A stretch of DNA of 64,000 bases from an uncultured Gammaproteobacteria bacterium (GTDB lineage Bacteria > Patescibacteriota > Patescibacteriia > UBA11705 > JABHMO01): NCBI GenBank assembly GCA_964486065.1, contig CAZAKN010000005.1, positions 60 to 64,059 of the forward strand, in the 5' to 3' direction. The first letter of the stretch is position 1. Each line of letters begins with the position of its first letter. This document shows positions 1 through 64,000 of this stretch, one piece after another. Made by a program: the position numbers and the translations under genes. The notes under the pieces were generated by a model. The model saw only the letters and a list, made by a program, of their open reading frames with translations. It did not search any database and was not told the origin of the DNA.

Positions 1-104
1 AATCAGCTAACAGCATATTTAATGAATTACGGCTTTTTATTATTTTTCTATAAAAATGACTTTTAAAAAGTCATTTTTATTTTCATGATTTTCAAGTTGA
101 TTTT

Positions 105-133
105 TTGAATAAATAGTTAAATTTTTGTATAAT
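105..133 (+). promoter_or_regulatory. Candidate sigma70-type promoter (TTGAAT-17nt-TATAAT) upstream of the large surface-protein gene
   Basis: TTGAAT at 105-110, 17-nt spacer, perfect TATAAT at 128-133, 30 nt before the ATG at 165. Read directly from the sequence. Confidence 0.4.
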
Positions 134-164
134 ATTAACAAATTATCCACATCTGGCTTTAATT

Positions 165-3100
165 ATGAAAAGCAATACTTTACTTAAATTATTTTTTATT
201 ACTTTTACGGCTTTTTTAATCGCTCCGTCTGTTTTGGCTCTTACCTGGACAACGGATTCACAAACCGACTTTAATCTGGGCAATTATCAGAATACCGCTT
301 TTTACTCTGATTCGGTTTCTCTGAAGCAATGGTCGGATACGGAAAAAGAATTACCTCACAATGAAACAACCGATGTCTGGGGAATTGACATGAGTGACAA
401 TATATTATTGATGCATATGAACGAAGCGTCCGGCACTATCTCTGATTTTTCCGGCAATGGCAATAACGGTTCATACAGCGGTTCACTGTATTCTCAAAAC
501 GGAGCTTTGAATTCTTCGCTTGGATTCAATGGCAATAATACCGGCGTAGCTTTGGGAGATTTTCAGGATTTTGATGATATCGGAACGGGAAATTTCGCCA
601 TTTGCGCCTGGGTGAAGATTCCTAACAGTGTCAGCACCGTACCCATGCGTATCGCGGAACAATACAACGGCAATCCGCCATTTAACGGTTTAACTTTTCA
701 TTATCGCCCTTCCGATAACCGACTCTTGGCTTGGACACAAAATTCCGTAGCCTGCCGAATTGAAACCACGGACTATAATCTGGATGATGATGAATGGCAT
801 CATGTTTGCTTCGGCAGAAAAAGCTCTTCCGAATTAACTCTCTACATAGATGGGGATGTAGCGCTTCATCAAACTGGCAAAACAGCCGGAGATTTGAATT
901 CCAACCATCACAATTTCGCGATCGGTTACTCTCCTCAATTCGGACAATACCTGGATGGCAATATTGATGAATTTGCCGTTTGGGCGAGAAGTGTGACTGA
1001 TCAAGAAATCTCGGATATTTATCAAAGGCAGACAAAAAAATATGGTGGCGCGAACGCGGGTGAATATTTATCTGGAATTTTCAATTCCGGAAAAAACTCA
1101 AACTGGGCGACAATTTCATGGATTACTGAAATTCCCTACGGGCAAGATTTGCCCGACAATCAAACTGCGGAAAGCGGAGCTTTTACCGAAGGTATGGATA
1201 TGACAGGCAACATCGGCTTATGGCATTTAAATGAAACTTCCGGCGCAATTGTTGATTCTTCCGGAAACAGCAATAACGGAACCGTAAACGGTGGAATCAG
1301 CTATAATCAAACCGGTAAATTCGGTACGGCCTTGGATTTCAACGGTTCCAACGGATTTATACATATCCCGCATGACAACTCGCTTAATCCGACGGATAAA
1401 ATAACCTTGTTGGCTTGGCTTAAATGGGATATAGATCCGTCGCTGGGTAACAGCTATGCTTCAATTATCAATAAATTCGCAGACAACCATTATCGCTTGC
1501 AGCATAATAATGCTAATGAAAATTTTGAGTTCGCCATAAGAACAACGCCAAACGGAGATCGGTGGGTGGACAGTACAACCATACCTCAAAAAGACAAATG
1601 GTACTTGTTGGTTGGTACTTACGACGGAGCGGATTTGAAAATCTATGTAAACGGAAACTTGGAAAATACTGCCTCGCATGGAGGTGATTTGGTAACTTCA
1701 ATCAGTGATTTGAATATTGGCAGAAGAACCGCCAATGATCGCTTTTTTAACGGTATAATTGATGAAGTGGCAATTTTTGATCGCGCGCTTTCCGAATCGG
1801 AAATTGAAAATATTTATTTAAGAGGCGTGGCGAATATCAATTTAAGCGTGCGCTCTTGCGATGACAGCTCTTGCTCCGGAGAAAGTTGGACCAATCTTGG
1901 TAACAATTTATCTTCACCTCAAAGTTTATCCGTGAGCGATAATCAATTCATGCAATACAAATTCGGATTTGATACGGATGATTATGATTTTACCGCTAAA
2001 TTGAATTCCACTTCCGTTCAATACAACGCGCCACCCGATACTCCCGTTCACAGTTCACCGCTTGACGCTTCAAGTGATAATATTTTAAATCCCATTTTAA
2101 CAAGTTCTACATACTCGGATCCTGAAACCGATACTCATATTGATACCGAATGGCAAGTGGATGATGACGCTGACTTTTCTTCCCCTTGCTGGGAACGAGT
2201 AAGTTCGGGCGCGGAAACTCAGACTACGATTAACGCGACCAACGGAACTTTCGGCAATGAATCGGTCGGCAAAACAAAATTGGAATATGAAACCGATTAT
2301 TATTGGCAAGTGCGCTACAAAGATAACGGTTCAAACAATTGGTCGAATTGGTCAACAAAAACATACTTCACCACCATCCCCGAATTTTATATTATTTCAT
2401 ATGATGCCAACGGAGCCGACAGCGGAACCGTACCGGCAAATCAAAACAAATCATATAATGTTAATATAAACATAAGAAGCAATACCGGCTCCCTTACCAA
2501 AGCCGATTCCGCTTTTAACGGTTGGAACACCGCGACCGACGGATCGGGTACTCATTATGCGGAAAACGCTATTTTCACCGTAAACGCGGACACTGTCCTG
2601 TATGCGGAATGGACAAGTGGCACCTGCCCCACAGTTGATCACGCCTTAACCTACAACTCCTATCCGACCTGTGGCGCGACTTCTTGCGCACTCGGGTATT
2701 ATTTAAGTAATGGACAATGCTATTTTGCCGGTGGTAAATCTTCTTCAAGGAAAACTTCTTCCGGTAAAGGTCATGATACATATTTTATTGAAAAATTCGG
2801 CCACCGAACTATCAATGATATCAATCAAGGCGGAATAAATATTTTGGCTTTTCCTTTTTCATCATTTGATTTCTCTTACACTTTTCCATATCACACAAAC
2901 AAACTGAACGGTGAAATAATGATTGAAGATTTGGATTATCAAAACGGAAAAGTGAAATTTAAAATCAAACCTCAAAATGAATCTTTTGAATTGAATGAAA
3001 AAGGTTTGCTTTTTGTTGACCTTGATCAAGATGGAAAATCTGATTTTGCTCTGTTTTTCAACGCCTTGGACAGCGGTATGGCTGATTTGACATTATTGCC

Positions 3101-3593
3101 CTTGAATCAATCATTGCAAAAAGAAACAATTGATAATGAAAAAGACCGGTTGCCGAGCAACGAAAGTCTGCTCAAAGAACCAAACGACCCTACGGTATTT
3201 TTAATTGAGAATAATGGTAAAAGGCCTTTTTGTAATGAACAAGCCTTTTTATCACGCGGTTATAAATGGGAAAACATTATCATTCGCTCGGATCTCACGG
3301 CTTACCCCGAAGGCGAAAGCATTTGTTATGATGAAAAAATCTCAGTTCCATTACTGACTCATTATTTATTCATGGGCATGAACGATGAACAAGTAAAATA
3401 TTTACAAGAATATTTAAATCGTAACGGCTATCTTTTGGCGGAATCCGGACCGGGATCTCCGGGACAAGAAACCTTTTATTTCGGAGCACTGACCCGCGAC
3501 GCCTTAATCAACTTTCAATCAGATAATCATATTACTCCGGCTATCGGACATCTCGGCCCGATTACCAGACATAAGATCAACAGCGTGCGTTAA
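165..3593 (+). CDS. Large secreted cell-surface protein with LamG/concanavalin-A-like lectin repeats, a Listeria-Bacteroides (Flg_new) repeat and a C-terminal peptidoglycan-binding (PG_binding_1-like) domain
   Basis: N-terminal signal peptide MKSNTLLKLFFITFTAFLIAPSVLALTW. Repeated LamG-type motifs (LLMHMNEASGTISDFSGNGNNGS, GLWHLNETSGAIVDSSGNSNNGT, DEFAVWARSVTDQEI, DEVAIFDRALSESEIENIY). Flg_new-like segment YDANGADSGTVPANQ...FNGWNTATDGSG. C-terminal PG-binding-like YLQEYLNRNGYLL...FGALTRDALINFQ. Confidence 0.6.
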   Translation: MKSNTLLKLFFITFTAFLIAPSVLALTWTTDSQTDFNLGNYQNTAFYSDSVSLKQWSDTEKELPHNETTDVWGIDMSDNILLMHMNEASGTISDFSGNGNNGSYSGSLYSQNGALNSSLGFNGNNTGVALGDFQDFDDIGTGNFAICAWVKIPNSVSTVPMRIAEQYNGNPPFNGLTFHYRPSDNRLLAWTQNSVACRIETTDYNLDDDEWHHVCFGRKSSSELTLYIDGDVALHQTGKTAGDLNSNHHNFAIGYSPQFGQYLDGNIDEFAVWARSVTDQEISDIYQRQTKKYGGANAGEYLSGIFNSGKNSNWATISWITEIPYGQDLPDNQTAESGAFTEGMDMTGNIGLWHLNETSGAIVDSSGNSNNGTVNGGISYNQTGKFGTALDFNGSNGFIHIPHDNSLNPTDKITLLAWLKWDIDPSLGNSYASIINKFADNHYRLQHNNANENFEFAIRTTPNGDRWVDSTTIPQKDKWYLLVGTYDGADLKIYVNGNLENTASHGGDLVTSISDLNIGRRTANDRFFNGIIDEVAIFDRALSESEIENIYLRGVANINLSVRSCDDSSCSGESWTNLGNNLSSPQSLSVSDNQFMQYKFGFDTDDYDFTAKLNSTSVQYNAPPDTPVHSSPLDASSDNILNPILTSSTYSDPETDTHIDTEWQVDDDADFSSPCWERVSSGAETQTTINATNGTFGNESVGKTKLEYETDYYWQVRYKDNGSNNWSNWSTKTYFTTIPEFYIISYDANGADSGTVPANQNKSYNVNINIRSNTGSLTKADSAFNGWNTATDGSGTHYAENAIFTVNADTVLYAEWTSGTCPTVDHALTYNSYPTCGATSCALGYYLSNGQCYFAGGKSSSRKTSSGKGHDTYFIEKFGHRTINDINQGGINILAFPFSSFDFSYTFPYHTNKLNGEIMIEDLDYQNGKVKFKIKPQNESFELNEKGLLFVDLDQDGKSDFALFFNALDSGMADLTLLPLNQSLQKETIDNEKDRLPSNESLLKEPNDPTVFLIENNGKRPFCNEQAFLSRGYKWENIIIRSDLTAYPEGESICYDEKISVPLLTHYLFMGMNDEQVKYLQEYLNRNGYLLAESGPGSPGQETFYFGALTRDALINFQSDNHITPAIGHLGPITRHKINSVR

Positions 3594-3637
3594 TAACAAA
3601 GAGTCGCTTCATATAATCATATTTTTAACCATTTTAT

Positions 3638-3675
3638 AAAGCCCTTTACGGATTGACCGTAAAGGGCTTTTTTAA
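3638..3675 (+). terminator. Rho-independent terminator hairpin (aaagccctttacgg / ccgtaaagggcttt + T-run)
   Basis: Perfect 14-bp inverted repeat followed by TTTTTT, immediately after the 165-3593 CDS. Confidence 0.6.
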
Positions 3676-3742
3676 AAATTAATTTCTTTTATCCAAATTG
3701 GGAATGATTTGCTATAATTAACAATAATATTATTATAAACTT

Positions 3743-4498
3743 ATGCAAATCAACAAATCCATAAAAATTATTTTACCGCTTATCGCGCTGACAATTTTGG
3801 TCGCTTTTTTCTTGAAATTTTTCTATCAAAAGAATCAGTCCGAACAAATTTTTGAAGCTCCACGAAAAGAAAAACCAGTCATTGAAGGCGAACAATTTAA
3901 AAACCGTTATTTGGAGGAAGCTATCACAGAGTATCTTCTCAGCGAAAAAAATTTCAGCTGGAAAACTAAAGAGGGAAGTCATAATCTTTGTGTAGTTGAA
4001 AATCTTGATCCGGAAAAAGAATTGTTTCCTTTATTTCTTTGGTCATATTGCGCGGAATATATCATGGAAAATCAAGAACTGAAAACAATCAGTGGTTCAT
4101 CAATCCCGATAAAACTTAATTATCCCAATGAATTATCATATTATGATATTAATAAATTTTCTCATGAAACGCCACGCGATGGAGCTGCTTATGCGGAAGA
4201 TGTTAAAACAATTTTTCCCGAAGATGTCCAAGAAAAAATATTTCAACACGATATTCGTCCTCTGATTGATAAAGCGGAAACTTACGCACTAACCAATATC
4301 ACCGATTGGAATTCCATCAAACAAGCGCTGACCGATTGCCAAGTAAAATTAATTATGCAAACACACAGCTTACATGTAACAGCTACATTAAAAAACGGAA
4401 CTACCATAAAAGCCAAGGAGCCGGCAATTGATGATATTTTTGAGCTTGTTAAAACACATGAAAAAAAATGCGGTAAAATTGAACTTGCCACTGAATAG
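3743..4498 (+). CDS. Hypothetical N-terminally membrane-anchored protein
   Basis: Long ORF with an N-terminal hydrophobic helix (IILPLIALTILVAFFLKFF). No recognisable domain. Confidence 0.35.
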   Translation: MQINKSIKIILPLIALTILVAFFLKFFYQKNQSEQIFEAPRKEKPVIEGEQFKNRYLEEAITEYLLSEKNFSWKTKEGSHNLCVVENLDPEKELFPLFLWSYCAEYIMENQELKTISGSSIPIKLNYPNELSYYDINKFSHETPRDGAAYAEDVKTIFPEDVQEKIFQHDIRPLIDKAETYALTNITDWNSIKQALTDCQVKLIMQTHSLHVTATLKNGTTIKAKEPAIDDIFELVKTHEKKCGKIELATE

Positions 4499-4537
4499 CA
4501 CACTTATAGAAATTAACAAAAAACCAATCAGCATCTT

Positions 4538-5290
4538 ATGCCCACAAGAAACATCCTATTTTATCCAAGTTTACCATGGAAATTCAGTACTATCTCCAAA
4601 ATTTTGAAAACACTTAATATTAAAATCACAAATAATCATCAACATGATTATCTGCTAGGCATACATTGGCACGACCGAACTTATACTGATTTCAACTGGC
4701 CGGAAAAAACGGAAAAACTTATCTTGAACAAAAACTGCAATAATATTTCCAAAAAACATGTTGATTTAATTCATGAAAAAATCTTGGGCTATAACAGTGA
4801 AATCAATCCTCGCGTTTATGATCGGGAATATGTCCAAAAACTTGATCTTAACGGTTTTCACTTGGGCTTTATCAGAAAACGGAAATCTCGCGCTTGGCCA
4901 CTGTTCTTTTATCAAAAAATTCCCGACAATTCAGTCGGAAATACGGTTATTGAATATCGCGTTCCCGTATTCGGCGATACCGTTCCCTTTGTTTACAAAA
5001 AAACCAAATCAATCAAAAAAAGATTAAGTTACAAAAATTTAAAAGTTGAACTGGCGTCATTTGAGGAAACCTTTAACAGTCAAGAAAGAAACTGGATTAT
5101 CGCTTTTGCCGAAGCAATGGGACTTGATTATGGAGAATTGGATATCCTACGGGACCATCCCACCAAAAAAATTTATATCATAGACGCCAACAAAACTCCT
5201 TTAACTCAGCCGAATAATTTATCAAAAAAACTGAAAAATAAAGCGATAAGTATAATGGCGGACACTTTCAAAAATGTCTTTTTGTCATAA
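4538..5290 (+). CDS. Hypothetical protein
   Basis: 250-aa ORF with no recognisable family. Followed by a terminator. Confidence 0.35.
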   Translation: MPTRNILFYPSLPWKFSTISKILKTLNIKITNNHQHDYLLGIHWHDRTYTDFNWPEKTEKLILNKNCNNISKKHVDLIHEKILGYNSEINPRVYDREYVQKLDLNGFHLGFIRKRKSRAWPLFFYQKIPDNSVGNTVIEYRVPVFGDTVPFVYKKTKSIKKRLSYKNLKVELASFEETFNSQERNWIIAFAEAMGLDYGELDILRDHPTKKIYIIDANKTPLTQPNNLSKKLKNKAISIMADTFKNVFLS

Positions 5291-5306
5291 ATAATCAAAC
5301 AAAAAA

Positions 5307-5338
5307 CCCACTCGTTCGTACGGGTGGGTTTGTTTTTT
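5307..5338. terminator. Bidirectional rho-independent terminator (cccactcg...cgggtggg flanked by A-run and T-run)
   Basis: Hairpin between the convergent CDSs 4538-5290(+) and 5338-5697(-). Confidence 0.55.
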
Positions 5339-5697
5339 TATAATTTGATCCCCAGTCTCTTACAATGATACCTGAAACTTCTAAAGGATATCCCCAAAAG
5401 TTTGGCTGCCGAAGTTTTGTTTCCCTCGGTCCTTTTCAGTGCTTCTTGGAAATACATTATTTTTAACTCTTCTTGAGCTTTTTCAAAATTAAGTTTTTCG
5501 CCAAGATTATTTCCAAATGAAATTGAACTTGCCCGGTAAAAGATCATCACCGTGCAAAAAACCCTTGAATTATCAGCAACACTTGCCACTTCACGATTGA
5601 TGATTTCCTTGTCGTCATTTTTCTCCAACCAATCGTTGACCGTTTTCTCAATCTCGCTAACCGACGCGCAGAAAAACTTAACTTTCTCCATGATCAC
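5338..5697 (-). CDS. Small DNA-binding protein with C-terminal Fis-type HTH (HTH_8)
   Basis: The C-terminus QEALKRTEGNKTSAAKLLGISFRSFRYHCKRLGI matches the Fis/NtrC-family helix-turn-helix pattern. Confidence 0.45.
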   Translation of the reverse strand: MIMEKVKFFCASVSEIEKTVNDWLEKNDDKEIINREVASVADNSRVFCTVMIFYRASSISFGNNLGEKLNFEKAQEELKIMYFQEALKRTEGNKTSAAKLLGISFRSFRYHCKRLGIKL

Positions 5698-5840
5698 TTC
5701 CTCCTAATTTAAATAAAGTGCTATTTACGGTCTATAATATTAACAAAAATAACATTTCATGTCAATTCTTTTCTTTTAAAATTATTAAAAAACTTGTAAC
5801 TTTGGTATAATTTAGGTAATAAAAAATAGATACTATTATT

Positions 5841-6215
5841 ATGAAAAAAGATATTTTAGCAGTTCTCTTGGCGGGTGCGTGGATCTCTTTATCCGAATTC
5901 CTAAGAAATGAATTGCTTTTCAAAGATTATTGGATAAATCATTACAACGCACTGGGGTTAAAATTTGAAACTTTGCCGATCAACGGACTTTTCTGGACGC
6001 TGTGGAGTTTTATTTTGGCTTATGTGGTTTACAAGCTCCTGCAAAAATTTTCCATCGGTCAAACCGTGTGGCTGACTTGGCTGGGAGCGTTTGTTCTGAT
6101 GTGGATAGCGGCTTATAATCTGCAAGTTTTTTCTTGGGGATTTTTAATTTTTGATATACCTTTAAGCTTGCTGGAACTATACCTCGCAACTTTAATCATT
6201 AAAAAATTTACATAA
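5841..6215 (+). CDS. Small integral membrane protein (hypothetical)
   Basis: 124 aa with about four predicted TM helices. Confidence 0.35.
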   Translation: MKKDILAVLLAGAWISLSEFLRNELLFKDYWINHYNALGLKFETLPINGLFWTLWSFILAYVVYKLLQKFSIGQTVWLTWLGAFVLMWIAAYNLQVFSWGFLIFDIPLSLLELYLATLIIKKFT

Positions 6216-6222
6216 TAATTTT

Positions 6223-6975
6223 ATGAAAAAATTTATTAGTCTATCCTTGGCCATTATTTTCTTACTGGCCGGTTGTTCTTTCGGAGGCTCGGAAAAAACG
6301 ATCAGCGTGTCTTTGGACAAACAAATTTATCAAGTAAATCCGGCCAATCCCAGCGCGTTCATGGAAGTTCAAGTGGAAAACAACAGCGGAAAAGAAATTT
6401 TCTATCACAGCCCGCGTCAAAAAAAATCCATTATTGCTCACCAAAAAAATGAGCAAGGTAAATGGATTGCCAAACCGGAATTGTTCACGGTTGATTTATT
6501 TTTAACCGGAGGAGACGCGAAAGTTTACACCATGAAAAACAATGAAACTAAAACTTTTAAAAAAAATTTAAGTGTAAGTGGTGAATTTAAATTGGAATTC
6601 ATTTATTACACAAGTGAAAAAGATTGCGCGAAGGAAAAAAATCAAAACAGTGTTTTCAGTCAACCGTTTATAATCGGTAACAGCGCTGATTTTGATAAGC
6701 AAACAATCATTGATACTTGCCACAGCAATTACTCAGCGACCAACCGGCGCGCCGAATGTTTATATATTGCAGCCAAGGATATTGCCATTACCGATCTACC
6801 CATTTCTCTGGATTTATGTAAGGAAATTGACAAAATGGAGCACAACTTTGATGGTTGCTACCAAGGCGTGGCTCTTGTTCTGAGTAATGCCGGATCACCT
6901 GAATTGGGTGAAAAAGTTTGTGAAAACTATCAAAATAAAGATCTTTATTCGGAGTGTCTCAATAAATTAAAATAA
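6223..6975 (+). CDS. Lipoprotein (hypothetical, Cys-rich C-terminal region)
   Basis: Signal peptide with lipobox LLAGCS. Confidence 0.45.
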   Translation: MKKFISLSLAIIFLLAGCSFGGSEKTISVSLDKQIYQVNPANPSAFMEVQVENNSGKEIFYHSPRQKKSIIAHQKNEQGKWIAKPELFTVDLFLTGGDAKVYTMKNNETKTFKKNLSVSGEFKLEFIYYTSEKDCAKEKNQNSVFSQPFIIGNSADFDKQTIIDTCHSNYSATNRRAECLYIAAKDIAITDLPISLDLCKEIDKMEHNFDGCYQGVALVLSNAGSPELGEKVCENYQNKDLYSECLNKLK

Positions 6976-6976
6976 T

Positions 6977-7411
6977 ATGCGCTTCAAAAAATTGCTCCAC
7001 GGAATTATCTGGGCGATCAGCATTTTGGTTCCTATGGCGTGCCTGATTTACTGTTTGGTTTTTTCCACTGCGTGGGGCTTTGCCCTATTTTTCCGACCAT
7101 TAAACCAAGTGGTAAATGAATCAAATAAACAATCCGTCTCACAAGAGAATTGGGGTAATTTTGATTATGAAACCTACACCAAACAAGCCTTCGCGCGAAA
7201 ATATTTTGAAGAAGATTATGTTTCCGACGCGCGATTGAAAGAGAAACTTAATGAACTCTATCCGGCTGATTCCAGCAACGACGGCTTAATTGTCTATCTT
7301 CATCATTATCTTTGCCCGGAAAATAACGGCGATATATTAATAAAAACATTCGGCATCAATAAATACACGGACTTTGTTTATGTAACCGATAAATTATCCC
7401 ATGAAAAATAA
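6977..7411 (+). CDS. Hypothetical membrane-anchored protein
   Basis: N-terminal TM helix. Translationally coupled to neighbouring genes. Confidence 0.35.
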   Translation: MRFKKLLHGIIWAISILVPMACLIYCLVFSTAWGFALFFRPLNQVVNESNKQSVSQENWGNFDYETYTKQAFARKYFEEDYVSDARLKEKLNELYPADSSNDGLIVYLHHYLCPENNGDILIKTFGINKYTDFVYVTDKLSHEK

Positions 7412-7958
7412 GCGGAAATTCAAATTGAAGCATTTTATCGCTTGGCTGATCATCATCGGCGTAATTTTTGTTTTATACCGCTTGAAACCGGAATTTTTCA
7501 GTTTAATCGTAATTGAAGGGCTATTCAATGATTACAAAATTATCATGGTGCTGATATACTTATTTATTTTATCAATCCTTGGTTTATTTTTTATTCCCTC
7601 AACTCCTTTTGCCATCGCCGGAGTATTTATTTTTTCACCCGCGGAAGCTTATATTTTTAATTTAATCGGTATTGTTACTTCTTCCACCATTGTTTATTAT
7701 TTCGCCAAATATTTGGGATTGGATCAGGCTATGAAAGAAAAATATCCCAAACAAATCAAGAAAACCAAAAAGACTTTACAACATAAAGAATTACCGATTA
7801 TCGCATCTTGGAGCTTTTTCCCGATTGTGCCTACCGATCTCATGATATATGTGGCGTCCACTTTAAATATTTCTTATAGAAAATGCTTGCTCGGAGTTCT
7901 GCTGGGAGAAGGGTTGCTAAACGCGTTTTACATTTTTTCAACTTTGGGTTTGACTTAA
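7401..7958 (+). CDS. DedA/TVP38 (VTT-domain) family membrane protein
   Basis: IPSTPFAIAGVFIFSPAEAYIFNLIGIVTSSTIVYYFAKYLG resembles the DedA/SNARE-associated VTT domain core. Confidence 0.5.
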   Translation: MKNKRKFKLKHFIAWLIIIGVIFVLYRLKPEFFSLIVIEGLFNDYKIIMVLIYLFILSILGLFFIPSTPFAIAGVFIFSPAEAYIFNLIGIVTSSTIVYYFAKYLGLDQAMKEKYPKQIKKTKKTLQHKELPIIASWSFFPIVPTDLMIYVASTLNISYRKCLLGVLLGEGLLNAFYIFSTLGLT

Positions 7959-7974
7959 AAATTGTTTCAATCAG

Positions 7975-8010
7975 AAAACTTCGCCGTAAAAGGCGAAGTT
8001 TTATTTTTTA
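7975..8010. terminator. Bidirectional terminator hairpin (aaaacttcgcc gtaaaa ggcgaagtttt)
   Basis: 11-bp perfect stem with flanking A/T runs between convergent genes. Confidence 0.55.
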
Positions 8011-8565
8011 AGTGATTTTTTTTCGCGGATGAAGCGCTTGTTTCAAGGCTTCAGTTAAAACCTCCAGTTCTTGCAGGTTTTCTTGTTTAACAACTTCCAA
8101 CGATTCAATTAACCCGAAAGGTTTAACGCCCGCTAACAAAAGCAAAAAAGGTTCCAACTGCAAAATTTCTTTGTCAGACAAACGATATTTCCAAGCACTG
8201 TTTATATCCGTAGTCTGCTGAAGGAAATCTTCGCCTTCTTTTTCATAGGCCATGACAAACTGCGTAATCCAACCCAATGGTTTTTGTTTGCGGATATTGC
8301 CAACCAGCCTTTGCAAAGCCCATTGGTCGTAGTTCATAAAAATCCGCTTAGATCTATCCCAGAGCACCAACCCGTCCTTGGGGGGTAAAATAATCGTATA
8401 TTTCCCATCAACCGTATGGCTTAATTCCAAACTTTTGAAATTAAGATGCCCCATGGTATCCGAAAGATTCAAATATTGATCGTCCGCCCAAGTTCGCCTA
8501 AACAGTGTGACGAAAGCTTTCAGTTGCTTACTCATGACACTTTGATTGCTCATGTTTTTCTCCAT
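8008..8565 (-). CDS. Hypothetical protein
   Basis: 185-aa ORF with no recognisable domain. Confidence 0.35.
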   Translation of the reverse strand: MEKNMSNQSVMSKQLKAFVTLFRRTWADDQYLNLSDTMGHLNFKSLELSHTVDGKYTIILPPKDGLVLWDRSKRIFMNYDQWALQRLVGNIRKQKPLGWITQFVMAYEKEGEDFLQQTTDINSAWKYRLSDKEILQLEPFLLLLAGVKPFGLIESLEVVKQENLQELEVLTEALKQALHPRKKIT

Positions 8566-8657
8566 GTTGAAAGGACTGCTTGCGATATAATGTTAATACA
8601 CCAATTCGGCAATGTCAAAACAAAAAAAGTCGGCTCTGAGCCGACATAATTTCATGT

Positions 8658-9122
8658 TTATATTTCTTCAAGATGATGCAAGCTTTGCGAAACAATTTTC
8701 GCCAAGTCATAAGCCATACGCACGATCTGTTGAAAAGCTCTGTTGCGGACGGAAAACATTTTTGCTTCATTTTTCGTTAAAAGCAACTTTCTGAAAAAGC
8801 TTTGATCTTCATAAGGAGAAGGATAACAATAACCGATTTGCGAATCCGCTAATATAGAGATGGATTTTAACGCGTTTTTGAACGAAAGCAAATGTTCATC
8901 ATTCAACCTGGCAACCTTGCTAATCAAATCCGCATACAATTCTACGGCGGTTTGTGTATCTTCATCGTTTCCAGGTTTCGGTCCCATGCAAATCACCAAA
9001 AAACTTTTGGTGATATTTTCAATAACACGAGAATTGTGATTATTTTTCATCGCCCTGACTGTTTCTTGAAAATAATGCATTAACGCTTTTTTACGGCTTT
9101 CCAAATGATCAATGGAAGACAT
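8658..9122 (-). CDS. Hypothetical protein
   Basis: 154-aa ORF with no recognisable domain. Confidence 0.35.
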   Translation of the reverse strand: MSSIDHLESRKKALMHYFQETVRAMKNNHNSRVIENITKSFLVICMGPKPGNDEDTQTAVELYADLISKVARLNDEHLLSFKNALKSISILADSQIGYCYPSPYEDQSFFRKLLLTKNEAKMFSVRNRAFQQIVRMAYDLAKIVSQSLHHLEEI

Positions 9123-9588
9123 CTTGCACCTCGCTTGTTATATAAAGAACAAACACTGATATATATTTATCATCTCCGCTAAAATAAGTCAATTAAAAAT
9201 GCCCCCCATCATTTTCGGGAGGCGTTAATACTCAACTTTTGAAAAACACACCCAGCTTCCGCAAAAACTTGATTAAAAGCCATGATCTGCCCCTTTGTTG
9301 AAATTAATTGATAAAAAGAACCGAATAAACAAGTTTAACTGCATAACATTGCGCTATCAAACAAAATAGCCTTTATCGCAATTTTTTAGGCTAATTATAG
9401 GTAAATATTTTTATAAAATAATTTATGAACAAGATTATTATCCACAAATATTGAAAAATCACTATATTTATCTAAATTTACAATATTGACATTTCACTAT
9501 ATATTTGATACGATATATATGTGAACGAAAAAGAGTGTTTCCCAAGCACTCTTTTTATCGTGTTCGCAAAATAGCATAAATTATTAGT

Positions 9589-11211
9589 ATGAAGACCAAA
9601 TATCAATCCTATCAATGGAACAAATCTTTGCAGGAAAAGATCAAAAAGGCTGAATCCTTTCATATTTCTTGGCATATTTTGTTTTCAATCTTAATAATTT
9701 TAGCGGTTTCTTTTGGATTAAGAATTTTGGAACACAATTTCTTCTCGGTAAATCAAGAAAATAAACCGGAACCTTGGAACATTCAAGTGGTTTCAGCCGC
9801 GACTTTATCACATCAAGCTGAATTGACTGAGCAATCTCACAGTTTCGTGAATATTATGCCCAATGGAGGTTTTACATTTATTCTAAAATATGAAAATACC
9901 GGCGAATCTACTTGGACGCGTGAAAATGTTTATTTAAAATCATTGACCACAGCTTTAAAATTCAGACATGAATTTTGGCCGGATCCTTTTTTACCGGCAC
10001 AATTGGAAGAAGAAATCGTGGAACCGGGCGAAATCGGCACATTTAAATTCGCTTTGACCGCGCCGGGAAATTATAATGAATATAATGGCGATTTCCTGTT
10101 GGTAAATGACAATATTTTGATCAAAGGTGGCAATGTCAGCTTAACCATGAATGTAGTGGAAGATCCCGCTGCCGCGGCGGAACAACAAAAAAAGCAAGCA
10201 TCCAATCAAATATCTCAAAACAATCTAACTATTAAAAATGTATGTACTCTAAGTTTAAATCCGGAAATTTTAAGTGTAGCCAGTGCATTGTCGGGCAACG
10301 AAGCCCTGGATAATGTAAGTTGTGTAGAGAAATTTTCCCTTCCGGAGAAAGGTCCCGATATCAGGGTCGGGCTTTTTCACTCGGAAGATCCCATTACCAT
10401 TAAAAACGACCACGCTTGGCAAGTTTACGATAAAAACGACAAATTGCTCGCTTCCGTGCCAAAGGATGTGGAATTGACCTTTCATTACCTTGAAGAAAAA
10501 ACGGAATATGTATTTGATTTTATTGACCGAACCGTTCGTACGGATTCTTATTTGAAATTTAATAATTTTAATGATGGAATGTTTACGGTAACCAGTTACG
10601 AAGATAGACCATCTTGGAACACCTCCATCAATTATAATGATTTTATCGGCGATCTGGAGATGCGACATAATGATTCCAAAGATCGCACTTGGTTGATTGA
10701 AATTTTACCGCTGGAAGATTATGTTGCGGGAATTAAGGAAACTTCCAATTATGATCCGGCGGAATATTTGAAAACCATGGCCGTAGCGGCTCGCACCTAT
10801 GCCATGTATCATCATAACAAAGGAACCAAACACGCGAATGAATATTTTGATGTTGATTCATATTACGATCAAGTTTACAAAGGATATGTGGCTTCTCTTG
10901 TTCTACCAAATCACGCTCAGGCCGTAGCCGATACCAGAGGCATTGTCGCCACTTATGATGATAATTTAATCGTAGCGGCCTACTTTTCACGCAGTGACGG
11001 TAGAACTCGCAGTTTCAAAGAAGTTTGGTACAATGATGTTCCGTATTTAATTTCTGTGCCAACTCCTTATACCGCAGATATGGAGCTTTGGGGGCATGGT
11101 GTCGGCATTGACGCTACCGATGCGCGTGCGCATGCAAAACATGAAGATTGGACTTATGATCAGCTTTTGAAATACTATTACACCGGCATTGATTTGGAAC
11201 AAATTTATTAA
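9589..11211 (+). CDS. SpoIID/LytB-domain protein (membrane-anchored cell-wall amidase enhancer / lytic transglycosylase-like)
   Basis: N-terminal TM helix. C-terminal SpoIID/LytB signature YLKTMAVAARTYAMYH ... AAYFSRSDGRTRSFKEVWYNDVPYLISV. Confidence 0.7.
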   Translation: MKTKYQSYQWNKSLQEKIKKAESFHISWHILFSILIILAVSFGLRILEHNFFSVNQENKPEPWNIQVVSAATLSHQAELTEQSHSFVNIMPNGGFTFILKYENTGESTWTRENVYLKSLTTALKFRHEFWPDPFLPAQLEEEIVEPGEIGTFKFALTAPGNYNEYNGDFLLVNDNILIKGGNVSLTMNVVEDPAAAAEQQKKQASNQISQNNLTIKNVCTLSLNPEILSVASALSGNEALDNVSCVEKFSLPEKGPDIRVGLFHSEDPITIKNDHAWQVYDKNDKLLASVPKDVELTFHYLEEKTEYVFDFIDRTVRTDSYLKFNNFNDGMFTVTSYEDRPSWNTSINYNDFIGDLEMRHNDSKDRTWLIEILPLEDYVAGIKETSNYDPAEYLKTMAVAARTYAMYHHNKGTKHANEYFDVDSYYDQVYKGYVASLVLPNHAQAVADTRGIVATYDDNLIVAAYFSRSDGRTRSFKEVWYNDVPYLISVPTPYTADMELWGHGVGIDATDARAHAKHEDWTYDQLLKYYYTGIDLEQIY

Positions 11212-11360
11212 TTGATAAACAATTAAATTTAATATACACGCGATGCGAAACATCGTTATCAAAGAAATTTCTCAGCCTCTCTGAGAGCTGTAACAATTCT
11301 TTTAAGTTTAAAGACCTGCTCTTTGGAAAACAAATTAAAAATTAGAATTTCACCACAACA

Positions 11361-11390
11361 AAAGCGCCCTCGTAAGAGGGTGCTTTTATT
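11361..11390. terminator. Bidirectional terminator hairpin (aagcgccctc gtaa gagggtgctt)
   Basis: Stem-loop with A-run upstream and T-run downstream, between convergent genes. Confidence 0.5.
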
Positions 11391-11408
11391 TGAAAAAATT
11401 TAATTATT

Positions 11409-11951
11409 TTAATCAAACACACCGTATTTTTTTCGGTATTCGGTTACAATCAAACTGATTTGCCGTGCAACTTCAGCCGCATGCGGAATTTGTTTAAAAA
11501 TAAATCTGTTTTTCTCTCCCGCGGTTTGAATCATGATATCGCCGTAATTAAAAACAGTGGGAAAAAAGCCGTCCACATTGGCGGTTATATCCTGCATTCT
11601 AGCTAAATCTTTTTCAGACATCACTCGCGTAAACAGACCTTTTTGTTCAATGTTAATAATCCTTTGATCCGTTACCACCCAAACATCCAAATAGTAATCA
11701 ACAAAATTATAAAAGCTGAACATGACCACAAATAAATAGTAAGCACTGATAATCAAAGTGAAAATCGCGCGAAAACCGGACATCAATAAAAAATTGGTTA
11801 AATAATAAGTTCCCGCCCAAACCGCCAACCCGAAAACCAAAAGGAGTAAGGAAAACATAATCAATTTGGCCGCGTGTACCCAGTGACGACGCAAAAACAA
11901 CAAAACCTTTTCATTTGGTCTTTGATCGGGTATTTGATTTTTTTTATACAT
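11409..11951 (-). CDS. Membrane protein with bacterial PH (bPH_2/YdbT-like) domain
   Basis: Two N-terminal TM helices followed by VVTDQRIINIEQKGLFTRV...YGDIMIQTAG, typical of bPH_2. Confidence 0.5.
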   Translation of the reverse strand: MYKKNQIPDQRPNEKVLLFLRRHWVHAAKLIMFSLLLLVFGLAVWAGTYYLTNFLLMSGFRAIFTLIISAYYLFVVMFSFYNFVDYYLDVWVVTDQRIINIEQKGLFTRVMSEKDLARMQDITANVDGFFPTVFNYGDIMIQTAGEKNRFIFKQIPHAAEVARQISLIVTEYRKKYGVFD

Positions 11952-11968
11952 ATGAACTTAAATTATAA

Positions 11969-12229
11969 TTACTCAAATGATGAATTCAATAATCCGCTCA
12001 CTTCACCATACAACCTTATTTCCGCGTTCCAATCAATCTGCGCGATATAATAAAAACAAATAAACAACACGACCAAAGTAACAATGATATAGATAAAGGT
12101 CAACAAACTACCGCCAAAACTTCGGAACCCGAAACGAAACACATGATATAAATTAAAAAAAGTAAAAAATAAAAATATCAATAAGTAAACAATAAACAGT
12201 AATAAGAATACATATAAAGAAACTGTCAT
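11969..12229 (-). CDS. Small hydrophobic membrane protein (hypothetical)
   Basis: 86 aa with two or three TM helices, immediately downstream of ruvB. Confidence 0.3.
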   Translation of the reverse strand: MTVSLYVFLLLFIVYLLIFLFFTFFNLYHVFRFGFRSFGGSLLTFIYIIVTLVVLFICFYYIAQIDWNAEIRLYGEVSGLLNSSFE

Positions 12230-12230
12230 A

Positions 12231-13265
12231 TTAAATTAAGGTATTTTCTTTTTTTATTTTTAAATGCTCGTAAGCTTTGTCGGTCGCCGTGCGACCACGA
12301 CCGGTGCGATTGATAAAACCGAGTTGCAATAAATATGGTTCATAAACATCTTCAATGGCTGACATTTCTTCAGAGGTGGAAGCGGCAATGGTGTTTAATC
12401 CGACGGGTCCGCCTTTAAATTTCTCAATTATGGTTGAGAGAATTTTACGATCTACTTGATCTAGTCCAAGTTCATCAATTTTCAGCATGTCCAAAGTTTT
12501 TTCCACTACCGAAGCGTCTATTTGCCCCTTGTTTTTCACTTCTGCGTAATCTCGCACTCGTTTCAAAAGACGGTTGGCGATACGCGGAGTTTTTCTCGCT
12601 CTTTTGGCTATCTCCAAACTGCAATCATCGGCAAACTCCACGCTTAAAATCTTGGCAGCGCGTCTGACGATCAAGTCAATATCTTCATGATTATAAAATT
12701 CCAAATGATAAACATTACCAAAACGATCACGAAGTGGAGAAGACAATTGAGACAATTTCGTGGTGGCTCCGATCAAAGTGAATTGAGGCAAATCCAATCT
12801 CAATGTGCGAGCGCTGGGCCCTTTGCCAATCACAATATCCAGCACAAAATCCTCCATGGCTGAATACAAAATTTCTTCCACCACTTTGTTCATGCGATGT
12901 ATTTCATCAATAAATAAAATATCGCCTTGTTCCAGATTGGTTAATATCGCAGCCAAATCTCCGCTTTTTTCCAAAGCCGGACCGGTAGTCACCTTTAAAT
13001 TTCCGCTCATTTCCCGAGCAATAATATGCGCCAAAGTGGTTTTGCCCAAACCGGGAGGTCCGTAAAGCAAAACATGTTCAATCGGTTCACCGCGCATTTT
13101 CGCAGCTTTCATAAAAATATCCAAATTTTCTTTAATCTGCAATTGCCCCACAAATTCATTCAAACATTGCGGTCTTAAAGTAATATCCAAAATATTTTCA
13201 CTGTTTTGCTCTTCCGGATCAACCAATCTGTTTTCATTATTTTCATTTAAATTTGACTCTATCAT
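12231..13265 (-). CDS. ruvB: Holliday junction branch-migration helicase RuvB
   Basis: Walker [18 protein letters not shown], Walker [10 protein letters not shown], and RuvB-type sensor/arginine-finger regions. Collinear with RuvB along the full length. Confidence 0.95.
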
Positions 13266-13332
13266 ATTTTGACTAAAGTTAAACCACTGCTACAATGGTT
13301 CCGTGTAATTCATTTTATCATGAAATCAAGAT

Positions 13333-13815
13333 ATGAAAAAGCAACCAAATCATAAATTAATCATTATCGCCAACCGTATTCGCAGTTTGTATAATGTGGG
13401 CGCGATTTTTCGCACTTGCGATGGCTTGGGCGTGGAAAAATTGTATTTAACCGGTTATACGGCCACCCCAAAAACAAAACCCGTACAATTAAGCAAAACT
13501 GCTCTGGGCGCGGATCAAAGCGTTCCTTGGTGTCACAGTCGCAGTCTCGGTCCAGTAATTACCAAATTAAAAAAACAAGGTTATGAAATAATCGGTTTGG
13601 AAGAGAAAGCGGGAATCAGTATTGATTATCGTGAATGGAAGCCGAATTACAAAACCGTTATTATTTTAGGCAATGAAGTAAATGGTATCTACTCTCACAC
13701 TTTGAAGCGTTGTGATAAAGTGGTTCATTTGCCCATGTCGGGCATAAAAAAAAGTCTGAATGTCAGTGTGGCTTTCGGCGCCATCGGCTACTATTGGCGA
13801 CAATTTCAAGATTGA
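13333..13815 (+). CDS. SpoU/TrmH-family RNA 2'-O-methyltransferase
   Basis: SPOUT-fold motifs: LGNEVNGI and a C-terminal trefoil-knot region. Confidence 0.7.
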   Translation: MKKQPNHKLIIIANRIRSLYNVGAIFRTCDGLGVEKLYLTGYTATPKTKPVQLSKTALGADQSVPWCHSRSLGPVITKLKKQGYEIIGLEEKAGISIDYREWKPNYKTVIILGNEVNGIYSHTLKRCDKVVHLPMSGIKKSLNVSVAFGAIGYYWRQFQD

Positions 13816-13840
13816 CAAAAGAGATTTTTCCTGCTATCTT
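13812..13840 (+). promoter_or_regulatory. Candidate sigma70-type promoter (TTGACA-17nt-TATCTT)
   Basis: Perfect -35 TTGACA at 13812-13817, 17-nt spacer, -10-like TATCTT. Lies upstream of a small ORF with an AAGGAG RBS. Confidence 0.35.
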
Positions 13841-13873
13841 ATGGTCATGTTCATTTATATAAGGAGAAGCAGA

Positions 13874-14002
13874 ATGACCCCGAAAAATCAGGAAAGAGTA
13901 CAATTCCTTTGGGAACTGAGCATTGTCTTGGTTGCCTATCCCGTAATGATCGGCGTGGCGGTGGGAAAAGCTCTTTTCGGCTGTAACGCCGATAACCGAT
14001 AA
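13874..14002 (+). CDS. Small (42 aa) membrane protein, hypothetical
   Basis: Strong SD AAGGAGAAGCAGA before the ATG at 13874. Single TM helix (LWELSIVLVAYPVMIGVAVG). Corresponds to the inner part of track ORF 13760-14002. Confidence 0.3.
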   Translation: MTPKNQERVQFLWELSIVLVAYPVMIGVAVGKALFGCNADNR

Positions 14003-14024
14003 ACCTTCACCGGAGAAAGAACAC

Positions 14025-14300
14025 ATGCAAAAACCTGTTGAATTTGACTCCTCGGAAAAACCATTGACCACGGAAGAACTATTGGAGCTTCTGAAAAAAC
14101 CGGAGAGTGAAATCCCGTGCTTGGATGCCAATAAGTCACCTTGCGTTGGTTGCGAATTTGAATCTCAAGATAAAAATCTTGACCCTTGCAATCTTGATTG
14201 TCCCGAGGACATTTGTCCTCGCCTGAAAAAATATCAACAGCTCCACTTTTTGCCTTTTGGCGGACATCTTCGCCCGAGTATTTGGGAGCTCTTTATTTAA
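14025..14300 (+). CDS. Small Cys-rich hypothetical protein
   Basis: GGAGAAAG RBS before the ATG. Contains CVGCEFES...CNLDCPEDICPR cysteines. Followed by a terminator hairpin. Confidence 0.3.
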   Translation: MQKPVEFDSSEKPLTTEELLELLKKPESEIPCLDANKSPCVGCEFESQDKNLDPCNLDCPEDICPRLKKYQQLHFLPFGGHLRPSIWELFI

Positions 14301-14313
14301 AACCAAAAAATCA

Positions 14314-14341
14314 ATGCGACTATTATGTCGCATTTTTTTAT
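14314..14341 (+). terminator. Rho-independent terminator (atgcgac tattat gtcgcat + T7)
   Basis: 7-bp perfect stem plus TTTTTTT directly after the 14025-14300 CDS. Confidence 0.55.
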
Positions 14342-14379
14342 TAAACAAAAAAGCGATCAAATTAATCGCTTTTTTGTCC

Positions 14380-14466
14380 TGGTGCCTCGGGCCGGAATCG
14401 AACCGGCACGATATTGCTATCACGGGATTTTAAGTCCCGCGCGTCTACCAATTCCGCCACCGAGGC
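14380..14466 (-). tRNA. tRNA-Leu (anticodon UAA), with long variable arm and encoded CCA
   Basis: Reverse complement reads GCCTCGGTGGCGGAATTGGTAGACGCGCGGGACTTAAAATCCCGTGATAGCAATATCGTGCCGGTTCGATTCCGGCCCGAGGCACCA. Cloverleaf with 7-bp acceptor stem and anticodon loop CTTAAAA. Confidence 0.85.
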
Positions 14467-14491
14467 CTATACGAAGATTTTATAAAAAAAA

Positions 14492-14567
14492 TGGAGCGGG
14501 AGACGGGACTCGAACCCGCGACCTCAACCTTGGCAAGGTTGCGCTCTACCAACTAAGCTACTCCCGC
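14492..14567 (-). tRNA. tRNA-Gly (anticodon GCC)
   Basis: Reverse complement reads GCGGGAGTAGCTTAGTTGGTAGAGCGCAACCTTGCCAAGGTTGAGGTCGCGGGTTCGAGTCCCGTCTCCCGCTCCA. Anticodon loop TTGCCAA. Confidence 0.85.
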
Positions 14568-14687
14568 AAATGTTCGCGACCAATCCAATTGCCTGATTAT
14601 CAAACCACGAAACAGATTTGTTGAAAAATTATATCAAAATTTCCGCAATTGTCAATCAAAAAATTCCGACGCGAAATCAAGATCTAA

Positions 14688-15815
14688 TTATTGCTTGATC
14701 GGCATGATGATATACAGAAAGCCCGTATCTTCCTTCCCTTTAATCGTACACGGAATATTATCATCAACTAAACTTATTTCCACCAAATCTTTTCCAATAT
14801 TATTTAATCCCTCCAAAAGGTATCGGAAATTTAAAACCGTTTCATTAACTTCACCTTGATATTCAACTTCCAGCATGGTGCTACTTTCTCCGACTTGAGC
14901 GTTATTGGCTTTTATTTCCAATCCGCGTCCCGGATCAAAAATCAGATTGATATCAAATATTCCGGTTTTGGAAAAAAGCGCCACGGTTTTTACGGCTTTC
15001 AATAATTCCGCTCTGTCAATTATAACTGAAGTTTTTCTTTCCGTGGGAATAATTTGCTTATAATCTGGATATTCTCCTTCAATTAAACGAGAAATCAATT
15101 CCACTCCGCCGATATTGAATAAAATCTGATTCTCCGACAAATAAATTTCCAAATTCGTATCTTCCGCGTTTTGCTCTTTGAAGTTTCCGATTATTCGCAA
15201 GACTTCTTGCAATGTTTTGGCCGGTACTATAACTTTTTTTTCTTCCTCCGAACCCGCGACTTGCAGATTTGTTTCAGACAAACGATAGCTGTCCGTTCCA
15301 ACCAAAGTCAAATTGTTTTTTGCTTGACCGTTAAATGACATTAACACGCCACTTATTTCCGGACGACTTTCAGAAGAAGAAACTGCGAATAAAACTTGAC
15401 TGACTGCTTTTTTAAAGGCGACCAAATCAATTTTATAGGGATTGTTTTTTTCAATCTCCGGTATAACCGGAAAATCATCCGCAGCAATGCCTTTAATATT
15501 GGTTTTATGATTTAAACAATTTATTTTTAAAAAATCATCCTTACTTAATTCCAAAGAAACTTGATCATTGGGTAAAAGATTAACATATTCACTTAAAAGT
15601 TTTGATTCAACCGTAAAAATTCCCGGTTCTTCAATTTTACAACGCACATTACAACGAATACCGATTTCCAGATTAGTGGTGGCTAATTTAAGATTTCCAT
15701 CTTTTACTTCCAAAAGAACATTATTTAAAATCGGTAAGTTTAAATTTTTATTTACCAGATGTCCTACGGTTTGCAAACCGAAGTTTAAATTTTCTTGAAG
15801 GCAAGTGATTTTCAT
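14688..15815 (-). CDS. dnaN: DNA polymerase III beta subunit (sliding clamp)
   Basis: 375 aa with three-domain clamp architecture. N-terminus MKITCLQENLNFGLQTV. Located immediately downstream of dnaA. Confidence 0.9.
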   Translation of the reverse strand: MKITCLQENLNFGLQTVGHLVNKNLNLPILNNVLLEVKDGNLKLATTNLEIGIRCNVRCKIEEPGIFTVESKLLSEYVNLLPNDQVSLELSKDDFLKINCLNHKTNIKGIAADDFPVIPEIEKNNPYKIDLVAFKKAVSQVLFAVSSSESRPEISGVLMSFNGQAKNNLTLVGTDSYRLSETNLQVAGSEEEKKVIVPAKTLQEVLRIIGNFKEQNAEDTNLEIYLSENQILFNIGGVELISRLIEGEYPDYKQIIPTERKTSVIIDRAELLKAVKTVALFSKTGIFDINLIFDPGRGLEIKANNAQVGESSTMLEVEYQGEVNETVLNFRYLLEGLNNIGKDLVEISLVDDNIPCTIKGKEDTGFLYIIMPIKQ

Positions 15816-16086
15816 ATTTATTTGTTTATTTATATTATTTAAATATATATATTAATTAATAATAATAATAAGTCTGTGGATGAAGTGGAAAACTATATGT
15901 TTTGCCATGATAAAAGGTTAAGATTCCTTTGCGGATAAGTATGTTTAAAACATTTTTAAAAGATGTGCGTAAGGTGACGAAAAAGAGGATAAGTTTTAAA
16001 GGATGGGTTATGCACAGTTTTTAGAGGATCTTTTCAACATATTTATAAAAGTTTTTCAGGCTTTTATCTACAGAATATACTCAAGA
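15816..16086. promoter_or_regulatory. Candidate oriC segment (dnaA-dnaN intergenic): AT-rich unwinding-element-like tract plus at least four DnaA-box-like 9-mers
   Basis: Five DnaA-box-like 9-mers: TGTGGATGA at 15875-15883; TTATCCGCA (reverse complement) at 15930-15938; TTATCCTC-type (reverse complement) at 15986-15994; TTATGCACA at 16008-16016; TTATCTACA at 16064-16072. Four of the five differ from the TTATCCACA consensus at one position; the box at 15986-15994 has two mismatches. The AT-only run 15836-15870 could act as an unwinding element. Confidence 0.55.
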
Positions 16087-17463
16087 TTAAGCGTACATTT
16101 TTTGTTTTAAAAGGTTGATTTCTTGGCGGACCTTTTCATCCAACTCTATTATTTTATTTATTTTTTCAAAGGCGTGCATGGCTGTGGTGTGATCGCGTCC
16201 GCCGAGTTCGGCGCCGATCATAGGATATGAGCAACCCATTTCTTCGCGCATTAAGTACATCATGATTTGTCTAGGGAAAGCTAAGCGTTTTTCACGACTT
16301 TTGCCGAGCAAGTCATCGTGGCTTATTTCATAAAATTCGGCAATTAAAGACATTAGTTGTTTGGGTGAAACATTACCGCCTTTTTTACTGGAATTGGAAA
16401 GTGAAAACAAAATCTTTTTTACATTTTCCAAGGTTGGGGTAATTTTGTTCAATTGATAATATGCGATTATTTTATTTAAAGCGCCTTCAAGTTCTCTAAT
16501 ATTATTTTGAATGTTTAAAGTCAGATATTGAATAATATCTCTTTCCAATTCAAATTCTTTTTCCACGCACTTCATTTCCAAAATGGCGATACGCGTTTCC
16601 AAGTCCGGTTGAGAAATATCAGCAATCATGCCCCATTCAAAACGAGTTAGCAAACGATCTTCCAGCGTGGGAATGGCTTTTGGCGGACGATCCGAGGTTA
16701 AGACAATTTGCTTTCCGCGCTGGTGTAAATCATTAAAAGTATGAAAAAAAGCTTCTTGCGTGCCTTCTTTTCCGGTTAGGAATTGAATATCGTCAATAAG
16801 TAAAACATCCGGAGTGCGATAAGTGTTGATAAAATCAGCCATTTTGCCGGAGGAAATGGAAGAAATAAAATCATTCGTAAATTTTTCACAAGTTACATAC
16901 AGAATTTTATGATTTTCATTTCGATCTTTGATTTTGTGACCAATGGCCTGCATGAGATGAGTTTTGCCCAAGCCTACGCCACCGTAGATAAATAAAGGAT
17001 TGTAGTTTTCTCCGGGTTTTTCCGCTACAGCGTGTGAAGCGGCATGCGCCAATTCATTGGCTTTGCCCACGATGAAGTTTTGAAAAATATAACGAGAATT
17101 TAGAGTTGAAGTTGTTGTTTGAAAAGAAGGTATGGATATCGTCGGTTGTTCTTTCGGTTGTTCGGAAATGGATTTTTTTAATTCGTTAGCTTGTTTTTCG
17201 TATTCTTTTTTGGTTTGAACTTTGTAAGTGATTTCTTTGACGCGATCTTCAGATTGCGTTTGGATTATTTTGTAAATTTGAGAATGATATTTTTGTTTGA
17301 GCCAAGCTTGTGAAAAAGTGTTGGGGACTCCAACGACAATGCGACCGCCGATATTTTCAATGATGAAAGTGTTTTTGAGCCAAGTGGTAAAGCTGGCTTT
17401 ACTTAAACTTAATTCCAATTCTCCGAGAACGGCTTGCCACAATTGTTCGTTTTTGTCCTCCAT
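16087..17463 (-). CDS. dnaA: Chromosomal replication initiator protein DnaA
   Basis: AAA+ Walker A GGVGLGKTHLMQAIGH, Walker B LLIDDIQF, and a C-terminal DnaA-box-binding HTH domain. N-terminus MEDKNEQLWQ. Confidence 0.95.
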   Translation of the reverse strand: MEDKNEQLWQAVLGELELSLSKASFTTWLKNTFIIENIGGRIVVGVPNTFSQAWLKQKYHSQIYKIIQTQSEDRVKEITYKVQTKKEYEKQANELKKSISEQPKEQPTISIPSFQTTTSTLNSRYIFQNFIVGKANELAHAASHAVAEKPGENYNPLFIYGGVGLGKTHLMQAIGHKIKDRNENHKILYVTCEKFTNDFISSISSGKMADFINTYRTPDVLLIDDIQFLTGKEGTQEAFFHTFNDLHQRGKQIVLTSDRPPKAIPTLEDRLLTRFEWGMIADISQPDLETRIAILEMKCVEKEFELERDIIQYLTLNIQNNIRELEGALNKIIAYYQLNKITPTLENVKKILFSLSNSSKKGGNVSPKQLMSLIAEFYEISHDDLLGKSREKRLAFPRQIMMYLMREEMGCSYPMIGAELGGRDHTTAMHAFEKINKIIELDEKVRQEINLLKQKMYA

Positions 17464-17749
17464 AAGTTTTTGCTTTTTATTTTTAAGATGATTGTAAATT
17501 TTGACTTTTGTATTTTAGCAATTATTGGAATTGTGGACAAGTAACGGAGAATTACACACTTTTTAAAACGCTTGTTGATAGCTTGTTGATAAAAAACATA
17601 TTGCAAAAAAAATAAAACAATATCTAAGTTTTTAAAACATGATTTTAAGCAAGACAAGATTATTGGTTTACGGTTGACAAAAATTTTCAATTTCTGTATT
17701 ATCTACTCATATTATTTTTTAATTAAGCGAAAAATTTACCATAAGCAGT
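17464..17749. promoter_or_regulatory. Second candidate oriC segment / dnaA upstream region with DnaA-box-like motifs and the rpmH promoter
   Basis: TGTGGACAA at 17532-17540. Direct repeat cttgttgata with TGTTGATAG at 17574-17582 and TGTTGATAA at 17585-17593. Rich in A-tracts. Confidence 0.4.
17674..17702 (+). promoter_or_regulatory. Near-consensus sigma70 promoter for rpmH (TTGACA-17nt-TATTAT)
   Basis: TTGACA at 17674-17679, exactly 17-nt spacer, TATTAT at 17697-17702, about 47 nt upstream of the rpmH ATG. Confidence 0.55.
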
Positions 17750-17896
17750 ATGCCGAAAAGAACTTATCAACCGAATACTCGGAAAAAATTGAAAAAACAC
17801 GGTTTTAGAAATAGAATGAGCGATAAAAACGGTCGCCAAGTTTTGAAAAGAAGACGAGATAAAGGGCGCGCCAGCTTGAGTTCATCAGATAGATAA
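17750..17896 (+). CDS. rpmH: 50S ribosomal protein L34
   Basis: Translation [48 protein letters not shown] (48 aa) matches the highly conserved L34. Absent from the ORF track because it is under 60 aa. Confidence 0.9.
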
Positions 17897-18055
17897 ATTT
17901 CAATATATAAAATCACTCGTTTTTCCGAGTGGTTTTTTATTTGTGTTTGACAAAGATTGTCAAAAATTGTAATTGAACAAAGGGGATTGACAAGAGATCG
18001 CGGATGTGTTTAAATAAATTAATCCTTTATTGCTTAACAAAACAAGGAGTGAACC

Positions 18056-18226
18056 ATGGAAAGGGAAAAAAATCAAAAAAGGAAAAAGCGTCGCTATTAT
18101 ACTCCTCTGGCGGAAATAAAACGACAAATGTTTCTTGATAGTTGGCTTGGACCGGGAACTTACGATGACTTCATGAAAAACCGCAGAGATGAGGATGAGC
18201 CGAAAGAAAAACAAGATGAAAATTAA
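18056..18226 (+). CDS. Small highly basic hypothetical protein (56 aa)
   Basis: Strong SD AAGGAGTGAACC before the ATG at 18056. Translation MEREKNQKRKKRRYYTPLAEIKRQMFLDSWLGPGTYDDFMKNRRDEDEPKEKQDEN. Not in the ORF track (under 60 aa). Followed by a terminator. Confidence 0.35.
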   Translation: MEREKNQKRKKRRYYTPLAEIKRQMFLDSWLGPGTYDDFMKNRRDEDEPKEKQDEN

Positions 18227-18278
18227 TTTTGCCACAAACACGGCGTGGATTTTTCCGCATAATCTTTTTGATAAATAC

Positions 18279-18310
18279 TGATTGGACTTTTCCAATCAGT
18301 TTTTTGTTTT
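18279..18310 (+). terminator. Rho-independent terminator (ctgattgga ... tccaatcag + T-run)
   Basis: 9-bp perfect inverted repeat followed by TTTTTTGTTTTT. Confidence 0.6.
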
Positions 18311-18360
18311 TAATAATTGTTTAAATAAGCTATAATTTAATAAAATTAATACTAGATATT

Positions 18361-20925
18361 ATGGAAAAAAAATTAAAGCTTTCTTCTGAAGAAATTGTGG
18401 AGTCTTCCATTAGTGATAAATTTAAAAGCAGAGAAAATCCCACCGATCAATTTGATCAAAATTTTATTTTGAAGAAAAAACAAGAAAAAGGTGAAGATCT
18501 GGAAAAGAAAGTCAATCAAATGGCAAGTGGATCATATCAAGCGGAGCATGATGAAATGAAAAACGCTGAATTTGTAAACCTGCCGGCTTGTCAAACATTC
18601 ATGGAAAAGTTTTTCAAAGAATCCGATAAAAGAGGGATAGATACTTTAACCGGTTTATATAATCGTTTACAGCTTTTTGACAAAGGAATTGATTTAATTG
18701 AAAGAATTGAATCAGGGAAAGAAAAAGAAAAAAGTATCTCGGTTATCAGTTTGGATATAGATTTTTTTAAAGCATATAATGAAATATCCCATACTTTTGG
18801 TGATTTGGCTTTACAAACAGTGGGTGAAACAATCAATGATTTTAATCAAGAAAAAGGTGGGGGTTTCGGTGTCCGTTTGGGAGGAGAAGAAATTTTTCTT
18901 TTGGTTGAAGGGGGGATGACTTATGATGAAGCTTCCGAACATGCTGAAGAATTGAAAAATCGGGTAAAAGAATCTTTGCAAAAGCTATTTCGTAGCGTGG
19001 ATGAACATCAAGGCGTATCCGATAAAACCGTTAAATTCATGGAAGAAAAAATTCTTACCGAAGATAGAAACCAAAAAAGTTTTAACGAAGAAATGGCGGA
19101 AAAGCCTCACTATCAAAAATTCAAAAACGAATTGGTAGCTTTGATGGAGAATGAGAAATACTTAGGCCAAGTTCCCGGCTTTAATTTAAAGTCGTCTCCG
19201 GCGGAATTGGTTTTTTCAGTTAATCAGGCAATTGAAAGCGTGGAAAATCCGGAAGTGAAAAAAAATTTACAAAATATCAAAGATATACTGCAAATTGAAT
19301 TGGGCACGGTAACCGTGGGAATGGCTTATGTGGAGTTTCCCGAAGAAGCCGAATTATTGCCCGAACAAGAGAGACAAGAATACTTGGATCAATTAAATAA
19401 AATTTTGGAAAATTATCCGGATGTTTATAATTTGATAGTCGTAAAAACAAAAGACGCTTCAGTTAATGATTTTTCAAAAAGTGTTTATAAGCTTATAAAA
19501 GATATTTCTGAAGATATAGTAAAGGAAAAAGCGGTTGATTACATCAGAAAAATCAATTTTGCCAGATTCGGCACGATCGTGGATCAAGCCAATAAGCTTG
19601 AAGAAGATCAGAAAAAACAAAAACGAAATTCCGTATCGGCAAAGAAGTTTCATTTTGAACAATTGAAGTCGCGAGAAATAACGGATGAAAATATCGTGGA
19701 AAGCTATGAAGATGTTTTGGATAAGGTCCAAACACTATTGGCGCAAAGATTACAAACGGCAAAACAAAAGCAAGAACCGCTATTTAATGATAACTTGGCG
19801 GATAGTTTTTTGTCGGGATTGGAAGAGGGAGGAAAAAAATTTAGAGATGATTTTTATGAAGAATTGATAATTTTGCAAAAAGATAAATATATTGAACCTT
19901 TGACTTTGGCTAAAAATTATAATTATTTGGCACAAGTAGTCCCGGAAGAAATGGAAAAAGTCAGACAAGAAAAGCATGATTACGCCATGGTTTCTTTTGA
20001 TGTTGATAATTTAAAAGCGGTTAATGATACTTGGGGGCATAAATTGGGAGATGTGGTGTTGATGAATATCAGCGGGGTCATGCAGGAAGAAATGGAAAAA
20101 TTATTAAATCCTTCTGAAGGACAAGATGATCCTTATAACGGTTTGGGAGAAAAAATAAAAAAAACGGGGATTGAACCGTCTGTGATTCGCGCGACCGGAG
20201 GAGAAGAATTTGTGGCTACTTTTCCCGGTTTGTCCGGATCCGAGTCACGCTTTGTTTTCCAACAAATGAACGAGAAATTAAAAAAAGAAATTTTGAAAAT
20301 CGTGGATCAGCCCGCGGAAACAGCTTCTTTGACTGGTTCGGAAAAAGATAAAGGTATAGAAGGGAAAAAATATCAAACTTATAAAGAAGGGATACAAGAA
20401 TTTATCGCCGGTTTAGATCTAACTTTGGCGGATGGTGAAACCAAGGTGAAAAGAAGCCAAGAAGAAATGACTCAATTCGGTTCGGTTACCGCCGGGATCG
20501 TGGCGCTAAGCGACTTACACGAATTGAGCGATGAAGGTCATATTGAAGAAAGGAATTATTTGCGTGAAGACGGGAAAATTAACGCCGGTAAGATCAGACA
20601 ATTGGCTGATAATATAGGCGAAGAAGCTAAAAAAGATATTCATTACAAAACAGAAATTAATGAAAAGGGAGAGCGTGTTTTGGTAGGAGATTCCGGGCGT
20701 GGCACGGTGGAGGGAGTTGATTATTTTATGAAACAATCCTCTTTGCGGGCTTTGGAACAAAAAGTCAAAGAATTGGGACATGAAAACAAAATTTTGCTTT
20801 CGGAAAAAGAAAAATTAAGTGAAGAATTGCGAAAATTGCGAGCGCTTTTGAAAAACAGACAATATGAGGAAAAGCATGAAGAACAATTACAAAATATTCG
20901 CGGTAGAATAAAAGAAATCGGATAA
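18361..20925 (+). CDS. Tandem GGDEF-domain protein (putative diguanylate cyclase) with C-terminal coiled coil
   Basis: GGDEF domain 1 has LTGLYNR ... DIDFFKAYNE..FGD ... RLGGEEIF (variant GGEEI). GGDEF domain 2 has FDVDNLKAVNDTWGHKLGD ... RATGGEEFVATF (intact GGEEF). The C-terminus is a heptad-rich coiled coil. Confidence 0.7.
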   Translation: MEKKLKLSSEEIVESSISDKFKSRENPTDQFDQNFILKKKQEKGEDLEKKVNQMASGSYQAEHDEMKNAEFVNLPACQTFMEKFFKESDKRGIDTLTGLYNRLQLFDKGIDLIERIESGKEKEKSISVISLDIDFFKAYNEISHTFGDLALQTVGETINDFNQEKGGGFGVRLGGEEIFLLVEGGMTYDEASEHAEELKNRVKESLQKLFRSVDEHQGVSDKTVKFMEEKILTEDRNQKSFNEEMAEKPHYQKFKNELVALMENEKYLGQVPGFNLKSSPAELVFSVNQAIESVENPEVKKNLQNIKDILQIELGTVTVGMAYVEFPEEAELLPEQERQEYLDQLNKILENYPDVYNLIVVKTKDASVNDFSKSVYKLIKDISEDIVKEKAVDYIRKINFARFGTIVDQANKLEEDQKKQKRNSVSAKKFHFEQLKSREITDENIVESYEDVLDKVQTLLAQRLQTAKQKQEPLFNDNLADSFLSGLEEGGKKFRDDFYEELIILQKDKYIEPLTLAKNYNYLAQVVPEEMEKVRQEKHDYAMVSFDVDNLKAVNDTWGHKLGDVVLMNISGVMQEEMEKLLNPSEGQDDPYNGLGEKIKKTGIEPSVIRATGGEEFVATFPGLSGSESRFVFQQMNEKLKKEILKIVDQPAETASLTGSEKDKGIEGKKYQTYKEGIQEFIAGLDLTLADGETKVKRSQEEMTQFGSVTAGIVALSDLHELSDEGHIEERNYLREDGKINAGKIRQLADNIGEEAKKDIHYKTEINEKGERVLVGDSGRGTVEGVDYFMKQSSLRALEQKVKELGHENKILLSEKEKLSEELRKLRALLKNRQYEEKHEEQLQNIRGRIKEIG

Positions 20926-20927
20926 TT

Positions 20928-21284
20928 ATGTTAAAAAGAATCAATCGCATTGGCAAGCAAAAAGACTTTGATCAATTTTTCGGTCAAAGCTTTAAAAAAC
21001 ATCGCGGACGCAATGCATCTTCGCGTTTTGCCATTTTGAAAACATATTTGAACGGACGGGATTATCCTCGTGTCACTTTCATTATTTCCAATAAAATTGA
21101 TAAAAGAGCCACAGCCAGAAACGCTATGAAAAGACAGTTTCGAGAAATCGTGCGAAAAAATTTGCCCGATATTAAAGAAAATTGTGATATGCTGTTTATA
21201 GCCAAGCCAGCCGCGAAAACCGCTTCTGTTCAAGCATTGCGCGATGATTTGCTCGGGTTGATGAAAAAAGCGGGAATTATATGA
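20928..21284 (+). CDS. rnpA: Ribonuclease P protein component
   Basis: 118 aa, basic, matching the RnpA pattern. In the conserved rpmH-rnpA-yidD gene order. Confidence 0.8.
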
Positions 21285-21544
21285 TTTTGAAAACTGTACA
21301 AAATTATACGGCTTTGATTGCCATGAAAGTGATTCGTCTTTATCAAAAACATTTATCATTTGATCATAGTCCACTCGGGAAAATATTTTTTCCGCACGGA
21401 TATTGTCGTTATAATCCCAGTTGTTCGGAGTATACATATCAAGCCATAAAAAAATACGGATTTTTTAAGGGAGCGACAATGGGAGTTTGGCGTATATTGC
21501 GTTGCAATCCATGGAGTAAAGGAGGTAATGATCCGGTCAAATAA
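21281..21544 (+). CDS. yidD: Membrane protein insertion efficiency factor YidD
   Basis: YidD/haemolytic-domain signature with conserved Cys pairs ([18 protein letters not shown]). Overlaps the rnpA stop (translational coupling). Confidence 0.8.
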
Positions 21545-21635
21545 TTATTGATAGGAAGCCGGCATGAGCCGGTTTTTGAATTGAAAAAATGCCTTGATTA
21601 TGTTAAACTTTAACTAAATTTGGCAAAAGTAAAAT

Positions 21636-23057
21636 ATGTCGCTTTTAAGGAAAATAGCTCATAATTCAATTATTCATTTGGCGGGAAAATTCGCTGTACT
21701 TTTGATCGGTCTCATGGCCGTTTTTATGATTACCAGATATTTGGGGCAAGAAGGGTTCGGCGCGTATACTACGGTTTTTGCATATTTGTTGTTTTTATCA
21801 ACTTTGGTTGATTTTGGTTTGACCATGGCCACCGTGCAATTGATTTCCAGACCCAGAGTTGACGAAAGTCGCATGATGAACAATATTATGAGTTTTCGCG
21901 TTTTACTGTCCGGAATATACATGATTTTGGCTTGTTCATTAATTTGGGTTTTACCTTATGGCAGGGAAGTTCAATGGGGAGCGGTGATTATGAGTTTTTC
22001 TTTTTTTGCCGTGACCATTCGCCAAGCTTTGACGGGAATTTTCCAAAAACATTTGCAAATGATCAAGATTACTATCGCCGAAGTTGCCGGTAAAGTCGTT
22101 ATGCTTGGTTTGGTGGCGCTTATCATTTATTTTGAAAAAAGCATTTATCATATTTTCGCGGTTTTTTCTTTGGAAGGTTTGGTAACGATTATTTTGGCTT
22201 TTTATTTTGCCGGTGAATTCGTGGATTGGCGTTGGCGTTTGGAGCCGGAAGTTTGGAAACAAATAATAAAGAAATCATGGCCCATCGCTCTGGCGATTTC
22301 TTTTAATTTGATTTATTTGAAAATGGACACTTTGATTTTATCTTTGTATCACGATAAGTCGACGGTGGGATTGTACGGAGCAACTTATCGGGTGATTGAT
22401 GTTTTAACCATGTTACCAGCGGTTTTTATGGGAGTGGTTTTGCCGCAAATTACAAAATTTTTTGAAGCCGGAAAAAAAAGGAATTTGTTTGATCTTATGC
22501 AAAAAGCCTTTGACGCATTAATGATTTTCGGCATCCCGACCGTGGTCGGAGGTTTGATAGTGGCCAATCCGCTAATGGTTTTCGTGGCGGGACAAGAGTT
22601 TTATTTATCAGGTGATATTTTACGAGTTTTATTACTCGCTTCAGCCGGGATTTTCGGAACCAGTTTGTTCGGTTATGCCGTGGTCGGGATTGATAAACAG
22701 CGTCGGATGGTTTGGGGTTATGCTATTACGGCAGTGATCACTTTGGTCGGTTATTTGTATTTTATTCCTCGCTTCGGCTATTGGGGCGCTGCTTGGATGA
22801 CGGTTTTTTCCGAAACTATGATTGTGATTTGGAGTGCAATTTTGGTTTATGTTTCAATTCGTTTTTTCCCGTCATTAAAGATTTTCGTTAAAGCCGTGCC
22901 GGCGGCTGCGATTATGGGATTTGTCGCTTGGCGGATTATTGATTGGCCGGTGGTGGCTATTTTGTGTGTTTCAGTGGTTATATATTTTTCGTTTTTATAC
23001 TTATTCGGAGGGATAAGAAAGGAAATCTTGAGACAGCTTGTGAGTCTCAAGGATTAA
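21636..23057 (+). CDS. Polysaccharide biosynthesis flippase (MOP-superfamily Wzx/MurJ-like, Polysacc_synt family)
   Basis: 473 aa with about 12-14 TM helices. The architecture and conserved Arg/Asp positions are typical of O-unit flippases. Confidence 0.65.
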   Translation: MSLLRKIAHNSIIHLAGKFAVLLIGLMAVFMITRYLGQEGFGAYTTVFAYLLFLSTLVDFGLTMATVQLISRPRVDESRMMNNIMSFRVLLSGIYMILACSLIWVLPYGREVQWGAVIMSFSFFAVTIRQALTGIFQKHLQMIKITIAEVAGKVVMLGLVALIIYFEKSIYHIFAVFSLEGLVTIILAFYFAGEFVDWRWRLEPEVWKQIIKKSWPIALAISFNLIYLKMDTLILSLYHDKSTVGLYGATYRVIDVLTMLPAVFMGVVLPQITKFFEAGKKRNLFDLMQKAFDALMIFGIPTVVGGLIVANPLMVFVAGQEFYLSGDILRVLLLASAGIFGTSLFGYAVVGIDKQRRMVWGYAITAVITLVGYLYFIPRFGYWGAAWMTVFSETMIVIWSAILVYVSIRFFPSLKIFVKAVPAAAIMGFVAWRIIDWPVVAILCVSVVIYFSFLYLFGGIRKEILRQLVSLKD

Positions 23058-23058
23058 T

Positions 23059-24222
23059 TTGTTTATGTTGCCGAAAAGCAAAATATTGATTACCAAGTTT
23101 CCCTTGTATTCCAGTTTGGGTGGTGTGGAAAAACATACTTTCCAATTGGTTGATGCGCTTAAGGATCAAGGTTGTCAATTTGGACTTTTGTCTTCTTGCC
23201 ATGTGATGTTGTCTGAATTTAAAAAGCGCGGATGGTGGGCGAAAAGATGGTGGCTCGGTTTGGCGCCGGTCAATAAGTGGACCAAGTTTTTGTTTTTTTT
23301 AGGCATGCCGTTTTTTACCATAAGTTCTTTTTTCATGCTTTGGTATTTGAAAAGAAAATATGGTTTCAATAAACTTTATTGTCTTAGCATTACTGAAAAA
23401 TTAATTATGACGCCTCTGGCGTGTTTGTTCGGATATAAGGTTTTCTGGCTGGAACATTTATCAGTTGATCCGGTGATTACGGCCAATATTTACAGTCCGA
23501 TTTATCGCGCTTGGGCCAAGCTCAAATGCGTGGAGCTTATCGCGATTTCCAATTTTGTAAAATGGGAATTGGCCAATATCGGGATTTATAAAACTAAAGT
23601 GATTTATCATGGTATTGATGCCGGACTTTTCAAAAAACAAGAAAATATTTTTTCCAGCATGGCCAACCGCAGGTTTCAATTTGATAAAAAATCCACTTTT
23701 CGCGTGGGTACGGTTAGTCGTTTGGAAAAAATCAAAGGCTTGGAATATTTGATTCGCGCCATGGCGCATTTAAAAGAAAATGAGGCCAATATTGATTTGG
23801 TTATCGTGGGAGAAGGTTCCGAGCGACAAAAATTACAATGGCTTATTGATCAGCTGGATTTGAGGCGAGAAGTTAAGTTGGTCGGCTATCAAGACAATTT
23901 TTTGGATTGGATTTATGATTTTGATATTTTTGTTTTACCTTCAATAAAAGAATCATTGGGAATTGTGCTTTTGGAAGCCATGGCTTGCGGTAAACCGGTG
24001 GTGGCCACCAATGTCGGTGGTGTTCCGGAAATAGTGGAACATGGAAAAGATGGAATCCTGGTACAGGTCGCCAGTCCCGCGACTTTGGCTGAGGGGATTG
24101 AAGAGTTAAAAAATAATAAGGATAAATGGCGCGATCTTGTTTCCGCTGGTCGTAAAACCGTTGAGCAGAAGTTTACTTTTGATAAAATGATCGCCGAATA
24201 TAAAAAAGAATTGATTTCTTAA
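23059..24222 (+). CDS. GT4-family glycosyltransferase
   Basis: C-terminal Glycos_transf_1 signature EAMACGKPVVATNVGGVPEIVEHGKDGILV. Confidence 0.8.
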   Translation: MFMLPKSKILITKFPLYSSLGGVEKHTFQLVDALKDQGCQFGLLSSCHVMLSEFKKRGWWAKRWWLGLAPVNKWTKFLFFLGMPFFTISSFFMLWYLKRKYGFNKLYCLSITEKLIMTPLACLFGYKVFWLEHLSVDPVITANIYSPIYRAWAKLKCVELIAISNFVKWELANIGIYKTKVIYHGIDAGLFKKQENIFSSMANRRFQFDKKSTFRVGTVSRLEKIKGLEYLIRAMAHLKENEANIDLVIVGEGSERQKLQWLIDQLDLRREVKLVGYQDNFLDWIYDFDIFVLPSIKESLGIVLLEAMACGKPVVATNVGGVPEIVEHGKDGILVQVASPATLAEGIEELKNNKDKWRDLVSAGRKTVEQKFTFDKMIAEYKKELIS

Positions 24223-24223
24223 C

Positions 24224-25579
24224 ATGAATATTTTACTTGTTTTATTTTCTTTTACTTACGCGCTTCTTGCTTGGCGCAAAATGAATTGGGCATTGGTTAT
24301 TTTAATAGCTTTTTTGCCGACATATTTGATCAGGTTTCAGGTTTTCGGTGTGCCCATGACTTTTTTGGAACTGATGATTTTGGTAGTTTTTTCGGTTTGG
24401 TTGTGTAAAAGCATAATAAATAAAGAATGGAAACAAATTATTTACAGTCAATATAAATGGCTGATAGTTTTTTTTGTTTTATCCGCCGTGGCGGGAGTTT
24501 ACGCTTCGCCCGATAAGCTGGCCGCATTGGGTATTTTCAAAGCTTATTTCGTGGAGCCGGTATTGTTGTTCATTGTCGTAATCAATCAAATAAAGAACCA
24601 AAATAATTTTTTCAATTTAATCAATGGTTTGGGTTGGGGGTCTTTACTGGTGGCGTTGCCGGCGATTATTCAAAAATTTACCGGTTGGGGTATAATCAAT
24701 CCTTTTTGGTTGGCAGAAGAAACCAGGCGGGTTACTTCATGGTATGGTTTTCCGAATGCGATAGGTTTGTTTTTGGGGCCATTGTCAGTTTTGTTTTTCG
24801 GGTTGATTCTTTATTCTTTTTTGGCAAAAATTAATTTTTCCGTTTGGCGAAAATTGTTTTATGCTTTAGTTTTTTTACTTAATTGTTCAGCCATATATTT
24901 TGCTGGTTCGGAAGGTGCTTTGCTCGCGGTGGTAGCTTCTTGTATAATGTTATTGTTTTGTTGGCCACAGCGGAAAATTAAGTTGGTGGCATTGCTGGTG
25001 GTGCTTTTGCTGGGTGGCACATTAAGTTTAAACTCCGATTTGCGTGAAAACTTTCGGGACAAGGTGACTTTGCAAGATTTATCAGGTCAAATCCGTTTGC
25101 AAATGTGGTCGGAAACTTGGCAAATGCTCAATCAAAATAAATTGCTTCAAGGGGCAGGTTTGTCAGGCTATCAAGAGGCGGTCGCGCCATATCATCAAGA
25201 AGGAATTTTTTTCAATAAACACAAGGATCCGGATTTCCATCGTAAAACCGTATTTAACGCCGAATATCGTCAAGAGGTATGGCAACCGGTGGAAATTTAC
25301 ATGTACCCGCATAACATTTTTTTAAATTTTTGGACGGAAATCGGATTGGCGGGATTGTTGGTTTTTGTGTTTATTGTCGGACGATTCTTCTTGTTGTATT
25401 TTAAAATACCCGTGGAGCGTAAAACCATATATTTGATATTATTGGCGATGATGGTGGAAATATTTATCCACGGCTTGGTGGATGTGCCGTATTTTAAAAA
25501 TGATTTAAGTGTTTTATTTTGGTTGTTAATTGCTTTGTCGGTTATTGTCAGCAGAAAAAAATTCGCATTGAAAAAATAA
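24224..25579 (+). CDS. O-antigen ligase/polymerase-like (Wzy_C family) membrane protein
   Basis: Polytopic membrane protein with a Wzy_C-like loop region (YFAGSEGALLAVVAS). Confidence 0.55.
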   Translation: MNILLVLFSFTYALLAWRKMNWALVILIAFLPTYLIRFQVFGVPMTFLELMILVVFSVWLCKSIINKEWKQIIYSQYKWLIVFFVLSAVAGVYASPDKLAALGIFKAYFVEPVLLFIVVINQIKNQNNFFNLINGLGWGSLLVALPAIIQKFTGWGIINPFWLAEETRRVTSWYGFPNAIGLFLGPLSVLFFGLILYSFLAKINFSVWRKLFYALVFLLNCSAIYFAGSEGALLAVVASCIMLLFCWPQRKIKLVALLVVLLLGGTLSLNSDLRENFRDKVTLQDLSGQIRLQMWSETWQMLNQNKLLQGAGLSGYQEAVAPYHQEGIFFNKHKDPDFHRKTVFNAEYRQEVWQPVEIYMYPHNIFLNFWTEIGLAGLLVFVFIVGRFFLLYFKIPVERKTIYLILLAMMVEIFIHGLVDVPYFKNDLSVLFWLLIALSVIVSRKKFALKK

Positions 25580-25594
25580 GAATAATATATCAAT

Positions 25595-26164
25595 ATGAGA
25601 AAAGGTTTAAAATTTTTACTGCACATGGATGCGTGGGCCACTTTGGCGATGGGCATGTTGGGTCCGATTTACGCGATTTTCGTGGAAGAGATCGGGGGAG
25701 ATATTTTGGATGCCAGTTGGGCTTATTTTGCGTTTATGTTGACTACCGGCGTGGCGATGTTTTTCGTGGGGCGTTGGGAAGACAAAGTGAAACACAAGGA
25801 AAAATTGATTACTTTGGGTTACGCTTTGAGCGCTCTTGGTGCGTTGGCCTATTTTTTCGTTAATTCCCAATTTGATTTGGTGATAACGCAAATTATCGTC
25901 GGCTTGTCGGAAGCTGTATTGATTCCCGCTTATGGAGCCATGTATACAGAGTTTATTGACCGAAACAGAGCCGCTTCGGAATGGGCGGATTGGGACGCCA
26001 TGCGTTACTCGGTTACCGCTTTCGCCGCTTTGTTGGGCGGATATTTAGCCAGTAATTTTGGATTTCGCACTTTGTTTTTGTTTATGTTCGTCGCTTCCAT
26101 GATCAGTGTGATTTCCTCACGCACCCTATATGTAAAGAAAAAAGATTTGCGTAGCTTTGATTGA
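25595..26164 (+). CDS. Half-size MFS-like transporter (six TM helices)
   Basis: 189 aa, six predicted TMs, resembling the C-terminal half of an MFS permease. Followed by its own terminator hairpin at 26175-26205. Confidence 0.4.
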   Translation: MRKGLKFLLHMDAWATLAMGMLGPIYAIFVEEIGGDILDASWAYFAFMLTTGVAMFFVGRWEDKVKHKEKLITLGYALSALGALAYFFVNSQFDLVITQIIVGLSEAVLIPAYGAMYTEFIDRNRAASEWADWDAMRYSVTAFAALLGGYLASNFGFRTLFLFMFVASMISVISSRTLYVKKKDLRSFD

Positions 26165-26219
26165 ATTTTAGTTTTTAAGCGGTTCTGACAAGAGCCGCTT
26201 TATATTTTGAAGAATAAAT

Positions 26220-27380
26220 ATGATCAAACAAGTACAAAAATTTTACTTGGCTTCTTTCCTTAAAAACCAAACATATTTCGTACCGATCATGATCGTTTTT
26301 TTCCAGGATTTGGGTCTCAGCTATTCGGAAATTTTTTGGATATATACCATTGGTTCGGGATTTTCATTTTTAATTGAAATTCCCACGGGATTGATAGCGG
26401 ATATTTTCGGAAAAAGAAAAAGCGTGATTGTTTCGCGTTTTTTTATTTTTCTAAGTTTCATGGTTTTCGGTTTTGCTTCGGGCTTTTGGAGTTTGGTTTT
26501 GGCCAATGTTTTGTATGAGTTTGGCAAAAGTTTTCGTTCCGGCACGGAAACCGCTTATGTTTTTGATTGTTTAAAACAAAATAAAGACGCACCCGGTTAT
26601 ACTTATGTTAAAGCAAATCAAAAATTCTATGCCCGACTGTCAGAGGCTATCGCCACGGCTATCGGCGGATTTTTAGCGGTTAATTTCGGTTTTAACTTTG
26701 TTTTTTTCATTGCCTCTGTCCCGGCGCTGGTTAATTTTTTACAAACTTTAACTTGGCGTAAAATCAAGGAAAATGAAGAAAAGTATCAATTTAAACAAAG
26801 CGCGATTTTTGCTTGGAATTCTTTGAAATCCGTTTTTCAAAACAAAATTCTGTCCAAAATAGTATTTAATATTTTGATATTCAGTTCCACTTTGTTTGCC
26901 GCGGACAAATTTATCCAGCCGTACATGCAAGCAGTGGGGATTGAGATCGCGTATTTTGGTTTGATTTATTCGGTTTCATTATTATTGATCGCTTTTTTCA
27001 TTAAATATATTTCAAAATTGGAAGAAAAATTTTCCGGAGAAAAAGTAATGAACTATATCACCGTGATAGCGATTATTCCTTTATTGATTTTGGCTACAGG
27101 TTATCAAGGTGTCCTCGGAGTGGCTCTATTTTTTGCTTTGTTGGTCGCGGAAAATGTTCGTTCTCCCATCGCCAATACGGTTTTCCATGGAAATATTGAT
27201 TCCAAAAATCGTGCTACCATGGGTTCCATTTTGGAGCTGATGAGAACAAGTGGTAAATTGATAGTTTTACCTTTGGCCGGTTATTTTACTGACACCTATT
27301 CCATGAACATAACATTGATGATTTTTGCCGGCTTGGTAATTTTGAACACATTATTTTTTCGCGCGAAAAAAGTCAAATAG
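26220..27380 (+). CDS. MFS transporter
   Basis: 386 aa, 12 TM helices, MFS-type loop motif GKRKSVIVSR between TM2 and TM3. Confidence 0.6.
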   Translation: MIKQVQKFYLASFLKNQTYFVPIMIVFFQDLGLSYSEIFWIYTIGSGFSFLIEIPTGLIADIFGKRKSVIVSRFFIFLSFMVFGFASGFWSLVLANVLYEFGKSFRSGTETAYVFDCLKQNKDAPGYTYVKANQKFYARLSEAIATAIGGFLAVNFGFNFVFFIASVPALVNFLQTLTWRKIKENEEKYQFKQSAIFAWNSLKSVFQNKILSKIVFNILIFSSTLFAADKFIQPYMQAVGIEIAYFGLIYSVSLLLIAFFIKYISKLEEKFSGEKVMNYITVIAIIPLLILATGYQGVLGVALFFALLVAENVRSPIANTVFHGNIDSKNRATMGSILELMRTSGKLIVLPLAGYFTDTYSMNITLMIFAGLVILNTLFFRAKKVK

Positions 27381-27396
27381 ATTATTGCGTCAAATA

Positions 27397-27426
27397 AAAA
27401 AGCGGTTCTTGCAAGAACCGTTTTTA
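27397..27426. terminator. Bidirectional terminator hairpin (gcggttcttg caa gaaccg)
   Basis: Between the convergent MFS gene (+) and cmk (-), with A-run and T-run flanks. Confidence 0.5.
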
Positions 27427-28041
27427 TTATCTGGTGCAGTTGATGACTGCACACATTTTTTCTACCACTTGCTCCAATGTTAAACCTGAAGAATCTATCA
27501 AGATGGCGTCCGTGGCTTGTTTGAGCGGTGAGATTTTTCTGGTTTTGTCCGTGAGGTCTCGCTCGGTCAAAGTTTTTCGCACTTGTTCCAAAGTAATATT
27601 TTGTTTATTTTTTACATCATGAAATCTTCTTTTAGCTCGAGTTTCCGGATCCGCGGTCAGAAAAAACTTAAATTCCGCTTGAGGAAAAATAACAGTGCCT
27701 ATATCGCGACCTTCCATGACAATATTTTGTTTATTAGCGATTTGTTTTTGCGCGCGTTCCACCACTTGGCGCAGTTCGGGAATCATACTGTAGTCTGCCA
27801 CGGCTTGATTTACTTGTTTACTGAATAATCCTGTTTGCGGAATGTTTTCAAAATCAACGGTTTTGGCTAAGGCGACGGCTTGTGAAACATCTTCCGGTTT
27901 TACTTTGTTTTGCAAACACAAATAAGCGATACGACGATAAAAATTGCCGGTATTAACATGAACAAAATTCAGTTTTTCGGCTAATTTGGCGGCGGTACTG
28001 CTTTTGCCCGCGGCCGAAGGACCGTCAATGGCGACTATCAT
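27427..28041 (-). CDS. cmk: Cytidylate kinase
   Basis: MIVAIDGPSAAGKSSTAAKLAEKL P-loop and a CMP-binding NMP domain. Full-length collinearity with Cmk. Confidence 0.9.
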   Translation of the reverse strand: MIVAIDGPSAAGKSSTAAKLAEKLNFVHVNTGNFYRRIAYLCLQNKVKPEDVSQAVALAKTVDFENIPQTGLFSKQVNQAVADYSMIPELRQVVERAQKQIANKQNIVMEGRDIGTVIFPQAEFKFFLTADPETRAKRRFHDVKNKQNITLEQVRKTLTERDLTDKTRKISPLKQATDAILIDSSGLTLEQVVEKMCAVINCTR

Positions 28042-28132
28042 GATAAGGAGTTATTTCAGGGCTATTTTAACAAATTTTGCACTTAACGACAAACATTGGG
28101 TAATTTTGAAATTTAGTGTAAGATAATAATGT

Positions 28133-29482
28133 ATGAAAGATTTAATAAAAAATTTTGAATTATTTGCCAGATTTGTTGATATTACGCAAAATTTGGTTTT
28201 TTATATTGATTCAAACAAAAAAATTCTTTACACGAATTCTATAGCGGATAGATGGCTGTTTGAACATAATATGGCCAATGCCAATGGTATTTTCAAGGTT
28301 TTGCCTGATAATATTCAAGAAATAATTCAAGAGCATTTAAAGGAAGAAAAAATATATAGAAATGTTTTGGGATATGAGGATGAATATTTCAAAATTCAAT
28401 TAACTCCGCTCAAAGACAAAGACGCGGTTTTTATAACTTTGACTGATATTACAGATACTCAAAAAATCAGTTTGGAAAACGAAATTTTCAACACGGCTTT
28501 TGAAAGTTCCTTGCAAGGCATGATGATTACCGATGTTTTGGGAACCATTGTTTACGCCAATAAAGCCTTGTCGGAAATGTATGGTTATGAAAAAAGTGAA
28601 TTGATCGGTCAAACTCCCAATATTTTAAATCCCGGAGTTGATGTGTATGAAGCGCAAGGGATTTCCAAAGAAGAATATCGTCATATATTTGAAAATATGT
28701 GGGATGACTTGAGAGATGAAAGTTTGGGGTCTTGGGAAGGTGAAGTCGTAAACAAAAAGAAAAACGGTGAATTGGTTTGGGTCAGTTTGTTTACCAGCGC
28801 CATCCGCAACAAAAGGGGCGAAATTATCGCTTATTTGGGTATGCCGGTGGATATTTCGGCTCGTCGTTTCAGAGAACATAGTATTCGTTTGGAATGTTAT
28901 AATGCTTTGACTCATATGGCGGAACAAAAAGATTTGGCCAATCGCGGACATTTGAAAACTATCGGTAAATTCGCGCGACTTTTGGCGGAAGAAATGAAAA
29001 TGCCCAAACAATTTTGTGAAGACATTGAGGTTTTCTCTTCTTTGCATGATATTGGTAAAGTTGGATTGGACAATAAGATTTTGGCCAAAGGCCATGAATT
29101 GCAAGGTGAAGAATTGGATCATTATAAAGAGCACACCAAGGTTGGTTATGAAATATTGCGTGGAGTTTCCACTTTGGAGATGGCCGCCGAGATTGCTCTT
29201 TCTCATCACGAACGCTGGGACGGACAAGGTTATCCGCATGGATTACGCGGAGAAGAAATTCCTTTATCCGCGCGAATTGTCGCTCTGGCGGATATGTATG
29301 ATACTTTACGCGCGCGACGCGAGTACAAAGACGCGTTGCCTCATGATCAAGCCGTGGAAATGATTATTGAAGAAAAAGGAGGCTATTTAAGTCCGGCAGT
29401 GGTGGAGGCTTTTGAAAGAATCGCGGATCAGTTCCGCAGTGTTTATCGGCGCGCCAATAAAAAGCTGGAAAATGGACGATAA
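28133..29482 (+). CDS. PAS-domain / HD-GYP-domain protein (putative c-di-GMP phosphodiesterase)
   Basis: PAS segment SLQGMMITDVLGTIVYANKALSEMYGYEKSELIGQ. HD-GYP motifs HDIGKVGL ... HHERWDGQGYPHGL. Confidence 0.75.
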   Translation: MKDLIKNFELFARFVDITQNLVFYIDSNKKILYTNSIADRWLFEHNMANANGIFKVLPDNIQEIIQEHLKEEKIYRNVLGYEDEYFKIQLTPLKDKDAVFITLTDITDTQKISLENEIFNTAFESSLQGMMITDVLGTIVYANKALSEMYGYEKSELIGQTPNILNPGVDVYEAQGISKEEYRHIFENMWDDLRDESLGSWEGEVVNKKKNGELVWVSLFTSAIRNKRGEIIAYLGMPVDISARRFREHSIRLECYNALTHMAEQKDLANRGHLKTIGKFARLLAEEMKMPKQFCEDIEVFSSLHDIGKVGLDNKILAKGHELQGEELDHYKEHTKVGYEILRGVSTLEMAAEIALSHHERWDGQGYPHGLRGEEIPLSARIVALADMYDTLRARREYKDALPHDQAVEMIIEEKGGYLSPAVVEAFERIADQFRSVYRRANKKLENGR

Positions 29483-29488
29483 TTCCTT

Positions 29489-30964
29489 TTGTTTGCTATA
29501 ATATATAGAAGAAATAAAAATAAATTTATGCGCAAACAAACAATTGTTTTCACAATATTAGTATTGATCGGAGGGCTTTTTTTATTTGGAGGAAGCATTC
29601 AAGCTGAGGAATTGGAACAACCTGAATCGGAAATAATGAAGGATACCAATGATCTGAGATTTTTTAATTTGTCTGATTTGGATAATCATATTGAAAAAAA
29701 TATTTTGCCGGATGATTTTCAGGGGAGAGTAAGTTTAGTCGCAGGAGATATTGATGGCGACAAAATTGATGAACTGGTGGTTGCTTACGGAGGGATCAAG
29801 GGAGCTGAGTTAAAAATTTTTAACCATCGCGGACAAGAATTGGATTCATGGCAACCTTTCGGAGAAAAATTTTTCGGAGAATTGGCCTTGGCGGTGGGAG
29901 ATTTGAATCTTGATGGGAAAGCGGAAATTGTTGTGGCGCCGAAATACGGTGGCGGACCGCAAATTAAAATATATGACAATGAAGGCCATGAATTATTTGG
30001 TTCGGGTTTTTTCGCTTATGGCGAAAGTTATAGAAACGGTTTAAAATTGGCGACCGGAGACATTGACGGTGATGGAAATAAAGATATTTTAGTTAGTTTA
30101 ATTTTAGATGGTCGGGCGGTGATTCGCGTTTACAATCGTTACGCTGAAGAAATAATTTCGCCGATTCATCTGGATTTGTCGGATGCGTTTGAACCGGTGA
30201 ATGTCAGTTGTTTGGACTTGGGTTATGACCGAATTGAAGAAATAGCGGTCGGTTTGGGCGTGGGAAATGAGCCTTGGGTGAAAATTTTACGCAAAGACGG
30301 ATCATTGATAAAAGAATTCCTGGTTTATGATAGGGGATTTCAAGGCGGGGTAAATTTGCAAGCTTTAAAATACAAAAATTTGCGCATGATTGTTACTATG
30401 CCCGGTTATGGTGGCGGACCGCATATAAGATTTTTCAATACTTACGGAGATCCGATTATTCGGCCGGATTTTTTTGCTTATGACCGAGATTTTACCGGTG
30501 GCGTAAATTTGGCATTGGGACAATTTGATGATGATTATGGTTTGGAAGTAGTTTCTTTGCCGGAAAAAATCAATGTTAGTCCGGATAAAGCTTGGTATAA
30601 ATATATTGAAATAGATTTGTCGGAACAAAAGTTGGCTTATTTTGCCAGTGATCGCAAAGTGGAAGAATTTATTATTTCTTCAGGTAAAAGAGGGATGGAT
30701 ACGCCGGTGGGTAATTACAAAGTGCTAAATAAAAGTGAACGAGCATATTCTGATGAATATGAGTTATACATGCCATTTTGGATGGGATTTCGTACTGATG
30801 GCTACGGGTTACATGAATTACCCGAATGGCCCGGAGGTTATAAAGAAGGAGCCAATCATTTGGGACAACCTGTGTCTCACGGTTGCGTCAGGTTGGGTGT
30901 GGGCGCGGCTGAGAAATTGTATAGATGGTCACCGATCGGAACTTTGATCAACATACATGAATAA
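29489..30964 (+). CDS. FG-GAP-repeat protein fused to a C-terminal L,D-transpeptidase (YkuD) catalytic domain
   Basis: Repeated GDIDGDKIDELVV / GDLNLDGKAEIVVAP / GDIDGDGNKDILVS FG-GAP motifs. C-terminal YkuD signature HGLHELPEW...SHGCVRL. The likely true start is the ATG at 29528 (MRKQTIVF... signal peptide). Confidence 0.75.
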   Translation: MFAIIYRRNKNKFMRKQTIVFTILVLIGGLFLFGGSIQAEELEQPESEIMKDTNDLRFFNLSDLDNHIEKNILPDDFQGRVSLVAGDIDGDKIDELVVAYGGIKGAELKIFNHRGQELDSWQPFGEKFFGELALAVGDLNLDGKAEIVVAPKYGGGPQIKIYDNEGHELFGSGFFAYGESYRNGLKLATGDIDGDGNKDILVSLILDGRAVIRVYNRYAEEIISPIHLDLSDAFEPVNVSCLDLGYDRIEEIAVGLGVGNEPWVKILRKDGSLIKEFLVYDRGFQGGVNLQALKYKNLRMIVTMPGYGGGPHIRFFNTYGDPIIRPDFFAYDRDFTGGVNLALGQFDDDYGLEVVSLPEKINVSPDKAWYKYIEIDLSEQKLAYFASDRKVEEFIISSGKRGMDTPVGNYKVLNKSERAYSDEYELYMPFWMGFRTDGYGLHELPEWPGGYKEGANHLGQPVSHGCVRLGVGAAEKLYRWSPIGTLINIHE

Positions 30965-30992
30965 ATATAAATAATTAAATAAAAATAAAATT

Positions 30993-32147
30993 ATGAAAAA
31001 GTTAATGTTATTTATGCTCGCCTTTTGTCTTTTGGCGACACCTTCGGGAATTATGGCGGCGCGTTTCGGTGGAGGCGAACAGTATGCCGTTTCCGGCGGA
31101 GAAGTGATTGAAGATAATGTTTACGCCGCGGGAACAATGGTTAATTTGTCCGGAGAAATAAGACAAGACGCTTTTGTCGCAGGTGCGAATTTAAACATCA
31201 GCGGTGAAGTGGGAGAAGATTTGATAGCAGTCGGCTCAAATTTAAATATTTTGGGAGCGGTTGGAGATGATTTACGAGCGGCGGGAGCCAATGTATTAAT
31301 CAATGGTCAGATCGGCGGTGAAGTTTTAGTGGCCGGAGGGTTGGTGCAATTGACCGCCTCTTCCGAAGTTGAACAAGATGTTCATGTGGCCGGCGGACAA
31401 CTCAGCATTGACGGTTTGATTAAAGGTGATTTGATGGCCGGTGGAGGTATGATTAACTTAAACGGAAAAGTGGAAGGAAATGTCGTGGTTAAAGCCGATG
31501 AAAAAGTGATTATCGGACCGAACGCGGAAATCGGAGGATTATTGGTGTATTCTTCGCCAATGGAAGCGGAAATTGACGAAAATGCCACCATTGTCGGAGA
31601 GATAACTCGCGAAGCTTACAAAAAAGCCAAACATCCATATCAAAAAACCGAAGCATTTAGCGCTTTCGGAGCATTGCTCGGTACTTTGGCAATCGCTAAA
31701 TTATTAGTCTTGCTGGTAAGTGGTTTGATCGCTGTGGCCGTGTTTAAAAAAGCTTCAGCCAATTTATTGCAGAGGACTTACAAAAATTTCGGATGGGATT
31801 TATTAACCGGTTTTGTGGTTTCCATTTTACTTCCTTTAGCCGGATTATTACTCATGTTGACCGTGGTTTTATCTCCGTTTGCTATTGGCGCGGGATTGTT
31901 GTTCGGTTTGTTTTTCTTGATTGCTCATGTTTACGCCGGAATTTTCTTGGGTATTTGGGTGTTTAAATTATTTACCGGCAAAGAACAAAAACTGAATTGG
32001 AAACATGCGCTGGTCGGTATTTTAATCATGGAAATTATTTGTTTCGTGCCTCTTGTGGGATTCTTGGTGAAAACGATTTTGGCCATGGCTTTGTTCGGAT
32101 CAATGTGGTATATGTTTTATAACGGTTTTTTCAAAAAACAAAAATAG
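30993..32147 (+). CDS. Secreted beta-helix-repeat (bactofilin-like / DUF4097-like) protein with C-terminal multi-TM anchor
   Basis: Signal peptide. About 12 tandem degenerate repeats of the form G(E/D)(V/I)..D..(V/A)AG.N(L/V).I.G. C-terminal segment with about four TM helices. Confidence 0.4.
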   Translation: MKKLMLFMLAFCLLATPSGIMAARFGGGEQYAVSGGEVIEDNVYAAGTMVNLSGEIRQDAFVAGANLNISGEVGEDLIAVGSNLNILGAVGDDLRAAGANVLINGQIGGEVLVAGGLVQLTASSEVEQDVHVAGGQLSIDGLIKGDLMAGGGMINLNGKVEGNVVVKADEKVIIGPNAEIGGLLVYSSPMEAEIDENATIVGEITREAYKKAKHPYQKTEAFSAFGALLGTLAIAKLLVLLVSGLIAVAVFKKASANLLQRTYKNFGWDLLTGFVVSILLPLAGLLLMLTVVLSPFAIGAGLLFGLFFLIAHVYAGIFLGIWVFKLFTGKEQKLNWKHALVGILIMEIICFVPLVGFLVKTILAMALFGSMWYMFYNGFFKKQK

Positions 32148-32167
32148 TTAAGAATCTCTGGAATAGA

Positions 32168-32200
32168 AAAGACGGCTTCGTTTTGACGAAGCCGTCTTTG
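32168..32200. terminator. Bidirectional terminator hairpin (gacggcttcg ttttga cgaagccgtc)
   Basis: 10-bp perfect stem flanked by A-run and T-run, between convergent genes. Confidence 0.6.
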
Positions 32201-32201
32201 A

Positions 32202-32408
32202 TTATTCGGCATGAGCCAAAGCCCAGCCACTTTTGCGCAACCTTTCGTTTTGCGCCAGTAGCCGGGGTGTTTGCAGAGCGTCTGGCCAATGGCTCTGCAG
32301 TTTTAAGTTCTCCCCCTGTTGACGGAAGAACTTGTTGATTTTTTTGAAGGACATGGGCCCTTCATATTCCAAGGTTTTCTCCTGTTTTTTAAAAGTGATT
32401 TTCATCAC
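32202..32408 (-). CDS. Small hypothetical protein (68 aa)
   Basis: ORF ending at the bidirectional terminator. No family recognised. Confidence 0.25.
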   Translation of the reverse strand: MMKITFKKQEKTLEYEGPMSFKKINKFFRQQGENLKLQSHWPDALQTPRLLAQNERLRKSGWALAHAE

Positions 32409-32538
32409 TTCCTCCTAGGTTTGGGGGTTGAATGATATTAAATTTTAACATATATTTACAACTTTGTCAACACTAAATAAATTTGCTATAATTAATCCAA
32501 GCTCATTTGCCAAACTTATCATAGAAAGGAGGTGAATC

Positions 32539-32895
32539 ATGTGTGCCGGTATTTCCGCTAAATTAGCGCAATATGAAGGCAGATGGATTGTTTTTCAGGA
32601 CAACCAAAATCAAGGTCATCACTGTGGTATTGTCATGAACGGCAATGTTTACAAAGTCGCATTAAGCAAAGACGGTTCAATCAAAGGCTTTGAATATGAT
32701 TTGCAAAAAAGGCGATTCCGTTTGCCTGTACGCAAATTTATCAATGTTTTTATTGAGCCGGAAACGATTACTTTGTATCAAGAAGCTCCGAGTCATCGGA
32801 TTTTTGCTTTGATCGGCAAAGCGTTGCTGGAAGGCAGAGAATTTGCCGGTTTGGATTGGCCGTTGGCTGTTTCACAAAACGGATTGGCGGGGTAA
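32539..32895 (+). CDS. Hypothetical protein (118 aa)
   Basis: Strong SD AAGGAGGTGAATC immediately before the ATG. No family recognised. Confidence 0.4.
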   Translation: MCAGISAKLAQYEGRWIVFQDNQNQGHHCGIVMNGNVYKVALSKDGSIKGFEYDLQKRRFRLPVRKFINVFIEPETITLYQEAPSHRIFALIGKALLEGREFAGLDWPLAVSQNGLAG

Positions 32896-33046
32896 ACAAT
32901 GAGAGAAAATTTTACTTAGCCGATATTCTTCAATGGAGTGTCGGCTTTTACTTTTGTGTGTGGGTAAAAAAGATGAAGAAATTTTGCTTTTTTGCTATAA
33001 TATTACTTAATAAAGGGTTTAATCAGTTTAAATTAACATATTTAAT

Positions 33047-33313
33047 ATGCCATTTGAATTTTTAAAAAATCTTTATTTTCATTTTCGCAACACTTTGATT
33101 TGGTTGGCTTTGTATTTTGTTTTACAAGCCGCGATTTGGGGCGGTTTAGCTTGGTTGATTTGGCAATACCCCAGCGCCCTATTTATTTTGGTGGTGGTGT
33201 TTTTAGTTTTATTCGCTTTGGCCAGTTTGTATTTGGGTTTGATTGTTTTGCGTTATGTTTTCAAATTGCGTTCTTTGAAAGCGCATTTGGAAGGTAAAAT
33301 TTCTTGGAAATAA
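33047..33313 (+). CDS. Small membrane protein (two TM), hypothetical
   Basis: 88 aa with two hydrophobic helices. Directly upstream of galU. Confidence 0.3.
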   Translation: MPFEFLKNLYFHFRNTLIWLALYFVLQAAIWGGLAWLIWQYPSALFILVVVFLVLFALASLYLGLIVLRYVFKLRSLKAHLEGKISWK

Positions 33314-34191
33314 ATATGAAGCAAAAAATTAAAAAATTAATAATTCCCGTCGCCGGCTATGGAACCAGATTTTTGCCAGCCACCAAAGCGCAACCCAAGG
33401 AAATGTTGCCCGTGGTGGATAAACCAATCGTGCAATATGTGGTGGAAAATGCGGTATCCGCGGGGATTGAAACCATTATCTTGGTAACGGGGAGCGGTAA
33501 AAGAGCGGTGGAAGATCATTTTGCTTATAATTATGAGCTTCAGAGTTTTTTGAAAAAAGTCGGTAAAGATGAAAAAAGAAAAGAGATCAAAAGAATCGCC
33601 GATCAAGCCAATTTTATTTTTATCCGACAGAAAGGACCATATGGCAACGGTACACCGGTTTTATGCGCCAAGCATTTGATTGGTGATGAGCCTTTTGCCG
33701 TGGCTTGGGGAGATGAATTTTTTTACAGCACCGGCAAGAAAAGTCAGCTGGCTCAATTGATTGATGTTTACGATAAATATCAAGATCCGGTTTTAACCGC
33801 TTACGAAGTGGATAAAAAGGACACGGATAAATATGGAGTGATTGATGGATTACAAATTGAAAACGGAGTTTATCAAGTGAAAAATATCGTGGAAAAACCG
33901 GGGCCGAAAAAAGCGCCGACCAATTTGGCGTCACTTGGTGGATATATTTTAACACCTGATATTTTTGACGAGTTGGAAAACACCAAACTCGGCAAAGGCG
34001 GAGAACTTTGGTTGGTGGACGCTATCTTCAAATTGTTGAAAAAAAGACCGATTTACGCTTGCAAGATCAAGGGAGATTATTATGACACCGGCTCCAAACT
34101 CGGTTACTTGAAAGCCAATGTGGAAATAGCCTTGCGTCGTCCGGATTTAAAAAACGATTTTAAAAAATATTTGAAAAGTTTAAATTTTTAA
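33304..34191 (+). CDS. galU: UTP--glucose-1-phosphate uridylyltransferase
   Basis: IIPVAGYGTRFLPATKAQPKEMLPVVDKPIVQYVVENAVSAGIE nucleotidyltransferase signature with GalU-like collinearity. The likely start is the ATG at 33316. Confidence 0.85.
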   Translation: MEINMKQKIKKLIIPVAGYGTRFLPATKAQPKEMLPVVDKPIVQYVVENAVSAGIETIILVTGSGKRAVEDHFAYNYELQSFLKKVGKDEKRKEIKRIADQANFIFIRQKGPYGNGTPVLCAKHLIGDEPFAVAWGDEFFYSTGKKSQLAQLIDVYDKYQDPVLTAYEVDKKDTDKYGVIDGLQIENGVYQVKNIVEKPGPKKAPTNLASLGGYILTPDIFDELENTKLGKGGELWLVDAIFKLLKKRPIYACKIKGDYYDTGSKLGYLKANVEIALRRPDLKNDFKKYLKSLNF

Positions 34192-34192
34192 T

Positions 34193-35617
34193 ATGTTTAA
34201 AAAAGCCGGAACAATTAAAATATTATTGACTTTGCTTTTGGCTTTTGTTTTTTTAACCGGCGCCAGTTGTACCAAAGGGGGTGATTCTTCCGCTCGTGAT
34301 GCTTATCGTCCCGTGACTATTACCTATTGGCGAGTTTGGGACAATGAAGATGATTTATTGGAATTGATGAATGCTTATCGCGCCTTGCATCCCAATGTTA
34401 GTTTTGAATATCGTAAATTGCGTTATGAAGAATATGAAGATGAGTTACTGAACGCTTTGGCGGAAGATCGCGGTCCGGATATTTTTTCCGTGCATAATAC
34501 TTGGATGGAAAGACATAAAGCAAAAATCCTGCCTATGCCTTCACAGGTTCGCACACCGGTTAAATTTATGTCGGGCACGGTGAAAAAAGAAGAAGTTTAT
34601 GAATTTCGCGCCAGACGCGGTTATTCACCAAGTGAAATGAGAAAAAGTTTTTTGGATGTGGTTTACGATGACGCGGTTATGCCTTACAATTCTGGCACGG
34701 CGGATAAACCGGTTTATCAAGATGTTGTTTGGGGAGTTCCTTTGGCATTGGATAACTTGGTATTATATTACAATCGCGATATTTTAAATACCGCCGGAGT
34801 GATTGAGCCGGCCAAGAACTGGACGGAATTTCAAGAGCATGTAAAAAGAATGACTAGAATTGACGGAAATTCGGGAGATATTTTGGTGGCGGGGGCGGCT
34901 ATCGGAACAGGTGAAAATGTAGCGCGCAGTTTTGACATTCTTTCATTGCTTATGATGCAAAATCAAGCGATCATGATTAATGATAATGATGATGTTGTTT
35001 TCAATCGCATGCCGGGCGCTTTATCCGAGCAATTGGAAGTGCCACCCGGCAGAGGGGCTTTGGAATATTATCTTCAGTTTGCTTCACCGCTCAGCGAGGC
35101 TTACACTTGGAATGAAAATATGCCTGATTCTTTGGAAGCTTTTATGGCCGGACGAGTGGGATATTTTTTCGGGTATGCTTATCACAAGGAATTCATTGAC
35201 GCTCAGGCACCACAACTTGATTATGAAATAGCGCCAATGCCTCAAGTTTCTGCCAATCAAAAAGTTAATTATGCCAATTATTGGCTTGAAACGGTTTCCA
35301 ATAAAACCGAAGTTGTTGATTACGCTTGGGATTTTCTGTTGTTTGCCACTTCGCCGGAAAATATTGAAAAATATTTGGATAAAGTCAAGAAACCCACGGC
35401 TTTGCGTTCTACGGAAATTATCAATAAACAATTGCAAGACCCCGTGTTAACGGTTTTTGCCGATCAATTGTTGACTTCTCGAAGTTGGTATCACGGAGCA
35501 AATTCCGCTGAAGCGGAACAGGCCTTCAATGAAATGATAAAAGTGACTTTGCAAGGAGAGTTAACTCCGGAGAGAGCTATGCTTAACGCTGTGGATAAAA
35601 TTGAAAGTACTAGATAA
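34193..35617 (+). CDS. Extracellular solute-binding lipoprotein (ABC transporter family-1 SBP, probable sugar/oligosaccharide)
   Basis: Lipobox LTGASC. Length and motifs typical of SBP_bac_1. No permease or ATPase partner genes adjacent. Confidence 0.65.
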   Translation: MFKKAGTIKILLTLLLAFVFLTGASCTKGGDSSARDAYRPVTITYWRVWDNEDDLLELMNAYRALHPNVSFEYRKLRYEEYEDELLNALAEDRGPDIFSVHNTWMERHKAKILPMPSQVRTPVKFMSGTVKKEEVYEFRARRGYSPSEMRKSFLDVVYDDAVMPYNSGTADKPVYQDVVWGVPLALDNLVLYYNRDILNTAGVIEPAKNWTEFQEHVKRMTRIDGNSGDILVAGAAIGTGENVARSFDILSLLMMQNQAIMINDNDDVVFNRMPGALSEQLEVPPGRGALEYYLQFASPLSEAYTWNENMPDSLEAFMAGRVGYFFGYAYHKEFIDAQAPQLDYEIAPMPQVSANQKVNYANYWLETVSNKTEVVDYAWDFLLFATSPENIEKYLDKVKKPTALRSTEIINKQLQDPVLTVFADQLLTSRSWYHGANSAEAEQAFNEMIKVTLQGELTPERAMLNAVDKIESTR

Positions 35618-36035
35618 TATGTTTAAAAAGTTTTTAATAATTATCTTGATTTGCAGTTGGTTATTGCCTTTCGGCGCAATGGCAAAAGAAACATCGGGCA
35701 ATAATTGTCAATTTGCCAATGATTGGAGCTTGTTGCCCGTAAAGTGCACGCAATCAACTTACAGTGAGGCGATAGAATGCGGTTTGGAGGAATTGCAATG
35801 CACTTTGATTCGTTTTGCCACCATAATTTTACGCTTGGCCGGGTCAGCCGCGCTCTTAATGTTTGTTATCGGAGGAATAATGTATATTCTTTCCGGCGGG
35901 GATCAGGGAAAAGTCCAGAAAGCTACCGGTTTTTTGAAATACGCGACCATAGGTTTGGCCATGATATTATTATCAGGCTTTTTTATCAGAGTTCTTTTGG
36001 AAGTTTTAACCAATAAAGGAGTATCATATAATTAA
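35601..36035 (+). CDS. VirB2/TrbC-like (T4SS-pilin-like) small secreted two-TM protein, paralog 1
   Basis: Signal peptide, Cys-containing ectodomain, then a TM1-GG..(K/Q)..A-TM2 core (AALLMFVIGGIMYILSGGDQGKVQKATGFLKYATIGLAMILLS). Confidence 0.5.
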   Translation: MKVLDNMFKKFLIIILICSWLLPFGAMAKETSGNNCQFANDWSLLPVKCTQSTYSEAIECGLEELQCTLIRFATIILRLAGSAALLMFVIGGIMYILSGGDQGKVQKATGFLKYATIGLAMILLSGFFIRVLLEVLTNKGVSYN

Positions 36036-36036
36036 T

Positions 36037-36471
36037 ATGAAATATAAGATTCTTTGTTGTGTAGTAATATTATTAAGTGTTTTTTTCTTGAGCTTGGATT
36101 TTTCTTTTGCTAAAGATTCGGCGGAAGCTAAAGATTCGGCGGAAGCTAAAGCGATTAAAGAAATTAGTAACTTGCAAAGAGATCTTGGTTTGACACTTGG
36201 CCATAATACCAATATTACCATAGGCAATTTTATCAAAGCTTTTTGGGGAATATTGGGATCAATTTCTTTGGCTGTTTTTTTGTATGGTGGTATAATGTGG
36301 ATGATCTCAGAAGGGGATGATACCAAAATAACCAAAGCCAAAAAGACCATGATTTGGGCGGCTTTGGGCTTGTTGGTTATGTTTACTTCTTATGTGATCA
36401 TTGAATTTTTAATAGATACATTGGGGAAACAGGATATTGGTTTTCACTATATTTCCAAATATATTATTTAA
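36037..36471 (+). CDS. VirB2/TrbC-like pilin-like protein, paralog 2 (contains AKDSAE tandem repeat)
   Basis: Core LAVFLYGGIMWMISEGDDTKITKAKKTMIWAALGLLVMF. An 18-bp tandem duplication gctaaagattcggcggaa x2 encodes AKDSAEAKDSAE. Confidence 0.5.
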   Translation: MKYKILCCVVILLSVFFLSLDFSFAKDSAEAKDSAEAKAIKEISNLQRDLGLTLGHNTNITIGNFIKAFWGILGSISLAVFLYGGIMWMISEGDDTKITKAKKTMIWAALGLLVMFTSYVIIEFLIDTLGKQDIGFHYISKYII

Positions 36472-36501
36472 TATTTAATTTAATAATTAATCATTAAAGC
36501 C

Positions 36502-36888
36502 ATGATTAACATTACAAAAGTAAAAGTGGTGGCCAAAGTCGCTTTTATGGTTTTTCTGCTTTTCGCGGTAGCTATGCCGGCCTTTGCTCAATTAGATTTG
36601 GGATTGGGAGAAGTAGGAGAAGCTACGGAGCTTGGAGATACGGATATTCGTACAACAGTGGGATCCATTATCAATGCTGCTTTGGGCTTCTTGGGCGTTG
36701 TCGCGGTGGTCATTGTTTTGATCGGTGGGTTTAAGTATATGATTGCCGGTGGCAGTGAAGACAAAGTGGCTGAAGCGAAAAAATGGATTATTTCCGGAAT
36801 TATCGGTTTGGCCATTATCTTGAGCGCTTATGCGATCACTACATTTGTAGTTGGCGAGTTGATTTCAGCAACTACGGGAGTAGAATAA
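36502..36888 (+). CDS. VirB2/TrbC-like pilin-like protein, paralog 3
   Basis: Core VVIVLIGGFKYMIAGGSEDKVAEAKKWIISGIIGLAIILSAYAITTFV. Confidence 0.5.
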   Translation: MINITKVKVVAKVAFMVFLLFAVAMPAFAQLDLGLGEVGEATELGDTDIRTTVGSIINAALGFLGVVAVVIVLIGGFKYMIAGGSEDKVAEAKKWIISGIIGLAIILSAYAITTFVVGELISATTGVE

Positions 36889-36900
36889 TCTTCTTAAATA

Positions 36901-36925
36901 AGGGAGGGCTTCGGCCCTCCCGGAG
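36901..36925. terminator. GC-rich hairpin (gggagggc ttcg gccctccc) inside the pilin-like array; possible terminator or processing site
   Basis: 8-bp perfect GC stem with tetraloop. The downstream U-tract is weak. Confidence 0.35.
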
Positions 36926-36965
36926 CTCCTATTTCATTCAGCCATTAGATAATTAGTTTAGTTAT

Positions 36966-37427
36966 TTGATGATTGTTATGAAAAAGAAACTATCTTTATT
37001 GAGTTTTTGCATACTTGTTTTCTTAATGATGGTTTTTGGTTCCATGCCCGCAATGGCGGACAATTATTTGCAACAGGGTTTGGATTATACGGCGAAGCAG
37101 GCGACTTTGATGGATGATTCAGTGGAGGCAGGAGGGGGAAAACAGATTAGTGAAAGAATCGGTTATTGGTTGGGAAGAGTTATGTCTTTTATTGGTATTT
37201 TGTTTTTGGTTTTAATTTTATATGGCGGACTTATGTGGCTAATCAGTCGTGGCGATAAAACTAAAATAGCCAATGCTAAAAGCATTATAATTGATGCCAC
37301 GATCGGTCTTTTGATCACCATGTCCGCTTATGCTATTGTTAACGGTTTATTTGATGTTTTTAAAAATAATAATTTAGGTGAAACTGTTGGAAAAGCAAAT
37401 GTGGAAAATAATAAGAAAATGGTATGA
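36966..37427 (+). CDS. VirB2/TrbC-like pilin-like protein, paralog 4
   Basis: Core LVLILYGGLMWLISRGDKTKIANAKSIIIDATIGLLITMSAYAIV. Confidence 0.5.
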   Translation: MMIVMKKKLSLLSFCILVFLMMVFGSMPAMADNYLQQGLDYTAKQATLMDDSVEAGGGKQISERIGYWLGRVMSFIGILFLVLILYGGLMWLISRGDKTKIANAKSIIIDATIGLLITMSAYAIVNGLFDVFKNNNLGETVGKANVENNKKMV

Positions 37428-37840
37428 AAAAAGTAAAAAAAATTTATCAAATATCATTATTGGCAATATTTTTATTTTCATTTCTTTTGCCTTTGCAAAG
37501 TGTAATGGCTCAGGGAGATAGCGCACAGGAAATGGCTGACCAGGGATTGCAAGTATCTGCCGGCAAAGCCGGATTGACCGCAGCGCCGGTGGAACAAATA
37601 GTGGGAAATATTATTGGTTATATGTTAAGTTTTATAGGCTTGGTTTTGCTTGTAATGATTGTTTACGGTGGTATTTTGTGGTTGACGGCCGGCGGCAAAT
37701 CTGACCAATTGGAAAAAGCCAAATCGGTTTTGGCTAATGCGGTTATCGGTTTGGCTATAGTTTTGTTGGCCTATAGTTTTACTTTCTATGTTACTTCTCG
37801 TTTTACCGCAGCCACTCAAACTACAGAACAAACTCCTTAA
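37424..37840 (+). CDS. VirB2/TrbC-like pilin-like protein, paralog 5
   Basis: Core MIVYGGILWLTAGGKSDQLEKAKSVLANAVIGLAIVLLAYSF. Its start overlaps the previous stop (ATGA). Confidence 0.5.
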   Translation: MKKVKKIYQISLLAIFLFSFLLPLQSVMAQGDSAQEMADQGLQVSAGKAGLTAAPVEQIVGNIIGYMLSFIGLVLLVMIVYGGILWLTAGGKSDQLEKAKSVLANAVIGLAIVLLAYSFTFYVTSRFTAATQTTEQTP

Positions 37841-37848
37841 TTATACCT

Positions 37849-38259
37849 ATGAAATATTTAATTAATTCAAAAGTAAAAAGTTTTACAGTTATTATTGCGA
37901 TTTTTTGTATTTTACTATTAGGTTTTGGATCTGTTGTATCAGCGCAAGATCCGCAAAGTAAACTGCAAGGAGCGTATAAAGCATCATTTGGTCAAGAATT
38001 GAATGATCCGGAAAACCTTTTCACTCAGCAAGTCGGTGGTATTATTAGGATTATTTTAGCTACAGTGGGTACGGTGTTTGTGGTTGTTTTAGTTTACGCG
38101 GGATATTTGTGGTTAACGGCCGGTGGTAATGATACGCAACTGGCCAAGGCGAAAAGTTTAATGATCAATGGAGTCATTGGTTTGGCCATAACTTTGGCCG
38201 CGTATTTGATTTCCGATTATGTCTTTATTCGTTTGGTGGCGTCCACGGTCGGAGGATAA
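37849..38259 (+). CDS. VirB2/TrbC-like pilin-like protein, paralog 6
   Basis: Core VLVYAGYLWLTAGGNDTQLAKAKSLMINGVIGLAITLAAYLISDYV. Confidence 0.5.
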   Translation: MKYLINSKVKSFTVIIAIFCILLLGFGSVVSAQDPQSKLQGAYKASFGQELNDPENLFTQQVGGIIRIILATVGTVFVVVLVYAGYLWLTAGGNDTQLAKAKSLMINGVIGLAITLAAYLISDYVFIRLVASTVGG

Positions 38260-38261
38260 AT

Positions 38262-38711
38262 ATGAAAATGAAAAAAATAATATTTATTTTAATTATTATC
38301 ATGTTGGTCGTGCCGTTTTTTTCACAAGCGGCGGGAACTTTTGATCCGAAAGGAGATTTAGCGCAAGCTGAAAAGGGACTTTATCAAGGCGCTCAGCCCA
38401 CTTCTTTACCGGTATATATCGGGATGATTATCAGATATGTTTTGGGGACTGTGGGAGTTGTTTTAACCGTAATTATCGTTTATGCAGGATTTTTATGGCT
38501 GACGGCCGGTGGTAATTCAGACCAAGTCGGAAAAGCTAAAAAATTATTAATTAACGGTTTTGTCGGGTTATTGATTACTTTGGGGGCGAATTCAATAGCA
38601 CATTTTGTTATTGACAGATTAACTGATAATTCGCAACCAAATGAATGGGTGGAAATAGGTGAACAACCATATAAACCTTTAAGCGAACAAGTAAGAGACG
38701 GAGATTTATGA
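38262..38711 (+). CDS. VirB2/TrbC-like pilin-like protein, paralog 7
   Basis: Core IIVYAGFLWLTAGGNSDQVGKAKKLLINGFVGLLITLGANSIAHFV. Confidence 0.5.
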   Translation: MKMKKIIFILIIIMLVVPFFSQAAGTFDPKGDLAQAEKGLYQGAQPTSLPVYIGMIIRYVLGTVGVVLTVIIVYAGFLWLTAGGNSDQVGKAKKLLINGFVGLLITLGANSIAHFVIDRLTDNSQPNEWVEIGEQPYKPLSEQVRDGDL

Positions 38712-39115
38712 AAAAGATATTATTAATTTTTTTAATTGTCAGCATATTGTTTTCATTAAAAATTGTCCCTGCGGAGGCTAAGAGTGGGCAAGACTTTGTT
38801 AATGATTTACGACAGGGTTCGGAAAATGTGGGTGCCAAGGGGTTCGGAGAAACCGGTGGAAGTAGCCAGTTGACATATAGAATCGGTACTTGGATTCAAA
38901 TAGTCTTGGGTACTTTGGGTATAATTGTGGTGGTAATTATCCTTTACGCCGGCTTTTTATGGATGACCGCCGGAGGCAATACCGATCAAGTCGGGAAAGC
39001 TAAAAGCTTATTGATCAACGGAGCAATAGGATTGCTTATAGCCATTAGTGCGTATGCCATAACGGATTTTGTTCTGGATAGGTTTGTGGAAGACGCTCAA
39101 GTTCAAGAGCGTTGA
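38708..39115 (+). CDS. VirB2/TrbC-like pilin-like protein, paralog 8
   Basis: Core IILYAGFLWMTAGGNTDQVGKAKSLLINGAIGLLIAISAYAITDFV. Confidence 0.5.
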   Translation: MKKILLIFLIVSILFSLKIVPAEAKSGQDFVNDLRQGSENVGAKGFGETGGSSQLTYRIGTWIQIVLGTLGIIVVVIILYAGFLWMTAGGNTDQVGKAKSLLINGAIGLLIAISAYAITDFVLDRFVEDAQVQER

Positions 39116-39164
39116 TTGAAATATTAAATATTTGCTATAATATTTTTAATAATAATTAAAAAGA

Positions 39165-39566
39165 TTGCGTTTTATGAAAAATATTTTTATTGTTTTGGCC
39201 ATGCTGTTCTTGGTTTTGTTCAGCGCCAACGCGGTTTTCGCTATCAGCGATGATGTCGCCAGGGAAATAAGAGGAGGAGCCGATACTATCGGTAATGTGG
39301 GATTTGGAGAGTCAAGTGGTGAAGGAGAATTATTGTCAAACAGAATCGGCGGAATAATTAAAGCGGCTTTGGGCTTGGTGGGTGTTATCGTAGTGGTGAT
39401 AATTGTTTACGCCGGCTTTTTATGGATGACCGCCGGAGGCAATACCGATCAAGTTGGGAAAGCCAAAAGCTGGTTGATTAACGGTGTTATCGGTTTGGTT
39501 TTGGTTTTAAGCGCTTACGCTATCACGGATTTTGTTATCAGCAGATTGATTGAAGCATCCGCATAA
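39165..39566 (+). CDS. VirB2/TrbC-like pilin-like protein, paralog 9
   Basis: Core IIVYAGFLWMTAGGNTDQVGKAKSWLINGVIGLVLVLSAYAITDFV. Shares a 48-nt identical DNA stretch with paralog 8. Confidence 0.5.
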   Translation: MRFMKNIFIVLAMLFLVLFSANAVFAISDDVAREIRGGADTIGNVGFGESSGEGELLSNRIGGIIKAALGLVGVIVVVIIVYAGFLWMTAGGNTDQVGKAKSWLINGVIGLVLVLSAYAITDFVISRLIEASA

Positions 39567-39581
39567 ATATCATATTAAAAA

Positions 39582-39620
39582 AGCTCCCCTCCAAGCATGG
39601 ATAAGGGGAGCTTTTTATTT
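39582..39620. terminator. Bidirectional terminator hairpin (agctcccct ... aggggagct + T-run)
   Basis: 9-bp perfect stem between the end of the pilin-like array (+) and the end of the PGI/PMI gene (-). Confidence 0.5.
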
Positions 39621-39645
39621 TACACGAGAGGCGCGAGCTTCTCGA

Positions 39646-40653
39646 TTATTTCAACTGTTTTTTAAAGTGTTCCACCAGTTCCACGGGTGCCGGATCAATA
39701 CCTTTGTTTATGGCCAACCGATAAGAAGTCCATAATCCCAAAGACAAAGTTTGTAAAAATTTATCAAAGGCATCATCTCCCGGCATAGTAATGATTTTCG
39801 TGGCAATTTTATTGCCTAAAATATTTTGAAAAACTTGCATGCGCTTTTTATTTCTTTCAGCTGTTTGATTGTCTTGCAAAATAATAATTTGATAATCAGC
39901 CAAAAGGTCGGTAAATCCCACCATTTCATTATGATTCAATTCCGGAAAAACATTATAAAAACTCTGAGTTTTGGCGTTTTCGTTAAAATTGATTTTCCAG
40001 ACCATGGCCAATGCTTGCCAAGTCGTATCGGTATAGATAAGCGGAATTTTGCCGTTCAGATCGGTGGCCAGATCCTCCGCGACTTCAAGTAAATCAATAT
40101 TTTGCGCCAGCGCTTTTTCAATGCTTTGGTTAAGTTGATTATAATCAAGAGCAATACAACCGCTATCATGCATTATTTTCAATAACGCGCCGATGGTGTA
40201 ACCATAGGCCAAGCGAGGCTGTTTCGTGTCCGGAATGGAGATATAAGCATAATTGTTTTGTTCCGCGATTCTTTTCAGTTCTCCGTCATGAGCAAAAATA
40301 ATTATTTGTTTTAAACCGATTTTTTTCGCTTCTTGCAAAGTAGCTAAAGTTTCTTCCGTATTGCCGGAATATGAATTAAAGATTCCGATCCAATTCTCAT
40401 CAACTTCCGCTGGTAAACTGTAATTTTTATTGATAATGAATTTTTGTTTTAACGATTCTTTTAAATGAGGTAAAAGCATTAAAAAAAGATCGGCCGGTAA
40501 GGCTGATCCTCCCATTCCACAGAATACAATATTAGCATCTTTGGCGGTTAGCTTTAAATTAACTTCGGCAAACGCATTTTTAAATTGATTTGGTAAGTTC
40601 TCAATTATTGAGTGGATATTTTGAGAATCCAAATTGTTTTGCGTTTTTGGCAT
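39646..40653 (-). CDS. Bifunctional phosphoglucose/phosphomannose isomerase (SIS-domain, archaeal-type PGI/PMI family)
   Basis: SIS motif IVFCGMGGSALPADLF. 335 aa, collinear with the bifunctional PGI/PMI family. Confidence 0.65.
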   Translation of the reverse strand: MPKTQNNLDSQNIHSIIENLPNQFKNAFAEVNLKLTAKDANIVFCGMGGSALPADLFLMLLPHLKESLKQKFIINKNYSLPAEVDENWIGIFNSYSGNTEETLATLQEAKKIGLKQIIIFAHDGELKRIAEQNNYAYISIPDTKQPRLAYGYTIGALLKIMHDSGCIALDYNQLNQSIEKALAQNIDLLEVAEDLATDLNGKIPLIYTDTTWQALAMVWKINFNENAKTQSFYNVFPELNHNEMVGFTDLLADYQIIILQDNQTAERNKKRMQVFQNILGNKIATKIITMPGDDAFDKFLQTLSLGLWTSYRLAINKGIDPAPVELVEHFKKQLK

Positions 40654-40913
40654 AAGAAAAAAATGAGGTATAAATTAAACTTATCAAATCGTTTTGATTC
40701 CTGCAAAGCATTTATTCACATATTACGGATGAATCCGTTGATTTTCCGCAGGTTGACGGGATCCGATAAAATTTGTTTGACAGCTTGATTTTCAGCTTGG
40801 TATTTGATATGATTTAAATGCTATTTTTAGCTTAATTTTGTAATAATTAATGAGAATAAACAGGGAAAGTTAATATTAATCAATCAAATATTAACTTTTT
40901 TGCATTTAACAAT

Positions 40914-41627
40914 ATGAGCGGACATAGTAAATGGGCCAAAATACATAGGCAAAAAGGCGCGGCTGACGCCAAGCGAGCGAATTTATTCACTAAATTATCA
41001 AAAAATATCACTCTGGCTGCCAGGAATGGCGGAGATCCGGAGATGAATTTTGCTTTGCGTTTGGCCGTGGATAAAGCCAAAGCCGCTAGTATGCCAAAAG
41101 ATAATATTGAGAAAGCCATTAAAAGAGGTACGGGTGAATTGGATGGAGAAGCTTTGGAAGAAGTGATGTATGAAGCGTATGGTCCGGGAGGGTTGCCTTT
41201 ATTGATTGAAGGCGTTACGGACAATAAAAATCGTACCACTCCCGAAGTTAAAGCGATTTTAACGAAAAACGGCGGTAGTCTCGGAGCGCAGAATTCGGTT
41301 AAATGGATGTTTGAACATAAGGGAGTTATTTTTATAAACAATCAAGAAATAGAGGATAAAGATGATTTTATTATGCAAATGATTGATGCCGGAGCTGAAG
41401 ATGTGAGAGAAGAAGATGACGGATTGACCATATATACCGGTTATGAAGATTTTGAAAAGGTTAAAAAAGTAATTGATGAAAAAAACATTGGATTTGAATA
41501 TGCGGAAATGGATTGGATCTTAAAAGACGAACAAGAAGTGGAAAAAGATGCGGCGGAAAAGTTGGAAAAAATAATTGAACTCTTAGAAGACCATGATGAT
41601 GTAAATTCGGTGTATAGTGTTTTATAG
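40914..41627 (+). CDS. yebC: YebC/PmpR-family DNA-binding transcriptional regulator
   Basis: N-terminus MSGHSKWAKIHRQKGAADAKRANLFTKLSKNITLAAR matches the YebC family. In the conserved yebC-ruvC pair. Confidence 0.9.
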   Translation: MSGHSKWAKIHRQKGAADAKRANLFTKLSKNITLAARNGGDPEMNFALRLAVDKAKAASMPKDNIEKAIKRGTGELDGEALEEVMYEAYGPGGLPLLIEGVTDNKNRTTPEVKAILTKNGGSLGAQNSVKWMFEHKGVIFINNQEIEDKDDFIMQMIDAGAEDVREEDDGLTIYTGYEDFEKVKKVIDEKNIGFEYAEMDWILKDEQEVEKDAAEKLEKIIELLEDHDDVNSVYSVL

Positions 41628-41645
41628 AAATCAAAAATTCAAAGT

Positions 41646-42137
41646 ATGTCAAAAATAATTTTGGGCGTTGATCCCGGCTATGGCATCACTGGATATGGAA
41701 TTTTACAAGTCAACGGTTCCCAAATGAAATGTTTGCAATATGGAGTAATAACAACTCCGGCTGAAGTTGATTTTGCTTGGCGTTTGCATGATTTACACAA
41801 TGATTTGAAAAAAATAATTATGCAATACAAGCCCAATGTTGTGGCGGTTGAAGAATTGTTTTTTTATAAAAATGTAAAAACAGCCATTAATGTCGGACAA
41901 GCCAGAGGCGTGATTATGTTAACCGCCATGCTCGCCAAACTACCTGTTTTGGAATGTACGCCTTTGCAAGTCAAGCAAGCCATAACCGGATACGGTAAGG
42001 CCGATAAGTCCCAGGTTCAGCAAATGGTGAAAAATTTTTTAAAACTTGAAAACATACCCAAACCGGATGATGCCGCCGATGCTTTGGCGGTTGCCATTTG
42101 GGCCGCGCACGCGGAAAAACTAACAAAACATTCTTAA
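41646..42137 (+). CDS. ruvC: Crossover junction endodeoxyribonuclease RuvC
   Basis: ILGVDPGYGITGYGIL RNase-H-like fold start and catalytic acidic residues. 163 aa. Confidence 0.9.
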   Translation: MSKIILGVDPGYGITGYGILQVNGSQMKCLQYGVITTPAEVDFAWRLHDLHNDLKKIIMQYKPNVVAVEELFFYKNVKTAINVGQARGVIMLTAMLAKLPVLECTPLQVKQAITGYGKADKSQVQQMVKNFLKLENIPKPDDAADALAVAIWAAHAEKLTKHS

Positions 42138-42141
42138 ATTT

Positions 42142-43710
42142 ATGAAAAAAATTTTTTTAGCAATATTGATTATCTTGTTTGCCATGCCTTTTGTGTCGGT
42201 TTACGCTCAAGAAGTTCGGCAAGAAAGCCAAGAACAAGTCGTGGAAATAAAAGCGGAAGCGGGTAGCGATAAAAATGTTATTGTAAACAGGCAAGTTTCT
42301 TTCAGTTCAATAGGTTCGGTGGTGCAAGGAGAAGTTGGCGAAATTAAATATGTTTGGAACTTGGGTGATGGAACCGTATTACAGGGAGAAGAAATAGTTC
42401 ATACATATTCCCAGGCCGGAGTATACAGAGTTAAACTGATAATTTCCGGGAAACATGAAGAAAACGAATTAGTATCAGAGGATGAAATTATAGTTAATGT
42501 GGACAAAGATATTTTGGTCTTGATTACTGATCAAAGCGTGGATGATAAACAACTGTCTTTGATCCAAAACTTGGCTTCTTCGCAAGGAATTTTATTAGTA
42601 AAAATTCAAGAAACGGAAAATCAAATTGATTATGTTGCGGAAAAAGAATTGGCGCAAAAAATCATTAAAAATAAAGATGAAATTTTACAAGCCGGAGGAG
42701 TGGTAATCTGGACTTCCGGAAACATGGGCGTAAATTCTTTTCTGGAAGCCGGACAAGTTTTATCGGCGGAAGATAACGGGACCAAACTAAGTGATTTTGG
42801 TTTTCAAAATAAGCATATTGTTGTAATAACCGAACAAAACTTTACCGCGGCCGCCAAATTGTCTCAAAATTTATATAATATTTTGGAACCGCAATTTATC
42901 GTTTTAACTCATGAAGATGCCAAAGACGAAGTTTTTTTAAGTTCAAATATAAACGATTTATTAACCAAATTACAAAACAGTGAAACGGATTATAAATTGG
43001 TCGGTTTGCATACCAAAAGAGAATTGAGCGAAAAAGGGTATTGGAATTTTTTGTCGCGTATTGTCAGTTACATGGTTGACAGAGGAGTGCCTTTAAACAC
43101 CATATATTTGATTTTGGTTTTACCGGTAATTGCTACGATTTTAGCTTTTACGCGTCAAGTTATAGGGATCAAAGCTTTGGGTATTTATGCGCCTTCAATC
43201 GTGGCGGTTTCATTTTTGTCCACGGGTTTGGAATATGGTTTGTTGATTTTTTTGATAACTTTATTGGTGGGAACATTAACTAGAATTTTTGCTCGTAAAG
43301 TCAGGCTTTCATATTTACCTCGCATGGCCAATGTGCTTATCTTGGTGAGTTTCGCGGTTTTATTCATGTTTTGGGTTGGAGCTTATTTGGGCAAAAGTTC
43401 CATGATCAGTATTTCCGTTTTTCCGATTTTGATAATGGTTTTATTGACCGAGAAATTCATTAACGCTCAGATTGAACGAGGTAGTAAGGCAGCGGTTGTA
43501 TTGGTTTTGGAAACTTTGATGTTATCCATGGCTTGTTATTTTTTGGCCAATTGGCAAACTTTGCGAATTTTTGTATTGGCATATCCCGAGCTGGTTCTTT
43601 TGACCATAATAATTAATATCTTAATCGGTAAATGGAAAGGTTTGCGACTTTTGGAATATTACCGATTTAGAAAAGTAATAAAAAATGTTGAGTTACTTGA
43701 GAAAAAGTAA
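42142..43710 (+). CDS. Secreted PKD-domain protein with C-terminal polytopic (about 7 TM) membrane region (7TM_transglut-like partner of RimK-like ligases)
   Basis: Signal peptide. PKD-like segment KYVWNLGDGTVLQGEEIVHTYSQAGVYRVKLII. The C-terminal 220 aa has six or seven TM helices (AFTRQVIGIKALGIYAPSIVAVSFL...). Confidence 0.45.
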   Translation: MKKIFLAILIILFAMPFVSVYAQEVRQESQEQVVEIKAEAGSDKNVIVNRQVSFSSIGSVVQGEVGEIKYVWNLGDGTVLQGEEIVHTYSQAGVYRVKLIISGKHEENELVSEDEIIVNVDKDILVLITDQSVDDKQLSLIQNLASSQGILLVKIQETENQIDYVAEKELAQKIIKNKDEILQAGGVVIWTSGNMGVNSFLEAGQVLSAEDNGTKLSDFGFQNKHIVVITEQNFTAAAKLSQNLYNILEPQFIVLTHEDAKDEVFLSSNINDLLTKLQNSETDYKLVGLHTKRELSEKGYWNFLSRIVSYMVDRGVPLNTIYLILVLPVIATILAFTRQVIGIKALGIYAPSIVAVSFLSTGLEYGLLIFLITLLVGTLTRIFARKVRLSYLPRMANVLILVSFAVLFMFWVGAYLGKSSMISISVFPILIMVLLTEKFINAQIERGSKAAVVLVLETLMLSMACYFLANWQTLRIFVLAYPELVLLTIIINILIGKWKGLRLLEYYRFRKVIKNVELLEKK

Positions 43711-45085
43711 AAAGGTTTTGGGCATGAATGCCCGTAATTTGTCTTTCATTCGGCCGAGCAACTCAAAAAAAGCGGTTCGTTTGGTTGATGATAAATTGCG
43801 CAGTAAAGAAGTTTTGAGAAAAAACGGATTACCGACTGTTGAACTTTTGGGCGTGGTCAGGAACCGCAAAGAATTTTACAAATTCCCTTGGCATAAATTG
43901 GAAAACAGTTTTGTTCTAAAGCCCAATCGTGGTTTGGGTGGTGGCGGAATCTTGGTTACTTACGGACGCAAGAAAAACGGTCGTTGGGTTTTGCCGAATA
44001 ATAAAGAAGCGGAATTGAAAGATGTTATTTTACGCGTATCCAATATTTTGGACGGAGATTTTTCTAAAACCAATATTCCGGACAGTGCTTTTTTTGAAGA
44101 AAGATTAAAAATTCATCCGGCTTTTAAATTATATTGTTATAAAGGCGTGCCGGATATTCGGGTGATTGTTTACAATAAAGTCCCGATTATGGCTATGCTC
44201 AGATTGCCAACCAAAAATTCTGATGGAAGAGCCAATTTGCATAAAGGAGGTATTGGTGTGGGTATTGATATTGAATCAGGCATTACTACGCATGCCATAC
44301 AATATGATAGAGAAATTGAATATTTACCTGAAATGAAGTTGCCCTTGCGTGGTTTGCAAATCCCGGAGTGGAATAATATTTTGGAATTGGCGGTTAAGTC
44401 CGTTGATGCTTGCGGTTTGAATTACGCAGGTGTTGATTTGGCCGTGGACAAAAAAAAAGGCCCGGTTATCATGGAATTGAACGCTCATCCCGGTTTGTCC
44501 ATTCAGATCGCCAACATGGCGCCACTTAAAGATCGTTTAAAACGCGTAAAAGGATTAAAAATTCGCACCGCGCAAAAAGGTATCAGTGTGGCCAAGGAAT
44601 TGTTTGGTGGAGATCTGGCTCAAGAAGTTAAAGAATTGACCGGCAAAAAAATAATCGGCATTATTCATCAAATCGGGGTGAAGAAAAAAAGTGAAAAAAA
44701 ATTTACTACCGTTGAAGCAAAAGTGGATACCGGAGCGGGGATTACCGCAATTGATGAAGAATTGGCCAGACAATTGGGATTCGCGGAGGCCATTGAATAT
44801 TATCATTCTTTTAATATAAAGAGAGTGCTTACAAAAGAAGAAGTGGACGAGCTAAGTGAAAAACAGGTTTGGAAAGAAATAGTAAAACATAAAGACATTG
44901 TGGAAGTCGTGAAAATATTCAGCAGTCATGGTATTTCTTATCGCATTGAAGTCCCATTGGTCATTAAATTGGCGGGACATGAAATACATTGTCATGCATC
45001 TGTTATTGAAAGAGAAAATTTGAAATACCCGGTGATTTTGGGAAGAAGAGATTTGAATAAATTTTTAATAGATCCCGGTAAATAA
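43685..45085 (+). CDS. RimK-like ATP-grasp amidoligase (alpha-L-glutamate-ligase-related) fused to C-terminal retropepsin-like Zn_protease/DUF785 domain
   Basis: N-terminal LGMNARNLSFIRPSN motif and ATP-grasp core (NYAGVDLAVDKKKGPVIMELNAHPGLS). C-terminal segment FTTVEAKVDTGAGITAIDEELARQLGF ... YPVILGRRDLNKFLIDP is retropepsin-like. The probable start is the ATG at 43724. Confidence 0.6.
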   Translation: MLSYLRKSKKVLGMNARNLSFIRPSNSKKAVRLVDDKLRSKEVLRKNGLPTVELLGVVRNRKEFYKFPWHKLENSFVLKPNRGLGGGGILVTYGRKKNGRWVLPNNKEAELKDVILRVSNILDGDFSKTNIPDSAFFEERLKIHPAFKLYCYKGVPDIRVIVYNKVPIMAMLRLPTKNSDGRANLHKGGIGVGIDIESGITTHAIQYDREIEYLPEMKLPLRGLQIPEWNNILELAVKSVDACGLNYAGVDLAVDKKKGPVIMELNAHPGLSIQIANMAPLKDRLKRVKGLKIRTAQKGISVAKELFGGDLAQEVKELTGKKIIGIIHQIGVKKKSEKKFTTVEAKVDTGAGITAIDEELARQLGFAEAIEYYHSFNIKRVLTKEEVDELSEKQVWKEIVKHKDIVEVVKIFSSHGISYRIEVPLVIKLAGHEIHCHASVIERENLKYPVILGRRDLNKFLIDPGK

Positions 45086-45117
45086 TCAGTGGAAATAATC
45101 ATTAATTCAATATTATT

Positions 45118-46125
45118 ATGTTAAAACCGGAACAATTTAATTATTTCAGTACATATTTGCTGGGAGCTGAAGCTGAGAGCCGAGGAATTAAAGTTACCAA
45201 AATTTTTACCAAAGGAGGATTGGCAAAACACAGTCATTTGGTTTTAACTTATAAAAAACATGAAGAGGTTATAATCGGACAAAGAACTCGTCAAACCGAT
45301 TGCATCGGATATTGGATTTCAAAAAATAAACAAGTCGCCAAATATTTCTTTTCCAGAGCCGGTTTGCAAGTTGCTAAAGGTGGAATTTATGACGCCAATG
45401 ACATGGATGAAATAACCAAACAAGCCAAAAGGATCAAATATCCCGTGGTATTGAAGCCGGTGGCGGGGATACAAGGAACGAAAGTTTTTTTGGGAGTTGA
45501 TTCGGATAAAAAATTGAAAAAAATAATTAAAGAAAATTTTAAAGGAAAGGTTCTTTTGGAAAAAGAATATTTTGGTAAAGAGTATAGGCTTTTGGCAATT
45601 CGCGATAAGTTTTTAGCGGCCATTTATCGTGTACCTGCCAATGTTCAAGGTGACGGAATTCACGGTATAAAAGATTTGATTGAATTGAAAAATAAAGATC
45701 CGAGGCGAGGTTCCGGACATAAGAAGAGCTTGGTCAAGATTAAAATTGACGGAATTGTCAAAGATTATTTAAAAAAACAAGGAAAAAAATTATCTTCCGT
45801 ACCCAACAAAGATGAAATTGTTTATCTTCGTCCCAATTCCAATATTTCCACGGGAGGAGATAGTATTGATGTAACGGACTTGGTTAATCCAGAGGTGAAG
45901 AAGTTGGCTGTTAAAGTTATTAAGTCCATTCCGGGCTTGGCTTATGGTGGGATTGATTATTTGACCAAAGATATTACCGCTAAGCCGACTACCCGCAATT
46001 ATATTGTTATAGAAGTCAATGATTCCCCCATGATTTCCATGCATCATTTCCCGTATCAGGGTAAAGAAAGAAATGTGGCGGCGTCGATAATTGATCAAAT
46101 TTTTCCGGAAACCAAAAATAAGTAA
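45118..46125 (+). CDS. Cyanophycin-synthetase-N-domain-like ATP-grasp ligase (no Mur-ligase domain), paralog A
   Basis: YPVVLKPVAGIQGTKVFLGV; ANVQGDGIHGIKDLIELKNKDPRRGSGHKKSLVKI; NISTGGDSIDVTDLVNPE; VIEVNDSPMISMHHFPYQGKERNVAASIIDQIF. These are collinear with the CphA ATP-grasp B/C subdomains. Confidence 0.6.
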   Translation: MLKPEQFNYFSTYLLGAEAESRGIKVTKIFTKGGLAKHSHLVLTYKKHEEVIIGQRTRQTDCIGYWISKNKQVAKYFFSRAGLQVAKGGIYDANDMDEITKQAKRIKYPVVLKPVAGIQGTKVFLGVDSDKKLKKIIKENFKGKVLLEKEYFGKEYRLLAIRDKFLAAIYRVPANVQGDGIHGIKDLIELKNKDPRRGSGHKKSLVKIKIDGIVKDYLKKQGKKLSSVPNKDEIVYLRPNSNISTGGDSIDVTDLVNPEVKKLAVKVIKSIPGLAYGGIDYLTKDITAKPTTRNYIVIEVNDSPMISMHHFPYQGKERNVAASIIDQIFPETKNK

Positions 46126-46128
46126 AAT

Positions 46129-47058
46129 ATGAAAAATGAATTTAATGATTTTTTATGTGAATATGCCGAGAAAAAAGGCATTATTTGTGAAAAAGTGGAT
46201 AAAGGCGCTGAATTTGTTTTATTAAAAAAAGGTGGAAAGAAAAAATTGATTTATGGAGGAGTGGTGACGGATCAATCCGCGGCGACGGGATATGTTTTGT
46301 CTAAAAACAAGTTTTTTACACATGAATATTTAAAAAAGAACAAATATCCGGTTTTACCGAAGATTAGAACCAACAAATATTCCGAAGCTGAAAAATTTTT
46401 AAATAAACATAAAGTTGTTGTTGTTAAACCTCCTTTTTTGAAACAAGGCAAAGGAATATCAGTTAATTTGAAAACCAAAAAAGATTTGCGTCAAGCTTGG
46501 AATTTAGCTCGTAAATACGCCGGCAATATTATTGTTGAAAAATTTTTCGCGGGAGAAGATTTAAGGGTTTTAGTGATTGATTATAAACATGTTTTCGCCG
46601 TAAAAAGATATCCGGCTTATGTGATGGGTGATGGGAAAAGTAATATTAAAAAATTGATTGAAATAAAAAATAGAAAAGGCTATCCTGGTAAAAGATTTAA
46701 AAAAATCATGATAGATAATGCTTTGCGAATGTTTTTAAAACAATCAAAACTGACTTTGCAAAATGTGCCTGCGGAAGGCGAAAAAGTGGTAGTGAGAGGA
46801 ACCGCAAATGTGCATACAGGTGGAGAAACGGAAGGTTTTACCGATAGTTTAAGTTCAGATATAAAAAAACAAGCCATTGCTTTAGCCAAAGAATTAAGAT
46901 TACCCGTTGTCGGAGTTGATTACCTGGTCTCGCCAAATCAGAAAACCAAGTATATAATTGAATTAAACGCTGATCCCGGTTTTAAATTGCATCATTTCCC
47001 TATTTTGGGAAAACCGGAAGATCCAACTGAAAAATTTTTACAAATGATATTTAAATAA
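46129..47058 (+). CDS. Cyanophycin-synthetase-N-domain-like ATP-grasp ligase, paralog B
   Basis: YVMGDGKSNIKKLIEIKNRKGYPGK ... VHTGGETEGFTDSLSSD ... IIELNADPGFKLHHFPILGKPEDPTEKFLQMIF. Same architecture as 45118-46125. Confidence 0.55.
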   Translation: MKNEFNDFLCEYAEKKGIICEKVDKGAEFVLLKKGGKKKLIYGGVVTDQSAATGYVLSKNKFFTHEYLKKNKYPVLPKIRTNKYSEAEKFLNKHKVVVVKPPFLKQGKGISVNLKTKKDLRQAWNLARKYAGNIIVEKFFAGEDLRVLVIDYKHVFAVKRYPAYVMGDGKSNIKKLIEIKNRKGYPGKRFKKIMIDNALRMFLKQSKLTLQNVPAEGEKVVVRGTANVHTGGETEGFTDSLSSDIKKQAIALAKELRLPVVGVDYLVSPNQKTKYIIELNADPGFKLHHFPILGKPEDPTEKFLQMIFK

Positions 47059-47059
47059 A

Positions 47060-49981
47060 TTGAAAAATATGCCACATATGCATTACCGAAGTCCCAGACC
47101 CAGAGGATCATTTTCTTCAAGTCCCGGAGGAGGAGGTGGAAATTGGTTTAAAAAAATTTGGCGCTCTTTGAAGTCTTTTTACAAAAGACATAAAAAGCCC
47201 ATTAACAAAACTTTAAAAAGACTCTTATTGCTGGGAGTAATCTGTTTTATTTTGTTTTCTATTTATGTTTTGGTAGCGTTTGCTTGGTATTCGCGTGATT
47301 TACCGGATCCAAATAAAGTTATTGAACGCAATATTTCTCAAAGCACCAAAATTTATGATCGCACGGGAGAGCATTTGCTTTATGATGTTCATGGAGATGA
47401 AAAAAGAACTTTGGTTAAATTAGAAGATATTCCTGATATGATTAAATGGGCGACCATTTCCGCGGAAGATAAAAATTTTTATGAACACCATGGATTCAGT
47501 CCGTTGGCTATATTTAAAGGCGCGGTGATAGATCCTTTAATGGGGAAAAGAGCTCGTGGCGGGTCAACGCTGACTCAGCAATTCGTAAAAAATTCTTTAT
47601 TGACCAATGAACGCAGTATTTCAAGAAAAATTAAAGAATTGGTTTTGTCTTATAAAATTGAAAACATGTTTTCAAAGGATGAAATATTGCAAATGTATTT
47701 GAATGAAATCCCTTACGGTTCAGTGGTTTACGGAATTGAGTCTGCGGCGCAAACATTTTTTGGCAAATCCGTTCAAGAATTGACTTTGGCGGAAATTACG
47801 GTGTTGTCCGGTTTGCCACAATCGCCGACTTATTATTCTCCTTATGGCTCTAATTTTGACGCTTTGAAAAATCGTCAAAAATATGTTTTGGATCAAATGG
47901 TGGCCAATGATTATATTTCTCGTGAGGAAGCTGACGAGGCTTTTCAAGAAGAACTTGTTTTCACGGAACAAAAGAACGCTATCCAAGCGCCACATTTTGT
48001 TATGTATGTGAAAGAATTATTGGCTGAAGAATTGGGCGAAGATTTATTGGAAACAGGTGGTTTAAAGGTTCTTACCACTTTGGACATGGATAAGCAAAGG
48101 ATCGCCGAAGAAGCGGTGGAAAATGGTGTTAGTACCAAAGGTGAATATTATGAATTCCACAACGCGGCCTTGTTGTCTCTTGATCCGCGAAATGGACAAA
48201 TTTTGGCTATGGTTGGTTCTCGTGATTATTTTGATCGCGAAAATGACGGCAATGTTAATGTTACTTTGCGTCCACGACAACCCGGTTCTTCCATGAAACC
48301 ATTGGTTTATACGGCCACTTTCCAAAAAGGTTATACTCCCAATACGGTTTTGTACGATACTGTCACTACTTTTAAAACCGATACCAAAGATTACCGACCG
48401 CTTAATTATGATTTAAGAGAACACGGTCCGGTAACCATTAGAAAGGCTTTGCAAGGATCACTGAACATTCCCGCCGTGAAAGCCACTTATTTGGTGGGGA
48501 TTGAAAAAGTTTTGGATTTTTTGGAACTTATGGGTTACAACACTTTTGAAGATCGCCATCGTTTTGGGTTGTCCATTGTTTTGGGCGGAGGAGAAGTAAC
48601 ACTTTTGGAACACGCGGCCGCTTATGGCGCCTTGGCCAATGGCGGAGTTTATCATGAGCCGTCGGCAATTCTACGAGTGGAAGATAGTCGTGGTAATGAG
48701 CTTATGCGGTTTGAAGAAAATGAACGCAAAGTCATGGAGCCCAATTACGCATACATTATTTCTAATGTTTTGTCGGATAATGGCGCTCGTGCGTATGCTT
48801 TCGGTTTACAAAACCATTTAACTTTGGGTGAAAGACCGGCGGCGGCTAAAACCGGTACCACCAATGATTATCGTGACGCGTGGACCATGGGATATACTCC
48901 TTCCTTGGTAGCCGGAGTTTGGGCGGGGAATAATGATAATTCGGAAATGAAGCGAGGTGCCACCGGTGGAGAGATAGCGGCTCCCATTTGGAATGAATAT
49001 ATGCGTCGCGCTTTGGAAGAAACAGAAATTGAATATTTTCCGAACGCTTCAATCCCTCAAACCGGCAAACCGATTTTAGACGGAGATGTGATGCCGGAAG
49101 TTACTTTGAAAATAGATAAATTCACCGGCAAGTTGGCAACGGATTTGACACCGGAATCATATATTGAAGAAAAAAAATATCGCCAAGCGCATAGTATTTT
49201 GCATTATGTTTACAAAGATAATCCGCGTGGCACCGTGCCGGAAGACCCCGCGTCAGCGGACCCCGCTTATCAGTATTGGGAAAGCGGTATTCAAGAATGG
49301 CTTAAGAAAAAAGCCGAGGAAGAAGGTGAAAGCGATATTGAGATTTCAGAAGAAGAGCCTCCGACCGAATATGACGACGCGCATACGGAAGAAAATCGTC
49401 CCACCATATTTATAAATTCTCCCGACAGCAATGAACGGATTGACAGTGAAACTTTAACCGCCAGAGTGAATGTTTCCGCTCCGCGGGGAATAGGCAGAGT
49501 GGAGTATTATTTGGATGATAAATTGATTCAAACAGTTACTGGCAGACCATATTCGTTAAATTACAGTTTGAGCAGTTATTTTGGTAAAGGTTATCATACT
49601 TTGCGAGTCGTGGCTTATGATGATATTGACAATTCCAATGAGGCGACCGTGGAAATAAATATTACCGCGGATATTGATGAACCGTCGGTTATTTGGCGAT
49701 CTCCGCGCAATCATCAAATTTTCAGGCAAGCTGATTTTCCGGTTACCATTAGAGTTACATTGACTGATTTGATGGTGACAAAACAAGCCAAATTCATTGA
49801 GAAGAAAAAAGGAGAATCAGAAGAAAGAATGATCTCCACGGTTATTTCTCCGGATAGTCAAGATCAAGTGATTAATTGGGGTAGCGCCTTTGAAAGAGGT
49901 GAATATGAATTGATCGTGGAAATTACGGATATGAATAATAATAAATATCGCAGTTTGGTCAGAGAGATTGTGGTTAATTAA
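47060..49981 (+). CDS. Class A penicillin-binding protein (PBP1A-type bifunctional transglycosylase/transpeptidase) with C-terminal Ig-like extension
   Basis: GT51 motifs EDKNFYEHHGF, RGGSTLTQQ. Transpeptidase motifs SSMKPLVY (SxxK), SLN, KTGTT. A roughly 250-aa C-terminal beta-rich extension. Gly/Ser-rich cytoplasmic N-terminus. Confidence 0.85.
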   Translation: MKNMPHMHYRSPRPRGSFSSSPGGGGGNWFKKIWRSLKSFYKRHKKPINKTLKRLLLLGVICFILFSIYVLVAFAWYSRDLPDPNKVIERNISQSTKIYDRTGEHLLYDVHGDEKRTLVKLEDIPDMIKWATISAEDKNFYEHHGFSPLAIFKGAVIDPLMGKRARGGSTLTQQFVKNSLLTNERSISRKIKELVLSYKIENMFSKDEILQMYLNEIPYGSVVYGIESAAQTFFGKSVQELTLAEITVLSGLPQSPTYYSPYGSNFDALKNRQKYVLDQMVANDYISREEADEAFQEELVFTEQKNAIQAPHFVMYVKELLAEELGEDLLETGGLKVLTTLDMDKQRIAEEAVENGVSTKGEYYEFHNAALLSLDPRNGQILAMVGSRDYFDRENDGNVNVTLRPRQPGSSMKPLVYTATFQKGYTPNTVLYDTVTTFKTDTKDYRPLNYDLREHGPVTIRKALQGSLNIPAVKATYLVGIEKVLDFLELMGYNTFEDRHRFGLSIVLGGGEVTLLEHAAAYGALANGGVYHEPSAILRVEDSRGNELMRFEENERKVMEPNYAYIISNVLSDNGARAYAFGLQNHLTLGERPAAAKTGTTNDYRDAWTMGYTPSLVAGVWAGNNDNSEMKRGATGGEIAAPIWNEYMRRALEETEIEYFPNASIPQTGKPILDGDVMPEVTLKIDKFTGKLATDLTPESYIEEKKYRQAHSILHYVYKDNPRGTVPEDPASADPAYQYWESGIQEWLKKKAEEEGESDIEISEEEPPTEYDDAHTEENRPTIFINSPDSNERIDSETLTARVNVSAPRGIGRVEYYLDDKLIQTVTGRPYSLNYSLSSYFGKGYHTLRVVAYDDIDNSNEATVEINITADIDEPSVIWRSPRNHQIFRQADFPVTIRVTLTDLMVTKQAKFIEKKKGESEERMISTVISPDSQDQVINWGSAFERGEYELIVEITDMNNNKYRSLVREIVVN

Positions 49982-49996
49982 ATATAAATAAAATAG

Positions 49997-50031
49997 AAAG
50001 CCTCGCCGATTAGGGCGAGGCTTTTGTTTTT
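49997..50031. terminator. Bidirectional terminator hairpin (aaagcctcgcc gatta gggcgaggcttt + T-run)
   Basis: 11-bp perfect stem between the convergent PBP1A gene (+) and the 50031-50264 gene (-). Confidence 0.6.
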
Positions 50032-50264
50032 TACAAAGAACGGCGGATGCTTGGTTGTTCCATTCGCCTGATCCAGAGATTATATTCTCCTTTCTCCACG
50101 AAGACGGGAATTTTGCCCGGTAAGGGTTCGCCTTTATGGTCAAAAGCATGATGACCGAAGCGACGGGTAAACCAAGATATTTTCGATTTTTCATTTAAAG
50201 AACAATTGCCGAGAAAGACTTCATTTTCTCCCTGTTCGGGATGTGCTTTGAAAGATTGTTTCAT
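50031..50264 (-). CDS. Small hypothetical protein (77 aa)
   Basis: SD AAGGAGGTACCTG before the ATG at 50264 (internal to track ORF 50031-50306). No family recognised. Confidence 0.35.
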   Translation of the reverse strand: MKQSFKAHPEQGENEVFLGNCSLNEKSKISWFTRRFGHHAFDHKGEPLPGKIPVFVEKGEYNLWIRRMEQPSIRRSL

Positions 50265-50407
50265 CAGGTACCTCCTTGTTTTGTTTACAATACTATTTAT
50301 TATCATATTTGAATTTAGTGGTCAAGATTTGGTTTGAGGAATTATTAACATTTTTCAATTGAGCCAAAGCCTGTTTTTTGATATAATTCACTATATTTAG
50401 ATAAAAT

Positions 50408-53400
50408 ATGTATTTATCAAGATTGGAAATCCAAGGCTTCAAGTCTTTTGCTCAAAAGACGGTTTTTGAGTTTCCCGAAAAGTCTCATCATGACGCTAAA
50501 GCCAAGAGTATAACCGCCATAGTTGGTCCGAATGGTTCGGGCAAATCCAATTGTTCGGACGCTATTCGCTGGGTAATGGGTGAGCAAAGTTTAAAACTGC
50601 TTCGTTGTAAAAAAGCCGATGATGTGATTTTCGGTGGTTCGCCGACCAAGGCGCGGCAGGGAGTAGCGGAGGTTTCTATGGTTTTTAATAATGAAGATCA
50701 TGAATTGCCGATTGATTTTGCTGAAGTGGTTTTGACCCGTCGTGTTTATCGTGATGGTGAAGGTGAGTATTTGATCAATAAAAAGAAAGTTAAACTTTTT
50801 GATATTTTAATGCTTTTGGCCAAATCAAATTTCGGACAAAAAAGTTATAGTATCGTGGGGCAAGGCATGGTTGATCATATTATCAATATTTCACCGTATG
50901 AAAGAAAAGATTTTTTTGACGAAGCCACCGGAGTGAAACAATATCAAATAAAAAGAGATCAGGCGGTTAACAAACTTCGTCGTTCGCGTGAGAATTTGTC
51001 ACAAACCAATCAAATTATGCAGGAATTGGAACCGCGATTAAGGTTATTGACCAGACAGATTAAAAAATTGGAAAAAAGGCAAGAATTGGAATTTGAGTTA
51101 AAGGGTTTGCAAGAAAAATATTACGCACACATTTGGCAAAATCTTCAAAAAAATCGTAAAGAGCAAAAGGAGCAATTCGGCGTACAGGATGCTTTGAAAA
51201 AAAACTTGGAAATTGAATTGACTCGCGTACAAGATGAATTGGCACAAATGGCGAGAGAGGAATCACGCAAAGATGTATATAATGAATTGCAAAAAGATTA
51301 TAACCGACATTTGTCGGAGAAAAACGAATTATTAAAAGAGTTGGCTTTGGTTAAAGGAAAAATGAATTTGGAATATGTCAAAGCAGGTCAGCAAAATTTA
51401 TCTTGGTTGGAAGATAAAAAAGAGGAAATAGAGAAGCGCTTGGCGGAAATTCAAGAAAGTCGCAATAACGCGGATAATCGTTGGCGACAGAAAAAAGGAC
51501 TTTTAAGTGAAAACGAGAGCCAAATTGCGCAAATAAATCAAGAATTACAGGTTTTGGAAAACAATTTACAATTGGCTCAATCTGAATTGGATAATATTAA
51601 AAAAGGAGGTAAAGTGAATTTCGCTTTGGAATCGGTAAAAGCTTTGTTAAGGCAAAAAGATTTTATTAAAGGAGTTTGCGGGACGGTCAGTCAATTGGGA
51701 ACGGTGGAAGAAATGTACGAAGCGGCGTTGAGTTCCGCGGCCGGGGGAAAATTGAATGCTTTGATCGTGAAAGATGATGAAACGGCGGTTCGGTGCATTA
51801 AGTATTTAAAAAAGAATAAATTGGCGCCGGTTACTTTTTTGCCATTAAATAAATTAAAAGTTACCAGACCGGATAAGCGGTCCAAAGAACTTTTGCAAAT
51901 GAATGGAGCGATCGGTTTCGCCGTTGATTTGTTGGCTTTTGATCCGAAGTACGCCAAAGCTTTTGAATTTGTTTTCAGTACTACCATCGTAGTTGATAAT
52001 GAGGAAAATGCTAAAGCCATAGGCGCGGGAAAAGAAAGAATGGTTACTTTGGCCGGAGATATTTTTGAAAGAAGCGGTATGATTAAGGGCGGGTACAGAG
52101 AAAGTAAGTTTTTGCGGTGGCGAACCTTGAACAGTCAAGAGGCGCAGTCTACCCAAAGTGAAAAAATTCGTGAAATCGCGCTTTTGGAATCAAAATTAAA
52201 CGAGAAACGAAGGCAAAAAGAATTGCTTGGGGAAGAGATCCAAAATTGTCGCGTGGAAATAGAAGTCGCTGATACCAAATTAAAAGGTTTAAATAATGAT
52301 TTTGATGAATTGCAAAAAGAAAAAAACAAGATTCAAGCTGAAATAGCGGAAAATCAGTTGGCTCCGGAAGATCAAGATGAGTTCATGAAATTATTGAATA
52401 AAAAGAAAAATGAATTTGATGAAAGAATAGAAGCGCAAGAAAAATTTTTGGTGGAAATAAGAAAAAAAATTGATGAATTTAATTTAGAAGAAGAGAAAAA
52501 GAAAGCGGTGGTTTTCAGGTTGCAGAAAGAGATGCAGGAACATCAAATGAAATTGAATGAGGTAAATCAATTATTGAACGAGGTGAATATTGCTTTGGCC
52601 AAATTGGATACCAAAAAAGAAGATTTGGAAAAAGAAATACAAACCGAATTGGGTTCGGAAGTAAATTTGAATGAAATAAAACTGGATAGCCTGGTGAATG
52701 TGGATCAACTTTGGTTTCAAATCGGCAAGATTAAACACAATTTGGAAATTATCGGTGGCATTGATCCTGAAATAGAAGAAGAGCATAAAGAAGTCAGTGA
52801 ACGCTATGAGTTTCTCAGCAAGCAAGTGGTTGATTTGGAAAAAAGCATTGATGATTTGGAAAAAATTGTGTTGGAATTGGACGCGGTGATCAATAAGCAA
52901 TTTGACACTACTTTCAAGAAAATAAATTCAGCATTTCAAAATTATTTTTCAAAAATTTTTGATGGTGGCAAAGCTAAATTGCAAATGGTGCAAAAAGAAA
53001 AAAAGGAAATAGCTGAAGAGTATGAAAATCAAGAAGACATGGAGCAAAAACTACCGGAAAATAAATCAAAATTGGTAAACACGGGCATTGAAATAATGGT
53101 GGCACCGCCGAACAAGAAAATTAACAATATTGCGGTTTTATCGGGAGGCGAGAGAACTATGACCTCGTTGGCATTAATTTGCGCTATTATTGAAAGTAAT
53201 CCGGCGCCGTTTATTGTTATGGATGAGGTGGATGCCGCCTTGGATGAAGCCAATTCGGAGAAATTGGCGCGAATTTTGCAAGAATTATCTTATCGGTCTC
53301 AATTTGTGGTTATTACACACAATCGGGTGATTATGCATGTTTCAGATGTTCTATACGGAGTAGCCATGAGCGATGATGGTGTCAGTAAAATAATGTCGCT

Positions 53401-53440
53401 TAATCTGGAAGAAGCGAAAAAAGCGGTAGAAGAAAAATAA
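50408..53440 (+). CDS. smc: Chromosome segregation ATPase SMC
   Basis: N-terminal Walker A GPNGSGKSN. Long coiled-coil arms with a central hinge (GVCGTVSQLG...). C-terminal signature LSGGERTMTSLALI and Walker B FIVMDEVDAALD. Confidence 0.9.
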   Translation: MYLSRLEIQGFKSFAQKTVFEFPEKSHHDAKAKSITAIVGPNGSGKSNCSDAIRWVMGEQSLKLLRCKKADDVIFGGSPTKARQGVAEVSMVFNNEDHELPIDFAEVVLTRRVYRDGEGEYLINKKKVKLFDILMLLAKSNFGQKSYSIVGQGMVDHIINISPYERKDFFDEATGVKQYQIKRDQAVNKLRRSRENLSQTNQIMQELEPRLRLLTRQIKKLEKRQELEFELKGLQEKYYAHIWQNLQKNRKEQKEQFGVQDALKKNLEIELTRVQDELAQMAREESRKDVYNELQKDYNRHLSEKNELLKELALVKGKMNLEYVKAGQQNLSWLEDKKEEIEKRLAEIQESRNNADNRWRQKKGLLSENESQIAQINQELQVLENNLQLAQSELDNIKKGGKVNFALESVKALLRQKDFIKGVCGTVSQLGTVEEMYEAALSSAAGGKLNALIVKDDETAVRCIKYLKKNKLAPVTFLPLNKLKVTRPDKRSKELLQMNGAIGFAVDLLAFDPKYAKAFEFVFSTTIVVDNEENAKAIGAGKERMVTLAGDIFERSGMIKGGYRESKFLRWRTLNSQEAQSTQSEKIREIALLESKLNEKRRQKELLGEEIQNCRVEIEVADTKLKGLNNDFDELQKEKNKIQAEIAENQLAPEDQDEFMKLLNKKKNEFDERIEAQEKFLVEIRKKIDEFNLEEEKKKAVVFRLQKEMQEHQMKLNEVNQLLNEVNIALAKLDTKKEDLEKEIQTELGSEVNLNEIKLDSLVNVDQLWFQIGKIKHNLEIIGGIDPEIEEEHKEVSERYEFLSKQVVDLEKSIDDLEKIVLELDAVINKQFDTTFKKINSAFQNYFSKIFDGGKAKLQMVQKEKKEIAEEYENQEDMEQKLPENKSKLVNTGIEIMVAPPNKKINNIAVLSGGERTMTSLALICAIIESNPAPFIVMDEVDAALDEANSEKLARILQELSYRSQFVVITHNRVIMHVSDVLYGVAMSDDGVSKIMSLNLEEAKKAVEEK

Positions 53441-53456
53441 ATGTATTTTCAAATAG

Positions 53457-53490
53457 AAAAGCGAACTGCTTAGGCAAGTTCGCTTTTTGG
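53457..53490. terminator. Bidirectional terminator hairpin (aaagcgaact ... agttcgcttt)
   Basis: 10-bp perfect stem with a T-run, between smc (+) and 53495-53941 (-). Confidence 0.55.
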
Positions 53491-53494
53491 TTTG

Positions 53495-53941
53495 TTAATC
53501 TTTGATTTCCATCTTTTTAATCAGTTTTTCAAGCGCTTTTTGTTTCGCTTCTATTTCTTGACGCAAAGCCCTTTGTTTTTTTTCGGTTAAACCGAAGATG
53601 CCGATTTCCGCTTTATCCAATTCTTCCAAGGCGTCATCCATGGCTTCGGAAGCGGTCATAAGAGCGGTTTGAGCGGAAAACACGCCTTGTAAGTCGCGAA
53701 TATATATTTTTCGCGTAGCTAGAAGTTCTTTGATTTTGAGCACTCTTTGCAGGGTAGTTTCCGAATATACTCCATAGGAGCCTCTTTGCCCTCGTTCGGT
53801 GAAGCCGATTCTTTTGGTACCGCCGACCAATTTGTCTTGGATGTATTTCCTTAAATTGGGAGCGGAAAAGCGTTGTCCGGTTTTCTTGCAAACAGCGTTC
53901 ACGAATTCTTTCAAGGTGTAGGTTTTTTGTTTTTTAGCCAT
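53495..53941 (-). CDS. Hypothetical protein with basic N-terminal region and C-terminal coiled coil (possible DNA-binding)
   Basis: 148 aa. No confident family assignment. Confidence 0.3.
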   Translation of the reverse strand: MAKKQKTYTLKEFVNAVCKKTGQRFSAPNLRKYIQDKLVGGTKRIGFTERGQRGSYGVYSETTLQRVLKIKELLATRKIYIRDLQGVFSAQTALMTASEAMDDALEELDKAEIGIFGLTEKKQRALRQEIEAKQKALEKLIKKMEIKD

Positions 53942-54014
53942 CTTTTTGCTCCTTGCTGGGGGAAAGCACTGAAATTGACATCACTGGGAATGAACAAGCC
54001 GATAGCAAATTTTA

Positions 54015-54533
54015 TCACCTTAAAAGACCTTTGTCAATCGGTTGAAAATTATCGGATTGAGGGTATTTACGATGGTATTCATCCAGAAAGGATTCTTTGA
54101 GATCCAATTCCAAATTATGAATTTTTTCCTCAAGATTGTCAAAGTCCTCGGCATGATAATCATCTCCCCATTGTTCGGCGATTTCATCCAGCTTATCTTG
54201 ATCTTTCAGTTCTTTGAAATATTGCATTTTTTCAAGTTCCAACATTATTTGTTCACATCGTCTTGCTTCGGCGATTTCTTCAAGGCGATCAAATTTTGTT
54301 TTTTCTTTTTTTTCCTTATGTTCTTTGACAGCTTGTTCCACATCTTGAATAAGCGCTTTGAAATATTTATTTTTGAAAGCCTGTTCGTCGTTTGGAAAAG
54401 CATTATCAATGGCTCGCCATGTCGCGGGACGAGCTTCGTAATCTTCGGCCAATGCCAAAGCGTTTTTTCTTATTTTTTCCAGATAAGGTAATTTTTGCAT
54501 AGATGAATTTATTATGTGTATATATTTTAGCAT
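54015..54533 (-). CDS. Hypothetical acidic coiled-coil protein
   Basis: 172 aa with a charged-residue-rich helical pattern. Confidence 0.3.
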   Translation of the reverse strand: MLKYIHIINSSMQKLPYLEKIRKNALALAEDYEARPATWRAIDNAFPNDEQAFKNKYFKALIQDVEQAVKEHKEKKEKTKFDRLEEIAEARRCEQIMLELEKMQYFKELKDQDKLDEIAEQWGDDYHAEDFDNLEEKIHNLELDLKESFLDEYHRKYPQSDNFQPIDKGLLR

Positions 54534-54590
54534 TTATCAATGTAATGAAAAAGTTTATTAAAAAAATAGAAAATTGTATAATGTAAATAT

Positions 54591-55097
54591 ATGAAAAAAC
54601 AAAAAATTACAGTGAAAGATAAGATGCAAAAAGGTTATTTATATTATTTGACCGAACCGATCGGTCGTAATTTTGATCCTAAATTCAAACCCGAATTAAC
54701 ACCGAAACAAATGTTGGAGTTGGGTGTATTCGGGGGAAAATACATGACTGATTGTCGCAAAGAATTTCCCAAAGCTTGGTATTTCAAGGCAAAACTTAAT
54801 TCCAAATTTCATGAAGCGGGATTGAATTATTTTAAAGTAAATGCCAGCCAACCATTGTATATCTGGCGTCAAAAGGGTTGGATACATCCTGATGATCCGC
54901 GCGGTTGGTTTCAATGGTATTGCCGTTACTATCTTGGCAGACGGCATGAAGACGATACTCGGCAGATTAGGCGTTGGCGCGCATTTAAAAGGCATTGGTC
55001 CGCCGTGAAAAAGAATTGTCGTAAGGGAGATTATGCTTGCCGTCGCAAGCAAAGGCAAGCTCTTTTGCATTGGGCTTATGATAGTAGGAAAATTTAA
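54591..55097 (+). CDS. Hypothetical basic Trp/Arg-rich protein
   Basis: 168 aa. Conserved-looking block KGWIHPDDPRGWFQWYCRYYLGRRHEDDTRQIRRW. No family recognised. Confidence 0.35.
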   Translation: MKKQKITVKDKMQKGYLYYLTEPIGRNFDPKFKPELTPKQMLELGVFGGKYMTDCRKEFPKAWYFKAKLNSKFHEAGLNYFKVNASQPLYIWRQKGWIHPDDPRGWFQWYCRYYLGRRHEDDTRQIRRWRAFKRHWSAVKKNCRKGDYACRRKQRQALLHWAYDSRKI

Positions 55098-55113
55098 ATT
55101 GATTGGGTAACGA

Positions 55114-55146
55114 AAAACCCTTGTCAAACAAAGGGTTTTTTATTTT
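55114..55146. terminator. Bidirectional terminator hairpin (aaaaaccctt gtcaaac aagggttttt)
   Basis: Perfect 9-10-bp stem with T-run. Confidence 0.55.
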
Positions 55147-55157
55147 AAATAATAATA

Positions 55158-55499
55158 TTAATTACCCAGCTTAACGGCTGTTCCGTAGGCCAGCATTTCA
55201 GAAGCGCCATTCATAACCATTGAAGTTGTGAAGCGGATATTGATAATTGCGTCGGCACCCATTTCAATCGCTTCGTTTACCATACGGTTGTAGGCTTCGT
55301 TGCGAGAATCTTTGGTCATTTCGGTATAAGTTTTAACTTCACCTCCCACGACACTTTTTAAAACCGCGGAAATGTCGCGTCCGATATTTCTGGCACGGAC
55401 AGTGCTACCTTTTACCACACCTAAAATTTGTTTTATTTCTTTGTCGGGAATATTTTCTCCCGTAGTTACAATCATGTTTTCCATACTATTTATTTTCAT
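55158..55499 (-). CDS. YbjQ/UPF0145-family protein
   Basis: 113 aa. TTGENIPDKEIKQILGVVKGSTVRARNIGRDI...GGEV..YT pattern typical of the UPF0145 (YbjQ_1) fold. Confidence 0.65.
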   Translation of the reverse strand: MKINSMENMIVTTGENIPDKEIKQILGVVKGSTVRARNIGRDISAVLKSVVGGEVKTYTEMTKDSRNEAYNRMVNEAIEMGADAIINIRFTTSMVMNGASEMLAYGTAVKLGN

Positions 55500-55756
55500 T
55501 ATTATTATTAATTTCTTCTATTTTATCTTCATTTTTATTGAACAAAATGAAAAAGCCGATAATAAAAATAGGCAGACCGTAAATTGAAATCCAAATACTC
55601 CATAATATTCCCACATAAATTAAAAACCCTCCCCAAACGATTGTCGCGATTCCGCTTATTGTCCGACTGACTTTATTCATCGTAAATTTATTTAATTATA
55701 TGGTTATTTTATAACAATCTTGGAGTTATTTAAACATAAAGCCAAGAGATGGATCA

Positions 55757-57544
55757 TTATTTACGATAATTTTTATTGCGATCATTTTTTGTTAAATATT
55801 TTTTTCTTAATCTTATGTTTAGTGGAGTTACTTCCAAATATTCATCATCTTTCATAATTCCCAAACCTCTTTCAATGGTAATTTTGAAAGGCGGTGTTAA
55901 GTTTATCGCTTCATCGGATCCGGAAGCTCGCATATTGGTCAGGTGTTTCCCTTTTATGGGATTTACTTCCATATCGTTTCCTTTGGTAACATTTCCAATG
56001 ACCATGCCTTCATAAACATTGGTATTGGCTTCAATAAATAAGGTGCCTCTATTTTGTAAATTGAATAAAGAAAAACCCAAAGCCTTACCAGTAGCCATGG
56101 AAATCATTGAACCTGTGTCGGTTTTTTCAATATGTCCCACATATGGTTTGAAGCCGATCATTCTACTACAGAAAATTCCTTCACCTTTGGTGTCAACAAC
56201 AAATTCCGTGCGATAACCGAGTAAACCGCGGACGGGTATCTCAAATATTATTCTGGAGCGATCATTTTTAGAAGTCATATTTGTTAAAATTCCTTTTCTT
56301 TTTGACATTTTTTCAATAATAGCTCCGGACATATTATCCGGTACATCAATAGTAACTTCTTCAAACGGTTCATGTTTTATTCCATCAATTTCCTTGATAA
56401 TAACATTTGGTTGAGACACTTGAAGTTCATAGCCTTCTCTTCTCATATTTTCAAGTAAGATGGCAATATGCAATTCTCCGCGACCAAGGACTTTATAGTG
56501 GGTTGTTTCATTAAAATCTATTTTTAATCCCACATTAACTTCAAGTTCTTTTTCCAATCTTTCTTTTAATTTACTATTTGTAACATGTTTTCCTTCTCTG
56601 CCCGCAAAAGGAGAATCATTTACAAAAAAATTTAATGAGATAGTCGGTTCGTCAATTGAAATATGAGGTAGCGCTTTTTGTTTTTCGTTTTCGCAAATTG
56701 TTTCTCCAATAAAAATATCAGGTAGTCCGGCAAGCATAACAATTTCTCCTGCTTTTGCTTCGGGAACTTCTTTTCTTTCCAGTCCATGAAAAGTAAAAAG
56801 CTTGGTAATTTTTCCCGTTCTATTTTCGTCATCTTCATTGATGATTGTTAAGAGTTGTCCTTTGGAAATTTTCCCTTCATAAATTCTGCCAACCGCTAAT
56901 CTGCCAAGAAAATTATCATAAGCTAAATTAAAAGGTTGTAATCTGAGTTGTAGGTTTTCTTTTTCCGGAGAAGACGCCGGTTGTACATAGTCTAAAATTG
57001 TATCAAGGATCGGCATGAGATTTTCCCCTTGCTCTTCTTTTTTCTTGGTAGCAATGCCTTCTCTTGCTATTGCATAAAGAGTTGGAAAGTTTAATTGTTC
57101 ATCAGTTGCTTCAAGATCAAGAAAAAGTTCATAGACCATTTCTTCCACTTCTTTTATTCGTGCTGCCGGTTTATCAATTTTATTTATTACAACAATAGGT
57201 TTTAAACCAAGTTCTAAAGATTTTTTTAAAACAAATCTGGTTTGAGGCATGGGACCTTCTTGCGCATCAACAACAAGAAGGACAGAATCAATTGACCTTA
57301 AAACTCGCTCCACCTCAGAACCAAAATCAGCATGGCCGGGAGTATCCACGATATTTATTTTCGTATCTTTATAAATTACGGAAGTGTTTTTTGAATAAAT
57401 GGTAATTCCTCTTTCTTGCTCAAGTTTATCGCTATCCATACTTTGGCCTTCTTCGCACATTCCGGTTTGTTTCATTAAAGCGTCTGTTAAAGTTGTTTTT
57501 CCGTGATCCACATGAGCAATAATCGCGATGTTTCTGATATCCAT
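55757..57544 (-). CDS. typA: Translational GTPase TypA/BipA
   Basis: [25 protein letters not shown]1 motif, [13 protein letters not shown]. 595 aa, collinear with BipA. Confidence 0.9.
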
Positions 57545-57615
57545 ATTTAAAAATTTCTAAATTTAGGCTAAATAAGTGGCTTAATAATAATTTTTTTAGA
57601 GTAGAATGTCAAATG

Positions 57616-58887
57616 TTAGCTTCGTTTTTTGCGTCTTCCGGGCCGTTTGTGGCCAGACCTTTTCCAAGAGTTTGTATTAGACCGCTTATTTTTCTTAGAT
57701 GTTTTTGCTGATTTCCACTGGGGACGACCAGAGTGTTTATTTCTATTTCCTTTTCTATCATTAATAAATTTTTCTGGACCACTATTTATAGTAATGGATT
57801 TTTTAATTACTTTTTCTACACTTAACAGTTTAAATTTTTCATCCGGTTCTATAAATGAAATTGCTTTACCATTTTTACCGGCTCTACCGGTTCTCCCAAC
57901 TCTATGTACATAGTCTTCTGAACAGTCTGGTAAGTCAAAATTTATAACAATTGAGATATCATTAATATCTAAACCTCTAGAAGCAACATCTGTAGCTACC
58001 AGAACTTTGAATTTACCTGATTTGAAACCGTTTAATGCATTTTTTCTTTGAGCTAGAGATCTATCAGAATGCATTTCAATTGCAGTAAATCCTTTACATC
58101 TTAACGCGCGTGAAACTTTTTTAGCTTTGTGTTTAGTTCTGGTAAAAACAAGAATACTACCAGAATTTTCTTTTATTGTTTTTTCTAATAAATCCAACTT
58201 ATTTGAAGCAGAAACTATATAAGCTTCTTGTTTAACATTTTTAGCACTTGTACCGGCAGGAGAAACTTCGATTCTGATTGGGTTATTCATGTATTTTTCA
58301 GATAGATTTGAAATTTCTGTTGGCATAGTTGCAGAGAACAGCATAGTTTGTCTTTGTTCGGGAACAGATTTAAGAACTTCCTTGATCTGAGGCATAAACC
58401 CTATATCAAGCATTCTATCAGCTTCATCAAGTACTACAATGCTGATGTTTCTAAGACTTACATTTTTTTGATGTAGATGATCAATCATTCTACCAGGGGT
58501 AGCAATGATAATTGATGGATTTTTTCGTAAGGCTATTTTTTGTGAACGAGAAGACACTCCTCCGATTAAGAGAGCAGTGTTAATTCTAAATCGTCTTCCT
58601 AGGTCGGATAATACTTGATTTACTTGTATGGCTAATTCTCTGGTTGGCAACATTATTAAACATTGGCTTTTATTTTTTCTAATTTGTTCTATAACTGGTA
58701 AACCAAAAGCTAGGGTTTTGCCTGTACCTGTTTGAGCAATCCCTACAATGTCTTTGCCTTCAAGACCAATAGAAATACATTTAGCTTGAATTGGCGTTGG
58801 ATTAATTAAGTTTTGGTTTTTCAAGATCTTTAAAAGATCGATTGAAATACCAAGATCACCAAAAGTGATTGAATCATTTTGCATCAT
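57616..58887 (-). CDS. DEAD-box ATP-dependent RNA helicase
   Basis: Q-motif/PTPIQ, AQTGTGKT, DEAD, SAT, HRVGRTGRAG motifs. Basic C-terminal tail. Confidence 0.85.
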   Translation of the reverse strand: MMQNDSITFGDLGISIDLLKILKNQNLINPTPIQAKCISIGLEGKDIVGIAQTGTGKTLAFGLPVIEQIRKNKSQCLIMLPTRELAIQVNQVLSDLGRRFRINTALLIGGVSSRSQKIALRKNPSIIIATPGRMIDHLHQKNVSLRNISIVVLDEADRMLDIGFMPQIKEVLKSVPEQRQTMLFSATMPTEISNLSEKYMNNPIRIEVSPAGTSAKNVKQEAYIVSASNKLDLLEKTIKENSGSILVFTRTKHKAKKVSRALRCKGFTAIEMHSDRSLAQRKNALNGFKSGKFKVLVATDVASRGLDINDISIVINFDLPDCSEDYVHRVGRTGRAGKNGKAISFIEPDEKFKLLSVEKVIKKSITINSGPEKFINDRKGNRNKHSGRPQWKSAKTSKKNKRSNTNSWKRSGHKRPGRRKKRS

Positions 58888-59074
58888 ATATATTTTCTGT
58901 AACCCGATTTCCGACTAGGTGACAGATATGACACAAAAGTGGTTCGAGTCATTACATTCCGTAAAAGGAATGTAATATGTAATAAGACTTAAGTATAGAA
59001 CAAAAATATGGCATTGTCAATACATAGCTTTTTATAGATTGACCTGATTTTTATTAACATTATAATAGGTATGT

Positions 59075-60832
59075 ATGTCATTGTTGTTGCAAGTGAATAA
59101 AGTCTCAAGATCATATAATCAGCAGGTCGTTTTGGATCAAGCGAGTTTTACTGTTGGTTCAAAACAAAAGATAGCGGTAATTGGACGAAACGGTACCGGT
59201 AAAACAACTTTGTTTAAAATTATAACCGGACAGGAAAAGGCGGATGACGGAGAAATAATTTTTGGCCAAGATCTGCTTATAGGCTATTTAAAACAAGAGT
59301 CTGATTTTCGAGAAGAAGATACTGTTTTATCATATTTAATGAGAGAAAGTGATAAGGAGGAATGGGAATGTTCTAAAATTGTTTCTCAATTTGAACTTAA
59401 AAATGAAAAGTTGAATGAGCAAATAAAAAGTTTGTCTGGAGGATACCAGATGAGGGTGAAATTGAGTTTGATGTTATTAAAGAATCCTAATTTAATATTA
59501 CTTGATGAACCAACTAATTATCTTGATCTAAGTACGATGTTGTTATTGGAAAAATTTTTAATTAATTATCGCGGTGCGTATTTAATCATTTCTCATGATA
59601 GGAAATTTATCGGAAATACTTGCAATGAAATAATTGAACTTGAAAGAGGTAAGGCTCATTATTTTCCCAATACATTGGAACATTATTTTGCGCATAAAAA
59701 GGAAAAATTGGAGGGAGCGGAAAAATTCAATAAAAAACAAGAAAGAAGAAAGCAACATTTACAGAAATTCATTGATAGATTTGGCGCTAAGGCGACTAAA
59801 GCAAAACAAGCAAAATCAAAAGAAAAACAAATTGAAAAAATAGAAAAAATTAGCATTGGGCAACCTCTGTCAATGGTGCGTATGCGGATTAAAGATGCGA
59901 AAACCGACAATGGTTTTGCTTGGCGATTAGATAAATTGGCCATAGGTTATGGGGAAAAAGTTATTGCGGATGATATTTGCATTGATATTGAAAGAGCTTC
60001 TCGTTTTGCCGTCCTTGGTGATAATGGTCAAGGGAAGAGTACTTTTTTGAGAACTCTAGCCGAAGAAATCCCAATCATTGCCGGTAAATATAAAAAGTTG
60101 GCGAATCTAAAAGTAGCTTATTATGCGCAACATGTTGCGGAAAATTTAAATAACAAAGAAACTGTAAAACAACATTTGGAGCGATCCGCGGATTTTAATT
60201 ATACTGATGAAGATATTTTTAAAATGGCTGGAAATTTTCTTTTCCATGATGATGATTTGGAAAAACCAATATACATTTTGTCCGGCGGAGAAAAAGCAAG
60301 ATTGTGTTTAGCCGGTATTTTATTAAACCAAAATGATGTTTTACTTTTGGACGAACCAACCAATCATCTTGATTTTGAAACGGTTGAAGTCTTGGCTCGT
60401 TCTTTGGCAAGGACCAATGTTACGATTTTATTCATAAGTCATGATCGGACATTTATTAACCTATTGGCAACGCGCATATTGGAAGTAAAGAATGGCAAGG
60501 TTAAATATTTTAGCGGATATTTTTCAGATTATGTGGAACATTTGACAAAAAAAGAATTAATAACAGAAACAGACAATAATACGAATAATTTTGATTTGGC
60601 AAAAGAACAAAAGCGATTAATTTATGAAAAAGAAAAGGAGATAAAAAGAGAATTGGATAAAATTGAAAAAATGTTGGACAACATCTGTCACGAGCAAGAT
60701 GTTTTATTGATAAAATTTGAAAATAATCCCATCAATCCGAAAATTGAATGGGGGAAACGATTAAAAGAATTGGATGAAAAAAAACAAGAGCTTGAGGAAC
60801 AGTGGTTGGAGATAAGTAAAAAGATAGTATAA
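59075..60832 (+). CDS. ABC-F family ATPase (tandem ABC domains, no TM; translation/antibiotic-resistance factor type)
   Basis: Two Walker A sites (GRNGTGKTT, GDNGQGKST), two ABC signatures (LSGGYQMR, LSGGEKARL), and an inter-domain linker with K/E-rich helix. Confidence 0.85.
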   Translation: MSLLLQVNKVSRSYNQQVVLDQASFTVGSKQKIAVIGRNGTGKTTLFKIITGQEKADDGEIIFGQDLLIGYLKQESDFREEDTVLSYLMRESDKEEWECSKIVSQFELKNEKLNEQIKSLSGGYQMRVKLSLMLLKNPNLILLDEPTNYLDLSTMLLLEKFLINYRGAYLIISHDRKFIGNTCNEIIELERGKAHYFPNTLEHYFAHKKEKLEGAEKFNKKQERRKQHLQKFIDRFGAKATKAKQAKSKEKQIEKIEKISIGQPLSMVRMRIKDAKTDNGFAWRLDKLAIGYGEKVIADDICIDIERASRFAVLGDNGQGKSTFLRTLAEEIPIIAGKYKKLANLKVAYYAQHVAENLNNKETVKQHLERSADFNYTDEDIFKMAGNFLFHDDDLEKPIYILSGGEKARLCLAGILLNQNDVLLLDEPTNHLDFETVEVLARSLARTNVTILFISHDRTFINLLATRILEVKNGKVKYFSGYFSDYVEHLTKKELITETDNNTNNFDLAKEQKRLIYEKEKEIKRELDKIEKMLDNICHEQDVLLIKFENNPINPKIEWGKRLKELDEKKQELEEQWLEISKKIV

Positions 60833-60839
60833 TATAAGT

Positions 60840-62078
60840 ATGATAAAAAAATATAATTTAGCGGTAATCGGTGGCGGTCCTGCCGGAATGATAGCGTCGG
60901 GAAGAGCTGGGACAAATGGTTTCGGTGTTGTTTTGCTTGAGAAGAATGATCGTTTGGGTGTTAAATTATCAATTACAGGTAAAGGAAGGTGTAACATTAC
61001 AAATGCGGAAGAAAATTTGCGAAAAATGATAGAGGCATATGGAAAAAATGGTAAATTTTTGTTTTCAGTATATAATTATTTTTCAAATTCAGATGTAATT
61101 GATTTTTTTGAAGAAAGAGATCTTAAGACAAAAGTTGAAAGAGGGGGTAGGGTTTTTCCTGTGTCAGATAAATCAGTTGATGTGCTGAATTGTTTAATTA
61201 AGTATTTAAAAAAAGGAAAAGTACAAGTCCAAACTAAGACGGAAGTTAAGAAAATTGTTTTGAAGAAAAATAAAATTGAGAAAATAATTTTAACAAATAA
61301 TCAGGAAATTATTGCAGATAATTATTTGATAGCAACCGGAGGTAAGTCTTATCCCGTAACGGGATCAACCGGCGATGCTTATAAATGGTTACAAGAATTG
61401 GGGCATGCTATTGTTCCTCCGAAGGCTGTATTAACGCCAATAATCGTAAAGCAAGATTTTGTTAAAAGGCTGGAAGGATTAAGTTTGAAAAATGTGGAAA
61501 TAAGTTTGTGGGGAAAGAAAAAAATAGCTTCTAAGTTCGGCGAAGCAATTTTTACGGCTAATGGTTTAAGTGGGCCGATTATTTTGGATCTTAGTAAAAT
61601 TGCGCGCGAGTCAAAAGAAAAAGATATGAAAATTAATATTGATTTTAAACCGGCTCTTGATTATTCTGTTTTGGATAAACGATTATTAAAAGATTTTGAA
61701 GAATATAAAAATAAGAAATTTATAAATAGTTTGGATAAATTATTGCCGAAAAAAATAATTCCAATCATTGTCAAATTATCCGGTGTGGATGGAGCAAAAA
61801 AAGTTTGTGATATTACTAAACAGGAGCGTAAAAAAATAGTAAAATTATTAAAGCAATTTGAATTAAGTTATGAAAAAAATGCCGGATTTGAAAAAGCGAT
61901 CGTTACGGCCGGTGGGGTGAGTTTAAATGAAATTGATCCAAAAACCATGAAATCAAAAATAATTGAAAATTTATATTTTGCGGGAGAAGTTATTGATTTA
62001 GATGGTCCAACCGGTGGATATAATTTACAAGTGGCTTGGAGTACCGGCTACTTGGCGGGTGATAATATGTTCAATTAA
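60840..62078 (+). CDS. HI0933-family FAD-dependent oxidoreductase (aminoacetone-oxidase-like flavoprotein)
   Basis: N-terminal Rossmann motif YNLAVIGGGPAGMIA. C-terminal GGY..Q..W..G motif typical of the HI0933 family. Confidence 0.7.
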   Translation: MIKKYNLAVIGGGPAGMIASGRAGTNGFGVVLLEKNDRLGVKLSITGKGRCNITNAEENLRKMIEAYGKNGKFLFSVYNYFSNSDVIDFFEERDLKTKVERGGRVFPVSDKSVDVLNCLIKYLKKGKVQVQTKTEVKKIVLKKNKIEKIILTNNQEIIADNYLIATGGKSYPVTGSTGDAYKWLQELGHAIVPPKAVLTPIIVKQDFVKRLEGLSLKNVEISLWGKKKIASKFGEAIFTANGLSGPIILDLSKIARESKEKDMKINIDFKPALDYSVLDKRLLKDFEEYKNKKFINSLDKLLPKKIIPIIVKLSGVDGAKKVCDITKQERKKIVKLLKQFELSYEKNAGFEKAIVTAGGVSLNEIDPKTMKSKIIENLYFAGEVIDLDGPTGGYNLQVAWSTGYLAGDNMFN

Positions 62079-62086
62079 TTTTTTTA

Positions 62087-62118
62087 AAACCCGCTACCGA
62101 AAGGTAGCGGGTTTTTTA
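62087..62118 (+). terminator. Rho-independent terminator (aaacccgctacc gaaa ggtagcgggttttt)
   Basis: 12-bp perfect stem with GAAA tetraloop and T-run. Confidence 0.6.
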
Positions 62119-62212
62119 TGGAGTTCTAAGTCAATACAAAATTTTACAAAGAAAAAACGCTAAGTTAGTAAATAAGTTAGCGTTTTTCTATGGAGTTTTT
62201 TAGTATGGGAAG

Positions 62213-62800
62213 TTAGGATTTACTTTTTATCGCAATAGCCTCCATTCCGACCTTGCCCTTCCAATATTTGAAGTGAACTATTCTAAATCCATTTTTTCTA
62301 AGTAATTCCTCAAAAGTTTTTTTGGTTATCATTTTTCTAGTAGATCCTCGTAATTCATACTCATAATCTTTTCTTTTATCTGATGGTGTAGCAGTAATAT
62401 AAAGGATTCCTCCTGGTTTAAGAAGAGAGTATATTTTTTTAATAACTGCTGATGATTCTTTGAGTGGGATATATTTAAAAGCTTTTGAGAACCAAACACC
62501 GTCAAATTTTCGTTTAGATGAAAAAGCTTTGATTGAAGATTGTTTAAAAGTAGTATTTGGGTGTTTTGCCTTTTTCTTAGCCAACTTAATAATTTCAGCG
62601 GTGATATCAATTCCCAGTATGTTGTGACCCTTTTTAGCAAGGAATAATGAGTCTTGTCCTCCACCACAGGCAAGATCTAGGATTGAAGATTGAGAAGGAA
62701 GGTGTTTTAAAAATTTGTTTAAACCTGGTACATTATACATCTCTTTGTAGCTTTCATTAACAAATTTTACAACTTCTTTTTGGGGAAATTTAAAAGTCAT
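62213..62800 (-). CDS. Class I SAM-dependent methyltransferase
   Basis: Motif I ILDLACGGGQDSLFLAKKGHNILGIDI. Post-I acidic residue and motif II pattern. Confidence 0.7.
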   Translation of the reverse strand: MTFKFPQKEVVKFVNESYKEMYNVPGLNKFLKHLPSQSSILDLACGGGQDSLFLAKKGHNILGIDITAEIIKLAKKKAKHPNTTFKQSSIKAFSSKRKFDGVWFSKAFKYIPLKESSAVIKKIYSLLKPGGILYITATPSDKRKDYEYELRGSTRKMITKKTFEELLRKNGFRIVHFKYWKGKVGMEAIAIKSKS

Positions 62801-62901
62801 AAAAGATTATTATTAATATTTGTATATGTTGATTATATCATAAAGTTCTAACTTGCTTTAGGGGTAAAGAAAAAAACAGCTAAAATAAGCTGTTCTTTTC
62901 C

Positions 62902-62976
62902 TGGAGCGGGTAAGGGGGATCGAACCCCTATCATCTGCTTGGAAGGCAGAGATAATAGCCATTATACGATACCCGC
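62902..62976 (-). tRNA. tRNA-Gly (anticodon UCC)
   Basis: Reverse complement reads GCGGGTATCGTATAATGGCTATTATCTCTGCCTTCCAAGCAGATGATAGGGGTTCGATCCCCCTTACCCGCTCCA. Anticodon loop CTTCCAA. Confidence 0.85.
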
Positions 62977-62977
62977 A

Positions 62978-63054
62978 TGGTGGGCGCGGGAGGAATTGAA
63001 CCTCCGACCTCTACATTATCAGTGTAGCGCTCTAACCAACTGAGCTACGCGCCC
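62978..63054 (-). tRNA. tRNA-Ile (anticodon GAU)
   Basis: Reverse complement reads GGGCGCGTAGCTCAGTTGGTTAGAGCGCTACACTGATAATGTAGAGGTCGGAGGTTCAATTCCTCCCGCGCCCACCA. Anticodon loop CTGATAA. Confidence 0.85.
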
Positions 63055-63156
63055 TGAATTATTTACTGTTCAAATTTAGATTATTATATTTATTGCGCAC
63101 TGTTTAGAATCTAGATTGTATGGTTTGCCATGAATTTGAGCAATGTGACTATTGCA

Positions 63157-63233
63157 TGGTCGGGGCGGAGGGACTCGAACCCTCGACCTCATGCTCCCAA
63201 AGCACGCACGCTAGCCAACTGCGCCACGCCCCG
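63157..63233 (-). tRNA. tRNA-Pro (anticodon UGG)
   Basis: Reverse complement reads CGGGGCGTGGCGCAGTTGGCTAGCGTGCGTGCTTTGGGAGCATGAGGTCGAGGGTTCGAGTCCCTCCGCCCCGACCA. Anticodon loop TTTGGGA. Confidence 0.8.
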
Positions 63234-63357
63234 AAGTTAGTATTTTCTTGGTTCATTCGACTTCGGGACAAGCCTTTTGTTATGGCTTGATGAATGTTGA
63301 GCTTAAACGCCGAATGTTTTCCGATATATCATTAATTTATGCGAAGCAAAGATTTCA

Positions 63358-63432
<75 letters not shown>

Positions 63433-63484
63433 TGATATTATTACCAGAAATTAATTGCCAATTTTGAGATTCGTAACTAGTTTC

Positions 63485-63561
63485 TGGTGGGTCCTCTGGG
63501 ATTCGAACCCAGGACGCCCAGCTTAAAAGGCTGGCGCTCTAACCGACTGAGCTAAGGACCC
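63485..63561 (-). tRNA. tRNA-Lys (anticodon UUU)
   Basis: Reverse complement reads GGGTCCTTAGCTCAGTCGGTTAGAGCGCCAGCCTTTTAAGCTGGGCGTCCTGGGTTCGAATCCCAGAGGACCCACCA. Anticodon loop CTTTTAA. Confidence 0.85.
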
Positions 63562-63663
63562 TTGAGTTACAGATTTTGTTTAAGTTCGGGGTGAACCTAT
63601 TATTCAAACAAAGTTGCATGGTTTACCAAGTACCGGTAGCCGACAAAATCGGCAAACGGTACC

Positions 63664-63740
63664 TGGTGGGTGACAAGGGATTCGAACCCCTGACCCCTTC
63701 GGTGTAAACGAAGTGCTCTAACCAGCTGAGCTAGTCACCC
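63664..63740 (-). tRNA. tRNA-Val (anticodon UAC)
   Basis: Reverse complement reads GGGTGACTAGCTCAGCTGGTTAGAGCACTTCGTTTACACCGAAGGGGTCAGGGGTTCGAATCCCTTGTCACCCACCA. Anticodon loop TTTACAC. Confidence 0.85.
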
Positions 63741-64000
63741 ATGAATAATTATAAAAATGTATGCTTAGTATAGCAAGGAAAATATTAATTTTCAAGTGTT
63801 TTTGTGCGTTAAATATGGAAAAATTATAACAAAAGCAAAATCGATTTGCAAGGATGAAAAGATAATAAAATAAAAAATTCGGCATAAAGCCGAATTTTTA
63901 TATTTAACAACAAAGCAGTAATGGAAAGAGCTTGAAACTGTTCAGAATGAACAGATCATCGACCGATTATTGATAGAAAATTAACGAGAATCCTATCAAA

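Follow-up and report, generated by a model that had tools for sequence, protein, structure and literature searches.

A tandem-GGDEF gene between rpmH and rnpA, a recurring and lineage-limited variant of c-di-GMP signalling in ultra-small bacteria

A gene for an 854-residue protein with two GGDEF domains separates rpmH from rnpA in the 64-kb stretch of DNA analysed here (the window). This insert is a real, recurring and lineage-limited variant of ordinary c-di-GMP signalling. Judged from sequence and predicted structure, the protein is best read as a putative pseudo-dimeric diguanylate cyclase, made as a single chain, that would be expressed constitutively and opposed by a PAS/HD-GYP enzyme; confidence in this reading is evenly balanced.

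The rpmH-rnpA junction and its surroundings

The gap between rpmH and rnpA is 3,031 nt long, includes two terminator-like hairpins, and adjoins dnaA and the replication origin (Table 1). Pfam gene identities bear out the separation of the two genes by about 3 kb that had been proposed from the sequence. The cluster of DnaA-box-like 9-mers beside dnaA is the probable oriC. In related bacteria, rpmH lies immediately upstream of rnpA at roughly 22 of 28 rnpA loci (20 distinct contigs), which agrees with the earlier suggestion that a break at this junction is unusual, and the measured rpmH-rnpA gaps in related contiguous loci are 22-141 nt. The insert locus derives from a contiguous rpmH-rnpA ancestor, as these roughly 22 related contiguous CPR loci show. 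No GGDEF gene is present in the rpmH-rnpA spacer of the close relatives L097, L099 and L105.

Table 1. Positions of the genes, domains and putative signals discussed in the text.
Feature	Position	Strand	Evidence or remark
rpmH promoter-like site TTGACA-17-TATTAT (11/12)	17674..17702	+	-35 inside near-palindrome TTGACAAAAATTTTCAA
Cluster of four DnaA-box-like 9-mers	15875..16072	.	dnaN-dnaA spacer, at GC-skew minimum
dnaA	16087..17463	-	Pfam Bac_DnaA 2e-69
rpmH (ribosomal protein L34)	17750..17896	+	Pfam Ribosomal_L34 PF00468 9.6e-21
Intrinsic-terminator-like hairpin	17909..17936	+	11 pairs and T-run; 3′ of rpmH
Near-palindrome TTGACAAAGATTGTCAA	17947..17963	+	Resembles rpmH -35 region; 5′ of small ORF
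Orphan 56-codon ORF	18056..18226	+	AAGGAG RBS 7 nt before ATG; coding-like codon usage
Intrinsic-terminator-like hairpin	18277..18300	+	10 pairs and T-run; 3′ of small ORF
TATAAT -10-like hexamer	18331..18336	+	24 nt before GGDEF start codon
Tandem-GGDEF protein, 854 aa	18361..20925	+	PF00990 and TIGR00254, AlphaFold model
GGDEF domain 1, residues 93-431	18637..19653	+	DIDFFKAYN...GD...RLGGEEI...K418...R422
GGDEF domain 2, residues 511-785	19891..20715	+	DVDNLKAVNDTWGHKLGD...RATGGEEF...K757...R780
C-terminal single long helix, residues 786-853	20716..20922	+	AlphaFold model; heptad pattern, coiled-coil-like
rnpA (RNase P protein)	20928..21284	+	Pfam Ribonuclease_P 3.2e-19; starts 2 nt past GGDEF stop codon
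yidD	21281..21544	+	Pfam 7.4e-26; 4-nt overlap with rnpA
PAS-PAS/HD-GYP protein	28133..29482	+	PF13487 (HD_5) 5e-32, PF01966 (HD) 9e-17

Like the canonical rpmH-rnpA-yidD(-yidC) cluster, the locus has dnaA divergent from rpmH, overlapping rnpA and yidD genes, and the probable oriC adjacent. It differs in that rpmH is closed off by its own terminator, rnpA and yidD follow a 2.6-kb signalling gene that has its own promoter, and yidD is followed by a gene for a Wzx-like flippase instead of yidC. Polysaccharide genes (Wzx/GT4/Wzy) lie downstream of yidD, as they also do in relatives that have no GGDEF gene here (L098, L105 and probably L096 and L104). The neighbourhood is therefore not specific, and a functional tie between the GGDEF gene and this cluster was rejected because the cluster is found equally in such relatives.

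The family is very small, with some 20 clusters in a set of 1.84 billion representative proteins, and its hosts belong to one small clade of ultra-small (Falkowbacteria-like) bacteria. Members of the close family are 33-39% identical to the window protein, overall identity among the 12 close members is about 35%, and divergence outside the motifs is very fast. A tandem-GGDEF gene is found directly upstream of rnpA(-yidD) in seven independent lineages (the window, L001/2, L003, L007/8, L011, L094 and L095/L103). Four members (P0006, P0040, P0046 and P0048) are not adjacent to rnpA, and thus the linkage is not obligatory. A search of genome contigs with the family alignment listed mostly generic GGDEF genes, and the matches listed included a single true family member, carried by the 2.4-kb contig L012. 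Three half-length matches (P0044, P0045 and P0054) resemble truncated gene calls more than single-domain ancestors.

The gap between the GGDEF gene and rnpA is 2 nt in the window, 3 nt in L011, 15 nt in L095 and 21 nt in L094, and a TATAAT-like box, with no Shine-Dalgarno sequence, precedes the GGDEF gene at all loci compared. The gene appears to reside in an operon with rnpA, with which it is presumably co-transcribed. The spacer region would then be transcribed as three units. The first is rpmH up to its terminator, the second is the small orphan gene, which also ends in a terminator, and the third is a GGDEF-rnpA-yidD operon driven by a promoter immediately before the GGDEF gene. The sequence-only reading had overlooked that the GGDEF gene, by its 2-nt gap and its own promoter, is tightly linked to rnpA and not to rpmH.

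The terminator and the strong ribosome-binding site that had been reported in the spacer were both recovered, the former as two hairpins. A second promoter-like site (TTGACA-17-TTAAAT, starting at 17987) lies downstream of the near-palindrome that precedes the small ORF. Codon usage in this ORF scores 0.37 bits/codon, compared with 0.38 for real genes, and no out-of-frame window scores as high; an ATG-initiated ORF of at least 40 codons with a Shine-Dalgarno core arose in 64 of 5,000 shuffles of the spacer. The protein was earlier described as basic. Its pI of 9.0 (15 K/R against 13 D/E) and its N-terminal half fit that description, whereas its C-terminal half is acidic. It is already present in NCBI-derived protein sets, and a homologue search returned the ORF itself as the sole match. 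Small ORFs occupy the equivalent position in relatives and are homologous only within the pairs L001/L003 and L007/L093, and alignment of the window's ORF with its positional counterparts revealed no demonstrable homology; these ORFs are therefore not called one family. A role as a leader peptide or attenuator was set aside because the TATAAT box of the GGDEF gene lies past the terminator at every locus, and because the small ORF sequences are not conserved. Neither the GGDEF protein nor the small ORF matched a defence-system model in PADLOC.

Architecture and active sites of the tandem-GGDEF protein

Profile searches place two GGDEF domains in the protein, in agreement with the initial assignment: PF00990 (1.9e-29; 102.9 bits against a cut-off of 23.8) and TIGR00254 (116 bits against 37.4) each match two stretches. 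Each half alone matches solved diguanylate cyclases by sequence (8c05, WspR, PleD, SiaD and DgcR), and Foldseek pairs the halves with solved cyclases, including DgcB, SiaD, DgcZ, WspR and PleD, at a probability of 1.0. The AlphaFold model of the whole chain has a mean pLDDT of 81.5 and a pTM of 0.73. Domain 1 carries two helical insertions (residues ~208-311 and ~327-400), and domain 2 contains an alpha/beta insertion (~650-705) and a beta-hairpin (761-777); these large, family-specific insertions in both domains had previously gone unremarked. The protein has no sensor, membrane or receiver domain, a Pfam scan returned no domain besides GGDEF, and no transmembrane segment is predicted (maximum KD19 = 1.06).

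The GGEEI variant of domain 1 (residues 174-178) and the intact RATGGEEF of domain 2 (residues 610-617) are both located in the translation, as proposed. Conservation was counted in an alignment of 12 family members that are 29-39% identical to the window protein. In domain 1, D132, D134, N140, D148, R172, G174-I178, K418 and R422 are invariant among the 12, and K137 is invariant or at least 90% conserved; in domain 2, D547, D549, K552, N555, G614-F617, K757 and R780 are invariant, and D564 is at least 90% conserved. Metal-binding, catalytic lysine, guanine-binding and phosphate-binding residues are thus retained in both domains, aligning with D327, K332, N335, D344, E370/E371, K442 and R446 of PleD. 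That the catalytic residues of domain 1 are as conserved as those of domain 2 was also missed in the earlier description.

The two domains nevertheless depart from the canonical sequence in different ways. The fifth signature residue of domain 1 is isoleucine in the close family (GGEEI) and I, L or M in distant members, and the N(D/E)xxGH loop of this domain has a one-residue deletion. Domain 2 keeps an invariant GGEEF across the family and a canonical NDTWGHKLGD; past its DxLT turn, NY replaces NR, and an inserted hairpin precedes the GRx motif. From sequence comparison, either set of deviations could impair catalysis or alter specificity. The Bacillus subtilis protein DgcP, whose motif is given as GGEEL, counts as one of that organism's three diguanylate cyclases (PMC5422440), and by this analogy an aliphatic fifth signature residue is compatible with cyclase activity. 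DgcP shares the replacement of the signature phenylalanine, but it has a single GGDEF domain with a GAF sensor and belongs to an unrelated lineage and context.

An I-site-like R..D context had been claimed and does not stand. Residues KGGG in domain 1 and IEPS in domain 2 occupy positions -9 to -6 relative to GGEEx. R..D motifs occur at just two places in the protein, as RGID within the DxLT turn (91-94) and as RSVD (211-214), and RxxD five residues upstream of GG[D/E]EF is absent from both domains, with none conserved in the family alignment.

Proposed mechanism and its alternatives

About 7 kb downstream of the GGDEF-rnpA locus is the gene for a PAS/HD-GYP protein, recognised earlier and upheld here by Pfam matches to PAS and HD_5/HD and by a motif scan (LHDIGK and HHERWDGQGYP). 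This protein is likely a phosphodiesterase that opposes the tandem-GGDEF protein, with which it would be functionally paired. No PilZ or MshEN motif was found in the 64-kb window by motif scans, an Rfam search of the spacer and of the whole window detected tRNAs but no riboswitch or other known RNA, and no c-di-GMP receptor domain was found among the 20 unassigned window proteins scanned against Pfam. It is plausible from the encoded genes that the host runs the minimal c-di-GMP circuit proposed for it.

A diguanylate cyclase requires two GTP-loaded GGDEF domains face to face, and its usual control is signal-dependent dimerisation of single GGDEF domains. Since both domains here hold the full set of catalytic and substrate residues, the two halves may pair as an intramolecular pseudo-dimer, which would yield c-di-GMP, the presumed product, without a signal-controlled dimerisation step. 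Given that neither domain has an RxxD product-inhibition site, output would depend chiefly on the expression level, coupled to that of the essential, origin-proximal rnpA, and also on degradation via the sensory PAS/HD-GYP enzyme.

It is possible, if doubtful, that only domain 2 is catalytic and that two copies of it are paired in a homodimer by the C-terminal coiled coil and/or the stalk helices, with domain 1 as a pseudo-enzyme that binds GTP or has an allosteric role, an arrangement known from some GGDEF-EAL proteins. The canonical GGEEF and NDTWGHKLGD of domain 2, set beside the GGEEI and shortened loop of domain 1, are consistent with such a division, as is the loss of the domain 1 guanine-binding aspartate in the distant members P0048 and P0049 (GHDFGN), the latter also without the lysine. 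The coiled coil noted earlier is present in the window protein, as a long helix with heptads, and in P0005, P0007 and P0043, where it would favour the same arrangement; in the window protein it suggests homo-oligomerisation, which would permit catalysis between two domain 2 copies. However, it is not conserved across the family, being absent from P0003, P0006, P0040 and P0041. In addition, all catalytic and substrate positions of domain 1 are invariant in the 12 aligned members, which is unexpected for a mere binding module, and GGEEL occurs in an active cyclase (DgcP; PMC5422440).

A more far-reaching proposal, which seems improbable, joins an obligately asymmetric single-chain cyclase of novel product or kinetics to expression hard-wired to rnpA and origin dosage. 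If true, the enzyme would be the bacterial equivalent of pseudo-dimers of the Cas10 or C1/C2 type. Its product or kinetics, for instance a dinucleotide that is mixed or linear, or c-di-GMP made constitutively and without regulation, would be beyond the reach of homodimeric cyclases, and second-messenger synthesis would read out growth and replication in a reduced-genome symbiont. Conceivably, the positionally conserved upstream small ORF could encode a partner of such an asymmetric cyclase.

Some GGDEF enzymes (Hypr) produce cGAMP, and some HD-GYP enzymes break it down. That asymmetric half-sites here make a product other than c-di-GMP, such as 3′3′-cGAMP or a linear pppGpG-type molecule on which the HD-GYP enzyme acts, is quite improbable. 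The deviations are complementary and family-invariant, as this alternative would have it, the short guanine-pocket loop being confined to domain 1 and NY to domain 2, but the guanine-specifying Asn and Asp are kept in both domains (N140/D148 and N555/D564), the Hypr signature of Ser replacing the guanine-specifying Asp is absent, and nothing in the data points to the use of ATP.

It is highly improbable that the GGDEF domains are degenerate and form a non-enzymatic scaffold or receptor, kept only since rnpA now needs the promoter of the gene. The lack of a c-di-GMP receptor or riboswitch among the window's features, the fast divergence, and the loss of the gene from the rpmH-rnpA spacer of the close relatives would all accord with this. 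Against it, the catalytic motifs are invariant in both domains amid a divergent remainder, the pattern that selection on catalysis leaves; both domains lack an I-site that could bind c-di-GMP, and an HD-GYP enzyme is encoded nearby. The chance that the 3-kb insert arose as an artefact of assembly or binning is negligible: the assembly is of metagenome type and the near-identical long-read contig L010 has many frameshifts, but this independent ENA contig has the same gene order, the exact intact 854-aa ORF is found in NCBI and Logan assemblies, and six more lineages, which come from different samples and independent assemblies, have the insert in the same place, so that the synteny check refutes mis-assembly.

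Relation to known cyclases

The closest systems are diguanylate cyclases that stand alone or carry a coiled coil, represented by the GGDEF domains of PleD, WspR, DgcB, SiaD and DgcR, which are the best sequence and structure matches and share with each half the fold, the catalytic and substrate residues, and a helix and DxLT-type turn before the domain. Unlike these proteins, which have one GGDEF domain and regulated homodimerisation, the tandem protein has two GGDEF domains per chain, lacks any input domain (Rec, PAS, GAF or membrane) as well as an RxxD I-site, carries ~65-100-residue insertions inside each domain, and has a domain 1 signature that ends GGEE[I/L/M]. If the domains cooperate, signal-controlled dimerisation would be superfluous, and the fused pair would provide a clean system for the catalytic encounter complex. 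The locus also suggests that some CPR/Patescibacteria lineages run a pared-down c-di-GMP system with the sensor on the degrading enzyme (PAS/HD-GYP). Its importance is limited, as GGDEF genes have been annotated in CPR before, the family has very few members and nothing unexpected in its chemistry has been demonstrated. It does establish that a highly conserved, origin-proximal rpmH-rnpA junction can be rewired, placing an essential rnpA behind the promoter of a signalling gene.

Single-chain pseudo-dimeric palm-domain cyclases include Cas10 (Palm1/Palm2) and class III adenylyl cyclases (C1/C2). By analogy only, these resemble the tandem-GGDEF protein in that a single polypeptide carries a pair of homologous palm domains of cyclase type, each deviating in its own way, with helical inserts between them. 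The likeness does not extend to sequence or Foldseek similarity past the level of the single GGDEF domain: among the 50 PDB matches listed there is no Cas10 or adenylyl cyclase chain, and TM-scores normalised to the query reach 0.18 at best. Also, one domain is usually catalytically degenerate in Cas10 and C1/C2 systems, whereas the catalytic residues are kept in both domains here.

Gene order around rnpA

The window covers the surroundings of the replication origin in a low-GC (~37%) CPR/Patescibacteria genome, with a turning point in the cumulative GC skew at ~16 kb and a cluster of DnaA-box-like 9-mers (see table). Within it, rpmH and rnpA lie 3,031 nt apart, and the intervening sequence holds a small ORF and the gene for an 854-residue tandem-GGDEF protein. 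A promoter-like site near consensus (TTGACA-17-TATTAT) is associated with rpmH. The 854-codon ORF has no Shine-Dalgarno (SD) sequence upstream, and in all orthologues examined the cyclase gene follows, as it does in the window, a TATAAT-like box and an A/T-rich leader devoid of an SD. Only 2 nt separate its stop codon from the start of rnpA, which in turn overlaps yidD by 4 nt. Given the promoter-like sites, the hairpins and the 2-nt gap, the region reads as three putative units, namely rpmH, the small ORF, and GGDEF-rnpA-yidD. Two similar, near-palindromic 17-mers occur at the rpmH -35 element (TTGACAAAAATTTTCAA, 17674-17690) and 5′ of the small ORF (TTGACAAAGATTGTCAA, 17947-17963); the promoter region of the small ORF resembles a duplicated rpmH promoter, or else the two share an operator.

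Features of the window, of related loci (L numbers, contigs from other assemblies) and of the tandem-GGDEF protein
Feature	Position	Strand	Basis or remark
DnaA-box-like 9-mers	15875-16072 (cluster); 17532, 17584		
dnaA	16087-17463	minus	Pfam; divergent from rpmH
rpmH (L34)	17750-17896		Pfam
Hairpin, 11 bp + T-run	17909-17936		3′ of rpmH
Small ORF, 56 codons	18056-18226	plus	
Hairpin, 10 bp + T-run	18277-18300		3′ of small ORF
TATAAT box	18331-18336		5′ of 854-codon ORF
Tandem-GGDEF gene	18361-20925	plus	
rnpA (RNase P protein)	20928-21284		Pfam
yidD	21281-21544		Pfam (YidD)
PAS-PAS/HD-GYP gene	28133-29482	plus	
Upstream ORF, L001	7165-7308		
Upstream ORF, L003	3794-3925		
Upstream ORF, L007	2492-2608		
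Upstream ORF, L093	947-1072		
Upstream ORF, L011	2951-3181		
GGDEF domain 1	residues 93-431		Model + alignment; preceded by helix, then DxLT turn
Conserved in domain 1	D132, D134, K137, N140, D148, R172, G174-G175-E176-E177-I178, K418, R422		
Interdomain linker			Model + alignment; three helices
GGDEF domain 2	residues 511-785		Model + alignment; preceded by helix, then (E/D)xLT turn
Conserved in domain 2	D547, D549, K552, N555, D564, R610, G614-E615-E616-F617, K757, R780		
C-terminus			Model + alignment; single helix, 68 residues

The sequence-only reading had described a diguanylate cyclase-like gene unusually wedged between rpmH and rnpA, and comparison with relatives bears this out. The tandem-GGDEF gene lies directly 5′ of rnpA(-yidD) in seven lineages (the window with the frameshifted L010, L001/L002, L003, L007/L008, L011, L094 and L095/L103), whereas an rpmH match sits immediately 5′ of rnpA in about 22 of the 28 related loci (20 distinct contigs) returned by an rnpA-seeded metagenome scan, with gaps of 22-141 nt in the six cases measured. 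The arrangement recurs in different samples and assemblers, which excludes the mis-assembly that the earlier reading had allowed for. These comparisons support the tandem-GGDEF gene as a putative operon partner of rnpA, conserved but specific to this clade.

In the GGDEF-rnpA loci, rpmH is found upstream, and the amount of intervening material varies; it includes GC-rich non-coding sequence, a DUF1653 gene and small genes on the minus strand. Among family proteins (P numbers), P0007 is encoded in L005 between rpmH and an unrelated gene, and P0006, P0040, P0046 and P0048 are encoded elsewhere in their genomes. The spacer between rpmH and the tandem-GGDEF gene in L005 also carries an HD_4 gene (4143-4646; Pfam PF13328, a RelA/SpoT-type (p)ppGpp-hydrolase-like HD domain), another nucleotide-messenger enzyme at this position. 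Directly 3′ of yidD in L007, which has the GGDEF-rnpA-yidD operon, is a minus-strand gene for a cNMP_binding-domain protein (5830-6318).

A DnaA neighbour-joining tree places all GGDEF-bearing loci in one clade, with DnaA at least 69% identical to that of the window; the clade also holds three insert-free loci (L097, L099 and L105), and the insert is absent from all outgroups. The GGDEF tree is star-like but retains the L095+(L001, L003) grouping seen for DnaA. The simplest account is one insertion between rpmH and rnpA in the clade ancestor, after which the gene diverged fast and was lost or relocated several times, although single-gene neighbour-joining trees make this only indicative.

Just 5′ of the small ORF and tandem-GGDEF unit, L001 (6604-7167) and L003 (3209-3796) share a stretch of ~600 nt that is 74% identical, has 47% GC within AT-rich genomes and requires 21 gap openings. 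Its mismatches fall evenly on the three codon positions (67/71/67), with no favoured reading frame. Rfam gives no match to it, and the window lacks it; in appearance it is a conserved element that is non-coding and possibly a structured RNA.

Architecture and active sites of the tandem-GGDEF protein

The presence of two GGDEF domains is confirmed by Pfam GGDEF and TIGR00254, each of which matches two stretches above cut-offs. In sequence searches, the first half alone matches the solved diguanylate cyclases 8c05, WspR and PleD, and the second half alone SiaD, DgcR and WspR. An AlphaFold2 model built from the family alignment of 23 sequences is confident (mean pLDDT 81.5, pTM 0.73), and all 50 Foldseek matches listed from the PDB are GGDEF-domain proteins, each aligned at the level of a single domain, with a best query-normalised TM-score of 0.18 among them. 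According to model and alignment, the N-terminus is poorly ordered apart from one conserved helix. Domain 1 is expanded by two helical insertions, the first (~208-311) placed past the helix that succeeds the GGEEI hairpin and the second (~327-400) past the subsequent core strand. Domain 2 is expanded by an alpha/beta insertion (~650-705) and by a beta-hairpin that separates its AK helix from its GRx motif. A sequence scan detects no transmembrane segment, and Pfam recognises no further domain.

This tandem architecture with large insertions is rare and lineage-specific. A word-indexed search of 5.8 billion clusters returned only seven full-length relatives, to which a profile added none, and scores fell from 939 to 72 bits between true relatives and generic GGDEF proteins. 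When 1.84 billion representatives were searched exhaustively with an HMM, 23 proteins came out at E <= 1e-30, about a dozen of them close members. A distant set (P0048-P0057; 20-25% identity) likewise consists of tandem GGDEF proteins with long insertions, whose first domain carries GGEE[L/M/I] and whose second mostly carries GGEEF. The nearest named relative comes from the annotation of a Candidatus Falkowbacteria MAG. L010 (ENA ERZ1757541 contig_8233; 99% identity) comes from the same organism as the window, and its dnaA, dnaN, cytidylate kinase gene, rnpA (83 aa) and tandem-GGDEF gene are split or truncated, as would fit the apparent frameshifts that long-read assemblies typically show; the 528-aa length of the "representative" P0001 is due to this breakage.

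Within the 12-member close family (29-39% identity to the window protein), positions that are invariant or at least 90% conserved coincide almost exactly with the catalytic set. They align with the metal-binding Asp, catalytic Lys, guanine-specifying Asn and Asp, signature EE and phosphate-binding Lys/Arg of PleD and WspR. The signature of domain 1 is GGEEI, its fifth residue being I, L or M in distant relatives, and its N(D/E)xxGH loop is one residue short; domain 2 carries NY at the place behind the turn where NR is usual, and the inserted hairpin shifts its GRx motif. DgcP of B. subtilis, described with a GGEEL motif, is listed as one of the three cyclases of this species (PMC5422440), so an aliphatic fifth residue does not disqualify domain 1. 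Judged by these residues, both domains look catalytically competent. The I-site-like R..D context proposed earlier does not hold up: RxxD is absent at -9 to -6 of both signatures, where KGGG (domain 1) and IEPS (domain 2) are found.

Possible mode of action and c-di-GMP circuit

Synthesis of c-di-GMP by diguanylate cyclases requires the antiparallel encounter of two GTP-loaded GGDEF domains, which known cyclases control through sensor-driven dimerisation. The tandem-GGDEF protein has a stalk-like helix ahead of each domain and no input domain. Because both domains reside in one chain, with full catalytic sets and their own stalk-like helices, the preferred reading, with about even chances, is that they form an intramolecular pseudo-dimer, which would act as a constitutive synthase without product inhibition. 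Synthesis would then be tied to co-expression with rnpA, an essential gene beside the origin, and signal input would be placed on degradation, through the PAS-PAS/HD-GYP protein.

The main rival assigns a regulatory role to domain 1 and catalysis to paired second domains in a coiled-coil homodimer, which seems rather unlikely. The C-terminal coiled coil described earlier is indeed found here and in P0005, P0007 and P0043, but it is missing from P0003, P0006, P0040 and P0041 and is therefore not a defining family feature. That asymmetric half-sites yield another nucleotide product is a minority reading and quite improbable, as the guanine-specifying Asn/Asp are kept in both domains.

The PAS/HD-GYP protein proposed earlier is present, with two PAS domains, and is the sole other c-di-GMP enzyme in the window, where GGDEF-family and HD-GYP genes number exactly one each. 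In 20 otherwise unassigned window proteins Pfam finds neither PilZ nor any other receptor domain, the real genes of the window contain no PilZ or MshEN motif, and Rfam detects no c-di-GMP riboswitch in it. The minimal circuit suggested by the sequence-only reading remains a plausible proposal; the search that found no receptor covered 64 kb of a ~1-Mb genome. As annotations of diguanylate cyclase genes had already been noted in ultra-small Patescibacteria (PMC9938205), c-di-GMP signalling as such is no novelty among CPR. The second PAS of the HD-GYP protein gives weak matches to LOV/YtvA-type models; it has GQTPNILNPG in place of the flavin-binding NCRFLQ cysteine and is probably not a blue-light sensor.

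The small ORF and other observations

The small ORF is probably a genuine gene, to judge from its coding signals. AAGGAG lies 7 nt 5′ of its ATG, its codon usage has a score of 0.37 bits/codon against an average of 0.38 over the window's real genes, a value reached in no out-of-frame stretch, and only 64 of 5,000 spacer shuffles yield an ORF of 40 or more codons with an SD before it. No homologue beyond itself was found among 5.8 billion clustered proteins, nor any match in Pfam or NCBIfam. Its description as basic holds for the N-terminal half only; for the whole protein, the pI is 9.0, with 15 K/R versus 13 D/E.

Most relatives also have an ORF of 38-76 codons shortly 5′ of the cyclase gene, with a strong GGAGG/AAGGAG site in four of five, L011 being the exception. 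These putative products are similar in pairs only (L001/L003 and L007/L093) and unlike that of the window; the small upstream ORF is conserved in position and unconserved in sequence.

Elsewhere in the window, an array of ~8 paralogous membrane proteins of 130-150 aa (35601-39566) shares the motif ...LWLTAGGN.DQ..KAK... and is pilin- or VirB2-like in appearance. A cluster at 42142-47058 encodes a PKD + 7TM_transglut membrane protein, two RimK-like ATP-grasp enzymes, and an ATPgrasp_ST protein whose fused C-terminus is Zn_protease/aspartyl-protease-like; it has the look of a module for peptide ligation or modification.

What the first reader, a model, noticed from the sequence alone, without database searches (positions are those of the whole stretch)
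35601..39566. Tandem array of nine diversified VirB2/TrbC-like (T4SS-pilin-like) paralogs
Nine consecutive same-strand genes of 128-153 aa. Each has a signal peptide, a variable 40-60-aa ectodomain and a conserved two-helix hydrophobic core with the pattern (I/V)G.II...LG.VG....V(I/V)..YAG(F)LW(L/M)TAGG..D....AK.L(L)INGVIGL.I.LSAYAI.DFV. A glycine-rich TM1, a short charged turn and TM2 is the architecture of conjugative pilins (VirB2/TrbC) and of the Pfam T4SS_pilin family that is expanded in CPR genomes. These are not type IV pilins: there is no FTLIE-type N-terminus. No VirB4, VirB6 or VirD4 ATPase or channel genes lie within the window. The N-terminal ectodomains and C-terminal tails are highly divergent between paralogs; the first paralog is Cys-rich. 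This suggests a diversifying surface-exposed family, for example host or episymbiont contact, or phage receptor variation. Several adjacent genes overlap (37424/36966, 38708/38262). A GC hairpin at 36901-36925 splits the array into at least two units.
Basis: partly seen in the sequence, partly recalled or inferred. Interest (0 to 1): 0.7.

Follow-up and report, generated by a model that had tools for sequence, protein, structure and literature searches.

The report
Tandem VirB2-like pilin genes, Patescibacteria
Nine neighbouring genes in an ultra-small (Patescibacteria) bacterium encode small secreted membrane proteins of the conjugative-pilin family; such arrays are already described in this group, so the finding is correct but ordinary, apart from some conserved features of the operon that have not been reported.

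Summary
Nine same-strand genes at 35619-39566 each encode a signal peptide, a short acidic N-segment, a Gly-rich TM helix, a basic loop, a second TM helix and a short tail. All nine hit Pfam T4SS_pilin (PF18895), eight above the curated cut-off. TrbC/VirB2 (PF04956) hits stay just below threshold. The window is a chromosomal stretch from a Falkowbacteria-like Patescibacterium (GTDB class ABY1) and includes dnaA/dnaN; it holds no VirB4, VirB6 or VirD4. Tandem arrays of 2-11 divergent VirB2-like pilins in Patescibacteria are published (PMC12102498, PMC10633639), so this is a new member of a known kind. Comparison with 80 related loci adds three things. (1) The array has a conserved order: W1- and W2-type genes, one strongly conserved W3-type gene, then a variable W4-W9 block. 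(2) A stable hairpin follows the W3-type gene in 68% of arrays, against 9% of other junctions. (3) The unit GalU, sugar-type SBP lipoprotein and array persists while both outer flanks change. Two strains at 99.5% identity show no hypervariability. Best reading: subunits of a heteropolymeric T4SS-type surface filament, assembled by machinery encoded elsewhere. Filament formation is inferred, not shown.

The parts
33304..34191 (+). GalU-like nucleotidyl transferase gene (UTP-glucose-1-phosphate uridylyltransferase type); first gene of the conserved GalU-SBP-array unit
   Evidence: Pfam NTP_transferase, E 5.9e-28. It directly precedes the SBP gene in 32 of the 44 related loci where the upstream neighbour is visible.
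34193..35617 (+). Orphan sugar-type solute-binding lipoprotein gene, immediately upstream of the array
   Evidence: Pfam SBP_bac_1 and SBP_bac_8. The best PDB relatives are sugar ABC SBPs, 4qrz at E 2.7e-11. A lipobox Cys occurs in 42 of 49 orthologues. It lies directly upstream of the array in 38 of 60 loci with enough upstream DNA, with a stop-to-start distance of -17 to +11 nt in 21 of those 38. No permease gene was found in the window.
35619..36035 (+). W1: pilin-like paralog with a Cys-rich N-segment (ATG start; the TTG at 35601 is the mechanical ORF start)
   Evidence: PF18895, 35.1 bits. Orthologues occupy the first array position in 9 genomes, with two conserved Cys and a KAT loop motif.
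36037..36471 (+). W2: pilin-like paralog; its N-segment contains a KDSAEA x2 repeat
   Evidence: PF18895, 35.6 bits. W2-type genes (1-3 copies, often with 200-770-aa ectodomains) precede the W3-type gene in most relatives. They share the MxWAAxGL motif.
36502..36888 (+). W3: the shortest and best-conserved paralog; candidate major or core subunit
   Evidence: It has the best PF18895 score (47.7 bits) and the best TrbC score (27.6 against 27.9). One W3-type gene at 45-66% identity is found in nearly all related arrays, with large score margins. Its N-segment is also conserved across 40 orthologues. It is identical between the two strains.
36902..36921 (+). G+C-rich hairpin (8-bp stem, UUCG loop) in the 77-nt spacer after W3; candidate intra-operon attenuator or mRNA stabiliser
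   Evidence: A hairpin of -12 kcal/mol or stronger follows the last W3-type gene in 42 of 62 arrays, against 30 of 329 other junctions (Mann-Whitney p 4.5e-14; p 3e-9 when only gaps of at least 40 nt are compared). The hairpin sequences differ between genomes.
36969..37427 (+). W4: divergent pilin-like paralog with a 24-aa C-tail
   Evidence: PF18895, 26.3 bits, 0.3 below the cut-off. Hit by the family HMM.
37424..37840 (+). W5: pilin-like paralog; overlaps W4 by 4 nt
   Evidence: PF18895, 34.8 bits. Overlap shown.
37849..38259 (+). W6: pilin-like paralog
   Evidence: PF18895, 45.3 bits. The exact protein occurs on 4 metagenome contigs.
38262..38711 (+). W7: pilin-like paralog with a 32-aa acidic C-tail
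   Evidence: PF18895, 28.0 bits. Tail described.
38708..39115 (+). W8: pilin-like paralog; overlaps W7 by 4 nt
   Evidence: PF18895, 33.3 bits. Its core is 76% identical to W9, the most recent duplication in the array.
39174..39566 (+). W9: last pilin-like paralog (ATG start)
   Evidence: PF18895, 44.9 bits. The AlphaFold2 model has a helical hairpin at residues 54-86 and 91-129 with pLDDT 93-97.
39625..39644 (+). Terminator-like hairpin between the end of the array and the convergent phosphoglucose-isomerase gene
   Evidence: CGAGAGGCGCGAGCTTCTCG followed by ATTATTT. This is a consensus match only.

Best explanation
The region is a chromosomal operon of a Falkowbacteria-like Patescibacterium (GTDB class ABY1). 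It encodes nine prepilins of the T4SS_pilin (VirB2/TrbC-like) family.

Proposed steps for each product:
- It is exported by Sec and cut after an AxA-type site. This is inferred from sequence.
- It sits in the membrane as a two-helix hairpin, with the acidic N-segment and the C-tail outside and the basic GGxxDQVxKAK loop inside. This is inferred from charge distribution and the predicted structure.
- Subunits are then extracted and polymerised into a T4SS-type surface filament or membrane-proximal conduit by a VirB4/TrsD-type machine encoded elsewhere in the genome. This step is inferred by homology and from published data on relatives; it is not shown.

The array is not nine equivalent variants. 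W1 and W2 are conserved accessory types. W3 is the conserved core or major subunit. The hairpin after W3 probably lowers read-through or stabilises the proximal transcript, so the distal block W4-W9 is made in smaller amounts. That block turns over by gene birth and death and supplies alternative outward-facing N- and C-terminal peptides, plausibly for contact with different host cells.

The upstream sugar-type SBP lipoprotein gene and the GalU-like gene travel with the array and are probably co-transcribed. Their role is unknown; possibilities include glycan recognition at the contact site and pilin glycosylation.
For: Family:
- PF18895 hits all nine proteins, eight above the cut-off.
- There are sub-threshold hits to TrbC and to the Mycoplasma ICE pilin-like family NF045849.
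- hhalign against six genuine MPF_T VirB2/TrbC proteins gives 66% probability, E 5.5e-5, over TM1-loop-TM2.
- Homologues are named 'pilin' or 'VirB2 component' by NCBI and JGI.

Architecture:
- Each protein has three hydrophobic segments.
- N-segments carry net charge -1 to -5 and loops 0 to +3.
- AlphaFold2 predicts a helical hairpin with pLDDT 93-97.

Operon:
- Intergenic gaps are -4 to 77 nt.
- Hairpins lie at 36902-36921 and 39625-39644.

Comparative evidence:
- Arrays of 5-11 genes are the norm in 80 relatives.
- The order is conserved as W1/W2, then W3, then a variable block.
- Subtype-specific motifs are conserved.
- The hairpin after W3 is conserved.
- The GalU-SBP-array unit is kept while the outer flanks change.

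Machinery elsewhere:
- VirB4 is present in 2,417 of 3,035 Patescibacteria assemblies (PMC12102498).
- It is present in 17 of 18 ABY1 genomes on the sampled page of Table S1, including all 7 Falkowbacteria.
- In Falkowbacteria GCA_000992375.1 the VirB2 genes are numbers 589-591 and 595, while VirB4 is gene 789.

Function in the phylum: the pilin series of S. epibionticum is essential for epibiotic growth (PMC10633639).
Against: - No T4SS ATPase or channel gene lies in the 64-kb window.
- None lies within 10 kb of the array in any of the 80 relatives.
- The genome beyond the 64.7-kb contig could not be reached, so a partner machine is assumed.
- No pilus has been seen for any Patescibacteria T4SS_pilin protein in the papers read.
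- The TrbC cut-off is not reached.
- The fold is a generic helical hairpin that matches thousands of unrelated chains, so structure gives no independent support.
- Relatives carry the same module fused to 500-3,200 aa of Ig-like domains or concatenated 2-17 times in one polypeptide. Both are easier to picture as membrane-anchored or membrane-embedded assemblies than as a classical thin pilus.
- The weak T-tract after the W3 hairpin leaves its role as a terminator uncertain.
Confidence: 0.6

Rival explanations
1. The two-helix module is a membrane anchor or membrane-embedded oligomer, not a filament subunit. In this reading the nine proteins stay in the cytoplasmic membrane. They display short peptides on the cell surface, or bundle into a ring or channel, without needing a T4SS. 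In relatives the same module displays large adhesin domains.
For: - There is no T4SS gene near the array in the window or in the 80 relatives.
- In the same genomes the module is fused N-terminally to 500-3,200 aa of Big_5, TIG and Big_7 domains, or C-terminally to 230-700-aa ectodomains.
- Single polypeptides exist with one signal peptide and 2-17 hairpin modules, for example P0129 with six.
- The fold is generic.
Against: - Sequence homology to VirB2/TrbC is detectable.
- In other Patescibacteria classes the pilin genes sit next to virB4 in 1,135 of 1,948 assemblies, and they are essential together with the T4SS in S. epibionticum.
- In VirB2-type pili both termini face outward (general knowledge of F- and T-pilus structures). 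Terminal fusions and head-to-tail concatenation are therefore geometrically compatible with a filament.
Confidence: 0.2
2. The array works with the upstream SBP lipoprotein, and perhaps GalU, as a sugar-related module. The pilin-like hairpins would be the membrane partner or conduit for a sugar-binding lipoprotein, serving uptake or sensing of host-derived glycans. Alternatively they are substrates of UDP-glucose-dependent glycosylation.
For: - The GalU-SBP-array unit is conserved in about 40 loci while both outer flanks differ.
- The SBP stop and the first pilin start are within -17 to +11 nt in 21 of 38 loci.
- The SBP is a conserved lipoprotein of the sugar-binding type.
- No ABC permease is found in the window.
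- The T4SS of Saccharibacteria has been proposed as a possible import route (PMC11665869).
Against: - This rests on linkage alone.
- GalU and the downstream PGI are housekeeping sugar enzymes, so part of the linkage may be inherited synteny.
- No precedent was found in the searched literature.
- Two-TM hairpins bear no resemblance to ABC, TRAP or TTT permeases.
- About 20% of arrays in the clade lack the SBP neighbour.
Confidence: 0.1
3. The array is an actively diversifying antigenic- or receptor-variation system. Paralogs would be exchanged or selected rapidly to evade phage or to switch hosts.
For: - N-segments and tails are essentially unalignable, at about 19% identity, while cores average 41%.
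- The distal block W4-W9 has ambiguous orthology and a variable copy number between genomes.
- W8 and W9 cores are 76% identical, which suggests a recent duplication.
- Tandem virB2 paralogs in Bartonella and Anaplasma have been interpreted this way (PMC12102498).
Against: - Two strains at 99.5% identity differ at only 8 positions across the 3.9-kb array. W3, W6, W7 and W8 are identical, and the density is lower than in the flanks.
- The Logan SRR7048224 contig (L002) is 100% identical to the window over the 11.1 kb it covers.
- W1, W2 and W3 are conserved across phylum-level lineages, including their N-segments.
- No recombination repeats or invertible elements were looked for or seen.
Confidence: 0.1

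Closest known systems
VirB2-like pilin arrays of Patescibacteria (Quinonero-Coronel et al. 2025, PMC12102498; S. epibionticum ML1 pilin series, Wang et al. 2023, PMC10633639; 'Sec-secreted array' of TM7x)
   Same: - The Pfam family is the same (PF18895, with PF04956).
- The genes are in tandem on one strand.
- Nine genes falls within the published range of 2-11.
- Within-array identity is low: the paper reports mean 25% and maximum 54%, and here identity to W9 is 20-54%.
- The host is a Patescibacterium and the locus is chromosomal.
- The array is fairly close to dnaA, about 19 kb away.
   Different: - The array here is not in a T4SS cluster. In S. epibionticum the pilin genes lie inside the cluster.
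- In this ABY1 clade the array travels with a GalU-like gene and an SBP lipoprotein gene. It also has a fixed internal order and a hairpin after the W3-type gene.
- None of these features is mentioned in the papers read: 'solute-binding' gives 0 hits in PMC12102498.
Classical conjugative pilins VirB2 (A. tumefaciens Ti plasmid) and TrbC (IncP), Pfam PF04956
   Same: - Both have a signal peptide, a short N-segment and two hydrophobic helices joined by a short basic loop.
- The size is similar.
- There is weak but detectable sequence similarity: TrbC HMM E 3.4e-6 for W3, and hhalign 66% probability.
   Different: - The scores fall below the PF04956 gathering score.
- The loop is about 7 residues longer.
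- There are no adjacent virB1, virB3 or virB4 genes, whereas all six reference VirB2 genes sit between virB1 and virB3.
- The host is a monoderm-type organism.
- There are nine paralogs instead of one.
- No tblastn match was found in 72,556 plasmids.
Tandem virB2 paralogs of Bartonella and Anaplasma phagocytophilum T4SS loci (as cited in PMC12102498)
   Same: Both have several divergent VirB2 copies in tandem, with variation concentrated in the exposed parts.
   Different: Those are diderm pathogens of animals and their copies lie inside virB operons. Here there is no sign of strain-level variation, and three of the subtypes are anciently conserved.
Mbov_0395 family pilin-like conjugal transfer protein of Mycoplasma ICEs (NCBIfam NF045849)
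   Same: It is a small two-helix protein of a wall-less or monoderm lineage linked to a T4SS-type transfer system. Eight of the nine paralogs give hits, with E down to 2.6e-9.
   Different: All scores (up to 36.6 bits) are below the 40-bit cut-off. That family occurs as a single gene in a mobile element, not as a chromosomal array.

Membership tests
Pfam PF18895 T4SS_pilin | Whole-protein HMM score at or above the gathering score of 26.6 bits | tested here: met
   Scores are 35.1, 35.6, 47.7, 26.3, 34.8, 45.3, 28.0, 33.3 and 44.9 bits. Eight of nine pass. W4 misses by 0.3 bit but is hit by a family HMM built from its neighbours.
Pfam PF18895 T4SS_pilin | Signal peptide followed by two hydrophobic helices separated by a short polar loop | tested here: met
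   Hydropathy peaks and AxA-like sites are present in all nine. AlphaFold2 predicts helices at 54-86 and 91-129 with pLDDT 93-97. No dedicated signal-peptide or TM predictor was available.
Pfam PF04956 TrbC/VirB2 | Whole-protein HMM score at or above the gathering score of 27.9 bits | tested here: not met
   The best score is 27.6 bits (W3, E 3.4e-6). W9 scores 23.3, W5 20.3, W7 15.0 and W8 13.3, and there is no hit for W1, W2, W4 or W6. Several close homologues carry a precomputed PF04956 hit.
Pfam PF04956 TrbC/VirB2 | Profile-level homology to genuine VirB2/TrbC of conjugative MPF_T plasmids | tested here: inconclusive
   hhalign of the 87-sequence family alignment against 6 annotated VirB2/TrbC proteins gives 66% probability, E 5.5e-5, over 58 columns spanning TM1-loop-TM2.
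T4SS pilin in the functional sense (VirB2-type pilus subunit) | Encoded with, or in the same genome as, VirB4 and channel components | not testable with these tools
   None is present in the window or within 10 kb in the 80 relatives. Only a 64.7-kb contig of this organism is reachable. Published tables show VirB4 in 17 of 18 sampled ABY1 genomes, and about 200 genes from the pilin array in one Falkowbacteria genome.
T4SS pilin in the functional sense (VirB2-type pilus subunit) | Polymerises into an extracellular filament (pilin-phospholipid helical polymer) | not testable with these tools
Patescibacteria VirB2-like pilin array (as defined in PMC12102498) | Two or more genes hitting PF18895, PF04956 or T4SS pilin profiles, in tandem or separated by one non-pilin gene, in a Patescibacteria genome | tested here: met
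   Nine adjacent hits. The nearest named relatives are Candidatus Falkowbacteria, Magasanikbacteria and Uhrbacteria, which the paper's Table S1 assigns to GTDB class ABY1.
Patescibacteria VirB2-like pilin array (as defined in PMC12102498) | High divergence among members of one array (published mean 25%, maximum 54% identity) | tested here: met
   Identity to W9 is 54, 47, 42, 38, 43, 25, 27 and 20%. Identity to W1 is 18-22%.
Type IV pilins (T4P, class III signal peptide) | N-terminal G/FTLIE-type prepilin peptidase and N-methylation motif (Pfam PF07963) | tested here: not met
   No PF07963 hit at E up to 1 in any of the nine. The N-termini are Sec-type. Genuine N_methyl proteins do occur upstream of the unit in about 13 related loci, but not in the window.
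NCBIfam NF045849 Mbov_0395 pilin-like conjugal transfer protein | Score at or above the 40-bit cut-off | tested here: not met
   The best score is 36.6 bits (W3). Eight of nine give sub-threshold hits.

The most novel reading that the evidence does not exclude
In ABY1-class Patescibacteria the pilin array is not an accessory of the T4SS. It is instead the core of a separate, conserved operon made of a GalU-like enzyme, a sugar-binding lipoprotein and a pilin array. This operon would build a heteropolymeric surface filament or membrane conduit from W1/W2 accessory subunits, the W3 major subunit and exchangeable W4-W9 subunits. Stoichiometry would be set by the hairpin after W3. The structure would work with the tethered sugar-binding protein to recognise or take up host-derived glycans, independently of VirB4.
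Probability: 0.1. Interest if true: 0.75.

Novelty: new member of a known kind. Interest (0 to 1): 0.3.

Why it matters
Patescibacteria make up a large share of uncultured bacterial diversity, and how they attach to and feed on host cells is an open question. The only genetic study so far found the T4SS and its pilin series essential for epibiotic growth, with function unknown (PMC10633639, PMC11665869).

This locus adds nothing to the basic fact that such arrays exist. The comparative features seen here do turn 'many divergent pilins' into testable hypotheses:
- a fixed order of three ancient subtypes plus a variable block;
- a conserved hairpin after the best-conserved gene;
- tight coupling to a sugar-binding lipoprotein and GalU;
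- the same module fused to giant Ig-domain proteins elsewhere in the same genomes.

The hypotheses concern which protein is the major subunit, what sets subunit stoichiometry, and whether glycans are involved.

Tried and rejected
- **Profile search of PDB sequences.** It gave only spurious repeats from designed 'Pizza' proteins.
- **tblastn of W3 against 72,556 plasmids.** No match, so the family could not be tied to a conjugative plasmid context this way.
- **Reaching the rest of the genome.**
  - Exact-protein look-ups found only short Logan contigs and one 104-kb ENA contig covering window positions 1-51186.
  - The window itself is a 64,710-bp NCBI contig with no accession shown.
  - VirB4 presence in this organism therefore stays untested.
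- **Motif scan for VirB4-like ATPases.** I scanned all ORFs of at least 450 aa in the 80 loci and the window for a Walker A plus hhhhDE[A/C/F/G/S][W/H/Q/Y/F]. None was found.
- **Other recurrent neighbours.** Pfam scans identified them as housekeeping genes, including PNPase, S15, HisRS, LepB, YqeY, an NYN-domain protein and MGDG synthase, or as type-IV-pilin-like genes. None is a T4SS part.
- **dN/dS among paralogs.** Not computed. At 20-76% core and about 19% N-segment amino-acid identity, synonymous sites are expected to be saturated. I used a strain comparison instead, but it has only 8 differences in the array.
- **Promoter scan.** 32 sites were found against 25.5 expected, which is not above background, so no promoter is claimed.
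- **Considered and rejected.**
  - Type IV pilins: no N-methyl motif.
  - Chance ORFs: HMM hits and recurrence in four assemblies rule this out.
  - Holin or phage origin: the flanks are housekeeping genes on a chromosome that carries dnaA and dnaN.

Full report
**Observation**

The nine ORFs exist as described. They lie on the + strand between 35601 and 39566. Spacers are -4 to 77 nt, and two pairs overlap by ATGA. Gene calls on identical metagenome contigs place the starts of genes 1, 4 and 9 at ATG codons 35619, 36969 and 39174.

Every product has the same layout:
- a K/R-rich N-terminus, a hydrophobic stretch and an AxA-like site;
- an N-segment of 22-40 residues;
- two further hydrophobic segments joined by a conserved GGxxDQVxKAK-type loop;
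- a tail of 8-32 residues.

The N-segments carry net charge -1 to -5 and the loops 0 to +3. That fits an N-out, loop-in, C-out topology. An AlphaFold2 model of the last paralog, built on 87 sequences, gives a helical hairpin (residues 54-86 and 91-129) at pLDDT 93-97.

Core identity among paralogs averages 41%, with W8/W9 at 76%. N-segments are at noise level, about 19%.

**Family**

- All nine hit Pfam PF18895 T4SS_pilin, eight above the gathering score and one 0.3 bit below.
- Five give sub-threshold hits to TrbC/VirB2, the best being 27.6 against 27.9.
- Eight give sub-threshold hits to the Mycoplasma ICE pilin-like family NF045849.
- A profile-profile comparison with six annotated VirB2/TrbC proteins, fetched from conjugative MPF_T plasmids, gives 66% probability and E 5.5e-5 over TM1-loop-TM2.
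- No type-IV-pilin motif is present.
- Fold searches cannot discriminate a helical hairpin, and PDB sequence searches give only spurious hits.
- The family is very large: 83,320 cluster representatives at E of 1e-3 or better among 1.84 billion.

**Context**

The window is chromosomal and belongs to a Patescibacterium.
- dnaA (16087-17463, -) and dnaN (14688-15815, -) are present.
- Four DnaA-box-like sites cluster at 15875-16072.
- The GC skew changes sign near 16-18 kb.
- The array therefore lies about 19 kb from the probable origin, on the leading strand.

The flanks are housekeeping genes. A GalU-like gene and a sugar-type SBP gene lie upstream. A convergent PGI gene, then YebC, RuvC, ATP-grasp genes, PBP1 and SMC lie downstream.

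No VirB4, VirB6 or VirD4 family appears in any scanned ORF. The unscanned ORFs are too short to encode one. The nearest named relatives are Candidatus Falkowbacteria at about 55% identity, then Magasanikbacteria and Uhrbacteria. Table S1 of PMC12102498 assigns these to GTDB class ABY1.

The identical array occurs in ENA ERZ1757541 and in three Logan assemblies.

**What is already known**

- PMC12102498 reports 441 arrays of 2-11 VirB2-like pilin genes in 383 Patescibacteria assemblies. Mean identity is 25% and the maximum 54%. The same two Pfam models were used.
- PMC10633639 shows that the pilin series of S. epibionticum is essential and sits inside its T4SS cluster.
- A 2025 review calls this the one known case of VirB2-type pilins in a monoderm T4SS.
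- VirB4 is present in 2,417 of 3,035 assemblies.
- On the page of Table S1 that I read, 17 of 18 ABY1 genomes and all 7 Falkowbacteria have VirB4.
- In Falkowbacteria GCA_000992375.1 the VirB2 genes are numbers 589-591 and 595, flagged 'not near VirB4', and VirB4 is gene 789.

An array away from virB4 is therefore normal for this class. The kind of feature is known, and the window holds a further example of it.

**What the comparison with 80 related loci adds**

*Array size.* Arrays are the rule. The largest array per locus, counting only arrays not cut by a contig end, has a mode of 6 and a range of 1-11. Nine genes is unremarkable.

*Internal order.* BLAST of every array member against the nine window paralogs shows a fixed order:
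- a W1-type gene, in some genomes;
- one to three W2-type genes, often with ectodomains of 200-770 aa;
- one W3-type gene at 45-66% identity, with large score margins;
- a block of genes that match W4, W5, W7, W8 or W9 almost equally well.

Alignments confirm subtype-specific conserved motifs. These are two Cys and a KAT loop in W1, MxWAAxGL in W2, and a conserved N-segment as well as core in 40 W3 orthologues. The paralogs are therefore old and specialised at the proximal end, and turn over at the distal end.

A hairpin of -12 kcal/mol or stronger follows the last W3-type gene in 42 of 62 arrays, against 30 of 329 other junctions (p 4.5e-14). When only spacers of at least 40 nt are compared, p is 3e-9. 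The hairpin sequences are unrelated between genomes.

By analogy with other pilus operons, this suggests W3 is the abundant subunit and the distal genes are expressed at a lower level. In those operons a stem-loop follows the major-subunit gene; this is my own knowledge and was not tested here.

*Linked genes.*
- The SBP gene lies directly upstream of the array in 38 of 60 loci with enough upstream DNA. Most exceptions are a different locus type.
- The GalU-like gene precedes the SBP gene in 32 of the 44 loci where the neighbour is visible.
- Both outer flanks vary between genomes.
- The SBP is of the sugar-binding type and is a lipoprotein in 42 of 49 orthologues.
- I found no mention of this link in the papers searched.

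*Variation between strains.* Two strains at 99.5% identity differ at 8 positions across the 3.9-kb array, a lower density than in the flanks. W3, W6, W7 and W8 are identical. This argues against ongoing hypervariation, although the counts are small.

**Mechanism**

*Shown here:*
- family membership;
- tandem operon-like layout;
- predicted hairpin fold;
- conserved order;
- conserved hairpin after W3;
- conserved neighbours.

*Inferred:*
- Sec export and signal-peptide cleavage;
- the membrane topology;
- assembly by a VirB4-type machine encoded elsewhere;
- outward-facing N- and C-termini, by analogy with F- and T-pilus structures (general knowledge);
- W3 as the major subunit;
- the distal block as exchangeable surface variants.

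*Main doubt.* It is not established that a filament forms at all. Relatives carry the same module fused to 500-3,200 aa of Ig-like domains, in a second locus following LepB, HisRS and YqeY. The wider family includes polypeptides with 2-17 concatenated modules. Both facts are compatible with a filament whose termini face outward. They fit equally well with a membrane-anchored display or a membrane-embedded oligomer.

**Verdict**

The feature is a further example of a published kind. Its interest lies only in the conserved operon anatomy described above.

Noticed in passing
window 33304-35617, and L006-L085 (for example L066 5912-7330, L040 5881-7323): The GalU-like gene, the sugar-type SBP lipoprotein gene and the pilin array form a unit kept in about 40 related loci while both outer flanks change. 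The SBP stop and the first pilin start often overlap or abut. This link is not mentioned in the Patescibacteria T4SS paper.
   Followed up: partly
L014 7535-16726; L044 9959-19362; L049 2627-14345; L050 2665-11488; L052 7523-16609; L075 7598-19894: A second locus type occurs in the same genomes, following LepB, HisRS and YqeY. It holds one or two genes in which an N-terminal signal peptide and pilin hairpin module are followed by 500-3,200 aa of Big_5, TIG and Big_7 Ig-like domains. These look like adhesins anchored by, or built onto, a pilin module.
   Followed up: partly
P0129 (552 aa), P0135 (1775 aa, 17 modules), P0128 (820 aa, 8 modules): The wider family contains single polypeptides with one signal peptide and 2-17 concatenated two-helix pilin modules. 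P0129 has six modules and no internal signal peptides.
   Followed up: partly
L018, L021, L026, L029, L036, L040, L041, L065, L069, L074, L079, L083 (for example L040 803-4757): In about 13 Magasanikbacteria-like loci, three type-IV-pilin-like genes lie directly upstream of the GalU-SBP-array unit. They are N_methyl plus CarboxypepD_reg (600 aa), N_methyl (205 aa) and PilX_N (458 aa). The two kinds of pilin genes are therefore neighbours there. This is not the case in the window.
   Followed up: no
window 14688-18360: The probable replication origin lies here. dnaA and dnaN are on the - strand. Four DnaA-box-like sites (8 of 9 matches) cluster at 15875-16072 in their spacer, with two more at 17532 and 17584. 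The GC skew changes sign here.
   Followed up: partly
L001 (ERZ1757541 contig_8233) compared with the window: 35636, and the GalU and dnaA genes: The ENA assembly has single-base indels that split GalU (120 + 171 aa) and DnaA (269 + 162 aa) and remove the start of W1. The Logan SRR7048224 contigs match the window exactly: 100% identity over the 11.1 kb of the array region, and an intact identical DnaA. These look like assembly errors rather than pseudogenes.
   Followed up: partly
record titles of L007, L010, L011, L016, L018, L019 and many others: Many MAGs carrying these Patescibacteria-type loci are titled 'uncultured Gammaproteobacteria bacterium' (TPA_asm binchicken or SRP co-assemblies). 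A few are titled Vicinamibacterales, Acutalibacteraceae or Udaeobacter. These are probably placeholder or wrong taxonomic labels.
   Followed up: no
window 30993-32147: A 384-aa protein has a signal peptide, a Gly-rich repetitive (beta-helix-like) N-terminal half and four C-terminal TM segments, with a weak DUF8173 hit. It lies 3.4 kb upstream of the array. Homologues recur in only a few related loci (cluster c54).
   Followed up: no
window 165-3593: A 1,142-aa secreted protein carries Laminin_G_3 and Toxin_R_bind_N lectin-like domains and a C-terminal peptidoglycan-binding domain. It is a candidate host-contact protein at the start of the window.
   Followed up: no
window 42142-47058: This is a cluster of a PKD + 7TM_transglut membrane protein with three ATP-grasp genes (ATPgrasp_ST and RimK-like, one with a Zn_protease-like C-terminus). 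It lies downstream of RuvC and is conserved in several relatives (clusters c23, c24, c26).
   Followed up: no

Follow-up and report, generated by a model that had tools for sequence, protein, structure and literature searches.

The last two genes of a nine-gene pilin array in an uncultured Patescibacteria (CPR) bacterium, p8 and p9, share a short segment of almost identical DNA. This is very probably the product of a recent, non-reciprocal gene conversion of 58–66 nt between two old tandem paralogs, with p8 as the probable donor. The interpretation as gene conversion, which the earlier note on this DNA had offered beside very recent duplication, is supported by synonymous identity that is limited to the core of the genes, by a GENECONV-like permutation test (P<0.0005), and by the incongruence between core and flanks that appears when a syntenic locus (L037) is compared. 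VirB2-like arrays are widespread in Patescibacteria, and their evolution has so far been undescribed; p8/p9 provides a clean, statistically supported case of very short conversion, limited to the invariant tip of a hairpin.

The window and its pilin array

The window, i.e. the whole stretch of 64,000 nt that was analysed, is chromosomal DNA carrying dnaA, dnaN, ruvB, ruvC, smc and similar genes. The genomes nearest to the one it comes from are labelled Kuenenbacteria, Falkowbacteria or Parcubacteria. Downstream of a conserved gene for a solute-binding protein (SBP), positions 35619–39566 of the forward strand are occupied by nine tandem, tightly packed ORFs of 128–149 aa, p1–p9. Eight of the nine pass the gathering score of PF18895 (T4SS_pilin; 28–47.7 bits, cutoff 26.6), and p4, at 26.4 bits, lies 0.2 below it. 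Matches to PF04956 (TrbC/VirB2) are sub-threshold throughout (p3 27.6 versus 27.9; p5 and p9 weaker). From these profile matches, p1–p9 are predicted to be an array of VirB2-like pilins.

12231–13265: RuvB
16087–17463: dnaA
35619–36035, + strand: p1, predicted VirB2-like pilin gene
36037–36471, + strand: p2, predicted VirB2-like pilin gene
36502–36888, + strand: p3, predicted VirB2-like pilin gene
36978–37427, + strand: p4, predicted VirB2-like pilin gene
37424–37840, + strand: p5, predicted VirB2-like pilin gene
37849–38259, + strand: p6, predicted VirB2-like pilin gene
38262–38711, + strand: p7, predicted VirB2-like pilin gene
38708–39115, + strand: p8, 135 aa; PF18895 33.3 bits (cutoff 26.6)
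39112–39141, + strand: promoter-like sequence between p8 and p9 (spacer of 58 nt), TTGATT-18-TATAAT plus an upstream TG; a consensus match only
39174–39566, + strand: p9, 130 aa; PF18895 43.8 bits; last gene of the array
39583–39620, + strand: terminator-like hairpin, AGCTCCCCT..AGGGGAGCT with a T-run behind it, immediately 3' of p9, as read in the sequence
41646–42137: RuvC

The start of p8 overlaps the stop of p7 (ATGA). The terminator-like hairpin has a loop of 13 nt, beyond the limits of the hairpin scan. No VirB4, VirB6 or coupling protein was found among those ORFs of at least 250 aa in the 64-kb window for which a Pfam scan or listed Pfam families were available. Three ORFs of about 250 aa at 3743–6975 were considered as possible paralogs and proved to be unrelated (17–22% identity).

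Extent of the shared tract

Within the window, p8 and p9 are the closest pair of paralogs, with 52–55% amino-acid and 61% nucleotide identity. This identity is distributed very unevenly along the genes: 0.97 at the nucleotide level in a 63-nt core, compared to 0.53 in the N-terminal and 0.62 in the C-terminal flank, which bears out the divergence of ectodomain and tail noticed earlier. The shared tract has the following parts.

38943–38991, + strand: exact 49-nt tract, p8 copy (codons ..L-YAGFLWMTAGGNTDQ-V..)
38943–39008, + strand: maximal conversion tract in p8, 66 nt, with 2 mismatches to p9
39406–39454, + strand: exact 49-nt tract, p9 copy, offset by 463 nt from the p8 copy
39406–39471, + strand: maximal conversion tract in p9, 66 nt, holding Thr91 and Ser99
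39455, + strand: first mismatch past the exact tract (p9 GTT, p8 GTC), polymorphic between strains

The earlier note had described a 48-nt identity. This 48-mer does occur exactly twice in the window, at coordinates one nucleotide lower than those given (38944–38991 and 39407–39454), and it extends one nucleotide leftward to an exact repeat of 49 nt. Likewise, identity over 78 nt is indeed high and had been somewhat underestimated: the best 78-nt segment has 73 identical positions, not about 71.

No exact direct repeat anywhere in the 64-kb window is longer than this one of 49 nt; the sole other direct repeat of at least 20 nt is an 18-nt tandem duplication inside p2. When all 36 pairs of the nine paralogs are compared in register, p8/p9 share an exact run of 49 nt, and none of the other 35 pairs has one above 15 nt. 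Since non-synonymous differences border the tract on both sides, at 38942 (CTT/GTT) and 39009–39010 (TTA/TGG) in p8 coordinates, its length is at most 66 nt.

Codon-level and permutation tests

In a codon-aware alignment of p8 and p9, the core comprises 21 codons (63 nt, YAGFLWMTAGGNTDQVGKAKS). Where both genes encode the same amino acid by a degenerate codon, the codons are identical at 17 of 19 core positions and at 18 of 45 elsewhere (Fisher P=2e-4). The contrast persists when only the flanks within the C-terminal domain are considered (15/32 identical; P=0.002). With the amino acids and the codon usage of the window as given, agreement at all 15 codons of YAGFLWMTAGGNTDQ has a probability of 6.6e-6, and agreement at 17 or more of the 19 codons one of 9.7e-6, or about 3e-4 after allowing for 36 pairs. 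Core identity is thus above the level expected from codon bias and amino-acid conservation, the opposite of the outcome that the earlier note had named as a refutation. The codons involved include non-preferred ones (TAC 22%, GGC 20%, TTA 29%), and p7, which has nearly the same peptide (YAGFLWLTAGGNSDQVGKAKK), uses different codons at about half of the positions.

Permutation leads to the same result. Shuffling over synonymous codons gives P=0.003 for the run length in p8/p9, so that the earlier argument from core-limited synonymous identity to recombination holds. When polymorphic sites are permuted in the manner of GENECONV, the global P is <0.0005 for p8/p9 among the nine paralogs and 0.017 in a set of eight ortholog sequences. 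In the nine-paralog test, no other pair was significant, and p1–p7 were without a significant conversion tract. A 15-nt run in p6/p7 was considered as a second tract and discarded (pairwise P=0.004, global P=0.18). The window thus provides one event in one pair and, because the tract is very short, the tests all rest on about 19 informative codons.

Orthologous arrays and the age of p8 and p9

The locus L037 is fully syntenic with the window: NTP-transferase, SBP, nine pilins, PGI, YebC, RuvC, a PKD protein and ATP-grasp genes. Its genes neighbouring the array are 53–77% identical to their counterparts in the window. One-to-one positional orthologs can be assigned for p1, p2, p3 (70%), p5 and p9 (63%), and between the window and L037, p3 and p9 evolve at rates like those of the housekeeping neighbours. 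The distal part of the array turns over between species: genes 6–8 of the window, of L037 and of a further locus, L039, are unlike one another in type and length. Both an 8-type and a 9-type pilin gene are present in L037; because this syntenic locus holds its own copy of each, p8 and p9 predate the split between the window species and L037.

A search of a 5.8-billion-protein collection found the closest homologs of p9, one of which belongs to L037, at 58–66% amino-acid identity, compared to 54% for p8, and no homologs between 100% and 66%. P0009 (L160), examined as a potentially closer relative, was no closer, and the best blastn match of the p8–p9 region against all 159 loci had only about 71% identity.

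These data bear directly on the alternative that one pilin gene was duplicated very recently, and that ectodomain and tail then diverged rapidly under diversifying selection while the core stayed unchanged. That p8 and p9 are the closest paralogs in the window agrees with such a history. Nevertheless, the synonymous sites in their flanks are saturated: codon identity there is about 40–47%, the same as in other paralog pairs, and selection on the protein sequence cannot erase synonymous identity. Moreover, p9 is nearer to orthologs in other genomes than to p8, and outside the core it resembles the ninth pilin gene of L037 (L037_9) more closely at the nucleotide level, with flank identities of 0.62 and 0.72 as opposed to 0.53 and 0.62 with p8. 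Together with the presence of both gene types in L037, this leaves the recent-duplication part of the earlier claim rejected and such a history extremely unlikely.

Inside the core the relationship is reversed, with 61 of 63 nt identical between p8 and p9 and 43 of 63 between p9 and L037_9. Therefore, p9 groups with p8 inside the core and with L037_9 in the flanks, a phylogenetic incongruence that is the pattern expected of gene conversion. The 49-nt sequence itself is absent from the orthologs at all loci examined. Within L037 and within L039, the corresponding pairs (L037_8/L037_9 and L039_7/L039_8) show many synonymous differences in the core, which indicates that constraint on the motif does not act on its nucleotide sequence.

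A strain variant and the direction of copying

A second version of the locus is available as ENA ERZ1757541 contig_8233 (L001), which encodes p8 and p9 proteins identical to those of the window; exact-protein look-ups returned no exact matches to either beyond this contig. Over 20.4 kb, L001 is 99.57% identical to the window, with 86 substitutions and 2 indels. The substitutions comprise 51 synonymous, 24 non-synonymous and 11 intergenic changes, with a transition:transversion ratio of 61:25; these patterns indicate real population variation. The tract is kept in L001, and the sole p8/p9 difference from the window lies at its edge, at position 39455 (T in the window, C in L001). As a result, the exact p8/p9 repeat is 58 nt long in L001. 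This is most simply read as an original tract of no less than 58 nt, followed by a C-to-T mutation in p9 of the window strain.

Seven SNPs between window and L001 fall into the array, and none forms part of a paralog-derived patch. Four are non-synonymous and three synonymous, compared to 20:48 elsewhere, an excess that is not significant (P=0.14).

In principle, an apparent tract could also arise during assembly or polishing, with reads of one paralog correcting the other within the motif. Both sequences available for p8 and p9 come from metagenome assemblies, the name contig_8233 resembles the output of a long-read assembler, and in comparison with the window two indels in this contig shift the reading frame, all of which is compatible with an artefact. 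Against this, two non-identical assemblies, with 88 differences in a biological pattern over 20.4 kb, share the tract and differ at its edge. The flanks are 40–50% diverged within a few nucleotides, so that reads of at least 100 nt would map uniquely, and an unconverted core would be about 25–30% different, as in other pairs, and would not attract mis-mapped reads. Analogous tracts are also found in many independent assemblies (see below). An artefact is thus very unlikely.

With respect to direction, polarising the event by synonymous sites of orthologs fails, as these sites are saturated between species, and the direction rests on two amino-acid states. Thr91 and Ser99 of p9 match p8, and not the four closest p9 orthologs, which have S and D/E/Q, respectively. 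This weakly suggests that p8 was the donor and p9 the recipient.

Position of the tract in the protein

An AlphaFold2 model of p9, built from an alignment of 70 sequences, has a pLDDT of 82.6 overall and >93 over the hairpin. It predicts a signal helix (residues 2–22), a lower-confidence helix (26–44), a helix at 51–86, a turn at 87–90 and a final helix at 91–129. The model fits the plan characteristic of VirB2-like proteins, in which a signal peptide precedes two hydrophobic helices that fold back on each other at a short basic loop. Neither Foldseek with the p9 model against the PDB nor a profile search against PDB sequences returned a significant match to solved pilins. The converted residues, 78–99, run from the last turns of hydrophobic helix 1 across the four-residue AGGN turn into helix 2, whose beginning is polar and rich in Lys. 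The term 'membrane core' used previously is therefore imprecise and fits the tract only in part. This region is the best-conserved part of the pilin family. In conjugative pili of known structure, the lumen is lined with the corresponding loop.

A possible mechanism

The following sequence of events would account for the tract. A short stretch was probably copied from p8 into p9 by gene conversion, and the copied stretch then gained one or two point differences. The paralogs retain a DNA identity of about 70–80% in the motif and nowhere else; constraint at the protein level would maintain it, and the event would be confined to the motif for that reason. With the copies 463 nt apart, it is at the motif alone that pairing or a template switch could start and be tolerated; the 40–50% diverged flanks would end the heteroduplex or the copied stretch. 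RecA/Ruv-type recombination and a double template switch during replication are both conceivable routes, and either would give the observed outcome. The presence of ruvB and ruvC in the window was counted as consistent with the recombination route. We infer that homology rather than selection sets the limits of the tract; selection for homogenisation of the core is not needed.

Recurrence in other Patescibacteria arrays

Two sets of other arrays were examined. The selected set was obtained by a degenerate-codon scan of metagenome contigs for YAGFLWMTAGGN, which yielded 120 stretches; a match to YAGFLWMTAGGN was carried by 125 loci, with the window included. For paralog pairs on the same contig, 287 of 443 codons are identical in the core and 593 of 1310 in the flanks (P=7e-13). 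After filtering for same-contig pairs that share the 12-aa core, codon identity is 63% in the core versus 44% in the flanks. Individual cases include L133 (13/15 versus 7/36), L149, L137, L115 (a 45-nt exact run) and L074 (44 nt). Between contigs, GC3-matched pairs under the same ascertainment have 41.7% codon identity in the core and 37.8% in the flanks, i.e. a small intrinsic core excess exists between genomes as well.

This between-genome excess, and the fact that the motif is the best-conserved part of the family, would also be expected if purifying selection at the nucleotide level or codon preference, for example on an RNA or DNA element or on codons for translational accuracy, had kept the core identical without any recombination. 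Such an explanation is highly improbable. The near-identical peptide of p7 is encoded by different codons, the core codons are non-preferred, and numerous synonymous differences separate the core of L037_8 from that of L037_9 and the core of L039_7 from that of L039_8. Among paralogs of one contig whose 12-aa core is the same, some pairs agree in only 6 of 18 or 7 of 17 codons. An Rfam scan of 35000–40800 produced just two sub-threshold chance matches, which argues against an RNA element beneath the tract.

The unselected set comprises 34 loci anchored on the upstream SBP gene, with 343 pairs. Here, codon identity over all pairs is 45.7% in the core and 43.5% in the flanks; the corresponding values are 48.4% and 44.4% for adjacent pairs, and 44.0% and 43.0% for non-adjacent ones. 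The pair p8/p9 of the window is the strongest of all 343, and the next-strongest are mostly adjacent, e.g. the last two genes of L029 (14/16 versus 12/34). The small pooled excess in unselected arrays implies that conversion is occasional and not a general homogenising force. Judged by codon identity, conversion in these arrays takes place sporadically, preferably between neighbouring genes, and does not reach beyond the motif.

Relation to surface variation

Conserved segments between variable ones are also a property of contingency loci, and the pattern at p8/p9 had initially been called a hallmark of such variable surface families. Programmed diversity of the pilE/pilS or vlsE type, with the core as an anchor for shuffling ectodomains and tails, would be in keeping with a conserved motif set between exposed, variable parts in tandemly encoded subunits of a surface filament, with conversion tracts that terminate in or near the motif in several genomes, and with the gene turnover in the distal arrays of the window, L037 and L039. 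It has also been speculated that VirB2 arrays aid adaptation to different hosts (PMC12102498).

The details of the array point the other way. What was copied is the conserved segment and no variable cassette. Each of p1–p9 is an intact, full-length ORF that has a start codon and a signal-like helix at its N-terminus, and silent copies are absent. A search of the array for hypermutable or invertible elements found only the 18-nt duplication in p2 and weak inverted repeats, with no SSRs, long homopolymer tracts or inverted repeats of the invertase type. One-to-one positional orthology is kept by p1, p2, p3, p5 and p9, and the rates at which p3 and p9 evolve are housekeeping-like. In a mosaic test that compares the best hits of N-terminal and C-terminal halves, 110 of 192 agree: for the well-conserved genes both halves point to the same ortholog (p1, p2, p3 and p9 are concordant), and the fast-evolving members are noisy. 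Within the reach of this noisy half-gene test and of one strain variant, no exchange of variable regions among p1–p9 was detected, and the p8 and p9 proteins are unchanged in L001. Together with the small core effect in unselected arrays, this leaves the contingency claim unsupported, and a programmed system has a very small probability.

In a related scenario, which is also very unlikely though slightly less so, the helix–turn–helix motif would be more than passive homology and would act as the recombination anchor of a combinatorial system, either for swapping ectodomain and tail halves among array members or for deletion and regeneration of members by unequal exchange. If so, the surface of the VirB2-like filament would be diversified for different hosts, and the p8/p9 tract would be the footprint of one such exchange.

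Comparison with known systems

A previous survey (PMC12102498) reported 441 tandem VirB2-like arrays of 2–11 genes in 383 Patescibacteria assemblies, with within-array identities of 25% on average and 54% at most. A pilin gene was found near virB4 in 1135 of 1948 assemblies, and PMC12102498 cites a report that one VirB2-like array is essential to an epibiont in culture. The array of the window resembles these arrays in its family (PF18895/PF04956), tandem layout, low within-array identity and chromosomal location not far from dnaA; at 52–55%, p8/p9 lies at the top of the reported identity range. It differs in that no VirB4, VirB6 or coupling protein was found among the Pfam-scanned or Pfam-listed ORFs of at least 250 aa in the window; the array instead follows a conserved SBP gene. 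Neither gene conversion nor concerted evolution between array members is reported in PMC12102498, and a full-text search found no literature report of gene conversion in Patescibacteria pilins. In those passages of PMC3556328, on the VirB2 paralogs of Anaplasma, that a term search retrieved, 'gene conversion' appears in the reference list only and is not tied to the virB2 paralogs.

There are practical consequences for work on such arrays. The core motif should be masked in phylogenies and orthology calls for these small pilin genes, and conversion accounts for part of the identity measured within arrays, for example of the 54% maximum.

Compared to the VirB2/TrbC/TraA pilins of conjugative systems, the predicted p9 protein would share the cleavable signal peptide, two long hydrophobic helices and a short, polar, basic turn. 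It differs by an extra variable N-terminal segment with a predicted helix, and no genes for type IV secretion machinery were found with it in the window.

Concerted evolution by gene conversion is well known from tufA/tufB in Salmonella and from rRNA operons, where whole genes, over kilobases, are maintained near identity. As in these systems, paralogs are homogenised non-reciprocally, and identity within the genome exceeds that between orthologs, synonymous sites included. In contrast, p8/p9 has a single tract of at most 66 nt in otherwise saturated paralogs, and the process is sporadic.

In Neisseria pilE/pilS, Anaplasma msp2/msp3 and Borrelia vlsE, variable cassettes of silent donors are copied into a single expression site, with conserved segments providing the homology. 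Short-tract conversion, membership of surface or pilus families, and conserved segments next to hypervariable ones are common to these systems and to p8/p9. The differences are that in p8/p9 the conserved segment is itself what was copied, and that all copies look expressible. The p8/p9 tract reveals no new mechanism. Short-tract gene conversion is an ordinary process in a known kind of gene array, new here only in having been unreported for such arrays in the literature searched.

Core-restricted identity in other arrays

Synonymous identity between paralogs that is confined to the core also occurs in seven other Patescibacteria arrays (L029, L005, L133, L149, L115, L074 and L137). The paralogs involved are mostly neighbours, their exact runs span 35-45 nt, and the core codons of the matching pairs differ from those of the window. 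Two such pairs are:

L029, 13599-14021 and 14018-14488 (L029 coordinates): paralogs with core-restricted synonymous identity
L005, 8972-9430 and 9607-10032 (L005 coordinates): paralogs with core-restricted synonymous identity

Within the window, the only exact direct repeats of at least 20 nt are the tract shared by p8 and p9 and a perfect tandem duplication in p2 (36109-36151; 18-nt unit, GCTAAAGATTCGGCGGAA, 2.4 copies). The latter encodes AKDSAE-AKDSAE-AK and lies within the variable N-terminal part of the protein.

Conservation and turnover of the locus

The array has a conserved syntenic partner, a gene for a solute-binding protein (SBP_bac_1/8) that lies immediately upstream of the pilins (SBP gene and array together, 34193-39566). 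Of the 34 genome loci anchored on this gene, most carry 3-9 PF18895-like genes after it, and the linkage spans many Patescibacteria lineages, with SBP identities as low as ~30%. No permease or ATPase genes adjoin the SBP gene in the window.

In both the fully syntenic nine-pilin locus L037 (8416-9105) and the related array L039 (3788-4471), the sixth pilin is long, at 227-229 aa, and carries an acidic C-terminal extension; the window has no such pilin, and the 8-type gene is absent from L039. These differences in gene content indicate that the distal half of the array undergoes birth-and-death turnover, with p1-p3, p5 and p9 as stable members.

Strain variation

L001, an ENA contig (ERZ1757541 contig_8233) from a strain variant, is 99.57% identical to the window and has two 1-nt deletions, at window positions 33612 and 35636. 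Owing to one of them, the NTP-transferase is called as two separate genes; the other shifts the reading frame over the first ~20 codons of p1, which encode the signal peptide, so that p1 is called as 118 aa. Both may reflect either pseudogenisation in this strain or errors of long-read assembly. Seven SNPs fall within the array, among them:

36344: p2, K103R, just past the KAK motif, in the final column of the 21-codon core
37086, 37111, 37127: p4, three SNPs within 41 nt, two non-synonymous (Y37D, M45T) and one synonymous
37530: p5, E36G

Four of the seven are non-synonymous, an excess over other genes that is not significant (P=0.14), and three of these four, in p4 and p5, alter N-terminal exposed segments.

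Transcription and translation signals

The following signals were found in and around the array:

36902-36921: strong hairpin 3' of p3
37424-37427: ATGA start/stop overlap, p4-p5
38708-38711: ATGA start/stop overlap, p7-p8
39583-39613: second such hairpin, 3' of p9

The overlaps suggest translational coupling of p4 with p5 and of p7 with p8. Together with the two hairpins and a promoter-like site in the p8-p9 interval, they form the basis for a reading in which the array may comprise three transcription units, p1-p3, p4-p8 and p9.

Genomic context

Elsewhere in the window, 165-3593 encodes a candidate surface or adhesion protein of large size (1142 aa). It has two Laminin_G_3 domains, a peptidoglycan-binding domain and an N-terminal domain resembling the clostridial-neurotoxin receptor-binding domain.

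The genes dnaA and dnaN (14688-17463) lie ~18 kb from the pilin array (35619-39566). According to a published remark (PMC12102498), T4SS-related genes of Patescibacteria often lie close to the replication origin, and the position of the array fits this.
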